Shown here: piece by piece, positions 1 to 64,000 of the stretch
Numbering within the stretch: the first letter of the stretch is position 1
Layout of the letters: each line of letters starts with the position of its first letter
Assembly: GCA_035084275.1 (NCBI GenBank)
Contig: CM068769.1
Span: forward strand, 3,348,001 to 3,412,000
Direction of reading: 5' to 3'
Length of the DNA: 64,000 bases
DNA from: Hydrolagus colliei
Taxonomy: Eukaryota
The notes under the pieces: model-generated
Database searches by the model: none
The model's input: only the letters and a program-made list of their open reading frames with translations
What the model was told of the DNA's origin: nothing
Program-made: the position numbers and the translations under genes

Positions 1-300
1 ACGAATTAACAGGAAGGTACTTCGGCCTGGTTTCAAATTGGGAAGAGAGAGATCAAGGCGGAGGGATTGAGGGAGACTGTCAGGGAGTATTGGTTTATGA
101 AGTCACGAACACTAATGGTGGAGCAGAAGGGACAAGACACAAACAGGAATCTGGAGCCAGCCGAGCGCAGGGAAAGTAGCTACTGGAGGGTGGGGGGGTT
201 GTGATAAGCTAAACGGAACAGGCTCATAATGGGCTGTATGGCCTCCTCGTGTACATATATTTTGCTGATCATGACTGGTGCTGAGGCTGATATTCATTAC

Positions 301-3300
301 CTTGTTTGCGATTGTTGGTGATCTTTCTGACAGCCACAATGAGTATCCCAAGGAGCAGAAGAAACGCTATGTTTAGAATAGCATAAAGTCACTCCCTGTT
401 TTCTAGACTTGTTGGAGGTTCTGAGGAACGCAAAGAAATGATAAGCACATTATAAGAGTACCCTAAATTACTGCCGTCGTTGGAGCTGCGAATAATCGGC
501 GGTATTTTTGACGGCAACAATCACGTCAAATATAAAATTAATTAAAATTACATAAAAGAAACAATACTAAATGAGTCATTTCAATGCACGATTGTTTGTG
601 AGACATTGCTGTGCGCAACGTGCTGCTATATGGCCTCCACAAATACACATTCAATTCCCTTTGCAGTATTTTTCAGACGGCTAGAAAATGTGAAAATATC
701 CATATCGAATGCAAAGTTTGTTATTATTTACTTTCAAAAATAATAATTTGGCAACTGAATCCACTACTTTGTGTGATACACTGCTGCTCTCAATTAGATT
801 GCCATTCTGCACCACAAACTAGAGTGAATTTGCATTGAATTATATATTGTGAAGTGCTGTGAGATGACTCGAAGATGTGATCTGCACTAGGTTAATTTCA
901 ATGATCGTTGTTATTGTCATAAGTTTATGTTCAGTATCAGTAAAAAAAATAACCCTTTGAATTGAGGCAGTGACGGCATATGAACAAGACTGATCAATTG
1001 TCTTCATTCATGGGGCTTGTTCAGCACATTCCCTTGACCCAAAGCCGAGATAGATTATGTAGAGAAAGGAGGAAGCCTGGGATTGTTCTTCTGAGAGCAG
1101 AGAAGGTTGACAAGACATTGGCTAGCCTTCTGGTTCTCTAACATGTATAACGGGCGCTGGATAAATGCAAGTTATTATTGTTTCAATACGCTTCGCAGTA
1201 ACATGTGGTGACCGTGTATTTTGTGTGCAAAACATGGCAGCTAATTATCCACAGCAATGTCCCACCAAAGCTGTGGACTGAGTGACCAAATTATTTTGAA
1301 ATGAAACTATTTCCAAAGGTTTATTACTGCGCGACAAATATTCCAAGAATCGACTATAAAGCGCATTTCTACTTGCTGCAAGATAAACAGATGCGTGTGT
1401 TTAAAAAGGAATCCTGCCCAGCATTTTGCACTGTCCCACCCGCGAACAAAACCCGGGTCGTCTCGTTTGTGAGATGAGCGCTCCAACAACTGAGCTGCAG
1501 GAAAACATGTGGATGGTGAAAGGCGAACTGGATGGACCGTGGTATGCTATCTACTGGCAATTTCGGATAGAGAAGAAAAACTAGGAGCTGGCAGAGTCAA
1601 TAACCATGTGGCTGGTTACCTGTGTGATATAATGCAGTTTGATTTCCAGTGTGTTCAGTGGAGTTGAGCAGAATACAAGTGCAGACAGAGCCGTAGCTCA
1701 AAGCTCCATTGAAATGTTGATCTGACTCCTGACGCTGTAGGTCCCATCTGGTTCTGTGATACCCGAATCAGTCAGGCCCTCCATACTTTTTCCCGTGGAT
1801 GGGAGAGGCACGTGGGGTCAGTCCACTGACCACACAGATCAATGAGACTGTATCCAATGACAGGATCTCATCCGATGGAGAGATAAAATATATACGCTGG
1901 GGGGACCGGCTGAGACCAGGGAACAAAAAACATTCCATTCAACAAGACAACAGCAACACTTTACAAGAACAACGATATCACATTTGTTTATTGCCTTTCA
2001 CATCAGGAGGACATTTACAAAGCGCACACAGATCCGCATAATTGTTCATTAAGCTACTTGGAGTGAACTAAAAATAATCCTTGCGTTTCATACAAAGCCT
2101 GGTCTCGTCTGCAAGGCGGCTCAATGCACTTGACATGATACAAACCATAGGCGTAGTAACTGGGTATTGCTGCGAGAATCGTGGCAGTGAATTGCTCACA
2201 GCAGTGTGCAACAAACAGTCGTGGATGTTGCGACCTTTTTCTTACTTTTTGATTTTTGAGAGAATATTAACGCTGAAAAAGGTAATCCAGCAATGGATTA
2301 ACAACTGTTTACCTTCTTACTGCTCGTAAACAGAGTAAGGAAACTTAACCAATGTTTCGCCTGCTCTTGCCTGAAAATTGCGCTCCGTTAGTCTAGTTTG
2401 CAAATCGAATGCTGTATCTTTAGGCTCTATGCCCAAAACAGACTGTGGATTATGGCCGTATTCATTACAGATGACAAGACTGGAGTGGAGAAATCTGTTG
2501 TAGGTCAGGGTATCAAGGGGGTTGGGGCAAATGCAGGCAATTGTATTTAAGATAAAGGTTCAGTCGCGATCTTACAGAATGACCAGAGAGGCTCACGGAG
2601 CTGCAAGCCCTCCTTCTCTTTGTACGTTCTTAAATTCCTATTGTGTCCAATGCAAAAAACATTCGCCTCACAAGCGAGAGGACCTGAGTTCGCTTCTCGT
2701 CAGGACAAAATATCAGACAAGTTCTCTTGGATCGCTTCGCCATTGTTTGTAATTTAATCAAAAACAACAATAATAATAATAAATTCGTCACTCAGTTTGT
2801 AGGACGCTGCTGTTCGTAATTGGCTGCCGCGTTTTGCTAACAAAATATACAATCAAATCGCAATATCATGTGAAGTGCAGTGAGATGTCTTGAAGACACA
2901 GACAGGTGCTTTTTCATGTGTAAGATTGCGTGATTCTTACACCTAAAATTGTTTTTGTTGAAACTTACCTGCTATTATGACCTCGGAGCCATTCCCAAAT
3001 ACAATGGTTCCACTTGTATAATTTCTAGCAGAACAGTAATATGTCCCCGAATCTTTTCTCTGAACATTTTCAATGATGAAAGTTTGATGATAACGTTCAG
3101 TTTTGTTCGCCTTCTGTATCCCATTTGGAGAAGTTTCTGATACTGTATAGACCCTTTTTAGCTTCTCCTTGTGTCTCTGTGTGTACCATCTAACAGCATT
3201 GCTCAGTGAGTGCATGCTGCCGTAGCAATGAATCTTCACAGTGTTCCCAACCGCCAATATCTGCAGTGCTGGAGTCTGCTCCAAAGCCATCCGCGGTACC

Positions 3301-3864
3301 ACAACTGAAACAAAGTTAAATATTGAGCCGGATTACAGCCAATTCATTGATTCAAGGAAATAAATTGTTTGTGAACAGTTAGCAGTAATAAGAAATATTA
3401 ATATTGCCTGTGAGCCAAGGCAACCCACTTCCCGATTATAATAACAGCAGTATTTATCATGATGTCTTCGAAACGACTCAAAGCTACTCACAGAATATAC
3501 TATCAAGTGAATTGTCTGTAAATATTCTGTGGGCTGTCGAGTTTACCCTCAATCCAATTGACAGTATATATTGGTTACAAAAATGAAGCGCCTTTTGATG
3601 TATTGTAGACGGGCTGAGGCGCTGTGTCAACTGCAAGATATATTATCGTTATCCCCCAGTTAAAATTCCTTGTTCACTTCATTGCTATCCTTTGGATAGA
3701 TATTGTGTGACAACAAAGTAAACATCCACTAAATTGTACAATAAACCCTTCAAATGGCATTGAGATTCCTCCACACAAAATCCTGCAATTATTATTTTGA
3801 CTGGCCAATCTGATGAGAATATTAGGGTCTAACCTTGAAGAAGATGAAATAGCGCACAAACCAT
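301..3864 (-). pseudogene. Non-rearranging VJ-C1-TM IgSF gene A (antigen-receptor-like), disabled in its C1 and TM exons
   Basis: Candidate leader 3834-3864 (MVCALFHLLQ, weak GTTAGA donor). V exon 2969-3304 is open, with C...WY...DSGTYYC...FGNG in one exon and phase-1 AG/GT ends. C1 exon 1620-1909 (GPPSVYIL/SPSDEILSLDTVSLICVVSGL/DGTYSVRSQINIS/GSVCTCIL) needs three frameshifts and lacks the core Trp. TM exon 301-420 has an in-frame TGA at 389-391 before LYAILNIAFLLLLGILIVAV. Confidence 0.85.
2969..3304 (-). CDS. Intact V-set exon with germline-joined J motif (FGNG), gene A
   Basis: ORF 2943..3302: TVKIHC, VRWYTQ, VQRKDSGTYYC, IVFGNGSEVIIA. Acceptor TTTCAG lies just upstream of 3304 and donor GTAAGT directly follows 2969. 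Confidence 0.93.
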
Positions 3865-4782
3865 TAATAACCTTATTGTGTGTGTGGATCTGAACTGATT
3901 GTCAGTGTCTCAAAACTTTCCGCTCGTTAAGAACAATACAATTATGGTTAGTTTGGGGGTTGGATATTTTGACGTACAGAGCGAGATTGGAAAACCGCAT
4001 GTTTATTAATAACTTCAGAATAAGCACAAGTACATTGTTTCAGGCAATACATGTTTTTGTGGTTTTCCTGTTTGTGTATTGAGCGCCCACTTGTACGCTA
4101 TGGTCTGTAAATGGCATCCAATCAGATTACTTTTTTCCCTCTCACCTCCAAACAGCGAGCGAGATGTGCATATGAATCGGAGATTGATGCAGTGACCAAT
4201 TCAACGACACATCGAGTGTGGTCTGAATGTGGTCAAATTCCTTCCAGTCAGTCAATTGCAATAACAGCAATATACGAATCTGGTTATTCAAACCATGGCA
4301 TTTGTGGGACGTCAATGTGCGCAATTGGCTGCTGCATTGCGACCACTAATTACATTCAATCCACGTTAAATTATTTTCTGTAAAGTGCTTTGCAACATCT
4401 TAATCAAACGATAAGGCTCTGTGTTGAAAACAATAACTATTATTATCTTTATGTTTGAGAATGCAGGCATTGACGCTCAAGTGATTTGCAATTTCATTTT
4501 CCATTAATTGATAGACAAACTGTCAAACACGATAATTGCAATTAACACTTATTATCTACAACAGAGAATGAGGCTTGACTAGAGTTTGAGACTACCTGAA
4601 GATGGATCACTCGAAGAAACCCATTGGATTACCTGTTATGAGTTGAAATAAAAATAATTTTCCGTTTACAACATGTAACTGTGTGTTTTAGTAACATAAC
4701 CCTCTCCAGAACATTGACACAACTAAACATCTTCAGAATCGTAGATGAAGAGAAGAAGACTTCAGAACCAATAAGAAGATTT

Positions 4783-7700
4783 AGATTCATAGATTCATAG
4801 AATTTTACGGCACAAAATGAGGCCATTCGGCCCATCTAGTCTGTGCCGGCTCTTTGAAAAGAACGATTCAATCCCACTGCCCTGCCCGCTCCCCATAGCC
4901 TAATAGACCTGTTCTCCCTAAATAAAGATCTAATTCCCTTTTAAAAGTTGTAATCGAATCAGCCTCCACCACCTTTTCAGGCAATGCATTCCAGATTCGA
5001 ACAACTCGCTGAGTGAAAAAAATTATCCTCAGCTACCCTCTACTTCGCCTTGAAACTATTTTAAATCTGTGACCACGAGTCACAGATTCGCCCACGAGTG
5101 GAAATAGTTTTTCTCTATTTGCCCTTTCGAAACCCCTCATGATCTTATAAACCTCTATTAGGTCTCCCCTCAATCTTCTCTGCTCCAGAGAGAACAACCC
5201 TAGCCTATCTAGGTTCTCCTCATAGCTGAAGTCCCTCAATCTTGGCACCATCCTAGTAAGTCTTCTTTGTACCCTTTCCAATGTCTTCACATCCTTTCTG
5301 TAGTGTGGTGACCGGAATTGAACACAGAATTCCGGCTGAGGCCACACCAAAGTCTTATAGAGGTTAGTCAGCACTTCCTGACTTTTGTACTCTATAACCC
5401 TATTTATAAAGCCTAGTATCCCATATGCCTTCTTAACAGCCTTGCCTACCTGTCCTGCCACCTTCAACGAGTCACTAACACAAATCCCCAGGTCTCTCTG
5501 TTCCTTCACACCATTTAAAATTGCACCATCTAGCCTATATTGCCTCCCTTAATTTTATCTCCCAAAATGCATCACCTCACACTTCTCTGCATTAAACTTC
5601 ATCTTCCATGTGTCTGCCCACTTTACCAATTTGTCTATATCCTCTTGCAGATGGCTACTATCCTCCTCACTATTTACTATTCTCCCTAACCTAGTGTCAT
5701 CTGCAAACTTGGAAACTGTACTCCGTACACACTAGTCCACATCATTGATGTAGATTACAAAGCGCAATGGTCCCAAAACTGATCCCTGTGGCACACCACT
5801 GCTCACTTCCCTCCAGTCTGAAAAACAGCCGCTCACTACAACTCTCTGCTTTCTGTCTCGCAGCCAGTTGTGGATCCACGCTGCCACTGTCCCTTTTACG
5901 CCATGTGCCTTTAATTTCCTAATAAGTCTCCCATGTGGCACTTTGTCAAATGCCTTTTCAGCGCCTTGGGACGTCCTCCCGACGTGAAAGGCGCTATATA
6001 AATGTAAATTGTTGTTGTTGTTGTTGAAAGTCTATGTAAACTACATCAACTGCGCTAGCATTATGCACCCATTCCGCTACCTCATCAAAAAATTCTATCA
6101 GATTTGTATGGCAAGATTTGCTTTTAACAAATCCATGTTGACTGTCCTTTATTAGCCTATATCTTTCTAAGTGAAGATCTACCTTGTCCCTGATTATGGA
6201 CTCTAGAAGTTTGCCCACTACCGACGTTAGACTGACTGGTCTGTAGTTATCAGGCTTGTCCTTCTGCCCCTTTTTATACAAGAGAGTAACATTAGCTATC
6301 CTCCAGTCCTCTGGCACGAACCCTGTGTCCAAGGAAGATTGAAAGATCTTGGCCAGAGTCCCTGTTATTTGCTCCCGTGCCTCCCTTAGTAACCTAGGAT
6401 GCATCCCATCCGGATCAGGTGACTTATCCACCTTGAGTGACTTCAACCTTTTTAGAACTTCCTCTCAGGGTATAATTATTCTGTCCATTTCTCCTACCCT
6501 CTCCTCCAATACCATGGCATTGGCTGTATCCTTTTCGTTTGTGAAGACAGAGGCGAAGTACTCATTCAGTACATCAGCCATGCCTTCTGCCTCCACAATG
6601 AGATTTCCTCCTAGGTCCCCAATTGTCCCCACCCTATCCTTGACCAAAGTTTTACTCTTAATATATTCGTAACAAACCTTAGGGTTCCCCTTAATCTTAC
6701 TCGCTAATTGTTTCTCATGCAGTCTCCTTGCCCCTCTAACTTCCTTTTTTAGTTCTATCCTACACTTCCTATATTCTGCTTGGTTCCCTTCTGAATTTTG
6801 AGCCTGACACTTATCATAAGCCTATTTTTTGGGGTTTATTTTGACCCCGATTTCCTTAGTCATCCAGGGAGGTTTGGATGCCTTACATTTCACCTTTGTG
6901 GGGATGCTTTTGACCTGTGCCTGAACTATCTCCTCTTTGAACACTGCCCACTGCTCGTTAGTTGTCTTACCTGCCAATTTTTCTTTCCAATCCACCTTGG
7001 CTAGGTCCCACCTCAACTCATTGAAATTAGCACTATTCCAGTTGAGTGTCCTCACCTGTGATCGTTCCTTATCCCTTTCCATAATGATTCTGAATCTAAC
7101 GATATTGTGGTCACTATTCCCTAGATGCTCACCTCCAGAAACCTGTTGAACTTGCCCTACCTCATTTCCCAAAACTAGATCCAGCAATGCTTCTTTCCGC
7201 GTTGGACTTGAAACATACTGATCAAGAAAGTTGTCCTGCACACACTTCAGGAATTCATCTCCCTCCGTGCCCTTTACTCTACTATTCTGCCAGTCTATGT
7301 TGGGATAGTTGAAGTCACCCATTATCACTACTCTATTAGCTCTGCATTTCTCCGTGATACGCTTGCAGATCTGATTGTCTATCTCCTCCCCACTATTTGG
7401 TGGTCTATAGTATACCCCTAACAGTGTAACTGCACCTTTTTTATTCCTAATTTCTAACCAGATAGATTCCGTTTTTAGTCCTTCTTCCATCTCGTTCCTT
7501 TCTAAGGCAGTCACTGAGTCCTTAACTAAAATTGCCACCACGCCCCCTTTTCTCCGTTCACTATCCCTCCTGAATACATTATAACCAGGAATGTTCAACT
7601 CCCATTCCTGCCCATGCTTGAGCCAAGTCTCTGTTACTGCTACAACATCATATCGCCTCGCAGCAACCTGAGCCTGCAGCTCACCAATTTTATTTCTCAA

Positions 7701-7800
7701 ACTTTGTGCATTTACGTACATGCACTCTAAGGCACAAATTACTTTCTCTGCACGTTTCTCCCGTCTTACCCTTACCCCTGTCCTCTTTGTTACCCCTCCC
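4783..7800 (-). mobile_element. CR1-clade LINE, 5'-truncated, near-complete but broken ORF2 (APE endonuclease + RT)
   Basis: ORF 6822..7838 is the endonuclease (YVNAQSLRNK, VTETW, MGDFN, SDH). ORFs 5994..6446, 5732..5941 and 5033..5509 are RT and C-terminal pieces ([21 protein letters not shown]). A (CTATGAAT)n-type tail lies at about 4783-4805. Confidence 0.93.
5960..6026 (+). mobile_element. Short L2/SINE 3' tail nested inside the CR1 RT
   Basis: gcgccttgggacgtcc...aaaggcgctatataaatgtaaa(ttg)n splits the CR1 motif YIDFQ|KAFDKV. Confidence 0.75.
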
Positions 7801-8952
7801 GTAACCCTCCTACCTACACCACTTCTCCAGCCATGCATTGATGTGCCTTATCCTAGCATTCTGGAACTGGCTTGCTCGAGGCACTGGAAGCAACCCAGAG
7901 ATCACCACTCTCGAAGTTTATTTAATTAATTGATTTAATTATTTTGAATGCTCTCCCATTATCCTGAGATTTTCTCTCCGATGAATTGCTGAGGTTTAAG
8001 TATTTTGCTATTTTGATTGCAAGGAAACATAAACATCCCAAATTGACATCCCTGTGTTGAATGTAAATATTATAATTAAGCCAATTTACTTTGCTGCCTT
8101 ATGTGGTATATTTCATTAATGATTGAAAGTAATTAACTTTCACATATAGTCACAATATTTCTGGGGCTTCAATACTGAGTTGAGTGCATTTTAAAATCAT
8201 CAGTTTAGGGAAGAAAATAAACACCTAAATTTCGTGAAGACTGTCTAGCTTGAAACAATAAAATTACAGCACGCTACAAACCTTGATTGCAATTATGAGT
8301 AGCTAAAGTGAAGTCGTGGAGATCAGTGTGAGAGGATCTGTGTTGGAATCCTTGTCGAGAAGGTTGGCACATTTCCTTATTCCACATACTATTTAGCTAA
8401 TGTTCAATAGAAACCGAATTATAATTCCATTCGTGTATTGTTACGGTGCTTCTAATCCACTTAATAATGGTGTTAATTATCATAATAATTTGGTCACTCA
8501 ATGGAAGGATGTTTTGGGGCCACTTCCATGCACAACTGGCTTGCGCTTTCGCCAACAAACTGTACAGTCAATCCACTTGCTAATATATTATTTGAGGCTG
8601 TCAAAGATGACTCGATGACGAGAAACACCGCTGTATCAACCAAAGGAAGTTTTATTATTGTTGTTGCAAATGCGAAGGTCACTGTAACGTTAAATGCAAG
8701 TGTGTACAATATTGGCCCGTATGTCCAAGGCGGGTTTCACTACGTCACAGAATGTATCACAATGATCACTGACTGCAAGGCAAGTCTGGCCACTGTGAGA
8801 GAGAGAGGTTGCAGTGAGGTGTTCTGGTCTGGGAACAGACACATAATGGATCTCTACCTGAATGGGCTAAAGAATACGTTCCCCCATTTCATCCACTAAC
8901 TCGCAAGTACCAAGTAACTCAGCAGCAAACTGGCCAGATCGCTTGATTCATC

Positions 8953-11900
8953 ATGTCGAATATATTGTCGTCAATGCTTCTCTCTGTCGTGCTGTCCTGG
9001 ATAAGCAGTAAGTTTAAACACGCGACTGGATCATTTAACTGGAGGTTGGCAGGGAACGATTTTCAGAGGAGCGATTATTTGGTACCATAAATTTAGACAA
9101 GGAAAGGCGTTTAGCAGAGGAAGAGAGTAAGAGAATACGGTAAATCTAGTGACAAGAAAAATTACAATGTTGCCTCAGGCACGTTTTGCCCCAAAATACT
9201 CATTTCATAGAGTTTTTTATTTTCAAAGCGGAATTACAGCAGGGAGGGGATTATAATCTGTTTTTCTCCCGCAATATTTATAATAAAAGTAATAATAACA
9301 ATCCTTACATTTGATCAGGCGACTGATCACATGTTCGAGAAGTCTCAGAGCGTTTCACATGTTACATTGTAAACTGCAGTGACAGTACGATTTTATCTCT
9401 TGTTTACCGTCTGGCTTGATGTACATTTTGTTTACTTAAAATCTCAGGGACGTTGCCATGGAGGAGCTTTATTTGAAATTAATTATTGTTGCCTAATTCA
9501 AGCCTCCTGCCTCTCCCGCCCCACCATTGACAATCTGGGCTTCAGACAATTTGGAATTCCATCCCGCATTCCCTTTGTGTCGCCCTTTACATTTGCCTCC
9601 TTTACTGTGCTTTCGGCAACCCTCCTATCCGGATCCTCGTGACCCTTCGCCACTCCTGATCCTAACCCCCAAGCTCGAGTGCGGATCCTAATAGTCCCAG
9701 CTATTTGTGACGTTCTACCTACATGAATATCATGATCTATGTAACTATAATTTTAGTATTATCTTGTTATTGTTGTTATTTCTGTCGTTAAACTCTAACT
9801 TCAATTAAACGGCGGTTTTTCCCATTCAGAAACGGAACCTATCGCGTCGCTATTCCCCTATCTTCGCATCGTCAAAGTCTGGGAGGATATTGAGGTGCTT
9901 TGCTACTCAAGCTACAAGATAGAATCTATGGATGGAGCTGTTTGGTACAAACAAACTGATGGCGAAGCACCACAGCTCATCGATACTCGATCCTGCAAAG
10001 GGTCGTCTTGTAGATTTAGTTCTGAAGCAGTCAAAGGAGCTTTTAAACTGAAAATCCTTGATGTGCAGAGAAATGATTCTGGCTCATACTATTGCTCTGA
10101 ACAATATAGCCACCTGCTATGGAACGCATCCACTCTACTTGTACGAGGTAAGAATTCCACTTTTTTTTATGATCTGACGCATTCCACCTACTCATGGATA
10201 TATCTCTCATTGGTTTATTGGTAAAACGAGATATACACTCTATCCCTCCCTTGAGGGCGGCACACTGCTCGCCGAACTCAAGAGAGTATTAAACGCATAT
10301 TGGCAATACCAAAAGCGTCGTGGAAGAGGGCGGTGGAGTGAGTACCCTTGCGGTGCGTTTCGATAATTTCTGAAACTACTCAGTGTGGCTTTTGAAAAAT
10401 TGACTGTCGTACAATCGCATCACCTCAGTACTTCTCTGGGCCCACTCTACTCCTTTCTAAAGACATTCCATTTGACTGATCCGTCAGCCACGCTCGCACA
10501 CGCAAGCGTCCTGCTCTCCAGTCCTCCTGACTGCTATTCCCATTTTAGGCCCATAAACTGTTGAATATGCAGTGCTCTGGGGCGCCCTCCTGGCTTGTAA
10601 CTTGCTGATGGTGAGAGCGCTGTCTGCAAGGATAAATAATACATAAGAATACTCATTCTGGGTGATGGTACAGCGCTATTCAATTCCTCTAGGCGTACAA
10701 AGCGCTTCACAGAATGTACTGTAACGTGAGATTACCGAAGCAAGGCAGCCAGTTGCGCACACAAGTATCCACAAACAGACGTGGATTGAAATCACCCAAT
10801 TTTTTTGGACGGCATAGTTTATGCGTGGAGAATAAGTCGACTTGCCCAAAGTTTCGCCCTGATCTGCCTGGATACGAAAACAGGTATCGCGCTCGTAATC
10901 CACTGGGCTAGAGGATTCCAGAGCTCCAGGCTTCTCATTCTCCCGGGTAAGATTAAAACTGAGACGGCGCACATTAATTTAGTCTCTTGTCTGTCTCCCA
11001 CATCAGAGAGTTCCACAGACCAGACTTCCTTGGAAATATTCGTGCCTCGTGTGCACCTGGATTCGGTTGAATCATTTCCCTTGGTGTGTTTGGTCAGCGG
11101 AGTGACCTCCAATATGGTTCCCGTGTTCTGGAATGTGTCAGGACAAGTGATGGCGGGAGCGAGTGAGCAAGGGACGTCCCAACCTGACTGGAATTACAGT
11201 GTGAGGAGTCAGATCCTCATCTCAAAGGACATCTGGATCAAAGGTGCCATGTGCACCTGTATTGTACAAGTGTCTCAAGATAATACTATGGAGAAGAGCG
11301 TGAGCTACCCAGAAACATGGCAAAATGGTGAGTTTACACATCAGTGATCTAAAAACTAGGTTAGTTAGTCTATGTAGCTCAGTAGTTACAGCACTAGCCA
11401 TGGGAGATCCCAGGTTCGTTTCCCGCACATGTCAGGGTGAAACGATGGACCTTTTCGTTACTGTGAGTCACGTCGCTCAGCGGTTAGAGAACTCGTCTTA
11501 CAAGCGTTAGACCTGTATTTGAATCCAGCCAGATCAGTGCGAAACTTGGGGGCAAGTTTCCTTACTCCACACACATGCCTAATAATAATCCCTCCAATAA
11601 AATCCACAGTAACAATATATGGTAATTTTCAATGCAAGACGTTTTGTGGGACGCTGCTTTCCGCAATTCGCTGCTGTGTTTCGCCCACAAATATATAGTT
11701 AAATCACTTCACAGTATAATTCGTGAAGCACTTTCCAACGTTGCTAAGATGTGATAAGCGCTACATTAAATCAAAGATTACTATTGTTACTCCACATACA
11801 CACGCACGTTGATCTCTGTTTACCAAGCAGTACGTCGGAACCCGCTTGATAATCAATTGTGGATTATTGTTCTGTGTAATAATACGTTGAAAAAATCTAT

Positions 11901-13064
11901 ATATAATTGAAAGTAAAGTTAGATTTCTTCGACCCAAGACTGTTTTTTTGGATGTCGCTATGCGCAATCGGCTGCCGAGTTTCACCAACAAAACACAGAC
12001 AAGCAAACTTACAGTGTATTCTGTGAATCGCTTTGAAGCCAATGGGAAATATGTTTTAACGGTGTATGAATTTGCAAAAGTTGTTAATAAAGCATACGTG
12101 GTTACGAGACTTGATAAATAGCGGTAGAGATTACAAAAGTCGGGAAGTTCTGATTGAATTGTAGAAAACCGTGGTTAAGTCTCAGCTAAAGTACTGCGTT
12201 CAATTCTTGTCACTACACTTTAGGAAGGATGTTAAGGTATTGGAAATGGTGCAGAGGAGATTTACCAGAATGGTGCCACGAACGAAGGACTTCAGATGCT
12301 AGGTTTATCCTCGTTGCAGTACATAAGTTTACAAGTAGACCTAATAGAGATTTTGAAGATCATGAGGGGATTCGATAGGGTAAAGAGGGAAAAACTAGTT
12401 CCACTGGTGGGCGTATCAGTGACGCGTGGTCACAGATGGAAAAAAGTTTCAAAAAGAAGCAAAGTGGAGGTGAGGACAATTTGTTTCACTCAGCAAGTTG
12501 TTCGAATCTGGAATTCATTGCTTGAACAGGTGGTGCAGACGGATTTTATAACAACTTTTAAAAGAGAGGTAGTCATTTATTTGGGGAGGGCGGGTTTGCG
12601 AGGTTATGGGGAGAGAACTGGGGAATGGGATTAAATTGCTGTTTCCAAAGAATCGATGGGCGGAACGGCCTTCTATTTTGCCATAGGAATTTACGATTGT
12701 ATGATTATTATTACTACTTTACAAACAAGTTTTTTAGATTTGTCGATGATGACACATAGGTGTTAATCCGCAGTAAATATGAATCCGCTTCTTAGTCGAT
12801 TTGTGGAACAATTGTTCATGGTGATACTCACTTCCACCAAAAAAGGTACAACTATTTGTGAGACAGTATCTGTGTGTCATGTTTGGCTGCCAGTAATGTG
12901 CCAATTGAAAGTAAGTGGATTATCTTTGTCTCACTATCTCATAGTGTCTCTCCGCACTGCTGATGAATACTTACTTCTAGTCATCATTCGCCTCGTTGCT
13001 CTGCTTCTCCTGTTTGTAATTCTGTTGATTGTCTTCGTCACACATTACAAATGCAAGCAGACAG
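8953..13064 (+). CDS. Non-rearranging V(J)-C1-TM IgSF gene B, open through the TM exon; cytoplasmic exon(s) not located
   Basis: Leader 8953-9007 (MSNILSSMLLSVVLSWIS, GTAAGT donor). V exon 9830-10147 (EVLC, VWYKQ, DVQRNDSGSYYC, LLWNASTLLVR). C1 exon 11007-11327 (PLVCLVSGV, VFWNV, YSVRSQILIS, GAMCTCIV). TM exon 12945-13064 (YLLLVIIRLVALLLLFVILLIVFV). All junctions are phase 1 GT-AG, giving 814 nt with no stop. Confidence 0.9.
12060..12700 (+). mobile_element. Degenerate CR1 3' fragment in the C1-TM intron of gene B
   Basis: ORF 12296..12634 resembles the CR1 ORF2 C-terminus (DLIE..KIMRGFDRV..TRGH). Confidence 0.8.
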
Positions 13065-16000
13065 GTAAACGTCTTATATTCAAAGGGTTTTATCATAAAA
13101 ATGAGAAGTAATTTAAGACAGTTGTTACGGTCTCGAACGCATTGCCTGAAACGTGGTGGAAACAGAATTTGTAGAGAGAATAGAACAGATATTTGCAGTG
13201 GATAACTTTATAATGCTATCTGTAGAGCACTGGGGGTACTGTGACCTATTTTAAACAACCGCCACAGACAGAATGTGCTAATGACCATTTCGGTGCTATG
13301 ATTCTAACGACTAGAACTCCAATAACACATTTCATTTACACAGCATAACGTTAGGCAGGTTTGCTTATTTCTACAAGTCTCTGTTTGACTTGCAGTAAGT
13401 AGAATCATGTATGTTACACAATTGGCGGATCGCTATTCCGTGGATAATTTTTCCTTCCAAAATAAAATGATAATAAATAGGTAAGATTAACAAATAGTTA
13501 TCTCGATCCACCATTGTTTGTTGGACACAGCTGTGCGCAAAATGGCTGATGATTTTGCCCCAATAATATTCAGTCTATTACCTCTACAGGATATAATGTG
13601 AATTGCTTTGTAACGTCTCATGTACACGATAAGGCACTGAATCGAATGCAAGGTTTGCAGATTATAACACAGTTTTTTTTGATGATGTATTTCAATCAGA
13701 GAAACCCTAGAGTGGGCGTCCCATAGAAGTGTTAAGGCGCTGTTTTAAATGCAGCTATCCTATTTAATGAAATAATTAACAATTTTAGCATGCATTTTCA
13801 TGACGGTATCATATATGCTAAAACCTAACTCTTTTCTTATCCATATTCATAGTGAAAATCATGAAATGAAAATAAAAATAGGAAATTAGAAGATCCAGGT
13901 GAGTTTCAAGCTTGTAGTTTTTGAACACGTTTATTTCAATCGTGATTTGTACTATATCAGCATGTTACCCGCTGAAATACTTTTATAATTTGCGGAATAT
14001 GGAATGGTGTCTTAACATGTGGTTTCCTGTAGCTTGGTAGTTATTGCGCTGCCTAGAAGCGAGACATGTGTTTGACTTAATGGCCGAGTCAATGGTGGGG
14101 AAAGTTTATTTACTACACAAACGTGACTACATCTCTTATTAAGAAAAATAGTCATGTGGTCACTTAAATAACAAAACGTACACTCAATTCACTTCAAGTG
14201 GTATTCCTTGGAAAGAATTGGGGCGTCAGGAAGACGCTATCAAATGTACGGACGATTATTATTTTTATTGTGGTGTACAGTTTCAATCTCTCCGTGGATA
14301 TAGTTCTTAATCGATTATAAATAACATAGCAGCCAAAATTAGTACGATTATTTCAACAACAAATTGCATTTGTTCAGTGTGATTAATGATGGCAGACATG
14401 CCAAAGTATTGACTCTTATGTTTATATCACTATTATTACGACTATGCAAGTGATTCAATGCAGATAAATCAGCTTCAGGATAAGACTTATGTACATCTTT
14501 GAAACTAATTTGACTTGATTTTCAGTCAAAAGTGTCTCAGAGAACAGAAAGATTATCTGGATAGGCAGATCCCTTCCCGAAAATAAAAAAATGATATTTT
14601 GCTTAATCCTTCCATTATGTTCGTGGGGACGACGCTTTCAGCAATTGACTGTTTCGGCCAGAAAGCACGCAACCACTCCACTTTACACTGTGTGCTGTGA
14701 AGTACTTACAGTTGTCTCCAAGATACGATCAGGCGCTATAGCCTGTCAAACTTTATGAGTCGGCTTAGCGAAGTGATAATGTGCGACATCAATAAAATAA
14801 TACTAATCACAATAATCCCTGCATTTGAGATGGGGTTTTTCGCATTTTCACGACGTCACAACACGCTTCACAGATTATACTATAAAGTGAAATTGACTGT
14901 GTACGAGTTGAAAAAACGCGGCAGCAGTGATCCACGAATAGTCGTTGATTGAAACGACCATTTATTATTATTGGGTGCTGTTCTTTGGACGGATAATTAT
15001 TAGTCGTATCCATGTGTGGAGTGAGGAAACTTGCCTAAGGTTTCGCCCTGATCTGCCTGGATGTGAGCGCAGGTCTTACACTTGACGCTAGTGCTCTTAC
15101 CACTGAGCTACAAGAGGATTTTTATAACTATTTACCAGGATTGGCATTTCCATAACTAGTGAGCTAAACAGCTGAACATTCACTAAGATCAGTGAACAGT
15201 TACCTTCTCCACAAAATCAGCAGGTAGTTAGTGTGGGCTTGCGTCATACATATCGACATTGAAAAAGGAAACCAAAGATAAACACAAACAAGGACAACAC
15301 AGAAACAGTGAAACGAATTATCAGCCAAATGGAGTCTGGATTTGGTGTGGAATGCGATTCATTCTCCCTGCCCCCCGACTCTGGTGCTATATTCTGCAAT
15401 TCGTCAAACTCCTCCATCTCTCTTACATTCTTCCTGTCCTACCTAAAATCTCTCCTCTTACTCCGCTCTGAGGGTCACCGTCCCAACCTTATCCCCGATA
15501 GGCACATGTTGGCAGGAGCGAAGGCTTTCGAGGAGGCCATATTACGCATTGTGCAAACTGCTATACTCTAAACAGCTAAAAACTGAATGGAGTGCCCAAT
15601 GAGAGCTCGCATATCGTAAAGTCTCTAAGAATCACACTCTTCCTTGCCTTCTTCAACTCTTGTTAAAATCCGTTTCCTTTGAACATGACTTCGGCCACCA
15701 GTATATCTTCTGCTGCGATTTGAGATGTCTTGAAGAAGTGATATCAACATGGTTACGCTTGTAAAGCTAAAGTGCTATTACAATTCCAAAGCTTATTAGT
15801 TATTACAGCAAATGTCATCTCGCAAGATGCGGGAATGAGCAGAGAAACAGCAATGAATGCTTCTGACCCCAAATGCTAATGTATTCACACCCTGCATCAA
15901 ATTCGGAACAAGGATTCTTATTAACAGTGAAACAACAAACAAACAAACAAACAAAACTTACATTTATATAGCGCCTTTCACGTCGAGAGGACATCCCAAG

Positions 16001-16735
16001 GCGCTGTACAGTCAGGTAGGACAAGAGTAGGGTGGGAAGGATCAGGGCAGGATAAAGAATAGTAGGAAAAGTAACTGTATTAGTGGGCGAAACGCGGCAG
16101 CCAAATTGCGCACAGCAGTGTCCCACAATCATTCACGGAAGTGGGACTAGGGGCAAAAGGGGGTAAATAAGCAAAAGGGGTCGAGGCAGGGGGAAGAAAA
16201 GCAGGAAAGTCGACTGTATATTTGTAGGCGAAACGCGGCAGCCAAATTGCGCACAGCAGTGTCCCCACAAACAATCGCAAAAATGGGGCCAGGGGAGAAA
16301 GGGGGAAAAGAGGGTAAGGGGGGAGAGGGAGGAAAAGGTGGGATGGGTTAGAGTTAGGGAGGAAGAGGGGGGAGAAAGGGGGGCAAGGAAGAGAGGGAGG
16401 GAAAGATGGGAGGGGGCAAGATCAGGAAGCGGGAAGAGGGAGGGAAGGGGAAAAGGGAGGAGAGAAAGTGGGGAAAGGGAGTGAGGGAAGAAGAAGATGG
16501 GGGCAGGGGTGGGGGGAATCATACAACAATGTATGAACAATAATAAACAACAAAAGCAATAATATTAACAACAAAAATAGCAACAAACAATAACCAACAA
16601 TCGTCCAACAATCGTCCAGCAACCACTCCCTGTCCTCGCCGCCCGGACGATCCCTGAGATGGCGGGAAAAAAAGGGCGCGGAAAAAAGGTCCCAGTGTGG
16701 TGTCAGGCCCCAAAACCCACCGGCTCCTCAGTCGA

Positions 16736-16860
16736 TGAACCCGGGGACTCTGTGATGGCCCTGGCACCTCGGACACGGTGTGTCTGGCCGGCTCGCACAG
16801 CAGCAGCAGCAGCAGCCCGATCGCCTTCTGGATCTCCCGCGACGAGATGATCCGTGGCTT
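16736..16860 (-). pseudogene. Histone H2B C-terminal fragment
   Basis: Minus frame [31 protein letters not shown], then after a 1-nt slip GARAITE. This aligns by eye with H2B [36 protein letters not shown]; there is a CTG expansion in the LLL run. Confidence 0.75.
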
Positions 16861-16867
16861 GCAGCAC

Positions 16868-17005
16868 CTGGGCGCTCTCCCCCTCGCGGAAGACGTGCGC
16901 CACCCGCTGCCTGAGGAAAGTGCCGAGGTCGCGGCCTTCCCAGGTCCTGTCGAGGGGCCTCTCTTCGCACAGCCGGAGGAAGCGCCGACAGCGAGTGGCC
17001 GCCAT
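16868..17005 (-). pseudogene. UQCC2: Orphan first coding exon of UQCC2 (complex III assembly factor 2)
   Basis: 138 nt encoding [46 protein letters not shown], matching the UQCC2 N-terminus (human [46 protein letters not shown]). The conserved Trp is changed to Arg, and no downstream UQCC2 exons were seen. Confidence 0.85.
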
Positions 17006-17192
17006 TCCCTCCGTGATACTCCCCGTCGTCCAAAAAGATGGCATTCGTTGGCCGGCTGCCCATAGAGGAAGAACCGGCAGCGATGGAAGCCGCTCCAGCT
17101 GGTGGGCTGAGCGGTGCACAGCGTGAAAGCTCCGTCCCAGCGATCCTTCCAGCCCGAAGATCTCTAGCCTCGGGAGCGGGTGGTCCGCGTGA

Positions 17193-17358
17193 AAAAAGAT
17201 CACTATATATCTAATACCACTATTACATACAATATTAGATTAAATAGATGATATAAAATACCATCTATCGCCAGGCGAGGTGGAGAGAGTGCAGGTGCTA
17301 TCCTGCACTCTCTCCACCTCGCGGCCAGTCCGGCGACTGTCTGTATAAAAAGATCACT
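17193..17358. other. Hairpin-rich segment bounded by a 12-bp direct repeat
   Basis: AAAAAGATCACT occurs at 17193-17204 and 17347-17358. There is a perfect 21-bp stem at 17275-17295/17302-17322 with a 6-nt loop, plus two shorter stems (atctaata/tattagat and atagatg/catctat). Confidence 0.85.
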
Positions 17359-18292
17359 GTGTGCCTGAGTTTAAATCTGTTTGATTTTCTCTTACTGTTG
17401 CTCGCTCAATCTGTTTTTCTTTCTCGCTGTGTCCCTGGTTCTGTTTCTGTATTTGACTCTCTGTGTTTGCTAACCAATGTGAAAGGCGCTACACATACAC
17501 AAGCTGTTGTTTTTACTCATGTTGTTTGTGTATATCTTCATCCCTTTCTCTCAATTTCTCTGCTTATATCTTGCTCCACCATTATCCCTCTATCTAACAT
17601 TGTGTGTAGTGCTCTCACTGTCTTAGAGTACGTCTATGTATCTCTGGCTCTGTCGCTTTGTGTGTTCTTTATTCTCCTTAGGCGTGTACATATTTATATA
17701 TATCTAATGTTGTATCTTTATCTCTGCACATCTAAATAACGTGTATGTTGCTTTATCTTTGTGTGTGTCACTCTCTCTGTTGGTAGGTGCTTCTCTCTCT
17801 GTCTGTGGGTATCCTTCTCTCGTTGTGTGTTTACCTCTCACTCTGTTTCCATGTGTATCATGCAATTTCTTCCTCCGCTGTCTGTAACTCTCTCTCCCTG
17901 ACTTTTTGCAGCTCTCTCTCCCTCTATTCATTTATATTTGCGTAACTTTCTCTCCTTAATTACCAGTTGTGTGTGTGTCTTTCCCGATCTGTTTCCACCT
18001 GTCTCAGTGTCTCAAGCTTTGCCTCTGAGTATCGGTCAATGTCACTCCAATAGTTTGTATTTCCCCATCTCCTGAATATCCTCTGTCTGTGCGTCCCTCG
18101 CCCTCCCTCGCTTTCATTCTCTGGTTGAGTGTTTGACTGCATATATATGGATGTATATCTCTCTCTGTTTCAAATTTTCACTCCATTTCTCCGTGTGTGA
18201 AATATACTTTATTTATTTTGATTTGCACAAAATCAACATCAGAAATGGATTATTATAACTGGTAATTTCCCTTTCCCTGTCTCTCTCTGTAG

Positions 18293-19199
18293 CTAACCTC
18301 ACGGCCATTGTGATCCTGTCCCGAGGGAGGTGCGGTCTCTCCAAATGTGTCTCCCGCTATCTGGTGGCCATGTCAGTGGCTGATCTGATGGTGGTAATTA
18401 TCGTGGTGATTTTCTATCGCATTGTTTATTTTTATTTTCCATTTTCATTGATGAACATCACTCAAGTTTGCGGGCTGCTAGAGGTACTTTATGCTGCAAC
18501 AGCGAAAATCTCTGTCTGGCTAACTGTGGCTTTCACCTTTGATCGATATGTCGCCATCTGCTGCCAACAACTGAAAACTAAATATTGCACCGAAAAACAG
18601 CTGCTGCAGTGATAGCGGGGCTGAGTGTGTTCTCCATTGGGCAAAACATTCTCTGGTATTTTTCCTTCGTAACACGGCACAATATACCGTGGGAATGTGA
18701 ACTTAAACCAAGCTTTTACACTATTCTCCTATGGACAGTGTTTGACCTCCTCGACCTTATTCTAACCCCGATTCTCCCATTCGTTGTGATTTTGCTGCTC
18801 AACGCACTGACTGTCCGGCACATCCTGGTGGCCAGTCGAGCCCGCAGCAGATTGCGAGGACACAGTGAAGGGGATAGGAACAGAGGTGAGAGAGACAGTG
18901 ATCCTGAGATGAAGAGCCGAAGGAAAGCCATTATTTTACTCTTTGCGATATCGGGCAATTTTATTGTGTTATGGATGACATATCTTTTGATTTGGTTATA
19001 CTGGAGAATCTCAGAGTCAACTTATGCTGCAGCCGCCAATGATCCTTTGTAAATTATTCGGGAATCTGGCTTCATGCTGCAGCTTTTGAGCTCCTGTACA
19101 AACACATGCATTTATGCTGTTAGTCAGACTAAATTCAGAGAGGAGATTAAGATAGCGGTGTCATTTCCTTTTACAATAATTGTTAAATTACTTCATTAG
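18293..19199 (+). pseudogene. GPR139-like class A GPCR, large second exon, disabled; exon 1 not found
   Basis: Acceptor ...ctgtag at 18292; NLTAIVILSRGRCGLSKC, AFTFDRYVAICC, NALTVRHIL, SSCTNTCIY. There is a 1-nt slip in an A-run near 18595 and an in-frame TAA at 19050-19052; terminal TAG at 19197-19199. Confidence 0.88.
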
Positions 19200-19260
19200 C
19201 AATACACACAAGCCTATTTTAAAGACAGAGAACATCTCGAGCTTCACTGTAGGTCAGTAA

Positions 19261-19950
19261 ATAAAGCTTCGTCAACAATAAGAAGAAATGTTGTGTGGTT
19301 AGCATATATTACTTAGGAAGGACGTCCAAATGGCTGGTTGTTGACACACACGGTAAAGCTCCCGCTACACTGTCAATCAACATATGTGTGCAGTTAACTA
19401 TCACAGAGCAGACAATTATATCAATTTTCTTTGCCTTCAAACCAGTATACATGTCTTTACTCAAACGCTCTTGCGTGCCTTAAGCAAATCAAGTCTGTTT
19501 TCTTTTAGTTTCATTCAAACCGGACCCGTCATACATTGAGCAATGCAAACTGTACCAATCTACCTGATCTAGGTCTAGAAACATTGGGAACCTAGCCCTG
19601 GTACATGTGTTTGCGTGATTTCCAACCACTGCCTCTGAGTGAATGCTGAAATCACAGGCAGAGTACCGTCAATATAAGTTTAGTGTCAGTCAGTGTAATC
19701 GTAATCACAGACCAAAGAGCCAGATAACTAACATACATCTGCAAAGATAACTGATGAAATTGGCAACAGAAAAAAAGGTGAACATTACTCAAAATCATTG
19801 TCACAGTGAAATCTTTTTGATTGGTAAAGCTGATGGTGATCTACGGATAACTAACCACAAATGTCTAACAGTATTTCAAATTATTCTCGCAAATGAGTTG
19901 TTATTGAGCTTTTTGCCGAATATACAGTTTGGTTTTGATCACATTCTGCA
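19261..19950 (+). repeat. Segment duplicated at about 63370-64000 (GPCR 3' flank)
   Basis: Colinear shared text, e.g. ttacttaggaaggacgtcc.aatggctggttgtt, gtgcagttaactatc, cctctgagtgaatgctgaaatcacag, aaagctga.ggtgatctacggata. Confidence 0.85.
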
Positions 19951-20534
19951 AACTTCTCACTTTAAAAGCAGAAGCGTCAATTGATGATCGAATTAATTCT
20001 GCTCCGTGTTTCGAGGTTTGAACGCCTGATCAACATATAAATAAAATGTCTTCACAAACACCATGAAGGTTGTCACTTTTGTGTTTTAATTTTCAATTGC
20101 TTGAACCTGAATGCCTTATCTCCATCAACTTTCTACATTAAGTGAGTTTGGCCTGCTCCAATGTCTCCACCCCAACTGCCCTACCGTCGCCGGCCGGGCT
20201 TTCAGTATCTCTGCCCAACACTCTGTATCTCCATCCCGCAATCACTGTTCCTCGCTTCCTCCCTTTCTTCCATAAAGGCCGGTCTCAAAATCCCCCTCGT
20301 CGACCGTGACTCTGCTCCCTTCCTAAGTCTCCTCCATTCTCCTACTCTGTTTTTCCTTCGCGTACACCGACCCCCAAAAGCACAACCCCCCCCACCCCCC
20401 CACCCCCCCCACCCCCATCCCTCCACTCCCACCTCCTGCTCGGGACCCGGCCAAACTCGTCAGCGCCTTGTGACGTCCTCTCGACGTGAAGTCGCTCTAA
20501 AAATAGTTTGGTGGTTATCACTGGTTATAATTGG

Positions 20535-20850
20535 TTAGAGCTCTCGCCTGCCAAGCATGAGACCTGAGTTCGAATCCAGGAAGTTCAGGTCGAAACGTTG
20601 GGCAAGTTACTTTACTCCATACACACACGCCTGATAATATTCCGTCCAAAAAAGAAACAATAATATTTTTTAAATTGTCATTTCAACCCACGGCTGTGTG
20701 TGGGACACTGCTGTGCACAATTGGCTGCCGCGTTTTGCTCTCCCACAAATACACAGTCAATTCACTTTACAGTACATTCTATGAAGCACGTTCTGACGTC
20801 GATAAATTGTGAACAGCGCTATATCAAAACCAAGTATTATTATTAGTAAT
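20535..20850 (+). mobile_element. tRNA-headed DeuSINE-like SINE (a representative of many copies, e.g. about 11370-11760 and 59660-59945)
   Basis: B-box gagttcgaatcc, core gggacactgctgtgcacaattggctgccgcgttt, L2-type tail gcgctatatcaaa...(att)n. Confidence 0.75.
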
Positions 20851-20879
20851 AATATTAATATATTAATATTAACACCACT

Positions 20880-21355
20880 AGGATGGTGCCAGGATTGAGG
20901 GATTTCAGCTATGAGGAGAGGATAGATAGGCTAGGGTTATTCTCTCTGGAGCAGAGAAGATTGAGGGGAGACCTAATAGAGGTTTATAAGATCATGAGGG
21001 GTTTCGACAGGGTAAATAGAGAAAAACTATTTCCACTCGTGGGTGAATCTGTGACTCGTGGTCACAGATTTAAAATAGTTTCAAGGCGAAGTAGAGGGGA
21101 GCTGAGGAGAAATTTTTTCACTCAGCGAGTTGTTCGAGTCTGGAATGCATTGCCTGAAAAGGTGGTGGAGGCTGATTCGATAACAACTTTTAAAAGGGAA
21201 TTAGATCTTTATTTAGGGAGAACGGGTCTATTAGGCTATGGGGAGCGGGCAGGGCAGTGGGATTGAATCGCACATTTCAAAGAGCCGGCACAGACTAGAT
21301 GGGCCGAATGGCCTCCTTTTGTGCCGTAAAATTCTATGATTCTATGATTCTATGA
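20880..21355 (+). mobile_element. Young CR1 3' fragment
   Basis: ORF 20883..21266 is near-identical to the C-terminal CR1 ORF at 5033..5509, followed by an (attctatg)n tail. Confidence 0.92.
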
Positions 21356-21569
21356 TATCAAAACCAAGTATTATTATTAATATTATTGCTGCAGGTAAAC
21401 AGATGCACATGTGCGGAATAAGAAAAGTTGCACAGCTTGCCACACTGCCAGGAATCAAATCCTGTTCTGTTGCTTGCCCAGATCCCTTGAGATTAAACTA
21501 CAAATCAGCAAAATATGCGCAATGCTACATAAATCTGAATTATATAAATGTTATTTTGCTTTATGTTCG

Positions 21570-23040
21570 AATGGGGGCAGGGGGTGTGTGTGTGTGTAGG
21601 TGGATGGGGGGACTCTTTGTGTGTGTGTCGTGAGTAGGTTTGTGCGAGTGGGATGGTAAGTTTGTGTTTGTGTGGACAGAGTTCGCGGTGGGTATGTTAG
21701 TGCGTGTATGAGGTAGGATTTTGAGTGTGTAGTGCTAGGTTTGTGTGGGGGAGGGGCTAGGTTTGTGGGAGTGGGTAGGTTTTTGTGTGCGGGGGTTATG
21801 TTTGTGTATGTGTGTGAGCGATAGTTTTGTGTATGTGTGTGGGATGTCGGTGGCAGGTTTGTGTGTGTGTGGAGGGAATTGCATGTTGCTATGTTTGCGT
21901 TTGTGAGAGGGGGTTGGATTGTGTGTGTGGGTAATAGGTTTTGTATGGAAGGGGGTAGCGTTGTGTATGTGTGGCGGGGATTATGTTTGTACGTATGTGC
22001 GTGGGGTAGCCGTGGGTGGCGGTGTGGGGAAGGTTTGTGTGCGTGTTTCGTAGGTTTGTGTGTGTAGGTTTCTATGTGTGTGGCGGGGTAGGCCTGTGAG
22101 AGAGGGAGGGTGTCGATATGTGTGTATCTGTGTTGGATGGTAGGTTTGTGTGTGTGCATCCTGGGGTAGACGTGTGTGTGGGGGTGTGAAGATTTGTGTG
22201 TGTGGGAGGGTGTAGGTTTGCGTGTTTGTGCCGGCGGAGTTGGTTTGTGTGTGTACATTGTGTGGTAGGTTTGTGTGGTGGGGTGTAGGTTTCTGTTGGG
22301 TAAGAGAGTAGGTTTGCGTGTTTGTGGCGGCGGAGTAGGTTTGTGTGTGGGTGAGTGTGTAGATTTGGGGTTGGGTAGGTTTGTGTGTGGGATGGGTGTG
22401 GGTATCTCTGTGCTTGTTATGGGGTAGGATTGTTTATGTTGGAGATAGATTGTGTATGTGGTCGTGGGTTTGTGTGCGTGTTGTTAGGTTTGTGTGTTTC
22501 GGTCGGTGGGGTTGGTTCATGTATTTGTGGGGTGGTGGTAGGTTTGTTGGGGGAGGAAGGAGGTTTGTGTTTGGAGTGTGGGCTTGTTTGTGTTGAGGGT
22601 ACCTTTTTGTGTGGATGGGGGTGGTCGGTAGTTTCGTGTGTGGTAGGGAGGGGCCTAGGTTGGTGTATATGTGTGGGATATATTTGTGTTGGTGTGTGCG
22701 AGTAGATATGTGTATGTATGTGTGGAGTAGGGGAGCGTTGTTATGGGGTTGTAGGTTTGTGTGTGTGGGTGTAGCTTTATGTGTGTGTGTGGGGGGGGTG
22801 ACAAGGATTGTGTTGATGTGTGGGGTGGTACGTTTGCGTGGGATGTTGGGTTTGTGTTTGTGTGGGGGGAGGGGGTAGGTTTGTATGTGTGGTGGTAGGT
22901 GTGTGGGGTGGTACTTTGTTGTGTGTGGGGTGTGGGTGGGTATCCGGTTATATATCTAGGAAGGCATAAGTTTGTTTACTTCCGGTTGGTTGGGCGGCGG
23001 GTGGGTGGGGGGGTGGGGTGGGGGGATTCATATGGTGAGA
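21570..23040. repeat. Degenerate GT-rich tandem repeat (gtaggtttgtgtgt-like unit)
   Basis: Recurring gtaggtttgtgtg motif; produces T/H/P-rich and V/C/G-rich spurious ORFs. Confidence 0.9.
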
Positions 23041-23849
23041 GTAGAGAGGCTGAAGTTTATCCGGCTAATATCGGAATCTGCTGAGCAGAGGGAGCCGCCT
23101 TGAGAGTGATGGGTAGCCAGTAGAATTGTATCCCTGTGTGATTTGAAGCCAGTAGAATCAGGACGAATAATGTTGATAAGTTCACTGAGGCCTGTGCAGG
23201 ACAGTAAAAGGGCTGCAGATATTTGGATGATCTGTAGTTTATGGAGGGAGGAGTAGGGACGATAATGAGTAGGGAGTTTGCATAGTCAAGAATGGATATT
23301 ATGAATGTGTGTGAGGACGGGTGGCGACAAAGGTGTCTAGCGATATGCAAATGACCAAATGCATAGAGACCAAATCATATCTGCAAATGGGCCGTCAAGT
23401 AAGCGAGGGAAAGTCAAAAAACAACTGTACTCCATGATGGAGTTGCAAAGAATAGGGCCAAATGGGCAAGTTGCACAAGCAACAGTGTGATTTGCAAGAG
23501 ATGAGATGTGAAGCAGGCTACTGTCTACGAAGTAGGAGGAGTGTACAGGACAATGCTTGAGTTGATAATTGTGATTGGTTCCTAGCTCAGAGTCACACAG
23601 ACACAATATCACTCCATCTGCATACTTTCCATCACAGCATATTTCGAATGCACGTCATAACAGGAGGCATAGGATAACCCAAGGACCCTTTTCCCCAGGA
23701 CAATCCACGTCATCCACCCATGGTGCTATGACTCACACTTCCTAAAATCCAATTACAAATGGAATACAATCAATGTACTCGTGTCCAAAATGGAAATAAT
23801 CTACACTGGTACAACAAACGTCCAATTCGCTCATCCAGTCTGCACCAAA

Positions 23850-25850
23850 TTCTTCATGTTTAAAACATCTCTCCATGTATCTCTCATTCCCCATCTCTTG
23901 TGTATAAGCTAGCTTGTACTCACGTGACCTGATTCCATGAATACACCGATCAGCTCGAAATTGTCATCTCTCTTCTTGTCTCTCAACCTCTCACTCCGCA
24001 TCCACTCCACCATCTATTTTCGTAGCCACCCAATTAAACTAGTGGCCGCTTTGTCTCGGATATCAGCATCACTGGCAAAGCTATCTCTGAACAGAACATC
24101 ACCTCCTTCATCATCCCAGTCATTCCAACCAGTGCTGCTAAACCCACCACCATCCCACATATCTATTGGAAGACAATCTCCCCACAATCTCTCTCAGGAG
24201 TGCGGGTGTCATCTCAATTGGTCCACCGCCGGCCTACCTCCCGTACAATCCATTCTCCTCACTCACTTTCCTCCATAAAACCCTCACCGCTAACTTCCAC
24301 GCCCTTGCACACTGAACTTCCTCAATGTCTCTCCAACATGCCTTTTCTTTCTTTCTTTCTTTCCTGTTCTATAATCCGCACAAGCCCCACCAAATGGATT
24401 TCTCTGCTGCGCACAACACAGAATTTTCTCTGGTCAACGGCTCATAATGGAAACCTGTGGCACACACACCCTGTCGCTTGCCGTGTTCGTCCACCTCTCT
24501 GTTGCATTCGACACTATCGATCAGTTAACCCTCCTCCACTGCACCTGTTCTATACTCATCCCTCAAGGTTCTTCCTTTGATTTGTTTACGACTTATCTGT
24601 CACAGCAATTCCAATTGATCGCTGCTAACATTTTATCTTCCCCATTGTTGTTGTTCACGTGAACTAATCAACGAAGTCAGATTCTAGTAGCAAAGCGTTA
24701 TCAAAAAAAACAATGAGATTTTAACCTTTGTGGCACGGAGAGTGACAAATCAAGGAGAGAAAATTGTCCTTCAACTAAACAATACGTTTATCAAACTGCC
24801 TCACACATCATGTCCTGGATCAGTGGCACATTTCTACGGCTGCACATCAGCTAGACAGAGGATAACCTGATTGCGCCATCGCCTCCACAACTCAGTCGTT
24901 GGTAACATCAATATTCACGAATGCACATTCCAGCTGACCATGCGAGTCGGAAACCTGGTCGGCTTGTTCGACCCCGAACAGTCCTTTATCCCCGATATTC
25001 GTTTCATGACCAGTAATGACTTCCATCCACTCCACAACTCTGCCATTTCCTCACACCACAGACCGCTGAATCTCTCATCCCGCAATTGTCACCTCAAGGC
25101 TCGACTGCGGAAAATCCAACCCTGTTGGGCTCCACAACTCTTCCCTCCAAAAACTGCTGATCATCCAAAACACTACACCTGATATGCTCTCCCGCATTAC
25201 GCTCCATGACCCAGTTACCCCAGTATCCTCTGGTTCGACATAAGTGGACATATAATCTTCTTTCTCACTGCTTTGTCCCCAAATTCCAACGTCCTCATCG
25301 CTTGTCTCCCCATCTGCACCACACAAACTATTCAACTGACTCAATACTCCAACAATCAGATATTCACCCAACAAATTGCCATATCCTCAACTGACCAGCA
25401 TTCTATGTTTAATTCCCAATTATTGAATGGATCGACTGCACAACCCTGTCACTTGCTTTGAATCCACTTCACGATATTGCACCTTCCTATGTAACTAATT
25501 TGCTTAACTCTAGCACCACCAACAGTTGTCTCTGCTCAACTTATTCAGTTCTCCGATATGTCCCTCAACTCCTTCTCTCCACCATTGGAGGCCGCGCCTC
25601 CAGCTAATAAACCCCCAAATGCCGGAATAATTTCCCACAATGTTTCCACATCTACTCTCGTTCACCGCCTTCAAATCCCGCGAAAACACATTCTTGTTTC
25701 ATTCTCAATAATATTATGGTCCCTCCAGCCCCCACTACCACCGCCTCAAAGCACCCACTTCCCTTGGTTCTGAATCAGACCCCGCCACATGCAAGTGTTC
25801 CGGGATGCTACCCCGCATGAATGGCACGGTATAATTGCAATTAGTGGTTG
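23850..25850 (+). mobile_element. Highly degenerate L2-like LINE remnant
   Basis: Decayed RT-like text (ctctctgttgcattcgacactatcga, ggtaacatcaat..tcacgaatgcacattccagc) ending in an L2-type tail. It is repeated at about 55770-57900. Confidence 0.6.
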
Positions 25851-26057
25851 TCAGTGATGAGAAACACGAGCGGTCAGTTTGCAGAGATGATATATGTGTG
25901 AGCAGAAGAGGAAACAGTCAGATTTTGGGAATATGGTAAAAAACCTGATAGCATTTACGTTCGCATATCTGGCAGATCCCTGCGCAAGTGGATGAATTAG
26001 AAGCAATGGGACATTTTGAGTGGTTCGAGTGGACTTCATTGGTACATAAATTTCTCC

Positions 26058-26191
26058 NNNNNNNNNNNNNNNNNNNNNNNNNNNNNNNNNNNNNNNNNNN
26101 NNNNNNNNNNNNNNNNNNNNNNNNNNNNNNNNNNNNNNNNNNNNNNNNNNNNNNNNNNNNNNNNNNNNNNNNNNNNNNNNNNNNNNNNNNN
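26058..26191. other. Assembly gap (134 N)
   Basis: Run of N characters. Confidence 1.
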
Positions 26192-26689
26192 GTATGGCTC
26201 CCTGTGTGTGTCTGTGTATGTGGCTCCCTGTATGTGGGTGTCCCTGTGTGTTTGTTGGAGGGTTGGGGGGAATTGAAGTGTTGTGAGTGTGTATATGTCT
26301 TATGGTTGTGTGTGAAAGAGGCCTGTATGTGTATGTGTGTGTCCCTCTCCCGGTGTGTCAGAGAGAGAGAGAGCAACAGTGAAAGAGAAAGAGGGCTATG
26401 CATGTCTCGGTGTGTTTGTGCCAGGCCTGTGTATCTGTCTCTGTGAGAGTGTATGTGTGAGACTATATCTGTAGAGAGGTGTCTCTATCTCTCTGTCTGT
26501 CCGGCTCTTCATGTATTTTACATTACTGAGGGTCACATACATACAGAGAGAGAGAACATTCCTCTTTATAGCGTGAGATACACTCACAAACACAGTGACA
26601 CACACAGTCCTCCGTGTCTCACAGTCCTCTGTGTCTAACAAAGCGATGTGAATTGAGTTACCAACATAATATTTATCTTTTATTACAAC

Positions 26690-27190
26690 AACAACAACTA
26701 CTTCGATTTATATAGCGCCCTCCACGCCGGACGGCGTCTCAAAGCGCTTCACATTAGCGGATCTCGGGACCGGGGCAGGGGCAGGGAGGTGACCAAAAGC
26801 TCGTTCGAAGAGAAAGGTTTTCAACTGTAACCTGAAATTGAGAAGAGAGGGAGCGAGGCGAAGCGAGTGAGGAAGTGAGTTCCACAGCCTCGTGGCGTAG
26901 TGGCTAAAGCACGGATGCCGAGGGTGGAGCGGAGGACTCGGGGGACATGGCGGAGGCCAGAACCAGATGAACGAAGGCAGCGGGTGGTGGGTTGGGGGGA
27001 GAGGAGATCAGAGAGATAGGGGGGTGCAGACGAGTGGAGGGATTTGAAAACAATGTTGAGATTCTTGAAGTCGATCCTCTCTAGGATAGGGAGACAGTGA
27101 AGTCTGGCAAGGACTGGGGTAACGGGGGAGCGAAGCTTAGAGCAGGTGAGTATGCGGGCGGTCGAGATTTGGATTAGCTGGATTTTGTGA
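26690..27190 (-). mobile_element. L2 3' fragment (similar copies at about 29000-29390 minus, 31400-31995 plus, 37880-38600 minus, 47225-47670 plus)
   Basis: Shared motifs HITP.L..LHWLP, FKILTLVFKSLH, GGRAFS.YAP.LWNSLP and a tail gcgctatataaa...(gtt)n. Confidence 0.8.
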
Positions 27191-28360
27191 CACTGTGCCA
27201 GTGGGGGGGGGGGGGGGGGGGGGGAGACTCGTGTTGTCTTGGGGGTAAATAATGCAGTTACACAGCAGCTGGAATGAAATGGCCTCTGTGTGTGTTGCAG
27301 GAGTGATGCCGCTGGAATGTCTGAGGAAAATGGCCAAGTTTGCTACAACAGTGGGTCCTGTGCCAATGATCCAGTGTAACATTTACACTGCGCGTTCACG
27401 TTGGGAGGACGTGTGTTCCGTACCTGCGCAAACGCCTGTTAAAGATCCTGCGGCTGTTCGCAAAGGCAATGTTCCTGTTTGCTGTTGGCCCCCAGGCCTG
27501 CCGTGCCCGTTTCCTTCACTGCAGCCCCCGCTCGTGGGAGGCGCATGCCGCGGTGCAGAGGGACTCGGCCCCAGAACCTCCCAGAGCTATGTTCAGGACC
27601 AGCCAAACAGATCCAGTAAGTCAGGCTCGCACAACACACATACACACAACACACAATGCCAACAAGCACACGTACAAAACACGGGACACGGCCTGCACCG
27701 TGTGTATCTCTGGGTTGGAAAGCTCCGCTGTGCAGTGACTGTGACAGTGTTAAATGATAGTGTAACGCGGGGTTTATTCGCAGGCAAATCACCAGCCACT
27801 CCACGAGGGGCTGCACTACACCATCCCACCCAGTGACCTGAAATCTACCTGCCCTCACGGCCTGCCACGGCGCTTCCAGCTACAGGTACAGCCACAATGT
27901 CCAGTCCATTGCCTCTCTCGCTATCGTGTGTGTGTGTGATGTGTGTCTCTATCTCTGGTGTGCGTATGTCTCTGTTTTAGGCTGTTAGTGAGGCAGGTAT
28001 CTGATGCTGTGTGTATCCTATCTGTCTCTGTGACTATCCTCTCTTGTCTCTCGCTGTGCAAACCCTTCCTGTTTCACCTTACGTAGCTTTCTCTGTCTCT
28101 CACTCTTGTGCGTGTGTGTGTCTCCCTATTTCACATTGATGGTGTAGCGTGTATCTGATATAACGTGCCCTCTATGTCTCAGTGTGTGCTTGCTTCTCTC
28201 TGTTTCAGACAGGAGTGAAGGAGGCATGTGATTCTCTCTGTTGTGTTGCAGATGAAGTCGTTTGGAGTGGCATGTTTGATGGTCAGGCAGCCAGCACTGG
28301 AGCTCGCCAGTTATTTGAAAGCGACCAATTTTTCGTACCCTGCCATCCGCTACCTCATCT

Positions 28361-28529
28361 ATATCCTTTTCACTACAAAACTGGGTGCGATTCCCGGCAA
28401 AGCGTTTCCTTACTCCACATGTCTGATAATGATCCCACAAGAAACAAACCCGCTGGAACGCTGTGTAAGGTGGAATCCATCAATGTGTCTCAATGTCCCA
28501 GGTCCTTTCCTTGACCTCTCGGCTTTCAG
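28361..28529 (+). promoter_or_regulatory. U12-type (minor spliceosome) intron with AT...AG ends
   Basis: 5' site ATATCCTTTT, branch site TTCCTTGAC at 28507-28515, 3' end TTTCAG. Splicing here restores ...YLIY|GERGCGKT. Confidence 0.8.
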
Positions 28530-30049
28530 ATGGTGAGAGAGGCTGTGGGAAAACACTCACACTCTGCAACGCTGTTCATTACTGTTCCAAGCAGGACTGT
28601 CTTATTCTGCAAGTCCCAGATGGTAAGTTGCAGCCCATGTTATTGGATTGGATATGTGTAGTTGTCCAGAGGATGGCAGCAATGGGGAGAAGGCTTGGGC
28701 TGGTAGGCGCGAGGGCAGTCATTACTCTTGGTGTTTCAGGACATGATTGACAATGGGGGCATGTTGCTGTTCACGGCCACCCACTGGTGCTATAAAGCTG
28801 TGTGTCTCTGGTGGCACTAACAAGAATGTCAGACAAGGTAGTTGACCTTGGCTCCATCTTTTTTCCAAGTTGATGAGATTTTCTGGCTGTGTGTCTGAAC
28901 TCTATAACTACACCACCTAAAACCATCGATATGTATTGATGGGGGACTCACGAGATTGCAATTGTGTCTGTAGCTGAGCAACAGCCACAACAACTTTGAT
29001 TTATACAGCGCCCTCTATGCTGGACGGCGTCTCAGAGCGCTTCACAATAGTGGATCCCAGGACCGAGCCAGGGGCAGGGGTAGAAAGGTGACCAAAGGCG
29101 CGGTCGAAGAGAAAGGACTTCAGCCGGGACCTGATACTGAGAAAAGAGGGGGATAGCGAAGGTAGTGAGGAAGGGAATTCCAGAGCCTCAGGGCATAGTG
29201 TCTGAAGGCACGCCGCTGAGAGTGGACAGAGGATTCGGGGGGGACATGGAGGAGGCCAGACCCAGTGGCGCGAAGGCAACGGGAGCTGGTTTGAGGAGAG
29301 AGGAGGTCAGAGAGGTAAAGGGTTGCAGAGGAGTGGAGGGATTTGAAAGCAAGGGTGAGGCTGAGTATCAGTAATTCTCTTGTGTTTTTCCCCATGTGAC
29401 AGCTTACATATGGGTGAAAAGCCGTAAAGAGCTGCTCCAGTCGGCCTACAATCCAGCTCGATTTGACACCAGACCATTGAGGCCTCCATCTGGCTCAAGA
29501 ATTTCAAGATTACAAACGAGTGCTTCTTAAAGGAAGTAATAACAAAATAGTTGTTTTTGTCCAGTAGCCATGACCCTATGTGTCTGACCTCCAGCCCACA
29601 GACCCTTGACTCCTTTTAGGCCTGTTTCAGGACTCCGGATTGGTGGGACGTCCTTCGTATCCATTCTGATCGTTTTATAACAACTTCTAAATTAACAGGG
29701 AATTAAAACTTCTCCACGATTGAACATCTCGTTGAAGGAACTGAAGAAACATCTAATTCAAGTTTTGTCTGAACAGATAAAAACCCGGCAAAGGTACATC
29801 TGGAGCAAGCGGGAGGCAACAGAGGAGGGGAGGCCGCTCGTTGAAGTGGTGGAACAGGTAACTGGGTGAGGGGCTTCACACTGAATCGTCAGAACGCATG
29901 GGGGGACAAGGTCGGGGGGGCTAGAAAAAGGTCTTCTTAGGTCTTCCTCCGCCCTCCCCCCACCCCATGCTCAATTCCTGACCACTGACTGTCCAGAGCC
30001 TTGGAACGTCCTACCGGCATGAAAGGCGCTCTACAAAAGTAATTTTCCT

Positions 30050-30400
30050 GTTCCTTGGCTCAGTCATTAAGCTCTGGCCTCTGAGGTCAATGCTGGGTAT
30101 TCTGAGCTCATACCCTCGGCTGATGCTGGTGGCAGTGAGAGCCTTATTGGGGGAGGCTCTGTCCTTCGGTTGATATGTTAAACCTCGCTCCCTGTCAGAA
30201 GTTAAATGATCTCCCATGGCGCTGTCGGTAAAGAGAAGGATATTTCTCTCTCTCCCTCCCTGTGTCCTGACTGACAATTCCCTAAATAAATAGCTCATTC
30301 ACTTCACAGCTGTTTGCTGCATTTGCTTATTTGAAAAGAAAAGTCCCCCTGATGACAACAATTCCCTTGAAAGCACTTTGAGATGTTTTCATGTTCTAAG
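30050..30400 (+). mobile_element. Old SacSINE1/AmnSINE-like SINE in a DAP3 intron
   Basis: tggctcagtc..., gtccttcggttgatatgttaaacc, gatctcccatggcgct and a decayed aaagcactttgagatgtt tail. Confidence 0.6.
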
Positions 30401-33400
30401 CATCAGATCAAGTCGATGCCTTCACTGCTGCCAGGAGGGTGAGATGAGTGAGTTATTGTTTGTGTGTCTGTGTGTGTTGTGATTGAGCTGACGTCTCGCT
30501 GCAGGGACTGACAAGGGTAAAGAGTGCGAGTGATGCAGTCGGAGTCCTGTTCAAGGAGTTGAAGAGACAGAGCTCGCCAGACACCTACCGCCTGATGGTG
30601 GCCATCGACGGGGCCAATGCCCTCTGGGGACCCACCACCATGAGGTAGGAAGATAGGAGCCAGGTATTGCCTCACATTCCTGATTCCTATTCTTGTCCCA
30701 GCCCTCGCCAGAATCCACTGGCTCCCTATCACACACTAAATTCTCTCCCCCAACACCCCAGCCCTCGCCAGGCTCCACTGGCTTCCCTACCACACACTAA
30801 GCTCTCTCGCCCATCACCTCAGACCCTGCCAGGCTCCACTGGCTTCCTATCATCAAACGCATCTATTTCAAGATCATCTCCATCGTTTTGAAATCTTTTC
30901 ATGCCCTGGCATCTCGCCACCTCTTCGACCTGCTTGCTCACCTAACCCACAACCTCCACTTAACTGACTTGTCCCTTATGCCTTCAGTTCCACCATCAGT
31001 GGCAGCCACTCCATCCTGAACCTCTGAACGCTCTCTGATGGCCTTACCCCCTCCTTCCCCAGTTTCAGGACACTCTCTTTTCACAGATTTTTCCACACGA
31101 GCTGACTCTGATGCACAATTTGAAGAAGCTGGTGAACAATGACTGGGTGAGAGTCTGAGAAAGTAGCCTCTCCCTACAGCACCACACACTCCCTGTGCCA
31201 ATGCTCTGTGTGTATGCGCGTGTGTGTGTGTGGTGTGTATGTACGCGTTTAGGTATGCATTTGTGCACATTATTTTGGAGCACTGAGGGTCTGCCCATAA
31301 AATGTATAGTCAAATCACTTTACAGTGTATCCTGTGAAGCGCTTTGAGACGTTTGAAAGTGATTAGCTGCTGCGTCAAATGTAAGGATTATTATTCTATT
31401 CTAACATAGCTGGACTCCAGAAACTCTCTCCTTGTCGGCCTCCCCAGCTCCTCCATTCACAGACTGCAGATCATCCAAAACTCTGTAGCCCGTGTACTAT
31501 CCCGCACCCACCTCCGTGACCACATAACCCCCACCCTTGCCCGTCTCCATTGGCTCCCCATTCCCCAGAGGATCGAGTTCAACATCCTTGTCCTCGTTTT
31601 CAAGGCCTTACACTGCCTTGCCCAGCCCTATCTATCCGGTTTACTCTCCCCCTATAAGCCCATCCGGACACTCCGTTTAGCAGGACTTGGTTTGCTCCAA
31701 GCCCCCCGCCCGAACCGCCCCACCATTGGAGGCCGGGCCTTCAGTTTCTCCGCTCCCACCCTGTGGAATTCCATCCCCCAATCCCTCCGCCTTGTTTCCT
31801 CCCTTTCCTCTTTCAAGGCCAGTCTGAAGTCTTTCCTTTTCGACCGTGCCTTCTGTCCCCCCCCTAATTCTTCGACCTGCCGTACGTTTCTTACCCCCTC
31901 CCAATCACTCCACTCCCAGCTCGGGTCACACGCCTCCTGTGCAACGCCTTGGGACATCCTCCCGACGTGAAAGGCGCTCTATAAGTTTTATTTGTTGTTG
32001 TGTTACCTGCTGCAGTGTGCTGGAGCTGTGGTGATGACACTGACCAAGACTGGGGCATTGGGTTCCTCCCACGTGTCTCATCTACCCCACCATCTGCTTA
32101 GAAAGGTGAGCATGCTGTGCCCAGATTGACTGAAGCTCCTCCCAAACCTCCCTGAGAGCCCAGCTACTCACTCGCAGTGGGAGGCCTAAGGGTCGTTGTT
32201 GCAAATCCAGTCGCTTTCACACATTGTTAATCAGTAATGCCAAGGAGCCAGTCACTGGGCTACATCTCATCAGGTCCCTGTTCTTCATCTCTTGTCACAG
32301 TTCCATCTCTGCACCCTACACTTTGGAACTCCATCCTGGAGACCCTCTGCATCGCCACCTCCATACCACAATTATTCTGCCTCGTTCCCTACATCCCACA
32401 GTCTCCCTCCGCCTCGCGTCCTCCATCCCACAGTTCCTCTGCCTCGCCTCCTTCAAAACAAGCCTCAAGACCCTCCTCTTTGACTCTGACTTCGGTCACC
32501 CTCCCTGCCATCCAGTTCGCGACCATACCTTGCGTTCAGCATCTTGAGACCTCCTGCGGACATGAAACACACTGTGCGCATGCATTTTGTTGCTATTACA
32601 TCTTCTGCTCATGACTGACACTGTTCCTCTCTATCTCTCTCCTTTCTCTCCCCCCAACACACTGTAACCTCTGCAGGAAGGCTTTATCACTTTGGACCGT
32701 TTTGTTCCAATCGAAGTTAGGAACTACAATGAGAAAGAGTTTGAAAGTTGCTATCAGTACTATGTGGAACGCAAGTGGATCCAGCATGAGAAAGGTACGG
32801 AGCGAGGAATTAGTGTGGAGTTGGGGGACAAAGCTATTTACTCCTTGCATCCTCTCTGGTTCTTTTGACACCAGTCTGTATTTTCCCCCCATTTACTTGT
32901 TGCAAATGCTCTCCGATCTTTGAAAACCACAATCAGATAAGCTTTGTGTAATACAGTGCAGAGAGCTGGGATTGTTGGGATTCATTCCGCCGCCTCACAG
33001 ACTAATTATCTCACTGCCTTTCCACGTGCCCACAGCTCACACAGAGGAGGGGAAACAGGAGCTGCTTTTCTTGTGTAACTACAATCCAGGAATGATGGAT
33101 GGAGTCCGCAGCTTCCTCTAAGCCCTGAGCAGAAGGAACCTGTCCATTTGCTACATTCTCTATTTCTCTCTTGTCGAGGGGAGTGATGGCCCAGGATGTG
33201 GCCGAGTTTGCCCGGCCATTAGTCGGCATTCTGCTCCACCAGCCACAGAGGCCAACGATGATCACTGCCTGGCTCACCCAATCAGTAGCGACTGCCTGCC
33301 AGCCTGACACGAGATGTAATGTAACCTTGTGAAGTCTGGCCTGGGAGAGACGTCTCTACCTTACAGACTGCAATGAACCAGTGCCTGATGCCACAACATC

Positions 33401-34198
33401 TCTTTCACACGTCTCTTTCACACTGGTCATGTTTCAAACCCTGAGCTGCTGCGTGGAGGATGCTATACAAGTGCAAGTGGTTCTTGTCTCAACAATAACA
33501 AATGACATTTTTATCCTGCCTTTCATGTCAGGAGGATGTGTGCGGGTGTCAAGGCTGCAGTTTGTTTTAATGGAAACCATTCCAACATTCATTTTCCGAA
33601 CGAGTACGAAAGGTAAATGAAATATATGTATGTGTCAGAGTGAATATGAAAATGTCGTGAATGTTGTTAAGGCAGCGGTGAGTGTGAACGATGTGACAAA
33701 AGAAAGAGAAAACGGACAGAAAGGATGTCCTTCCTTCCTTTTGTATATCCTGGTACTGGCCACTTACCTTTGCGGATTAAAACATATCAAAAACACTCAA
33801 GTGAGTAAGGAGGCTTGTTTCAGACATCTGTCTCTTGACGTTTTCAGGTCTGCCCCCCCCCCCAACGTCTTTCCCGACCTTTCCCACGCGTTTGCGGCTT
33901 CGGTTTGGGCGCCAAATCGTGTCTGAGGTAAAGAGGCAACGGGTATAATAATAATAATAATAATAATAATCCCGGACTTTGGCGTGTTCAACCCCTTTGA
34001 TGTGTAGTAACTGTTTGTTTCCGGGGAGGCTACAGTGTAGTGAATGTGTGTTTGGTGTCTCTCTCTCTCACACTCGCACACAGTGGACAGGCTGATGGGA
34101 GAGGGATCAGGAATGACACCTTTAATAACCAGTCACTACAGTGTACCCAATGTATTACATATCACACACTGTGTGGACAGTCACTGCCTCAGTCACTA

Positions 34199-37100
34199 TC
34201 ACAATATCACTGACAGCCCAGCTCTGGATGCCCCCAGTGACCTCAGCTGTCTCTGTCCGTCTGAACTGAACTGATTCCCCCCCAGCCTGAAACACATGAA
34301 ACAGCAAATAACCATCTGATCACAATATAAACTGGAAACTCTTCACTCGCAGGTTAATCAATCAATAAATCCCCTCAAACTTTCTCCATCCCGATACCCA
34401 GCCCCGTTCTCTGTGTGTTTATCACATTAAACACTGACACAAACACTCACCAGATCCTCTCCAGGCTGGTGCAGGTCAGTGTGAGGCGGCGGAGAGCGGA
34501 GACAGAGGCGTCTGTGAAGGAGTTAGATTCCATGCTCAGCTTCCTCAGTGAGCGGCTTGTACTGAGAGCGGAGACCAGATCATCAGTGCAGCCATCGGTC
34601 AGATTGTTACTGATCAGCCTGGAGATCAGAGACACAGAGACATGACAGGGATCAACAACAACAACAATATGACTTGTGGGGAGGACGTCACAAGGCGCTG
34701 GACAGACAGTGTCTCAGACTGTGATGGGGGGGGGGGGGGGGGGTGTGAGAGGAGAACGATGGCGGGTTTGTTGATGGGGAGGGAGGGAGTTGCGGCAGAG
34801 AGGTAGGGACTGAGAGAAGAAGGTTGCTGGGGCGAGGGAGGGAGTTGAGGGGTTGGAGTGAGACCTCAGTGGAGGTAGAGGAAGGAAGTGAATAGGAGTG
34901 AGGGTCGTGGATAGGACAGTAGATAGTGAGTGAGCGAGCTGTGGAGGGAGAGAGGGTGTTTGCTGGTGGGGGAGGGAGGGAGTTGGGAGAGAGAGGGTGG
35001 GAAAGGAGCTGGGGAAGCGAGGGACAGAAAGGGAGTGAAAGAGAATGGGAGGGAGAGCGAGACATGGAGGGAGAGAATGGGATGGAGGAAAGGCGATTGG
35101 AAAGGAGTGACTGAGCTCTTGTAAAAAAAGTACTACCACCATTACCGTGGTACTGAGGGAGGAACGGAGGGAGGGAAGGAGGGGGTGGGGGGGAACATGG
35201 AGGAATGGCTGGGTTAAGCTGTGCAGATGTGGCAGGGAAAGGGATAGTGTTAGCTAGGGAGAGAGAGTGGGAGGGGTAGAGAATGGGGCAAGTGATAGAA
35301 TGAGGGAGGGAGAAAGCGAGCTGGTGCAGGGAGAAAGTTAGAGAGCTGGGCGAGGGAGCGAGAGAGGAAGAGAATCGGAGTGAGTGAGGGAGAGCTGTGG
35401 GAGAGAGAGAGAGAGTGGGAGGGAGCTGGAGAGGGATGAAAAGGTAAAGGGAGATGAGGGAGTGGGCTGCGTTATGAGGGAGCTGGGGGAGGGAGAGAAA
35501 GTGACGGAGGGAGGGTAGGAGGGGACTATCCTGGCAGAAGGAGGGAAGTAGAGAGTGAGGGAATGATTGAGGATGTGATGGAGGCAGCGTGGGAATGATG
35601 GAGCGTGTTTATCGTGGACATTCATATTCGGGAGATTATATTTTAACAGTCTGTTACTCACCACAGTGTCTGTATTTTACACTCCGAGTTCCTCAGAGCC
35701 TCACACAGTGACTTCACTCCAGAATCCCCCAGATTATTGCCCACCAGCCTGGACAAGGAGACAGAGACACAGTGAATATATTGTAACAATGCAATACACA
35801 TTTACATCTATATACAGGAGCTGGGGCCAGGGTCAGATACCTGAACGCACACACACATACATCGTTACCAAGACCTGGTTGGTTCAGACAAACACTGATA
35901 TTTTCATTATAGTCACATCAGGTCAGGTCTCAGACCTTTACAGGGACCGGATTGGAGTGCGAGAGAGACAGAGATCCGATTGGGTTATCTCAGTCTCTCT
36001 CTCACTCTCATTCTCCCTGTCTATTCCGCTCGCTGTCTCTGTCTCCCTCTGCCTCTATCACTTTCTCTCTGCCATTCCCTTTCTCTGTCTTTCTGTCACT
36101 CCCAACTCTCCCAGTTGTTCCATCTACCTGCTTCTCTCTCTCTATCACTGAGAAACTCTCCCTCAGTTATTCTCTCTTTTTTTCGCTCTCTTTCTTTCAC
36201 TCCCTCCCGTTACTATCTCACTGTCTCCCCATTTGTCAGTCTATCTCAAACAGTCTTTCTGTCTCACTGTCTCTCAGTGTCCCTATCTCTCTCTCTTTCA
36301 CAAACATCCACTCTCCGTTGGTCACCCACTTCTCTCTTTCTCCAACTGAGTTTCCCATTCCCAGTCTCTATCTCTGTCTTTATTTCTCACACTTTGAAAT
36401 CCTGTAGGTCAGTGGTTGGAGCAGTCGCGTGACAAGCGTTAGACATGTGTTCGATTCTATTCAGGTCAGTGAGACACATGGGTCCTTACTCTACACAAAT
36501 GGCTAATAAAAATCCCATCCCCCAAAAAACGGGTCATTTCAACACACTGTTGGCTGTTTGTGTGGACGCTGCTATGCGGAATTGCCTGCCGCGTTTCACC
36601 TACAAACAATAATATGCTATAAACAAATATAGAGTCAATTCGCTTTAAAGTATATTATGTGAAGCGCTTTCGGACGGCTAGAGGATTCAGAGGAGTGGGA
36701 AGATTTAAATACAAGTATGAGGATCTTGAAAATGATTCTATCCAAGCCACGGAGCCAGTGCAGTGTGGCAACAATTGGGTTAACGGGTGAGTGGAATTTG
36801 CTCCCAGTTGTCCTCTTCCATCTCCGACGCATCGCCCTTCTCCTACAATATCTCAACCACAAAGCTCCAAAAACCCTGTTCCATCTCTGAGCCTCTCGCG
36901 TATACACTCACGCTCACTCAGTCACTCCATCTCTTTCACCCACTCAGTCTCTCTGTCTCTTGCTCACACACAGTCTCTCTATCAGTCTGTTGCTTTCTCC
37001 AAGAAACCTAGCGATCTGGAAATCCCTTCCTCACTGCCTTCGCCTCCTCCCCTCTCTTCCCAGTTTTGGGTCTCAGCTAAAGACCTTTCTCTTGGATCGC

Positions 37101-40100
37101 ACCCTTGGGGAACTCCCCCCTCAAAGAGAGCAGTCAGCAGCCAGTCATTTGACACAGCAGCTCACACACCCCACACTGACTGTCTGATATCCACCAGGTT
37201 TCTCACTGTGACAATCAATAATAACAAACCAGATAACTCGGCACTTGTGCAGTGCGGGCCCCAGGCACTGGATCCCTTCAGGTCCGATCTGACAGTTGGT
37301 GAGATTGAGTCTCTCTATGGTGACATGGGGATGTAACTTCATAACCAGCAGAGCACAGGTCGAAGGGTTCAATGTGATTCCACTAAAGTCCAGTGTCTGC
37401 ATAGCTTCGATTCTATTCGGGGGCAGTTTGCTGCTCAGAGACTGAATCAATTCTGAAAGAGAAAGGTCGGGAATAGTTTGATCAATGGGAAACAGACGAC
37501 GAATTGTTTCATGAAGTTAAACCAGCGCTGGGGTACGGTACCACACGGGATGCACTGGGAGAATTCAGTGAAATCCTGTGTAAGGCCAAGACTATCAATG
37601 CGATAATCCAGGGTGAGATCGTGGATAGTGAGGGTTTTGCTGGAAAGACATTGTGAAGGGCTTGCTCTTTGGGGGTGAGGGGGTGTTGAGTGGTGCGGAG
37701 AGGATTTGAGGGTGCACAGAATAAATGGAGAGTTGGGAAAACTACGTATGAGGAAGATTATATTATGATTGCCTTAAGCGGGCGGTTTGTGTGGAGGGTG
37801 TGAATGTTAGGGCAGCTGGGGAGGGCTGCTCTGGGACTCCCAGCGCCTGGAGTCATGATTACAAAATCAACCACAATTTAAATTTATAAAGTGCCTTTTA
37901 CGTTGGGAGGACGTGGCACAGCACTGCACAGGAGGCGTGTGACTCGGGCTGGGAGGGCAGTGTTTGGGAAGGGGTTAAACACGTAGTGGAGGTCGAAAAA
38001 TTCGGGGGCGAACAAAAGCCATGGTCGAAGAAGAAAGTCTTCAAACCGGCCTTGAAAGAGGAAAGGGAAGAAACAAGGCAGAGGGATTGGGGAATGGAAT
38101 TCCACAGGGTGGGAGCGGAGAAACTGAAGGCCTGGTCTCCGATGGTGCGGTGGTTCGGGCGGGGGGCTTGGAGCAGGCCAAGTCCTGCTGAACGGAGGAT
38201 CCGGCTGGGCATATAGTTGGAGAGTAGATCGGTTAAATGGGGCGGGGCAAGGCCGTGTAAGGCCTTGAAGGTGAGGACTAGGATCTTGAACTCGAACCTC
38301 TGGAGGATGGGGAGCCAGTGGAGACGGGCGAGGGTGGGGGTTATGTGGTCGAGGAGGCGGTTGCGGGATAGTACATGGGCTGCAGAATTTGCGATGACTT
38401 GCAGCCTGTGAATGGAGTAGCTGGGCCCGAAGTAGGATTCCCAGCCTGGAGCAGAGGGCAGTGTTGATGGCGTCCAGGAGAGAGAGAATGTGTGGGATGC
38501 TAGGAGATTAGGGCAGAGTGAGAGAAGCGGATAGAGGGGGGTGAGAGGAAAGACATTTAGATTTGAGAGCAAGGCTCGGGTCGGGGCGGAAATGCACATG
38601 CAGAAACCAGGAAGGAGTGATTAGCAGGATGGATTCAGCCCGCAAGCTGTGTGGTCATGGCTAAGACAAGTTAGGACAACCCGGCAGCAAATTTCACACA
38701 GCAGTATCCTACAAACAGTCGCGGATGAGCGTGTGTTTTTTTTTGAAATTATTATCTGGTATGACGAATAATTAATTAATACTTAGTAATTAATTTTCCC
38801 ATGAATTTGCCCTGCCTGGAATCGAACCCAGATCTCTCGCTTGTAAGGCGAGAGCTCAAACTGCTGAGCCACAAGACTCCCCAAAATCTTTCAAAAGCAC
38901 TCACCTCCCCTACAACCCTCACAGCCACAACAGCCTTCACACTAATCTGGGACTTCATACCTTCTGGCGTTTCTTGCATCTCCTGTGTCAGTGAACTTTG
39001 CTGCTCCTGTACTTTACGAGCTGTGGCTTCCTTCTCCTCCATTAACTTCTGCCTCAATTCTTCCACAGACAATTCCAGCTGATGGATCCTTTCCGCTCCC
39101 AGTCGCTTCTCCTCAACCAGTTGTTGGTGAACCTGAGATTGCTCCCTCATTCTCTCCAACTGATCCATTTTCTCGTGTTGGGCTGGGAAGGGGAAACATG
39201 CAAAATCCAATGTACTGATGAGTGTCAAACACTGTGAGCAACAAAATACCAGTGACACAGGAGACTGGAATCACCACCTAACAGCATTTTGTGGCCCAGG
39301 CTCCACCCGCAACCTATACAGCTCTGTCATCTCATACCTTGAACGAGCGAGATTGAACTGATTGTGGGAAAGACTTCGAAACGGTGGGGGCAGAGAGGTG
39401 GAATAGTAGAGTTGGGTGCCAGCTGGAGGTTCAAAAGTAGAACAGACAGTCACTTTCCTCTCCATCGCTTGTCTTCCACCGTCCACCTCAGTGGGGCTAC
39501 ACACGCTTGGTTGGGGTCCTACCTCACAAACCGCCTGCTCTATATTAACTCTAAATATTTCCACTGCCCGTTGCTACCCAGTCACCTGCGGAAAACCACG
39601 AGGACCTATCCTTGGCCCATATGCTGCATGTGTACTGGGATATTCTGGGCCTGTGCATATGCGGGGACTGGCTGTCCCAGTGGAGCTGTATGGGCGCTGG
39701 GAGCTTTGTGTGAGATGGGCTGTGCTGGGAGCTGTGTATGTGCTGGGCACTGTGCGTGCTGTAGGCTATGTGTGTGCTGGGAGCTTTGCTTGTGCTGTGT
39801 TTGTGCTTGGGGCTGTGTGTGAACTGGGCTAAGCTGTGGGCTGTGTGTTTGCTGGGATATACTGGGGTTTGTGTGTGTGTTGGACTGTGCTGGGGTACTA
39901 CGTGTTTGTTAGGCTATACTGGGGTATGTTTGTGAGGTCGGCTATGCTGGGGACTCTTCGATGGAGGCTTTGTGTGCTAGGCTGTTCTGGGGGCTGTGTG
40001 TGCTGGGCTATTCTGAGTGCTGTTTGTGCTGGGGCCTGTGTCTGCTGGGGGATGTGTTCAAGTTTAGAGTGGAGAGACATTTACCTGGGTCGATGCTGTC

Positions 40101-41980
40101 TCTGATCTCTCTCTCAGGCAGATCAATCTCACACACTGACAGCTGAAAATCCAAGTTACTGATTCTGTAACAAGAGACATTCACAATGTAAAGTGAAGCT
40201 ACGCAATGTATTTGGTTTGTATAATAAGTTCTGGGATACTTAGTAAACCAACATTCCATACCTTCTTTTCGGATCAACTTGTTCCTAATTAAATCAAACA
40301 CAGATAGAATGAGTCACACTGAGACATTACACTGTAAAGTCAGACGTAACAATACATTTCCATATTACACAGGTTACTGCTATTAGTATTAACAATAATA
40401 ATAAATGTTGCGTTTGACATACTGCTTTTCATGCCTTCTCGACGGCGTCTCCAAGCGCTCCAACGAATATACTGTGAAGTAAATTGGCTGTATATTTGTA
40501 GGCGGACCGCATCAACCAGATGCACAGAGTAGCATCCGCAGAAACAGCCGTGGGTTGAAATGACCAATTTTATTTTTTTTGCTGCTTTACTTGCTCATTA
40601 CTGTCCGCAGAAGTAACCGAGTTTGAATATCAACAGTATAGACCGTATACTGTCTATGACTAACAATTTACTCATAGACAATGACACACAGTGGGAACTG
40701 CTTACAACCACATCTTACAAACATAAACACACGGTAGAATATAACAAATAATAAATCACTGACATGTCTAACTGTCAGACTATAGTTGTGAGAAACTGTT
40801 GCTTAACGAAACTATAATTTATTATATTTACCTGCAGAAAGGACACCGTGTCCTTTTCCATCATTTTCTGTAACTCTGAGATTTCTTGCGTAACAGAATC
40901 TAAATTTTCCTGAATCTCTCGCAGATTTGTCTCCATTTTATGCAAAATCTCCTTCTCTCGCTGAGTGAGATCTCCCATCACCAGCTCCTCTCTGTCAGTC
41001 AGGCTCCGGTGCATTTTATTAACTTCAGACGTGATGTGGGTCATCAGACTGCTCACCTGTTCCTGTAAAATATCAGACATCACACTGTACACACACTGAA
41101 AGGAGACGTTGAGACATCGCACGCAGTAAACATAGTGCAGGTAGACACTGAGCCATCACATTGTGTACACAGAGCAAAGGGAGTAACTGGGACATCGCAC
41201 TGTGTACACAGACTAAAAAGAGACGCTGACATATCGTACTTAGTACACAGAGTAAAGAGACACCGAAACACCGCACTCTGTATACACAGTGAAGAGGCAG
41301 CGAGATGTCACGAAGTGTACACATTTTAAAGTTAAACACAGATACCAAAATAATCAGGCCCAACACAATTTACCTTAACTTGTGAAATCTTTTCTCTCTG
41401 TTTGACTTCAGCTTGCACAGCAGTTTTCTTCCTCTTTGTGAGAGAGGCTAAGGAGGATCTCACTTGATCCTGGAATATACACGTAGAACAAAAGGGTTTG
41501 AAGTCAAGAATATGAAGTGAAATAAAATGAATCCCACTCTAGAGTGAATACAGTGGGAGGTATTCTTACCTTGTATGTTTCGGCAGCTTCATCAATGGGC
41601 TGGAAGCTGTGATCCCTGTGTTCTCGCCCATGGCTACAAATGGAGCAGATCAATTTCTTGTCAGTTTCACAGAAAAGTTTCAGTTCCTCCCGGTGTTTCT
41701 CACAATTGGGTTTAGTTTCTATTTCTGTCGAGGACAGGCTCAGTTTCTGAGCTTTCTCTGCTAGACTCGCCAAGGCACAATTCACCCTGAGGTTCCTCTC
41801 TGGAAAAATCTCCTGACAGACAGCACAGGAGTTTATCTGCTGTTTTTCCCAGCTGCTCGTGATACAGGAGCGGCAGTAGTTGTGCCCACAATAGAGGGAA
41901 ACAGGATCAGTGAAGAACTCCAGACAAATGGGACATTTTAAATCCTCAGTCAGATCCTCAACCTGGAGTCTAAAAGCCAT
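34199..41980 (-). CDS. TRIM (RING-B-box-coiled coil) fused to an extra coiled coil and RI/NLR-type LRRs; predicted 542 aa
   Basis: Exons 41980-41570 (411 nt; C3HC4 RING and B-box2), 41469-41374 (96), 41062-40832 (231), 40284-40262 (23), 40164-40085 (80), 39182-38961 (222, coiled coil), 37452-37230 (223), 35748-35662 (87), 34618-34451 (168), 34286-34199 (88, ends TGA). All are GT-AG with compatible phases; total 1629 nt without a stop. ATTAAA lies at 34121-34126. Confidence 0.85.
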
Positions 41981-44900
41981 TTTTAACCTCAGCACTTTCT
42001 GTTCCAAGCCTGGTTTCACTTTCATTGTGGGCATGTGTGGGCGGCTCCCTGTTCGCTTGCCTGTCTGTCGAACCCTCCCCTTTAGTCTCCTCTTGTGAAA
42101 TCCTCTCATTATGAACGTGAATCTGGGAGACCAGGAGAAAGCCTTGTATCCTGATCACAGTCACATGGGAGGCACAATTCTCTGTTCTTTCATTCCACTT
42201 TTGTCACCAGTGTAACACCCAGTGTTTGTCCTGGGCTGGGAAATGGGAAGAATAATAATAATCCATTTGTTTGGTGAAGCACGTTCACTGGGTTAACGAG
42301 GACAGTCCAGAGTTGGGCCATAAAGCCGGTGTTGTCTATGGGCTCTGGGATAGATTTCTGGATAGCGGGGGAGAGTAGAACGGCTAAAAGCATGACCTCC
42401 AATGGTTGGACCTGGGGGTAGGAGATATGGAGCTGTGAGTTTTCTCAGAAAGTGACACACAGAGATACGGTCGCCCACACCCTATCACGCCCACATCACA
42501 CTCTGATAATGTTGTTTTTGTTTCAGATTCCCAGAATCTACAATATTTGACTTTATCTGATACTTTAGCTCTCCACAGCTCTCAGCGGCAGCCGTCTGGC
42601 TGTTTGCATTTGAAATATTTCTCACTTCTGAGGCTCACTAAAGGGAGAGTCACTGTCAGGGATATTCAGAATGTAATAGTGTTGAGGTAGAGCCAGAAGC
42701 AAAGTTTGTAAACGCTCAATAAAGTTTGGTAATACGGTCACCCATTCCAACATGTAGCTGCTTACAATTCACCTGCTGATCTGTACTGTGCACTTGGTCA
42801 ACATGATATCCAGATCCTTCTACACAATCCATTAAACAATCCTCAAACATGTTATCACATTGACATGTTCAGGCTTTACCTGCCGACCTGTAATTGGCAG
42901 ATCAGCAAACGCCTCGTCTCCACGTTACACAGACTTACAAACTGATGTAAAAACAATACACACCAGCACACAGAGCTCTTCGGAGAATTCATGGAATGAT
43001 TTCTGTCACTACTTTGTTCATTACAGTATTATATCCCAGCTCTACTATTCTGTTGTATTTTGTCCCCGGTGAGTTCCTTCATGCTGGACAGGCAAGCGGC
43101 AGATCTCTGTCTGTTTGTGAACTGAGACTCTCCTCGATGTGGCTCTCACCAAAGGGAGAGGTGCCCCTCAGAAATTCGTATCCATCCAGCGTAACAAGTC
43201 ACTGCGTGTATAATTTACTGGCAGAACTGTTGAGGATTGGAACCATCTACCGAGACTCGATGAAATGCGGAATGCATATTTGAATTTAATTTATTCTCCT
43301 ATCATTTGGAACTTGGACTCAGAATCTCCTTGCCTCATTCCCTCATTTGCCTCCTCGAAGGCACATTACAAGACCCTCCTCTTCCAATTCCAGTCACCAT
43401 CCTTTGCTCGGGGGAATGGGACAGTTTGAATTAAGAGGGAGGGGGAGGGTTACTTCTGTTTGGGAACAGAGCGAGGCTAGTTGGGGTAGCTGGGACGCAT
43501 TGTAAAATGTGCTTATTCAGTTTTCTATTTGTAAGACAAACTGTAATGTTTAGTGACCGTGTTTTTTTTTCTGAGACAAACTATAAAATTTAGTGACAGT
43601 GTGGTTAGTGTGTGAGATGCACTTTAAGGTGTAGTGACTGTGTGTATGTGTGTGAGACACACTGTAATGTGCAATGCATTATCACGCGTTGTTCCAAGTT
43701 TGAGTTTAATATGAAAGTACAATGCAAAGACGCATGATATAATCACGTTTAATTAACTATTGAACTTTACGCCCCGGGGATGTGGGGACTTTGCAAACCT
43801 GTTTCCCGTATTTTACACAGAGAGGAGATTGTTATTAAAATACAAGGTTAATGCGAAAACACGTTTATATGTTTGAATTAGGAATGCTGTGCGCTGTTGC
43901 ACTAACAATCCTGGGAATCTGGGGAGTTTATCACCTGCTTCATGTGTTTATAAACTGGAGTTTAACAAACTATTTCCTTTAAACCCTGACAACCCCATCC
44001 CCCCCCCCACCACGATTGCTCTCACACTGACTTCCCCCTATTGCCCTCACATTGAACCTCCCCCCCCCCCCACAGGAAATGGCTGCAAAATGTAGTGACT
44101 GTGTTTGGGGGTAGGTAAAGTGTAGTGACGGTGTGTTTGTGGGGAGGGTAAATTGTAGTGAGTGTGTGTTTGTGATAAAGTAGTGTGTAATTTTTATTGC
44201 TTTCGTTGTTTATTGTTGTTATTTATTCCCCCACTTGGCCCTGACCTTTTCCACTTTTCTCTTCTTCCCTCCCTCCCTTTCCCCGCCTTTTCTCTTCCCC
44301 CCCTCTTCCCTTTTACCCCGTTTTCTCCCTATTTCTCCCTGATCTTGCCCTCCACCAATCTTTCCCTCCCTCACTCCCATACCCTCTTTTCCCTCTTTCT
44401 CGCCTGGCCCATTTCCACGACTGTTTGTGGGACACTGCTGTGCGCAATTTGGCTGCCATGTTTCGCCCACAAATAGTCAATTCTCCTACTCTCCTTCCTC
44501 CTGCCCCGACCCCTCCCCTTGTCCCTGCCTCACATACAGCGCCTTGGGAAGTCCTCTTGACTTGAAAGGCACGATATAAATGCAAGCTTTGATTGATTTG
44601 ATTGATTGACTGTGGTGTATGAGGTCAGACCATGATGACATCACCCCGTCTCCCAGGTAACCAGTGATTGACAGGAGATAGAGAGAGTGACCCCCACCCC
44701 ATGATGTCTCCAGGCTGAAACTCCAGGCCATCACAGGGGGGATTGTGATGTCAGACCCGGCGATGTGGACAAATATTGTCTGTTTCCACGTTAGTTAAGA
44801 CGCGAGAGAGGGAGAGACAGGACCCCCAGCCCCCACAGCTCAATAGCATTGGCTAGTCAAGCACTGGGATCCGTTATCACAGAGAGAATGATGGATCACT

Positions 44901-45269
44901 TGGAGAGTTGTGAGCTTGTCATAGAGAGTTAGCGTGGAGTGGGGGGATTAGTGAAGGGAAGGTTGTGTATCACTAATCTAGATAGATTGTTTTTGAGGCA
45001 GTTACTCTTATGCTGGATAAGAAATTGTGGTTGATGTGGAGTTTCAGAAGTTATTTGATAAGAATCAACACACGAGGTTATAGATGTTTTGATAAAGTAG
45101 TTACAATCATTATTTCCTCTGGCTGGGGAATCTGGAACAAAGGGGAATCATCTGATAACTAGAAATTACTATAATTAATTAATATAATTAGAATTTTTAT
45201 ATAATTAGAATTTTTATAATTATTATTATTTTATTATAATTAGAGCAGAGTCATAGGAAGCCTTTCCCA

Positions 45270-45750
45270 TGTTAAGGCATGGGAAAGGCTGCAGAGGAGA
45301 TTTCCAGGATGGTACCAGGAATGAGGGACTTCAGTCATGAAGAAAGGCTAGAGAGGCTTGGTTTATTCTCATTGGAGCAGATAAGGTTACAAGGAGACCC
45401 AACAGGTGGTTTTCAAGATCATGAGGGTAATCGATAGGGTAAACAGGGAAAAAATGTTTCAAATGGTAGGTGTGTCAGTGATATGAGGACACAGATTTGA
45501 AATAGTTCGTAAAATATGCAGAGGGGAGCTGAGGAGAGTTTTTTTTTAATTCAGCGAGTTGTTCGAATCTGGAATGCATTGCCTGAAGTGGTGGTGGAGG
45601 CCGATTCAATAACAAATTTTAAAAGAGAGGGAGATGTTTATTTGGGGAGGTTATGGGGAGAGAGAGAGAGAGAGCTGGGGAGTGGGATTGATTTGGTCTT
45701 TTCAAAGAACCAGCAGAGACTCGACGAGCTAAATAGCCTCCTTTTGTGCC
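45270..45750 (+). mobile_element. Degenerate CR1 3' fragment
   Basis: gaggagatttccaggatggtaccagga...gagttgttcgaatctggaatgcattgcctga, homologous to the other CR1 ends. Confidence 0.8.
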
Positions 45751-46079
45751 GTATGAGTGGATGGGGGGCGGTGTGTGGATGTGTGATAATAGTACTAATA
45801 AAAACAATAATAATTTAATACTCACATTGATACAGCAACCATTTATAATAATGTATGATGCAATTATTGTCATTATAGTATTGACAATGTTCATTGCATT
45901 TGATATAGTGCTGCTCACGTCTTCTAGACGTCTAAAAATTCTTCACAGAATATACTGTGAACTGAATTGACTGCGTATTGTGGGGCCAAACGTGGCAGCC
46001 GATTTGGCACAGTAATGACACAACAATGACACCCCCCACCACACATTACAGGCATGTGTATAGCATCATGGCTTCACAT

Positions 46080-47220
46080 GTGTGTTGACCGTTGGCGGTG
46101 GCTCGAGACGAGGAGTGTGAGGGAGGATGTGTGTGAGGGAGGAGGGGTGTGAGGGATGGGGTGTGAGGGAGGATGTGTGTGAGGGAGGGTGTGTGTGAGG
46201 GAGGGTATGTGTGTGAGCGAGGGTGTGTGTGAGGGAGGGTGTGCGTGGGAGGGGGTGTGACGGAGGGGGTGTGTGTGAGGGAGGGTGTGAGGGAGGGTGT
46301 GTGTGAGGGAGGGTGTGTGAGGGAGGGTGTGTGAGGGAGGGGGTATGTGAGGGAGGGGGTGTTTGAGAGAGGTGGGTGTGTGAGGGAGGGGGGTATGTGA
46401 GGGAGGGGGTGTTTGGGGGAGGATGTGTTTGTGGGAGGGTATGTGTGAGGAAGGGGGTGCGAGGGAGGAGGTGTGGGGGAGTGTGTGTGGGGGAGGGTGT
46501 GAGTGAGGGAGTGGTTGCACGAGGGAGCGCGTTTGTGAGGGAGGGCGTGTGTGAGGGAGGGCGTGTGTGAGGGAGGGCGTGTGTGATGGAGGGCGTGTGA
46601 GGGAGGGTGTGTGAGGGAGGGTGTGTGAGGTAGTGTGTGTGAGGGAGGGGGTGTGAGGGAGGGTGTATGTGAGGGAAGGTATGTGTCTGTGTGAGGGAAG
46701 GTGTGTGTGTGGGAGGGTGTGTTTGGGCTGTGTTTGTGCGGAGGTGAGAGTTTTCAGGGGGTGGGATGTGTGTGTCTCTCTCTCTCTCTCTGTCTCCCTC
46801 TATGTGTGTGTTTGTGCGTGTGTGCGTGTTGTCTCTCTCCACATCTCTGTGTATGTGTCTCTGTGTACGTGTCCCTTTCGCTATGTCGCTGTGTGTGTCT
46901 CTCTCTCTCTGTCTATGTATGTGTCTCTCTCTGTATATGTGTGTCCCTCTCTCTGTGTATATGTCTCTCTCTCTCTGTCTCTGTTTGTGTGTCGCTCTCT
47001 CTGTGTATGTGTCTCTCTCTCTGTCTATGTGTGCGTCTGCCTGTCTCTATCACTGTTTGTGTGTCCCTCTCTCTGTGTGTCTCTATCTATCTCTGTGTCC
47101 GTATGTGTGTGTCTCCTTCTCTGTATCCGCGTGTATCTCCCTCCCTCTCCCTCTCTGTATCTGAGTGTGTCTCTCCCTGTCAATGTGTGTGTGTGTGTTT
47201 GTGTGCATCTCTCTGTCTGT
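46080..47220. repeat. (GAGGGAGGGTGTGT)n-like minisatellite followed by a TG/TC low-complexity tract
   Basis: Tandem gtgagggagggtgtgt units to about 46760, then mixed (tg)/(tc) runs. Confidence 0.9.
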
Positions 47221-47789
47221 GTTCCCCCATTACCCCAATACTTGCCCGACTTCACTGTCTTCCTGTCCCAGAGAGGATGGACTTCCAAGATCCTCACCCT
47301 TGTTTTCAAATCCCTCCACTCCTCCGCACCCCACTATCTCACTGATCTCCTCTCCCTACAACCCAGCACCCGCTGCCTTCGTTCCTCTGGATCTGGCCTC
47401 CTCCATGTCCCCCGCGTCCTCTACTCCACCCTCGGCGGCCGCGCCTTTAGCCACTATGCCCCGTGGCTCTGAAACTCCCTTCCTCACTCCGTTCGCCTCG
47501 CCCCCTCTCTTCCCAGATTCAGGTCACAGTTGAAGACCTTTCTATGTGACCGAGCTTTTGGTCACCTTCCTGCCCCAGCTCCTGGCTCGGTCCCGGGATC
47601 CGCTACTGTAAAGCACTCTGAGATGCTTTCTGGCGTGGAGGGCGCTATATAAATTGAAGCTGTTGTTGTGTGTGTGTGTGTGTCCCTGTCTCTCACCTGT
47701 AATTGGCTCCATTACAACCAAAGTGTAGGATCCAGCGCTGTCCAGGACTCTGTATTTGGTGACTGCGCTATGAGGGTCTCGATTCCCTC

Positions 47790-48318
47790 TGTGAAGTTGT
47801 AATTTTTTTGTTCGTTCCCAGAACAGTTGTCTTTCAAACAGACCATACACCGTGGATAAGAAAATGTAAAGTTTATTTGCTGTAGCAAGAGCTGATTCTC
47901 AGAAGTCAACAGTCTCCAAATAGAGTACCTGACAGTCAAAATAATGAGCTGCCGGTGGTTAGTTAATGCAGCCTTTTTGTACCCCAAAAGACAGGGGTTT
48001 GCAGTACACACAAAGGCAGTTACAAAAGTATTACCAATCACATGGTTCCAACAACTATTCGAATGGTGACATCACTCAATCCATGTCTCTCTAACAAAGT
48101 GAAATGTCAAAAACAAGCTTATCTACAGATGGCGTCTAGTTTAGAGAATGTGAAGGTTTGCTGCAGTTAGTGTTTTCTGCCCCGTGAAATACTCAGATAA
48201 GGATGCGACTGGCATTGTGCCAAGTCTGCGTTTCTCAGGACTTGCTTTTTATGTTAAATTGGGTTAATAGTATAGAAGTTACATCTAGGCATAAATGGCT
48301 AAATGTTACACTTTCACA
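47790..48318 (-). repeat. 3' LTR (529 bp)
   Basis: TG...CA termini, preceded by the PPT on the minus strand; AATAAA at 47872-47877. Confidence 0.88.
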
Positions 48319-48553
48319 TTTCCTCCTTTTATCATATCCGATATGATAACACAAATTATTTATTTTTAATAATTATTTCATTGATACCTTGCATTTCATT
48401 TTCCTCTTCCCAATATTTCCTGTTCTTTCTTACTTTTCTTTCTGTTAACACTCTTTTTATTGTTTACTAGTCCTTCTTTGGATACCAAGATGCTGAGAGT
48501 TCTTTTAGTTCATTTTTCACAATATTAGTTCTAACTAAATCATGAATTTGCAT

Positions 48554-48589
48554 ACAGCATTCAATTTCAATAACCTTACACACTCCACC
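48554..48589 (-). pseudogene. env: Retroviral env TM-subunit CX6CC motif remnant
   Basis: YGGVCKVIEIECCMQIHD matches the gamma-type GGxC-X6-CC motif; flanking frames are broken. Confidence 0.75.
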
Positions 48590-51535
48590 ATAACTAACTC
48601 AGCCAGTTGATCACTTGGACGTTGTCCAGAAGCGATGTCAAAACCAGACTATCTAATGGCCAGAGTTGTAGGGAGTTGTTCGCCTCCCTTCTTTTCCCAG
48701 ACCTTGAGATGGCTCTCCTGCTACTAACTTGGCAATTTCCCAAATGAGTACAATCCTTTGTGCCTTTGTTAATTGTTTATCTCCCTTTTGCTCAAGGTTG
48801 CTGACTGTGCCTGTGTTGTGGATAGATTGTTTTAATTGGTACCCGATTGGAACTAACTATAATTTTTAGTACAGTACCTCCATATCGCAACAGAACCCCA
48901 CGTTGAGAGTGAGAAAATACAATTTTCGATCTCTCACAATTAAACTACGCCTGTATTAATTTAGCAAGTTGTAAATCCCTTTTGTATCATTCTTGCGCAG
49001 CCCTCGGCATAAATAGCATGTAAGCAGAAAATTATAAAACCATAAGACATTATAAAATCACAAAAACATAAGACATGAGAAGTACAGTTCAGAGCATGAC
49101 ATGTGTAGTACAGTTCAGTACAATTAATTAAGCAGATTGATACAGTGGCTGTGATTAGGAATCGACTTTTTTGAAAAAAAACAATACAGTTTGTGTTGAT
49201 TGTAGAATATCTCATTTTTTTTCCAAGATCGGTTAGATTTGTCGTATTTGTTCTCAAACTCAGACCATTTTGGTCACGCATCCAAATCTGTAGTGAGAAA
49301 TTCAACAGCTTGTTTTGACCATTCACTGGTAAAATGCCCTCGAAATTCTATAGAGTTAGCTTTGTATCAGCAAACAAGTCCACGAGTCTTTATAATTTAC
49401 TTTTTGGTCAACATAAGACAAGACCAGAGTGTTCATTTCCCACCTCGAGTGGTCAAGCTGATTACCATCATCAAAATCTTCACGATTCCCTTTTACCTCC
49501 GCCATCACATCAATTTTTGCAACTTATTTTAGCATTTGTAACTACAGCATATCATTATCAATGATACCATGATTAACATAAACAGTACAGCCACAAAAAT
49601 TATGAATACCATTATTGAAATACTGGAATAAACAAACTCAATGTTGCATGAAATATTACAGTATACTGACATTCTTAATGCTATCACTTCTTGAACTGTA
49701 ATGGTGTTTATTCTACCTATCGACCCCATCACCTCGCACTTTACAATACCCGATGCATACAAAACACATACAGTTACCAATGTTCACCATTAACCGGGTT
49801 TCACTTGTCCACTCATTTCCCCCTGAGATGATTGAATGAAATTAAAAGCGAAGATCAGCTTTGTGGGTGGGAGAGTTGGAACGAAAAGTATAAGTTATCC
49901 CAGAAGAAGTGGCTGCATGGAATGCCATGCTTGTCAGTATCTTTAAGAACTAAATTACAAGGTGAAATCGCACGTTTCTTTAAACATTTACAGTTGTTAA
50001 CATGACATTATCATTAACTGCAGAAACACATTCAATCTATGTGGAAACAAAAGGGTTACGTAAATTCATTTTGTTCACATAAACCAGAGTGCCTGCAGTC
50101 AGTGAATTTAAACTGCCCACAGTCAATGGCTGCAGTAAATTCTAACTGCCGCAAGTTAACTGCCACATACTAATTTATCCATATTTAATTTCTACAAACA
50201 TTTTAAGTAAATGCTGGAATACACAAAATAAATGATACATAAATTAAATCAGGCTTTTTTTAAAAAAAAAAATCTTATATATTCAAAAAATATTCTCTAC
50301 TTTATCGCGTCTTGCTTGCATCAAATTTTTCCAAATTATTGTTTGTATCTTTTACTTTGCTATTACTCAGTACATATGGAACGTGGGTAGTATCTGGCTT
50401 GTACTCCGCGTCCAGAGGAAAGTCAGACCTGTCACGGTCCGGTACTTTTAATATAATCCAAAATCTATGGAACATGGATGGTATCTGGCCATACTCCGCG
50501 TCCATAACAATGTCAGACCCACCATTATCCTCTTTAAATGTATACACTACATAAAACATACAACAAAAGCTTCTCTTCAATTTGCTTTCTTTTTTTATTT
50601 TAATTACTGCTCATTCAAGCTAAACCATATACAGGTACAAACATTTTTTTTACACATCTTTTACACTAACAAAAGGTAACACATTGAGCTCAAGTTTTCT
50701 TAAGGACCGTACAGTCATAACTTCCTGTGGGGAAAAACTTTCAATTAGGAGTTTTGTGACTGTTCGGATTGCTCTTTTTAAAGAATAGTTAGGGAGGCAC
50801 AAGGCTATCAATAATATGCAGAGTGGCCGCAAACTCATGTTGTGACTTTTGCCCTTCCCCAAATACTCATTCAAAGGGTCGCAACATACCACATAGAGAC
50901 CGTAGATTCAGATAGCAATTGCTTAAAATTTGTTTCTTTTTTCACCTGACATTTTGTCATCACACTTTCTTTTTAATCAGAACAAGTGGAGTTATTGGAA
51001 CATCAAATCCAAATTGTTTTCATTTCAATTTTATGTGTTTTTACTTATTAAAAAAACGGATTCTCAGTCAGGTTAATTTACAAATTATGCCTGACTTGTT
51101 TGAATTTTCGAATGTAAGTCTCTACATTTAATTTTTTTTATCAATCTACATTTGGTTTTCGACTGTCTGGTCTTTGACTTTCAATTATCTGTTGTAGCAT
51201 AACATAGTTGAACATATAAAACAATTGTATTAAATACAGTAAATATTTTTTATCAATACTTATACTCTAAAATCTTATACTTTACTTTCATGTGTAATAC
51301 TTCACAAATTCTTATACTTTAAATTTTATTCTTTACAACCTTATACTTTAATGTTCTTATTCTACTTGAATTAAAAAACCATGTATTTCTTTTATCGCCG
51401 GCTACTAACGTATTTAACCACGAAATTGACACTTTTGCTTCTATGCTTATATAGAAATTCTTAACCTCTAAAACTTATACTGAAACACCTTATTCTTTAC
51501 CTTTAATCTTATTCTTTATTTCCAAATCTTGTATT

Positions 51536-51817
51536 CTAAAATTTCCAATACTTATAGTATAACTTACTTAATGGCCGGCCTCTAAATAACTTATACTGTA
51601 CATATGTACATGCAGCGTGATGTAGTTTAGGAGTGCGACTCCCCTGTGGTTTATTAGTTCTTTTTTTTAGTCCTTTTCCAGAACCTCGGTTTTTCCATAA
51701 TGGTCTGTTAGCTTGCCCAGATAGTAAACTAAGTTTTGTCTCATATTCAGGGAATAATGTGCACACAATTTCGACTGGATCCTTTGGGCCATTTGCTTTA
51801 TCAAGTATTGTACCCAT
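51536..51817 (-). CDS. Possible Gag matrix-like remnant ORF
   Basis: First sizeable ORF after the PBS and leader with a strong start context (AAAATGG); begins with Met-Gly and contains W..xGS. Assignment rests on position and weak motifs only. Confidence 0.35.
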   Translation of the reverse strand: MGTILDKANGPKDPVEIVCTLFPEYETKLSLLSGQANRPLWKNRGSGKGLKKRTNKPQGSRTPKLHHAACTYVQYKLFRGRPLSKLYYKYWKF

Positions 51818-52792
51818 TTTATGTTACACCGGGGTATACTTATAATTCAGAATCAATAATTATTGGGTTTGTATTTCTTCAAACGAATTACACATCTTAT
51901 AACACACGATACAACAAATAACAAATCACATGTCTTTTTTCATGAATCACACTAAAACACAAATAGGCCTTTCTTCAAAACACAAATAGGCCTTTCTTCA
52001 ATTCCCGACACAAAAACTTGTATTTCCCGACACAAAAACTTGTATTTCGCGACATAAAAATATAGACAGACTGGCAGACAAACCAGACAGACAGACAGGA
52101 CAGACCAGACCGACAGGACAGACCAGACAGACAGACCAGACAAACAGAACAGACAGACAAGACAGACCGACCAGTCAGACAGACAAACATAACACCCTAT
52201 ACGACAAGTAACAAATCACAAACAATTGCTGATGCTGGAAGAACTTCATTCATTATCCAAACAAATTAAATCGTTCAAAACTACAAGCACCATTTCTACC
52301 AACATGAGCTACCAACCGTTCAAACCTACAACACCCCTACGAAAACATAGTGGGCAGTTTGGCGATGAGCTCCAATGCGTAATGGGTTAGTTTGTCTAGC
52401 GATTACCAAATTTCCCTGTGTTTCTGTGCTACATCCGTTCAAAACTACCAGCAGGTTAGTTTGTCTTACGGTGAGCTTGTACGTACTCCACGTTATGTAA
52501 TGAACTCCAACCGGTGGCTCCAATTATACCTACACAATTGTTTTTAAAACACAAATTTAGATTTTTTCTAACGTCTTCCACTATATTTTCATCTCCATCG
52601 GATGTATCTTAACGGTTCTTTTATTGGGTCTCGTCAACAGTTACTTAGGTTCGATAGTCGTGGGTCAACATGTGAGAAACCAAGGTTTTACAGATATTTT
52701 ATCTCACCTTGTTGGCCTGTTTCTGGGATGTTGCACCCAACAACTGTTCAATTTCTTATTCGACTACTCGTTCCTTGATGTAACTTTTTGAG

Positions 52793-52810
52793 ACCCTGCT
52801 CGCAGCGCCA
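52793..52810 (-). promoter_or_regulatory. Primer-binding site complementary to the tRNA-Ser 3' end
   Basis: TGGCGCTGCGAGCAGGGT lies 2 nt inside the 5' LTR. Its complement ...ACCCTGCTCGCAGCGCCA resembles vertebrate tRNA-Ser(CGA/TGA) 3' ends. Confidence 0.8.
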
Positions 52811-52812
52811 AA

Positions 52813-53312
52813 TGTGAAGTTGTAATGTTTTGTTCGTTCCCAGAACCGTTGTCTTACAAACAGACCATACACAGTGGATAAGAAAATGTAAAGTTTATTT
52901 GCTATAGCAAGAGCTGATTCTCAGAAGTCAACAGTCTCCAAGTAGAGTACCTGACAGTCAAAAGAATGAGCTGCCGGTGATCAGTTAATGCAGCCTTTTC
53001 ATACCCAAAAAGGCAGGGGTTTACAGTACACACAAAGGCAGTTACAGAAACATTGTCAATCACATGGTTCCAACAACTATTCGATTCAGGCGAAAACAAG
53101 CTTATCTCCAGATGGCGTCTGGACTAGACAACGTCTCAGTTTCTTCAAAGTTTGCAGGAGTTACTGTTCCCTGCCCTGTGAAATACTTAGATAAGGATGC
53201 GACTGGCATTGTGCCAAATCTGCATTTCACAGGACTTGTTTTTTATGTTTAATTGGGTTAATAGTATAGAAGTTACATCTAGGCATAAATGGCAAACATT
53301 TTCAATTTCACA
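52813..53312 (-). repeat. 5' LTR (500 bp)
   Basis: Colinear with 47790-48318 apart from one indel and scattered substitutions; TG...CA termini. Confidence 0.88.
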
Positions 53313-56300
53313 GGAGTGTGTAGGTTTCTAGATGGGTGTGGTGTGGCAAGTTTGTGTGTGTGTGTGTGCATGTCGCGGGTAAGTTTGTTTGTGGGAGGGT
53401 GGGGGTGCGCGGTAGATTTGTGTGGGTGGGAAGGCGTAGGTTGTTAGGTTTGTGTGTGTGGGGGGGGTACGTTTGTGTGTGTGGTGGTGGTGGGCGTACG
53501 TCGATATGTATGTGTGGAGCAGATTTTTGTTGCGTGAGGGTAGACTTGTGCGTGTATGTGTGGGGTAGGTTTGTGCTGGTGTATCCGGGTATGTTTTGTG
53601 TGTGTGGGATGGCGGTGGCTGGGTAGGGTTGTATATATGGGAACGGTAGGTTTGTGTTTGTACTTTTAAAAATGTGTGGAGGGTTACAGTTTGTGAGCGA
53701 GTGGGGAGCGTAGATTTGTATGTGCGTGTGTGTGTGTGTTGGGGGGTAGGTTTGTGGGTGCGTCATGAGGTACGTATGTGTGCGGGTAGGGGGTAGGTTT
53801 GTGTGTGTGGAAAGGCTTAGGTTTGTATTTGAGGGAAGACGTAGGTTTGTGAGTTTGAGGCGGGTTAGGTTTTTGTTTGGGTTGAGTGTAGGTATGTGTG
53901 CGTGTGGGGGTTAGGATTGTTTGTGTTGTGGGAAGATTGTGTGTGGGCGTGGGTTGGTCTCATTTGTGGCAGGGTGATAGGTTTCTGTTTGTGTGGGTGA
54001 GGGGTATTTTTGTGTGCGTGGGAGGGTGTAGGATTGTTTGGGTTCGGGGTAGCTTTGTATATTGGGGGGTGGGTAGGTCCTTTCGTGTGGATGTTGATGT
54101 GTACGTGTTTGGTAGATTTGTGTTGGTGTGTGGGTGTACACTTGTGTGTTTATGTGTGGGCTAGGTTAGTGTTGGTATTTGGTTGCAGGTTTGTGTGTGT
54201 GGGATGGTTTAGGTGTGCATGTGTGTGATAGAGGAGAAGGTTTGTGTCTGGGATGGGGGATCTTGGATGTGCGGGAGTGTGGTAGGTTTGTGTGTGAGGG
54301 TATAGGTTTTTATGTGAGTTGGAGCGTCGGTTTGTGAGTGAGGGTGGTTCTCGATTTATATGTGTGTGGGTTGAGGGGTAGATTGTGTGTGTGGGACAGG
54401 TAGGTTTGTGTGGTGGTAGGGGAGGATAGATGGGGTAGGATGGTGTGTGTGGGGTGTAGATTGTGTGTGGGCGGTAGGTTTGTGTGTGTGTCTTGGGCTA
54501 CGATTTTTGTGTGGGGAGTGTTGCGAGGATTCTTTGTGTTGGGGGTAACAGTGTGTGAGGGTGGATAGGTTTGTGTGTATTTGGAGGGGTGGATGATAGG
54601 TTTTTGTTTGGTAGGTGGTACGTTTGTGTGTTAGGGTGAAAAGTTTGCGTTGGTGTCTGGGGGTAGCTTTGTATGTGTCGATTGGGTGTAGGTTGGTGCG
54701 TGAGTTGGGGTCAGTTTGTTTGTGTGGTGAAATATTTGTGTGGGATAGTAGGTTTGTTTGTGAGTGGTGGTAAAGAGGCTTGTGATGGTGTGTGTGGGGT
54801 TATGTTTGTGTTTGGGTGGTGGGGGGCTGTAGGGTTCTGTGTGGGGGATGGGGGGATTCGGTTTGTTTGAGTGGTGGTAGGTTTGTGTGGGATGGTTGGT
54901 TTGTATGTGTGTGAGTGTATGTTTGTGTGTCTGGGAGGGAGTAGTTTTGTGTTTTTGTGGGGAGGCAGTGGGGTGTGGTGGTCAGACGGTGGGTGTAGAG
55001 AGGCTGAAGGTATCCTCGATTATATCGGAAACTGCTGAGCACAGGGAGCCGCCAGATTGATCTGGGGTAAAACGTTGCAGGTGTAGATGCGAGAAAGGAA
55101 TTTGAAGGTGATGAACGATCAGTATTTTCGTTGTATTCCTGTGTTGGGAAGCCAAAAGAAATGCATCCCTGTGTGACGGGAAGCCAATAGAATCAGAACG
55201 AATAATATTGATACAGTTGCGGAGACATTTGCATGGGATTAAATGGGATGCAAATGTTTGGATTATCTGTAGTTTATGGACGGAGTTGTAGGGACGATAA
55301 GAAGTAGGAAGTTTACATAGTCAAGAATGGATATTATGAATGTGTGAGTGCAGGGGGCGAGAAAGGTGGTTAGTGATAGGCAAATGACCAAAAGCAAAGA
55401 GACCAAATCGTGTACGCAAACGGGCCTTCAAGTAGGCGAGGGAAAGTCAAAGACAACTATACTCCGTGATGGAGTTGCATAGAAGTGGTCTGAATGGGCA
55501 AGACGCAAAAGACACAGTGTTTTTGCCAAGAGAGGAGATATGAAGCAGGCCACTGTCTACATAGTGGGAGGTGTGTGTGCGAAAATGCTTGAATTAAAAA
55601 TTGTGATTAATTCCTATCTTAAGGACACAAAGATACAATACCGCTCGATCTGCATCAGCTCCATCAAAGTATCTTTCGAGTGCACTTCATTCCATTAGAC
55701 CAAGGATAACCAAAGGCCCCTTTCCGCAGAACCAATCACCTCATCCACCCATGCTGTTATGACTCACACTTCCTAAAATCCAATTACAAATGGATTACAA
55801 TCAATGTACTTGTGTCCAAAATGGAAATACTCTACTCTGGTACAACTAACGTCCAATTCCCTCATCCAGTCTGCACCAAATTCTTCATGTGTACAGTCAA
55901 AACATCTCTCCATGTATCTCTCATCTCCCATCTCTTGTGTAAAAGCTGGCGTGGGCTCACATGACCTGTTGCCATGAATACACCGATCAGCTCGAACTTG
56001 TCATCTCTCTTCTCGTCTCTCAACCTCTCCCTCCGCATCCACTCCACCATCTATTTTCGTGGCCACCCACTTAAACTTGTGGCCGTTTTTTCTCGGATAT
56101 CAGCATCATTGGAAAAGCCATCTCTGAACACAACTTCATCTCCTTCAACTTCCCAGTCATTTTAAACAGCGATGCCAAACCCACCACCATCCTACATATG
56201 CATTGGAAGAAAATCTCCACATCATCGATCTCCGGATAACTGGATTCATCTCAATTGGTCCACAGCTGGCCTACGTCCCGTGCGAAGCATCCTACTCACT

Positions 56301-58130
56301 CACTCTCCTCCATAACACTCTCACCGCTAACTTCAATGCTTTTGCACACTCCACTCGCACAATGTCTGTCGAACATCCTCTCTCTCTCTCTCTCTCTGTC
56401 TTTCTGTCTTTCTTTCCTGTTCCATAACTCACACAAGCCCCACCAGTTGGATTCCTCTGCCGCTCACAGCACAGATGTATCTGTGGTCAAGGACTCACAA
56501 GGGAAATCTGTGACACGGACACCCTTTAGCTTCTCGTATTCGTCCACCTCTCTGTGGCATTCGATACTATCGACCAGTTAATCGTCCTCCACTGCACCTC
56601 TTCTATACGCATCCTTCCAGGTTCTTTCATTGATTTGCTTACGACTAATCTGTCACTGCAATTCCAATTGATCGCTGCTAAAATTTTATCTTCCCCATTG
56701 TTGTTGTTCACGTAAACTAATCAACGAAATCAGATCCTAGTAGCAAAGCGTTATCAAAAACAAACTAGGAGATTTTAACCTTTGTAGCACAGAGAGTGGC
56801 AAATCAAAGAGAGAAAATTGTCCTTCAACTAAGCATTACGTTTATCAGACTGCCTCACACATCACGGCCTGGATGAGAGGCAAATTTCTACGGCTGCACA
56901 TCATCTGGACAGAGGACAAACTGATTGCGCCATCGACTCCACAGCTCAATTCTGTTGGTAACATCAGTTTTCACGAATGCACATTCCAGCTCAACAAGCG
57001 AGTCGGAAACCTGGTCGTCTTGTTCGACCCCGAACAGTCCTTTATCCCCGATATCCGTTTCATGACCAATAATAACCTCCATCCACTCCACAACATAGCC
57101 CGGCTCTGCCATTCCCTCACACCACAGGCCGCTGAATCTCTCCTCCCGCAATTGTCACCTCAAGGCTCGACTGCGGAACCTCCCACCCTGTTGGGCTCCC
57201 CAACTCTTGCCTCCAAAAACTGCAGGTCATACAATGCTCTGCACTTCGTATCCTCTCCCGCATTAGGCTCCATGACCACTTTATCCCACTATCCTCTGGC
57301 TCGACTGGAGAGGATACATAATCTTCTTTCTCTCTGATTTGTCCCCAAATTCCAACGTCCTCCTGGCTTGCCTCCCCATCTGCACCACACACAATATTCA
57401 ACTGGCTCAATACTCCAACAATCAGGTACTCACCCAACAAGTTTCTCTATCCTCAACTGACCAGAATTCTATGTTTAATTCCCAATTATTGAATGGATCG
57501 ACTGCACAACCCTGTCACTTGCATTGAATCCACTTCACGACATTGCACATTCCTATGTAACTAATTTGCTTAAAACTAGCACCACCAACAGCTGTCTCCG
57601 CTCAACTTGTTCATTTCTCCGATGTGTCCCTCATCTGCTTCTCTCCACCATTGGAGCCCGCGCCTCCAGCTAATAAATCCCCAAATGCCGGAATAATTTC
57701 CCGTAATGGTTCTGCTCTCGTTCATCACCTTCAAATCCCGCGAAAAAACATTCGTGTTTCATTCGGAATACTATTATGGTTCCCCCAGCCCTGACTCCCA
57801 ACGTCTTAAAGCACCCACTTCCCATGGTTCCGAATCAAACCCCGCCACATGCAAGTGCTCCGGGATGCTACTCCGCATGAAGGGCACAATATAAATGAAA
57901 TTGGTTGTTGTCAGTGATGAAAGAAACGAGCGGTCAGTGTACACAGATGATATATGTGTGCGGAAAAGAGATGATACTGAGGAAACAGCCAGATTTTGGG
58001 ATAATGGTAGAAAACCTAATAGCACTTACGTTTTCATATCTGGCAGATCCCTGCCCAAGTGGATGAATTAGAAGCAATGGGACATTTTGAGTGGTTCATG
58101 TGGACTGCATTGATAAATAAATATGTATAT
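53313..58130 (+). repeat. Segmental duplicate of about 21570-26050 (GT-rich tract plus decayed L2 plus unique flank)
   Basis: Colinear matches, e.g. 23041 gtagagaggctgaag vs about 54995; 23940 atgaatacaccgatcagctcgaa vs about 55975; 26010 gacattttgagtggttc vs 58081. Confidence 0.9.
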
Positions 58131-58263
58131 TCTACACAGTGAATAATGGAGTCAGATACTGGCAGTATTTAACAGCTTTTACCCAAACAAGATGCAGCGT
58201 GTGATGGACTGAAACAAAGACAGCATGAACATTAATATTTGAGAATCTTTTGCTTTAATATTA

Positions 58264-60151
58264 TCAAACGCATCTTCGGTACAAGCAACCAAATGGATAT
58301 TTGATCCCTTTCATCATCTCTTGCCTGAATTTAGTTTGACTCACTGCGTAAATGAAAGTGTTCGTACAACAGCTCAGAAGTCGAAGTAAGTCACCAATTT
58401 GGAGGCCCACCATCGACACGAGAAATATGCTGTCATTTGATGAGTAGAAAATCCGCTCCAATGTAGCCTCAATAACGTATGTGCTCCATAACAGGACAAA
58501 GCTGGCAGATATGGCAAACAGTAAAATGATGGATTTAAATCGGTTCTCCATCACTGTGTCACTTTTGTCGCGCGCTTACTATGATCTCGGAATTCTTTTC
58601 GCACTTTGCTGGCCAATAAAATGTGCCTGACGGTGAAAGCGTTGAACATGAGGATCAGGACGAAGGGAATCACCGGAGTGACAATATGGTGGATGAAAAC
58701 AAATGCTCCCCACGCAGGGGAGAAAAAGAAGAAATCGGCAATTTGGCAAAGCCACGGATGGAAAGCATGAGGCTGGTACCTAAAGTACCAGGGGATGTTA
58801 GTCACGCAGCTCAGCACAGATATTGTTGATATTATTACAGCTGCGTTCCTCTCTGTACAATATGATGTCTTCAACTTTTGACAACAAATGGCCACAACCT
58901 ATCAAAGGAAAATGCAACAGTAAACCAAACAGAGCTGTCTGCCGCGGCGATAAACAGGACAGCGTGGACACTGCAGACAGGATAGAAGCTCATAAAATGA
59001 AAAGAATCATAGTGGAAAGACACTTGTTCCAATATCACATCAAAGACAATGACCAGGGAATCCGCCACTGACAGTGCCAATAGGTAACGGGTAACACACT
59101 TGGACATACCACACTTTGCATGGAACAAGATCGCAATCGCCATGAGATTAACTGAAAAAAAATCAGGTCGAAAGTTACTTTATGAATCAAAGTTAAACAT
59201 TAATATCAGTATTGGACTGGCCAACTGATAGCATATTCGGCCTAGTGTTAGAATATTGAGTTTTCAATTACAATTCTAGGAATCTGAGATTTTAATTTAT
59301 ACTGCATTGAAGTTGTTCAATTCCATTGGATGAGACATTAAATAAATGATCAAATCTTTCCGTTCAAGTCGATCTTGAAAACACATTGATATCAGTTATT
59401 CTTGTTTATAAAAATATCTAGTAACTTAAATTGTAGCTTAGTGAAATGTGGTCATGTCATGTCGAACGGCAGAACACTTTTTCGGGAATATTAATCAGTG
59501 CAGAACAAAATGTTGTCGCTCAATCCACGACTGTTTATGGGGAATTCTTGTGCGCCGATGTCTGCCGGAATTTGCCCACAAAATATCCAGACAATTTACT
59601 TGAACGTGTTTTCTATGTAGCTTCCTGGACGTTTTGGTGACTTTAAATGGTGCTGGGGACACATGTGTTCGAATCCAGGCAGGTAAGAGCGAAAACGTTG
59701 GGAAATTTCCATACTCCACACACACGCCTAATAATAATCCCTCCAAAAAAAAACACAATAATAAAATTGGTCATTTCAATCCACGACAGTGAGTGGGACA
59801 CTGCTGTGCGCAATTGGCTGCCGCAACTTGCCCACAAATATATACAGTCAATTCACCTTACAGTATAGTCTGTGAAGCGCTTTGTGACGTTGATAAGATG
59901 TGCAAAGCGTTATATCAAATGCAAGGATTATTATTATTATTATTATTATTGTGAAGCGATCTGAGACGCCGTTCGGGATGATTGGCCCTACATAAATTGA
60001 AGTTTTTGTTTTTGTTGCTGTTGTAGGACTGAATGTCTGTCTGCATTGTGCTCTAAATAAAGAACCGATTAAATAACTTGCCAGGAATTCCAACAGAATC
60101 CAGTATAGGATAGAACATCTCTTCAATTCGGTAAATTAGTTGAAATGTCAT
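58264..60151 (-). pseudogene. GPR139-like class A GPCR, two exons, two frameshifts
   Basis: Exon 1 60151-60082 (MTFQLIYRIEEMFYPILDSVGIP, GCAAGT donor). Exon 2 59151-58264 (NLMAIAIL, AFSFDR/VAICCQKLK, NAFTVRHIL, SCCTNTFIY). Frame slips lie near 58895 and 58570. Confidence 0.88.
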
Positions 60152-61839
60152 CCTTGCAGGCAAACTAACCTTCCTCTCAGTCTGAGTGGAACTCGTGCAC
60201 TGACAAACTGATAGACCGATAATAGAAGTCGTATTTAAGCAAAATGTACTGCTTCATTGATCAAAGTTATCACATGACTATTGATGATCTCCAGGGATAT
60301 AGAACCACAGACATTTATTCAGCTGCACAAACAACTTTTCATTTGATTGCGTTTACTTCAGCCAGTTGTCTATCACGTGTGGAAAAGCACTAACGTAGTT
60401 ATGATGTCCGAATACACTGTTGGAATGTAGTTTGTAAACTTATATTTAAAAAAAATTGTTTTGCAAAGTAAACAGAGTGATCCACATTTATATTCAATGT
60501 GTGGTGAACAACCAACCGTCTGGAGTGCAGTTCAACATGTATCAAACATTGAGAGACAGAGTAGATCTACACAATTTTGTAAGTGGAGGAATCCAATGAC
60601 ATATGCATGGATTGATCTGCACAGATTGATCCACACATGGGGATTCCTTTATCATTTGATGTAATGATTTACAGTATTTAAACGTCTCAACTTGTTTTTT
60701 CTGGAATGCTCAATTTCTGTGAATTGTAAACAGAAGAGTAACTGGGTCTGCAGTCTCCAATGGACGAGTGTTTCTTTTTAACCTAGGTGATGCATTTTAA
60801 AAAAATTAACAAACGATCCCAAACTACTGAAGAGTTTGACAAACCAACAGGGATAGTTAGCGACTACAATGACAGCCATATCATACGAAGATATAGGGAT
60901 TCATCCAGCAATGCACAGCCCTCTCACTAGCGTTGCACTGCTGTTTGATTTCGTCCAAACCATTTGATCCAAAATCCCGAATTGGAGATGGATACACAAC
61001 ATACTGAATCACATATAATTGTGTTTTCCTCAAGGCCACGTTGAGACCGAGCTTGAATGTTAGACTAATTGGTTATTTCTTAATGAAATGTTTACAACTT
61101 GCAAACTCTTCCAATCGATTACGATTAACAAAACTTATAGAATGTTGTTACATGCAGAATTTTTTTTTGCAATACTTTGCTTGGCTCCCCCCACCTTGCT
61201 TAGCTTGCTTGAGTTTTACTTTACAATTCAACTGCCCTTTTTTGAAAAACAGATATATGTTAATCTCTGCGGATATTAAGCGCTGCGAGACACTACCATT
61301 GTGGAGAATCCTACCAGGAAGGAAATGTCTGTTGCTGTTTTCGTTGCACTTGCAATCTGGTTTAATCTACAGGATGTTCTGATGGTTGTGCAGGGTACAG
61401 CATGGAGACCCGCCAACACAGCCTTCGTACCGTCATTACCAAAATGACAATTCTGTAGTTAACGTTTCTGTTGGCTCCAAGTAGGGTTAGTAATCCAATC
61501 CGGCAACATGTAAGACTGGGCAGGATGAAGATGACGTTAAAAAAAGGCTTTGATGTTCACACAACAGTTGGATGTCAACCAAGACACCGAATTTCAGCAA
61601 CAACTCTGGCAGTGGAAAGTGCCTCCATGGAGTTTGGTGCTTTTAGAGCTGGGCGTCAGTAGACAATCTGACAACGGAGACAATCACGGTAGCTTCTTGC
61701 TATTCAACTGAGAAAGTTGCAGCTTATTCCGGACTTACTGTCCAACTGGTTATAACAAGAGTTCAAGGAACAGATAATGGAGGAAGAGGAAGCTTTGGGT
61801 GTCTGGGAATATAAACACAAATACGTGGGTTGCATTGAT

Positions 61840-63340
61840 TAATCTACTGAGATAGGGGATGGCTTGTCTATAATCTTACAAAAGTCTGTGGATACTGGAA
61901 AACTCCCCATTGTTTGGAAGATTGCAAACGAAACTCCACTATTTAAGAAGGCGAGAGAAAAAATGTGAAACTATAGACAAGTTGTAGGGAAAATTTGTGA
62001 GTCCTCAATAAAAGACCTAGTTATGGGATACCTTGAAGGCCATAACAAGATTGGGCACAGTCAATATGGCTTTTCAAAAGGGAAGTCAAGCTTGACTAAT
62101 CTTTTATAATTTTTTGAGGATTTATTCAGCAGGTTGGATAGTTGATGTGGTATATTCGCATTTTAGGAAGGCATTTGACAAGGTGCCACACAAAAGGCTG
62201 TTACTCAAGATTAAGGCCCACGGGATTAATGGGACAATATTAACATGGATAGAAGAGTGGCTATCGGGTAGAAAGCAGAGAGTAGCGACAAACGGATCAT
62301 TCTCGAATTGGCAGGATGTAACTAGTGAGGTGGCACAAGGATCAGTGCTTTGGCCTCATCTATTTACTATTTACATCAATGATCTGGACGAGGACATTGA
62401 ATGTTATATGTCTAAATTCGCGGATGACACTAAACTAGTCAGCAGAGTGAGCTCTGAGGAAGATGCAAAAAGATTGCAAAAAGATATAGATTGACTAGGG
62501 GAGTAGGCAACTTGGTGGTAGATGGATTTCAATCTTAGCAAGTGTGAACTTATTCACCTAGGTAGCAAGAATAAAAGAATAGATTATTTTCCAGAGGGGG
62601 AGAAGTTAGGTAGTGTTAGTATTCAAAGGGATTTGGGTGTCCTTGTACACCAGTACCAAAATGTTAGTTTGCAGGTGCAGCAAGCAACCAAGAAGGCGAA
62701 CGGCATGCTAGCGTTCATTTCAAAAGGTTTAGAGTATAAGAGTTGGCAAGTCTTCCAACTTCTGTATAGGGCTCTGGTGAGACCGAGTATTGTGTGCAGT
62801 TTTGGTCTCCTTATTTAAAAAAATGACATACTTGCCTTAGACGGGGTGCAGCGTAGATTCACTAGGTTAGTTCCTGGGATGAGGGGACTGACCTATGAGG
62901 ATAGGTTGAATAAACTAGGGCTGTGTTCTCTGGAGTACAGAAGAAATAGTGGGGGTAATTATTGATACATATAAGATTCTTAAAGGGCTAGATAAGGTAG
63001 ACACTGAGGGACTGTTTCCCCTGGTAGGAGAATCTATAACTAGGGTCACAGTCTTAAAATGAAGGGAAAGCCTTTTAGAACATAGTTGAGCAAACATTTC
63101 TTCACTTAGAGTGTAGTGAATTTATGGAATTTACTACCCCAGAAGGCTGTAGATGCTCAGTCCTTGAACATTGTCACGGCTGTGACTGATAGATTTTTGA
63201 AAAATAGAGGGATTAGGGGATATGGGGACAGGTCAGGTAATGAGAGATAGGTGAGAAGATCAGACATGATCTGATTAAATGTAGGAGCAGGATCGAGGGG
63301 CCGAATGGCCTAATCCTGCTTCTTAGTTTCTTATGTTCTT
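61840..63340 (+). mobile_element. Degenerate CR1 RT and 3' fragment
   Basis: ORFs 62114..62494 ([22 protein letters not shown]) and 62522..62818; tail tcttatgttcttat. Confidence 0.88.
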
Positions 63341-64000
63341 ATATTCCCAGGTCAGGAATAGATATAGAATAAAGCTCCCTCAACAATAACAAGAAATATT
63401 GAGTGTTTAGCTCCTATTACTTAGGAAGGACGTCCGAATGGCTGGTTGTTCACATACAAGTTAAAGCTCTCGGTACTCTGCGAATCAGTAAATGTGTGTG
63501 CAGTTAACTATCCTGGAGAGGAAAATTAGACAATTTTGTCTTCAATCCAGTCTACATGTCTTTGTTCAAACGCTTGGGCGTTCCGAAGGCAAATCAAGTC
63601 TGTTTTGTTTTAGTTTCATTCAAACCGTCCGTGTCATACATTGAACAATGCAAACAGTACCAATCTACCTGGTATATATCTAGTGCCTCTGAGTGAATGC
63701 TGAAATCACAGATATAGTACCGTAGATATAAGGTTAATGTCAGTGTACTTGTAAACCAAAGATCAAAGAGCCAAATAACTAGCATACGTCTCCAAATATA
63801 ACTGATGATATTGGCGACAGAATAAACGGTGAACATTACTCAAAATCATGGTCACATTGAAATCTTCCTGTTTGGTAAAGCTGACGGTGATCTACGGATA
63901 AGTAACCCCTAAATATCTAACTGTATTTCAAACTGTTCTTCTAAATATTTTGTCAGTGAGGCTTTTGCCGTGTTGATCCAAATAAAGGTTTTGATCACAT

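What the first reader, a model, noticed from the sequence alone, without database searches (positions are those of the whole stretch)
34199..41980. Intact TRIM-LRR chimeric gene: an RBCC E3-ligase module whose PRY-SPRY is replaced by NLR-type leucine-rich repeats
Seen in sequence: ten minus-strand exons splice in frame to 542 aa. They encode a complete C3HC4 RING and B-box2, and the first four exons have TRIM-typical sizes (411/96/231/23 nt). These are followed by a coiled coil and six LRR units (MQTLDFSGITL, IERLNLTNCQI, CRVIWLVGNNL, IQTLWLISNNL, LRKLSMESNSF, LERIWLGGNQF) on phase-2 exons. No NACHT or B30.2 exon lies between the parts. Established: the standard vertebrate TRIM classes end in PRY-SPRY, COS/FN3, PHD-bromo, filamin/NHL, MATH, ARF or TM domains, and LRRs are not among them. 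RI-like phase-2 LRR exons are typical of NLR sensors. Inference: exon shuffling made an LRR-guided ubiquitin ligase, possibly a sensor or restriction factor. It is the only complete, undamaged coding sequence in a window of mostly broken genes, which hints at selection.
Basis: partly seen in the sequence, partly recalled or inferred. Interest (0 to 1): 0.92.

Follow-up and report, generated by a model that had tools for sequence, protein, structure and literature searches.

The report
TRIM ligase gene with NLR-type LRR tail
A cartilaginous-fish TRIM ubiquitin-ligase gene has lost its usual target-binding domain and sits in frame with the leucine-rich-repeat tail cut from an NLR immune-receptor gene; similar unnamed fusions exist in chimaera and ray genomes, but nobody has shown this copy is transcribed as one message.

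Summary
Ten minus-strand exons (41980-34199), all with GT-AG introns, splice in frame to 542 aa: RING, B-box2, TRIM coiled coil, linker, then an RI/NLR-type LRR domain. The 64-kb window contains no NACHT or PRY-SPRY.

- **Origin of the halves:** Exons 1-5 are collinear, introns and promoter included, with Callorhinchus milii A33/xnf7-like TRIM genes. Exon 7 is the 5'-truncated end of an NLR NACHT exon (the LRR N-cap) with a new, strong acceptor at the truncation point.
- **Not unique:** C. milii, sawfish, manta and stingray carry compact, tandemly duplicated RBCC-LRR genes without NACHT, under misleading automatic names. Their junctions differ, and both halves cluster by lineage, so the fusions look recurrent. 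I found no paper naming the family.
- **Selection:** The RBCC is under constraint (branch dN/dS about 0.5). The terminal LRR exons show dN/dS 4.6 against the closest C. milii paralogue, with changes concentrated on the concave face.

Weak points: there is no transcript evidence, exon 6 has no homologue anywhere, and the exon-7 donor (GTTTGT) is poor.

Verdict: probably a real TRIM-LRR gene, a new variant of a known kind. Confidence 0.55, interest 0.6.

The parts
42013..42023 (-). ISRE-like element GAAAGTGAAAC, 43 nt upstream of the ATG
   Evidence: The same motif type sits at -43 in all three sawfish TRIM-LRR copies and at -42 in a C. milii TRIM-SPRY paralogue. Motif density is 3.9e-5 per strand position. 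Interferon response is inferred, not shown.
41570..41980 (-). Exon 1 (411 nt): start codon, C3HC4 RING (aa 16-55), B-box2 (aa 93-124)
   Evidence: It is 72-78% identical at the DNA level, promoter and intron 1 included, to C. milii TRIM loci L005, L007 and L001.
41374..41469 (-). Exon 2 (96 nt): start of the coiled coil
   Evidence: Same length as in L005, L007 and L001.
40832..41062 (-). Exon 3 (231 nt): TRIM coiled coil
   Evidence: Pfam TRIM_CC at 160-247. 56-66% aa identity to C. milii TRIMs.
40262..40284 (-). Exon 4 (23 nt), ends in phase 2
   Evidence: In C. milii paralogues (P0028, P0110) this exon splices straight onto phase-2 LRR exons. Here an exon 4 to exon 8 join would also be in frame.
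40085..40164 (-). Exon 5 (80 nt): TRIM L2 linker exon with a 36-nt in-frame deletion, ends in phase 1. This is the last TRIM-derived piece.
   Evidence: DNA homology to the TRIM-SPRY gene L005 runs into this exon and then stops. The C. milii TRIM-LRR locus L007 lacks it.
38961..39182 (-). Exon 6 (222 nt, phase 1 to 1): orphan helical segment (aa 281-354). Inclusion is unproven.
   Evidence: No homologue found and not a repeat. It is the best of 221 open, phase-compatible AG..GT candidates in the 2.6-kb gap. AlphaFold2 predicts one long helix, pLDDT 95. Skipping it keeps the frame.
37230..37452 (-). Exon 7 (223 nt, phase 1 to 2): LRR N-cap plus first LRR. It is the 5'-truncated tail of an NLR NACHT exon with a new acceptor.
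   Evidence: NLR homology starts at 37462. In the sawfish NLR locus L004 the same segment is the 3' end of the big NACHT exon, and the donor position is conserved. Acceptor score is 7.6 (strong); the donor CTG|GTTTGT scores -0.3 (weak).
35662..35748 (-). Exon 8 (87 nt, phase 2): one RI-type LRR
   Evidence: 86-89% DNA identity to LRR exons of C. milii locus L006.
34451..34618 (-). Exon 9 (168 nt, phase 2): two LRRs
   Evidence: 85.7% identity to L006.
34199..34286 (-). Exon 10 (88 nt): C-terminal LRR cap and stop codon
   Evidence: With exon 9 it gives dN/dS 4.6 against L006 (Fisher p 0.0045). 10 of 15 beta-strand x positions have changed (p 0.0013).
34121..34126 (-). ATTAAA, candidate polyadenylation signal 73 nt after the stop
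   Evidence: Read from the sequence. It lies in a 3' flank segment conserved with L006.

Best explanation
**What it is.** The locus is a compact (7.8 kb) TRIM-LRR fusion gene.
- Its 5' half is the promoter and exons 1-5 of an A33/xnf7-like, class-IV-type TRIM gene: RING, B-box2, coiled coil and L2 linker.
- Its 3' half is the tail of an NLR gene that broke inside the NACHT exon just before the LRR cap. It keeps the N-cap with the first LRR (exon 7), three more LRRs (exons 8 and 9) and the C-terminal cap (exon 10).
- The B30.2 exon of the TRIM and the NACHT part of the NLR are both gone.
- A new acceptor at the truncation point has the same phase (1) as the lost B30.2 exon. Exon 5 therefore joins exon 7 in frame, with or without the orphan helical exon 6.

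**How it probably works (inferred).** Like other TRIMs it would be an antiparallel coiled-coil dimer with RING E3 ligase activity. Transcription is probably driven by an interferon-type promoter element. A short RI/NLR-type LRR horseshoe would select the target in place of PRY-SPRY, and its concave face is diversifying as in other immune receptors. The target could be a pathogen component or an NLR-pathway partner.

**Context.** This is one of several, apparently independent, TRIM-LRR fusions in cartilaginous fishes.
For: **Shown**
- The exon model and its domains.
- The LRR tail matches ribonuclease inhibitor and NLRP3/NLRP14 LRRs at E 6e-44 to 1e-36.
- TRIM collinearity with C. milii TRIM loci, introns and promoter included.
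- Exon 7 is the truncated end of a NACHT exon with a conserved donor position.
- No NACHT or SPRY in the window.
- RBCC-LRR genes in other species are compact and tandemly duplicated: three copies in 57 kb of sawfish and at least two in Mobula. None of these loci holds a NACHT exon.
- RBCC exons have pairwise dN/dS 0.35-0.65, with the window branch at about 0.45-0.62 and dS about 0.25, and no stop or frameshift.
- The LRR exons show a replacement excess on the concave face.
- The ISRE-like motif is positionally conserved.
- Exon 7 has the second-strongest acceptor score in the gene.

**Inferred**
- Splicing of the TRIM exons to the LRR exons at this locus.
- E3 ligase activity, dimerisation, interferon induction and the target class.
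Against: - There is no transcript or protein evidence for this locus. No public protein 90% or more identical to either half turned up, and the exon-1 ORF is not on record.
- Exon 6 has no homologue.
- The exon-7 donor GTTTGT is weak.
- The LRR tail is only about 15% diverged, intron included, from its nearest paralogue. Its intact frame alone is therefore weak evidence of function.
- For exons 9-10, dN roughly equals the intron divergence while dS is oddly low. The high ratio could partly reflect relaxed constraint plus chance.
- The window's RBCC branch is long: 7 changes at 85 conserved columns against a median of 2.
- None of the other 17 RING+LRR proteins retrieved has the NLR cap, so this junction type has no second example.
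Confidence: 0.55

Rival explanations
1. Two juxtaposed remnants rather than one gene. On this view an RBCC-only TRIM lost its B30.2 exon and terminates by read-through after exon 4 or 5. Beside it lies a dead 3' fragment of an NLR gene. The in-frame join is a coincidence helped by the reader's freedom to choose exons.
For: - RBCC-only models are common in C. milii, for example P0026 (300 aa), which reads through after exon 5.
- Read-through after the window's exon 5 gives a stop after 25 codons.
- Exon 6 is an orphan and the exon-7 donor is weak.
- The LRR tail is young enough that an open frame could survive by chance. My estimate from the 15% divergence is P about 0.1.
- Exon identity is no higher than intron identity against L006.
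Against: - A strong polypyrimidine/AG acceptor sits exactly at the NLR truncation point, in the phase required by exon 5.
- Replacement changes are concentrated at the LRR ligand-face positions rather than spread evenly, and dN/dS is significantly above 1.
- The same TRIM-then-LRR order recurs as duplicated units in other species.
- The poly(A) signal region is conserved.
Confidence: 0.28
2. A separate LRR-only gene, an NLR-derived 'ribonuclease-inhibitor-like' protein starting at Met373. It would be transcribed from its own promoter in intron 6, next to an independent RBCC-only TRIM.
For: - LRR-only models exist in public annotation: P0200 (146 aa), P0154 and P0218.
- Exon 7 contains an in-frame ATG (aa 373).
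Against: - Those LRR-only models are mostly fragments at contig ends. The L006 array runs off its contig.
- No promoter-like feature was identified upstream of exon 7.
- The acceptor at 37452 would have no role.
Confidence: 0.08
3. The LRR exons belong to an ordinary NLR gene whose NACHT exon lies outside the window, with the TRIM nested in its intron. Alternatively, the junction is an assembly chimera.
For: - TRIM and NLR genes are both multicopy and repeat-rich in these genomes.
- Intron 5 contains 400 nt of low-complexity sequence.
Against: - In NLRs the cap is contiguous with the NACHT exon. Here it is cut off, with an in-frame stop 21 codons upstream.
- The 22 kb upstream on this strand holds no NACHT, whereas the bona fide NLR gene L004 is only about 6 kb long.
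- The only N run is at 26058-26191, far from the gene.
Confidence: 0.05

Closest known systems
Class IV (C-IV) TRIM E3 ligases: A33 / nuclear factor 7 (xnf7) / TRIM39-like genes of cartilaginous fishes, and functionally TRIM5alpha and TRIM21
   Same: - RING, B-box2 and coiled coil in the canonical order.
- Identical exon sizes 411/96/231/23.
- The RBCC nests inside the C. milii A33-like clade (100/100 support).
- Promoter and introns align with those genes.
- An ISRE-like element sits at -43.
   Different: - There is no PRY-SPRY/B30.2 exon or relic.
- The linker exon is shortened by 12 aa.
- The C-terminus is an LRR domain.
Unnamed RBCC-LRR gene models of C. milii ('nuclear factor 7, brain-like' P0028, P0036, P0110) and of batoids ('ribonuclease inhibitor-like', 'NLRP14-like X6', 'TRIM26-like': P0009-P0018)
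   Same: - Same overall architecture: an A33-like RBCC followed by RI/NLR-type LRR exons and the same kind of terminal cap exon.
- No NACHT.
- 41% identity over 92-100% of the model for the batoid proteins.
- The window's exons 9-10 are closest to C. milii tails of this kind.
   Different: **Junctions differ**
- C. milii: exon 4 joins directly to the LRR exons, with no exon 5 and no cap.
- Batoids: exon 5, then a 35-aa PRY stub, then the LRRs. A 74-aa B30.2 relic remains.
- Window: exon 5, then (exon 6), then the NLR cap.

**Other differences**
- Those genes have longer LRR arrays.
- The RBCC and LRR trees both group sequences by lineage, not by architecture.
NLR family (NLRP3/NLRP12/NLRC3-like genes of cartilaginous fishes) and ribonuclease inhibitor
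   Same: - The LRR cap, the 28/29-residue RI-type repeats, the phase-2 exons and the terminal cap are homologous.
- C. milii NLR fragment P0152 has the same four-exon LRR layout at 61-68% identity.
- A family member's predicted LRR domain superposes on RI and NLRP3 at about 2 Å.
   Different: No NACHT, FISNA, WH/HD or effector domain is present, so it cannot act as a nucleotide-switched oligomerising NLR.
Teleost finTRIM / NLR-B30.2 exon shuffling
   Same: It is a precedent for exchange of a recognition module between TRIM and NLR families under diversifying selection (PMC2657112).
   Different: The direction is reversed. In teleosts a B30.2 exon is shared with NLRs; here NLR LRR exons replace the B30.2 of a TRIM.
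Other LRR-guided E3 ligases: LRSAM1, FBXL F-box proteins, bacterial NEL (IpaH-type) ligases
   Same: The concept of an LRR recognition module coupled to ubiquitin ligation. LRSAM1 uses its LRR to recognise bacteria (PMC8567218 and PMC11863841).
   Different: - Origin and domain order are unrelated. LRSAM1 has an N-terminal LRR and a C-terminal RING with SAM.
- FBXL proteins need SCF.
- NEL is not a RING.
- No SAM or F-box was detected here.

Membership tests
TRIM / RBCC family | N-terminal C3HC4 RING with all zinc ligands | tested here: met
   Pfam zf-C3HC4_4 at 1e-11 and zf-RING_UBOX at 1.4e-12, aa 16-55. The pattern C-x2-C-x11-C-x-H-x2-C-x2-C-x12-C-x2-C reads directly.
TRIM / RBCC family | B-box2 zinc finger after the RING | tested here: met
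   PF00643 at 4.5e-9, aa 90-129. C93, H96, C104, D107, C112, C115, H121 and H124 are present.
TRIM / RBCC family | Coiled coil directly after the B-box | tested here: met
   PF25600 TRIM_CC at 2e-5, which is 24.9 bits against a cut-off of 30. Exon 3 is 56-66% identical to TRIM coiled-coil exons. The equivalent region of family member P0018 is predicted as one long helix.
TRIM / RBCC family | E3 ubiquitin ligase activity and dimerisation | not testable with these tools
   Needs an auto-ubiquitination assay and SEC-MALS or crosslinking.
Class IV TRIM (RBCC-PRY/SPRY) | C-terminal B30.2 (PRY-SPRY) domain | tested here: not met
   tblastn with a C. milii B30.2 domain finds nothing in the gene region at E up to 50 beyond noise, and nothing in the window. 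The gene descends from this class but is not a member by architecture.
NLR (NACHT-LRR) family | NACHT NTPase domain | tested here: not met
   No hit to the NACHT, FISNA, WH or HD2 parts of P0173, P0186, P0141 or P0237 anywhere in the window. There is also no long exon-sized ORF of that kind.
NLR (NACHT-LRR) family | RI-type LRR domain with N-cap and C-cap on phase-2 exons | tested here: met
Chondrichthyan RBCC-LRR genes (unnamed) | A33-like RBCC and NLR-type LRR exons on one strand in one compact unit, without NACHT or a complete B30.2 | tested here: met
   Window. Reference loci L001, L002, L003 and L007.
Chondrichthyan RBCC-LRR genes (unnamed) | Common descent from one founding fusion (shared junction) | tested here: not met
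   There are three different junction types. The RBCC and LRR trees separate the holocephalan and batoid sets. Within the holocephalan clade the window's position is unresolved.
Chondrichthyan RBCC-LRR genes (unnamed) | A transcript joining RBCC and LRR exons | not testable with these tools
   The tools hold no RNA data.

The most novel reading that the evidence does not exclude
Cartilaginous fishes have repeatedly replaced the PRY-SPRY of interferon-type TRIM genes with the LRR tail of NLR genes: at least once in holocephalans, once in batoids, and possibly separately at this locus. That would create an undescribed class of TRIM immune sensors, 'TRIM-LRR', the mirror image of teleost NLR-B30.2. 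These proteins would recognise targets through a diversifying LRR face and answer by ubiquitination. On this reading the window's copy preserves the raw breakpoint, a NACHT exon cut just before the LRR cap with a newly made acceptor, and may have exonised a new 74-aa helix.
Probability: 0.4. Interest if true: 0.75.

Novelty: new variant of a known kind. Interest (0 to 1): 0.6.

Why it matters
TRIM proteins and NLRs are the two large intracellular recognition families of vertebrate innate immunity. So far the only documented module exchange between them is the B30.2 domain in teleosts.

A TRIM that carries NLR-type LRRs would add a twelfth kind of TRIM C-terminus. It would show that LRR recognition can be wired directly to a RING ligase in vertebrates without a NACHT switch.

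It would also be a natural experiment in recurrent exon shuffling, made possible by matching intron phases. Intron 4 of the TRIM and the LRR introns are both phase 2.

Finally, it would correct misleading automatic names ('ribonuclease inhibitor-like', 'NLRP14-like', 'nuclear factor 7') on dozens of public chondrichthyan proteins.

Tried and rejected
1. **B30.2 relic.** I looked for a relic after exon 5 and anywhere else in the window. There is none, unlike sawfish, where a 74-aa relic survives.
2. **NACHT exon.** I looked in the introns and the flanks. None was found.
3. **Reuse of the old B30.2 acceptor by exon 7.** There is no DNA similarity to the B30.2 acceptor region of L005, so I rejected this idea.
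4. **Homologues of exon 6.**
   - The region-restricted protein search found none at E up to 10.
   - Pfam and PDB sequence searches gave only noise.
   - It is not a repeat in the window or the fetched loci.
   - The exhaustive HMMER run included exon 6, but its top 150 hits were all LRR matches.
5. **Placing the window's RBCC inside the C. milii TRIM-LRR clade.** The result is an unresolved trichotomy, and the window is the most divergent of the four loci at the DNA level.
6. **Structure prediction of the spliced 542-aa model.** I folded the exon-6 peptide and a Mobula family member instead.
7. **Looking up the spliced product or the exon-1 ORF in public assemblies.** The source species stays unidentified, though it is holocephalan-like by both trees.
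8. **Literature.** Four searches found no paper naming a TRIM-LRR family. The library lacks most subscription journals.


Full report
**1. The observation**

I rebuilt the gene model from the raw sequence. The ten minus-strand exons are:

| Exon | Coordinates | Length (nt) |
|---|---|---|
| 1 | 41980-41570 | 411 |
| 2 | 41469-41374 | 96 |
| 3 | 41062-40832 | 231 |
| 4 | 40284-40262 | 23 |
| 5 | 40164-40085 | 80 |
| 6 | 39182-38961 | 222 |
| 7 | 37452-37230 | 223 |
| 8 | 35748-35662 | 87 |
| 9 | 34618-34451 | 168 |
| 10 | 34286-34199 | 88 (with stop) |

- All nine introns are GT-AG. The exons give 1629 nt, or 542 aa plus a stop.
- Pfam finds RING (aa 16-55), B-box (90-129), a sub-threshold TRIM coiled coil (160-247) and LRR_6.
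- The C-terminal 188 aa match ribonuclease inhibitor (4per, E 6e-44) and NLRP3, NLRP14 and NLRP5 LRR domains.
- tblastn with TRIM-SPRY and full NLR proteins finds one TRIM (41980-40085) and one LRR tail (37462-34199). It finds no SPRY and no NACHT/FISNA/WH/HD2 anywhere in the 64 kb. The stop-to-stop ORF list shows no NACHT-sized exon.
- The only N run is at 26058-26191 and was left alone.

**2. Where the two halves come from**

*TRIM half*
- The closest proteins are Callorhinchus milii 'zinc-binding protein A33-like / nuclear factor 7' TRIMs, at 62-67% identity.
- The window aligns collinearly at the DNA level with C. milii TRIM loci. The alignment runs from about 170-210 nt upstream of the ATG through exons 1-4 and their introns.
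- Identity is 72-75% to the TRIM-SPRY gene of P0027 (L005) and 77-78% to the TRIM-LRR gene of P0028 (L007).
- Exon sizes 411/96/231 are identical in all of them.
- Homology to L005 continues into exon 5, which carries a 36-nt in-frame deletion, and then stops. L007 has no exon 5.

*LRR half*
- The exhaustive HMMER search shows that exon 7 is homologous to the segment '...YLFESQN..LAQ..LGSVETLSFSG.TLTPIDCAVLSHV....IKHLDL..C.I..EGIQRLGP.LHKC' of chondrichthyan NLRP3/NLRC3-like proteins.
- In the sawfish NLR locus L004 that segment is the 3' end of the large NACHT exon, and the donor lies at the same codon position.
- In the window, NLR homology begins at 37462, 10 nt upstream of the exon-7 acceptor. 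An in-frame stop lies 21 codons upstream.
- Exon 7 is therefore the 5'-truncated tail of a NACHT exon. It has a new acceptor (polypyrimidine tract + AG, the second-strongest score in the gene) in phase 1. That is the phase of the exon-5 donor and of the B30.2 exon it replaces.
- C. milii NLR fragment P0152 has exactly the same layout of cap, one LRR, two LRRs and terminal cap. The short LRR domain is thus a native format, not a decayed one.

**3. The weak links in the ten-exon model**

*Exon 6 (aa 281-354)*
- It has no homologue. A region-restricted search gave nothing at E up to 10, and Pfam and PDB gave noise. It is not a repeat.
- In its favour, it is the only one of 221 open, phase-compatible AG..GT candidates in the 2.6-kb gap whose two splice scores both reach its own. 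Those scores resemble the scores of the established TRIM exons (the PWMs were approximated from memory and used for ranking only).
- AlphaFold2 folds it as one long helix with pLDDT 95.
- Skipping exon 6 (222 nt) or exons 5-7 (525 nt) keeps the frame. The exon 4 to exon 8 join would mimic the C. milii paralogues.

*Exon-7 donor*
- CTG|GTTTGT is positionally conserved but weak, scoring -0.3 against 3.9-6.8 for the other donors.

*Missing evidence*
- No RNA evidence was accessible. The spliced product could not be looked up. The genomic exon-1 ORF is not on record. No public protein is 90% or more identical to either half.
- The source species is unidentified, although both trees place the sequence among C. 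milii paralogues.

**4. The architecture is not unique**

*Public RBCC+LRR proteins*

| Species | Proteins | Automatic name | Match to the model |
|---|---|---|---|
| Mobula hypostoma, Hypanus sabinus, Pristis pectinata, Hemitrygon akajei | P0009-P0025 | 'ribonuclease inhibitor-like', 'NLRP14-like X6', 'TRIM26-like' | 41% identity over 92-100% |
| C. milii | P0028, P0034, P0036, P0045, P0047 | 'nuclear factor 7, brain-like' | RBCC plus LRRs |
| C. milii (Ensembl) | P0110 | none | coiled coil plus LRRs |

*Their loci*
- Sawfish L002 holds three complete units in 57 kb. Each runs RBCC, exon 5, PRY stub, LRR array, terminal exon.
- Mobula L003 holds one 13-kb gene to which P0018 maps in order, with another starting 6 kb downstream.
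- C. milii L001 and L007 show RBCC exons followed by LRR exons.
- None of these loci contains a NACHT exon, whereas the control NLR locus L004 does.

*Three junction types*
- C. milii: exon 4 splices straight onto phase-2 LRR exons.
- Batoids: exon 5 and the first ~35 aa of PRY are kept. A 74-aa B30.2 relic remains in the DNA.
- The window: exon 5 plus the NLR cap, which none of the 17 other RING+LRR proteins has.

*Trees*
- **LRR tails:** the window groups with C. milii sequences, both NLR fragment and TRIM-LRR (96/81 support). Batoid TRIM-LRR tails form their own clade among batoid NLR tails.
- **RBCC:** the window lies inside the C. milii clade (100/100). It forms an unresolved trichotomy with the C. 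milii TRIM-LRR clade and a TRIM-SPRY clade. Batoid TRIM-LRR RBCCs nest among elasmobranch TRIMs.
- Both halves therefore follow lineage rather than architecture. Recurrent fusion explains this most simply. Concerted evolution after one old fusion is the alternative.

*Literature*
- Four full-text searches found no paper naming such a family.
- The standard TRIM classes C-I to C-XI have no LRR class (PMC10445537).
- The known precedent is the opposite exchange, B30.2 shared between finTRIMs and NLRs in teleosts (PMC2657112).

**5. Evidence bearing on function**

*RBCC*
- Nei-Gojobori estimates on exons 1-3 against three C. milii loci give pairwise dN/dS of 0.35-0.65.
- Three-taxon partitioning puts the window's own branch at dN 0.12-0.155 and dS 0.22-0.30, a ratio of about 0.45-0.62. 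That resembles the annotated TRIM-LRR genes L001 and L007.
- At that dS a neutrally drifting 280-codon frame would be expected to have picked up several stops. It has none. This is my estimate.
- The window has 7 changes at 85 highly conserved columns (median 2, rank 13 of 119). None is a zinc ligand. Evolution is fast but constrained.

*LRR*
- The window's exon 9, intron 9, exon 10 and 3' flank align over 566 nt at 85% with C. milii locus L006, the tail of P0200 and sister of the TRIM-LRR P0110.
- Exons are no more conserved than the intron (85.7 / 84.0 / 83.5%).
- The substitutions are 35 replacement against 3 silent: dN 0.216, dS 0.047, ratio 4.6, Fisher p 0.0045.
- 10 of the 15 variable x positions of the LxxLxLxxNxL beta-strands differ, against 15 of the 69 other positions (p 0.0013).
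- This is the usual signature of diversifying selection on the ligand-binding face of LRR receptors. It comes from a single pair, so it cannot be assigned to one lineage. The low dS relative to the intron is unexplained.

*Promoter*
- GAAAGTGAAAC lies at 42023-42013, 43 nt before the ATG.
- The same motif type sits at -43 in all three sawfish copies and at -42 in the C. milii TRIM-SPRY gene. Background density is 3.9e-5 per position.
- It fits the ISRE/IRF consensus (established knowledge). Interferon induction is inference.

*Structure of a family member*
- In the AlphaFold2 model of Mobula P0018, the LRR part has pLDDT about 90 or more. The coiled coil is one long helix, and the linker with the PRY stub is disordered.
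- Foldseek places the LRR on ribonuclease inhibitor and NLRP3 at about 2 Å.

**6. Most likely mechanism**

*Shown:* a TRIM RBCC module with intact catalytic-domain ligands sits on the same strand as, and is phase-compatible with, a complete capped RI/NLR-type LRR domain. B30.2 and NACHT are absent.

*Inferred:* the product is a dimeric RING E3 ligase whose LRR horseshoe selects the substrate or ligand in place of PRY-SPRY. Expression would be interferon-responsive, and the LRR face is diversifying. The target may be a pathogen component (a sensor or restriction factor, as with TRIM5alpha, TRIM21 or LRSAM1; PMC8567218) or a partner of the parental NLRs (a regulator).

*Probabilities:*

| Explanation | Probability |
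|---|---|
| TRIM-LRR transcript from this locus | about 0.55 |
| Exact ten-exon form including exon 6 | about 0.35-0.4 |
| Juxtaposed remnants | 0.28 |
| Separate LRR-only gene | 0.08 |
| Ordinary NLR with a distant NACHT exon, or misassembly | 0.05 |

**7. Verdict**

The thing is a TRIM-family gene by its RBCC. It is not a class-IV TRIM or an NLR by architecture. It is a further, structurally distinct example of an undescribed but already-sequenced chondrichthyan RBCC-LRR architecture.

- Novelty: new variant of a known kind.
- Interest: 0.6. The domain combination and its recurrent origin would surprise TRIM and NLR specialists and can be tested directly. The locus itself lacks expression evidence, and the architecture is not unique to it.

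Noticed in passing
window 2946-3332 (-); 9799-10221 (+); 10790-11344 (+): Three open immunoglobulin-superfamily exons. The first is a V-set exon ending in a J-like 'FGNGSEVIIAG'. The second is another V-set exon, and it is followed 570 nt later on the same strand by a C1-set exon. They may belong to a cluster-type antigen-receptor or Ig-like gene.
   Followed up: partly
window 18259-19049 (+) and 58267-59179 (-): Two rhodopsin-type GPCR-like sequences, each split over overlapping ORFs in different frames, so probably frameshifted pseudogenes. The same GPCR-like peptide forms the N-terminus of the public NLR model P0186, which looks like a chimeric annotation.
   Followed up: partly
window 42013-42023 (-); L002 copies; L005: An ISRE-like GAAAnnGAAA(C/G) sits at -43/-42 from the ATG. 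It is conserved between the window, three sawfish TRIM-LRR copies and a C. milii TRIM-SPRY gene. It looks like a promoter feature of the whole A33-like TRIM subfamily.
   Followed up: yes
window 38807-38878 (-), intron 6: A tRNA-Val(TAC)-like sequence called by ARAGORN. Related copies at about 80% identity lie elsewhere in the window and in C. milii locus L001. It is probably the head of a tRNA-derived SINE.
   Followed up: partly
window 37861-38425 (-) and 31443-32000: A 560-nt interspersed repeat at 84.6% identity between two window copies. Five further copies lie at a 3.6-kb period in the C. milii LRR array L006, one per LRR exon unit.
   Followed up: no
window 5036-7847 (-); 62096-62815 (+): LINE fragments: an endonuclease and reverse-transcriptase ORFs broken into several frames.
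   Followed up: partly
window 21554-22975, 46049-47469, 53311-55320; also 39620-40040 in intron 5: Long CA/TG-rich low-complexity arrays that give spurious long ORFs in several frames. They coincide with strong GC-skew excursions in the composition profile.
   Followed up: no
L002 (Pristis pectinata WOXU01000069.1) 10001-67054: The public isoform P0015 joins the RBCC exons of the first TRIM-LRR copy to LRR exons of the third copy, 47 kb away. The gene models in this tandem array are probably partly chimeric, although each genomic copy is a complete unit.
   Followed up: partly
window 34199-34618 vs L006 14665-15086: Synonymous divergence (0.047) is much lower than the divergence of the intron between the same two exons (about 0.18). 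Replacement divergence equals the intron value. I have no explanation; gene conversion or small numbers are possible.
   Followed up: partly
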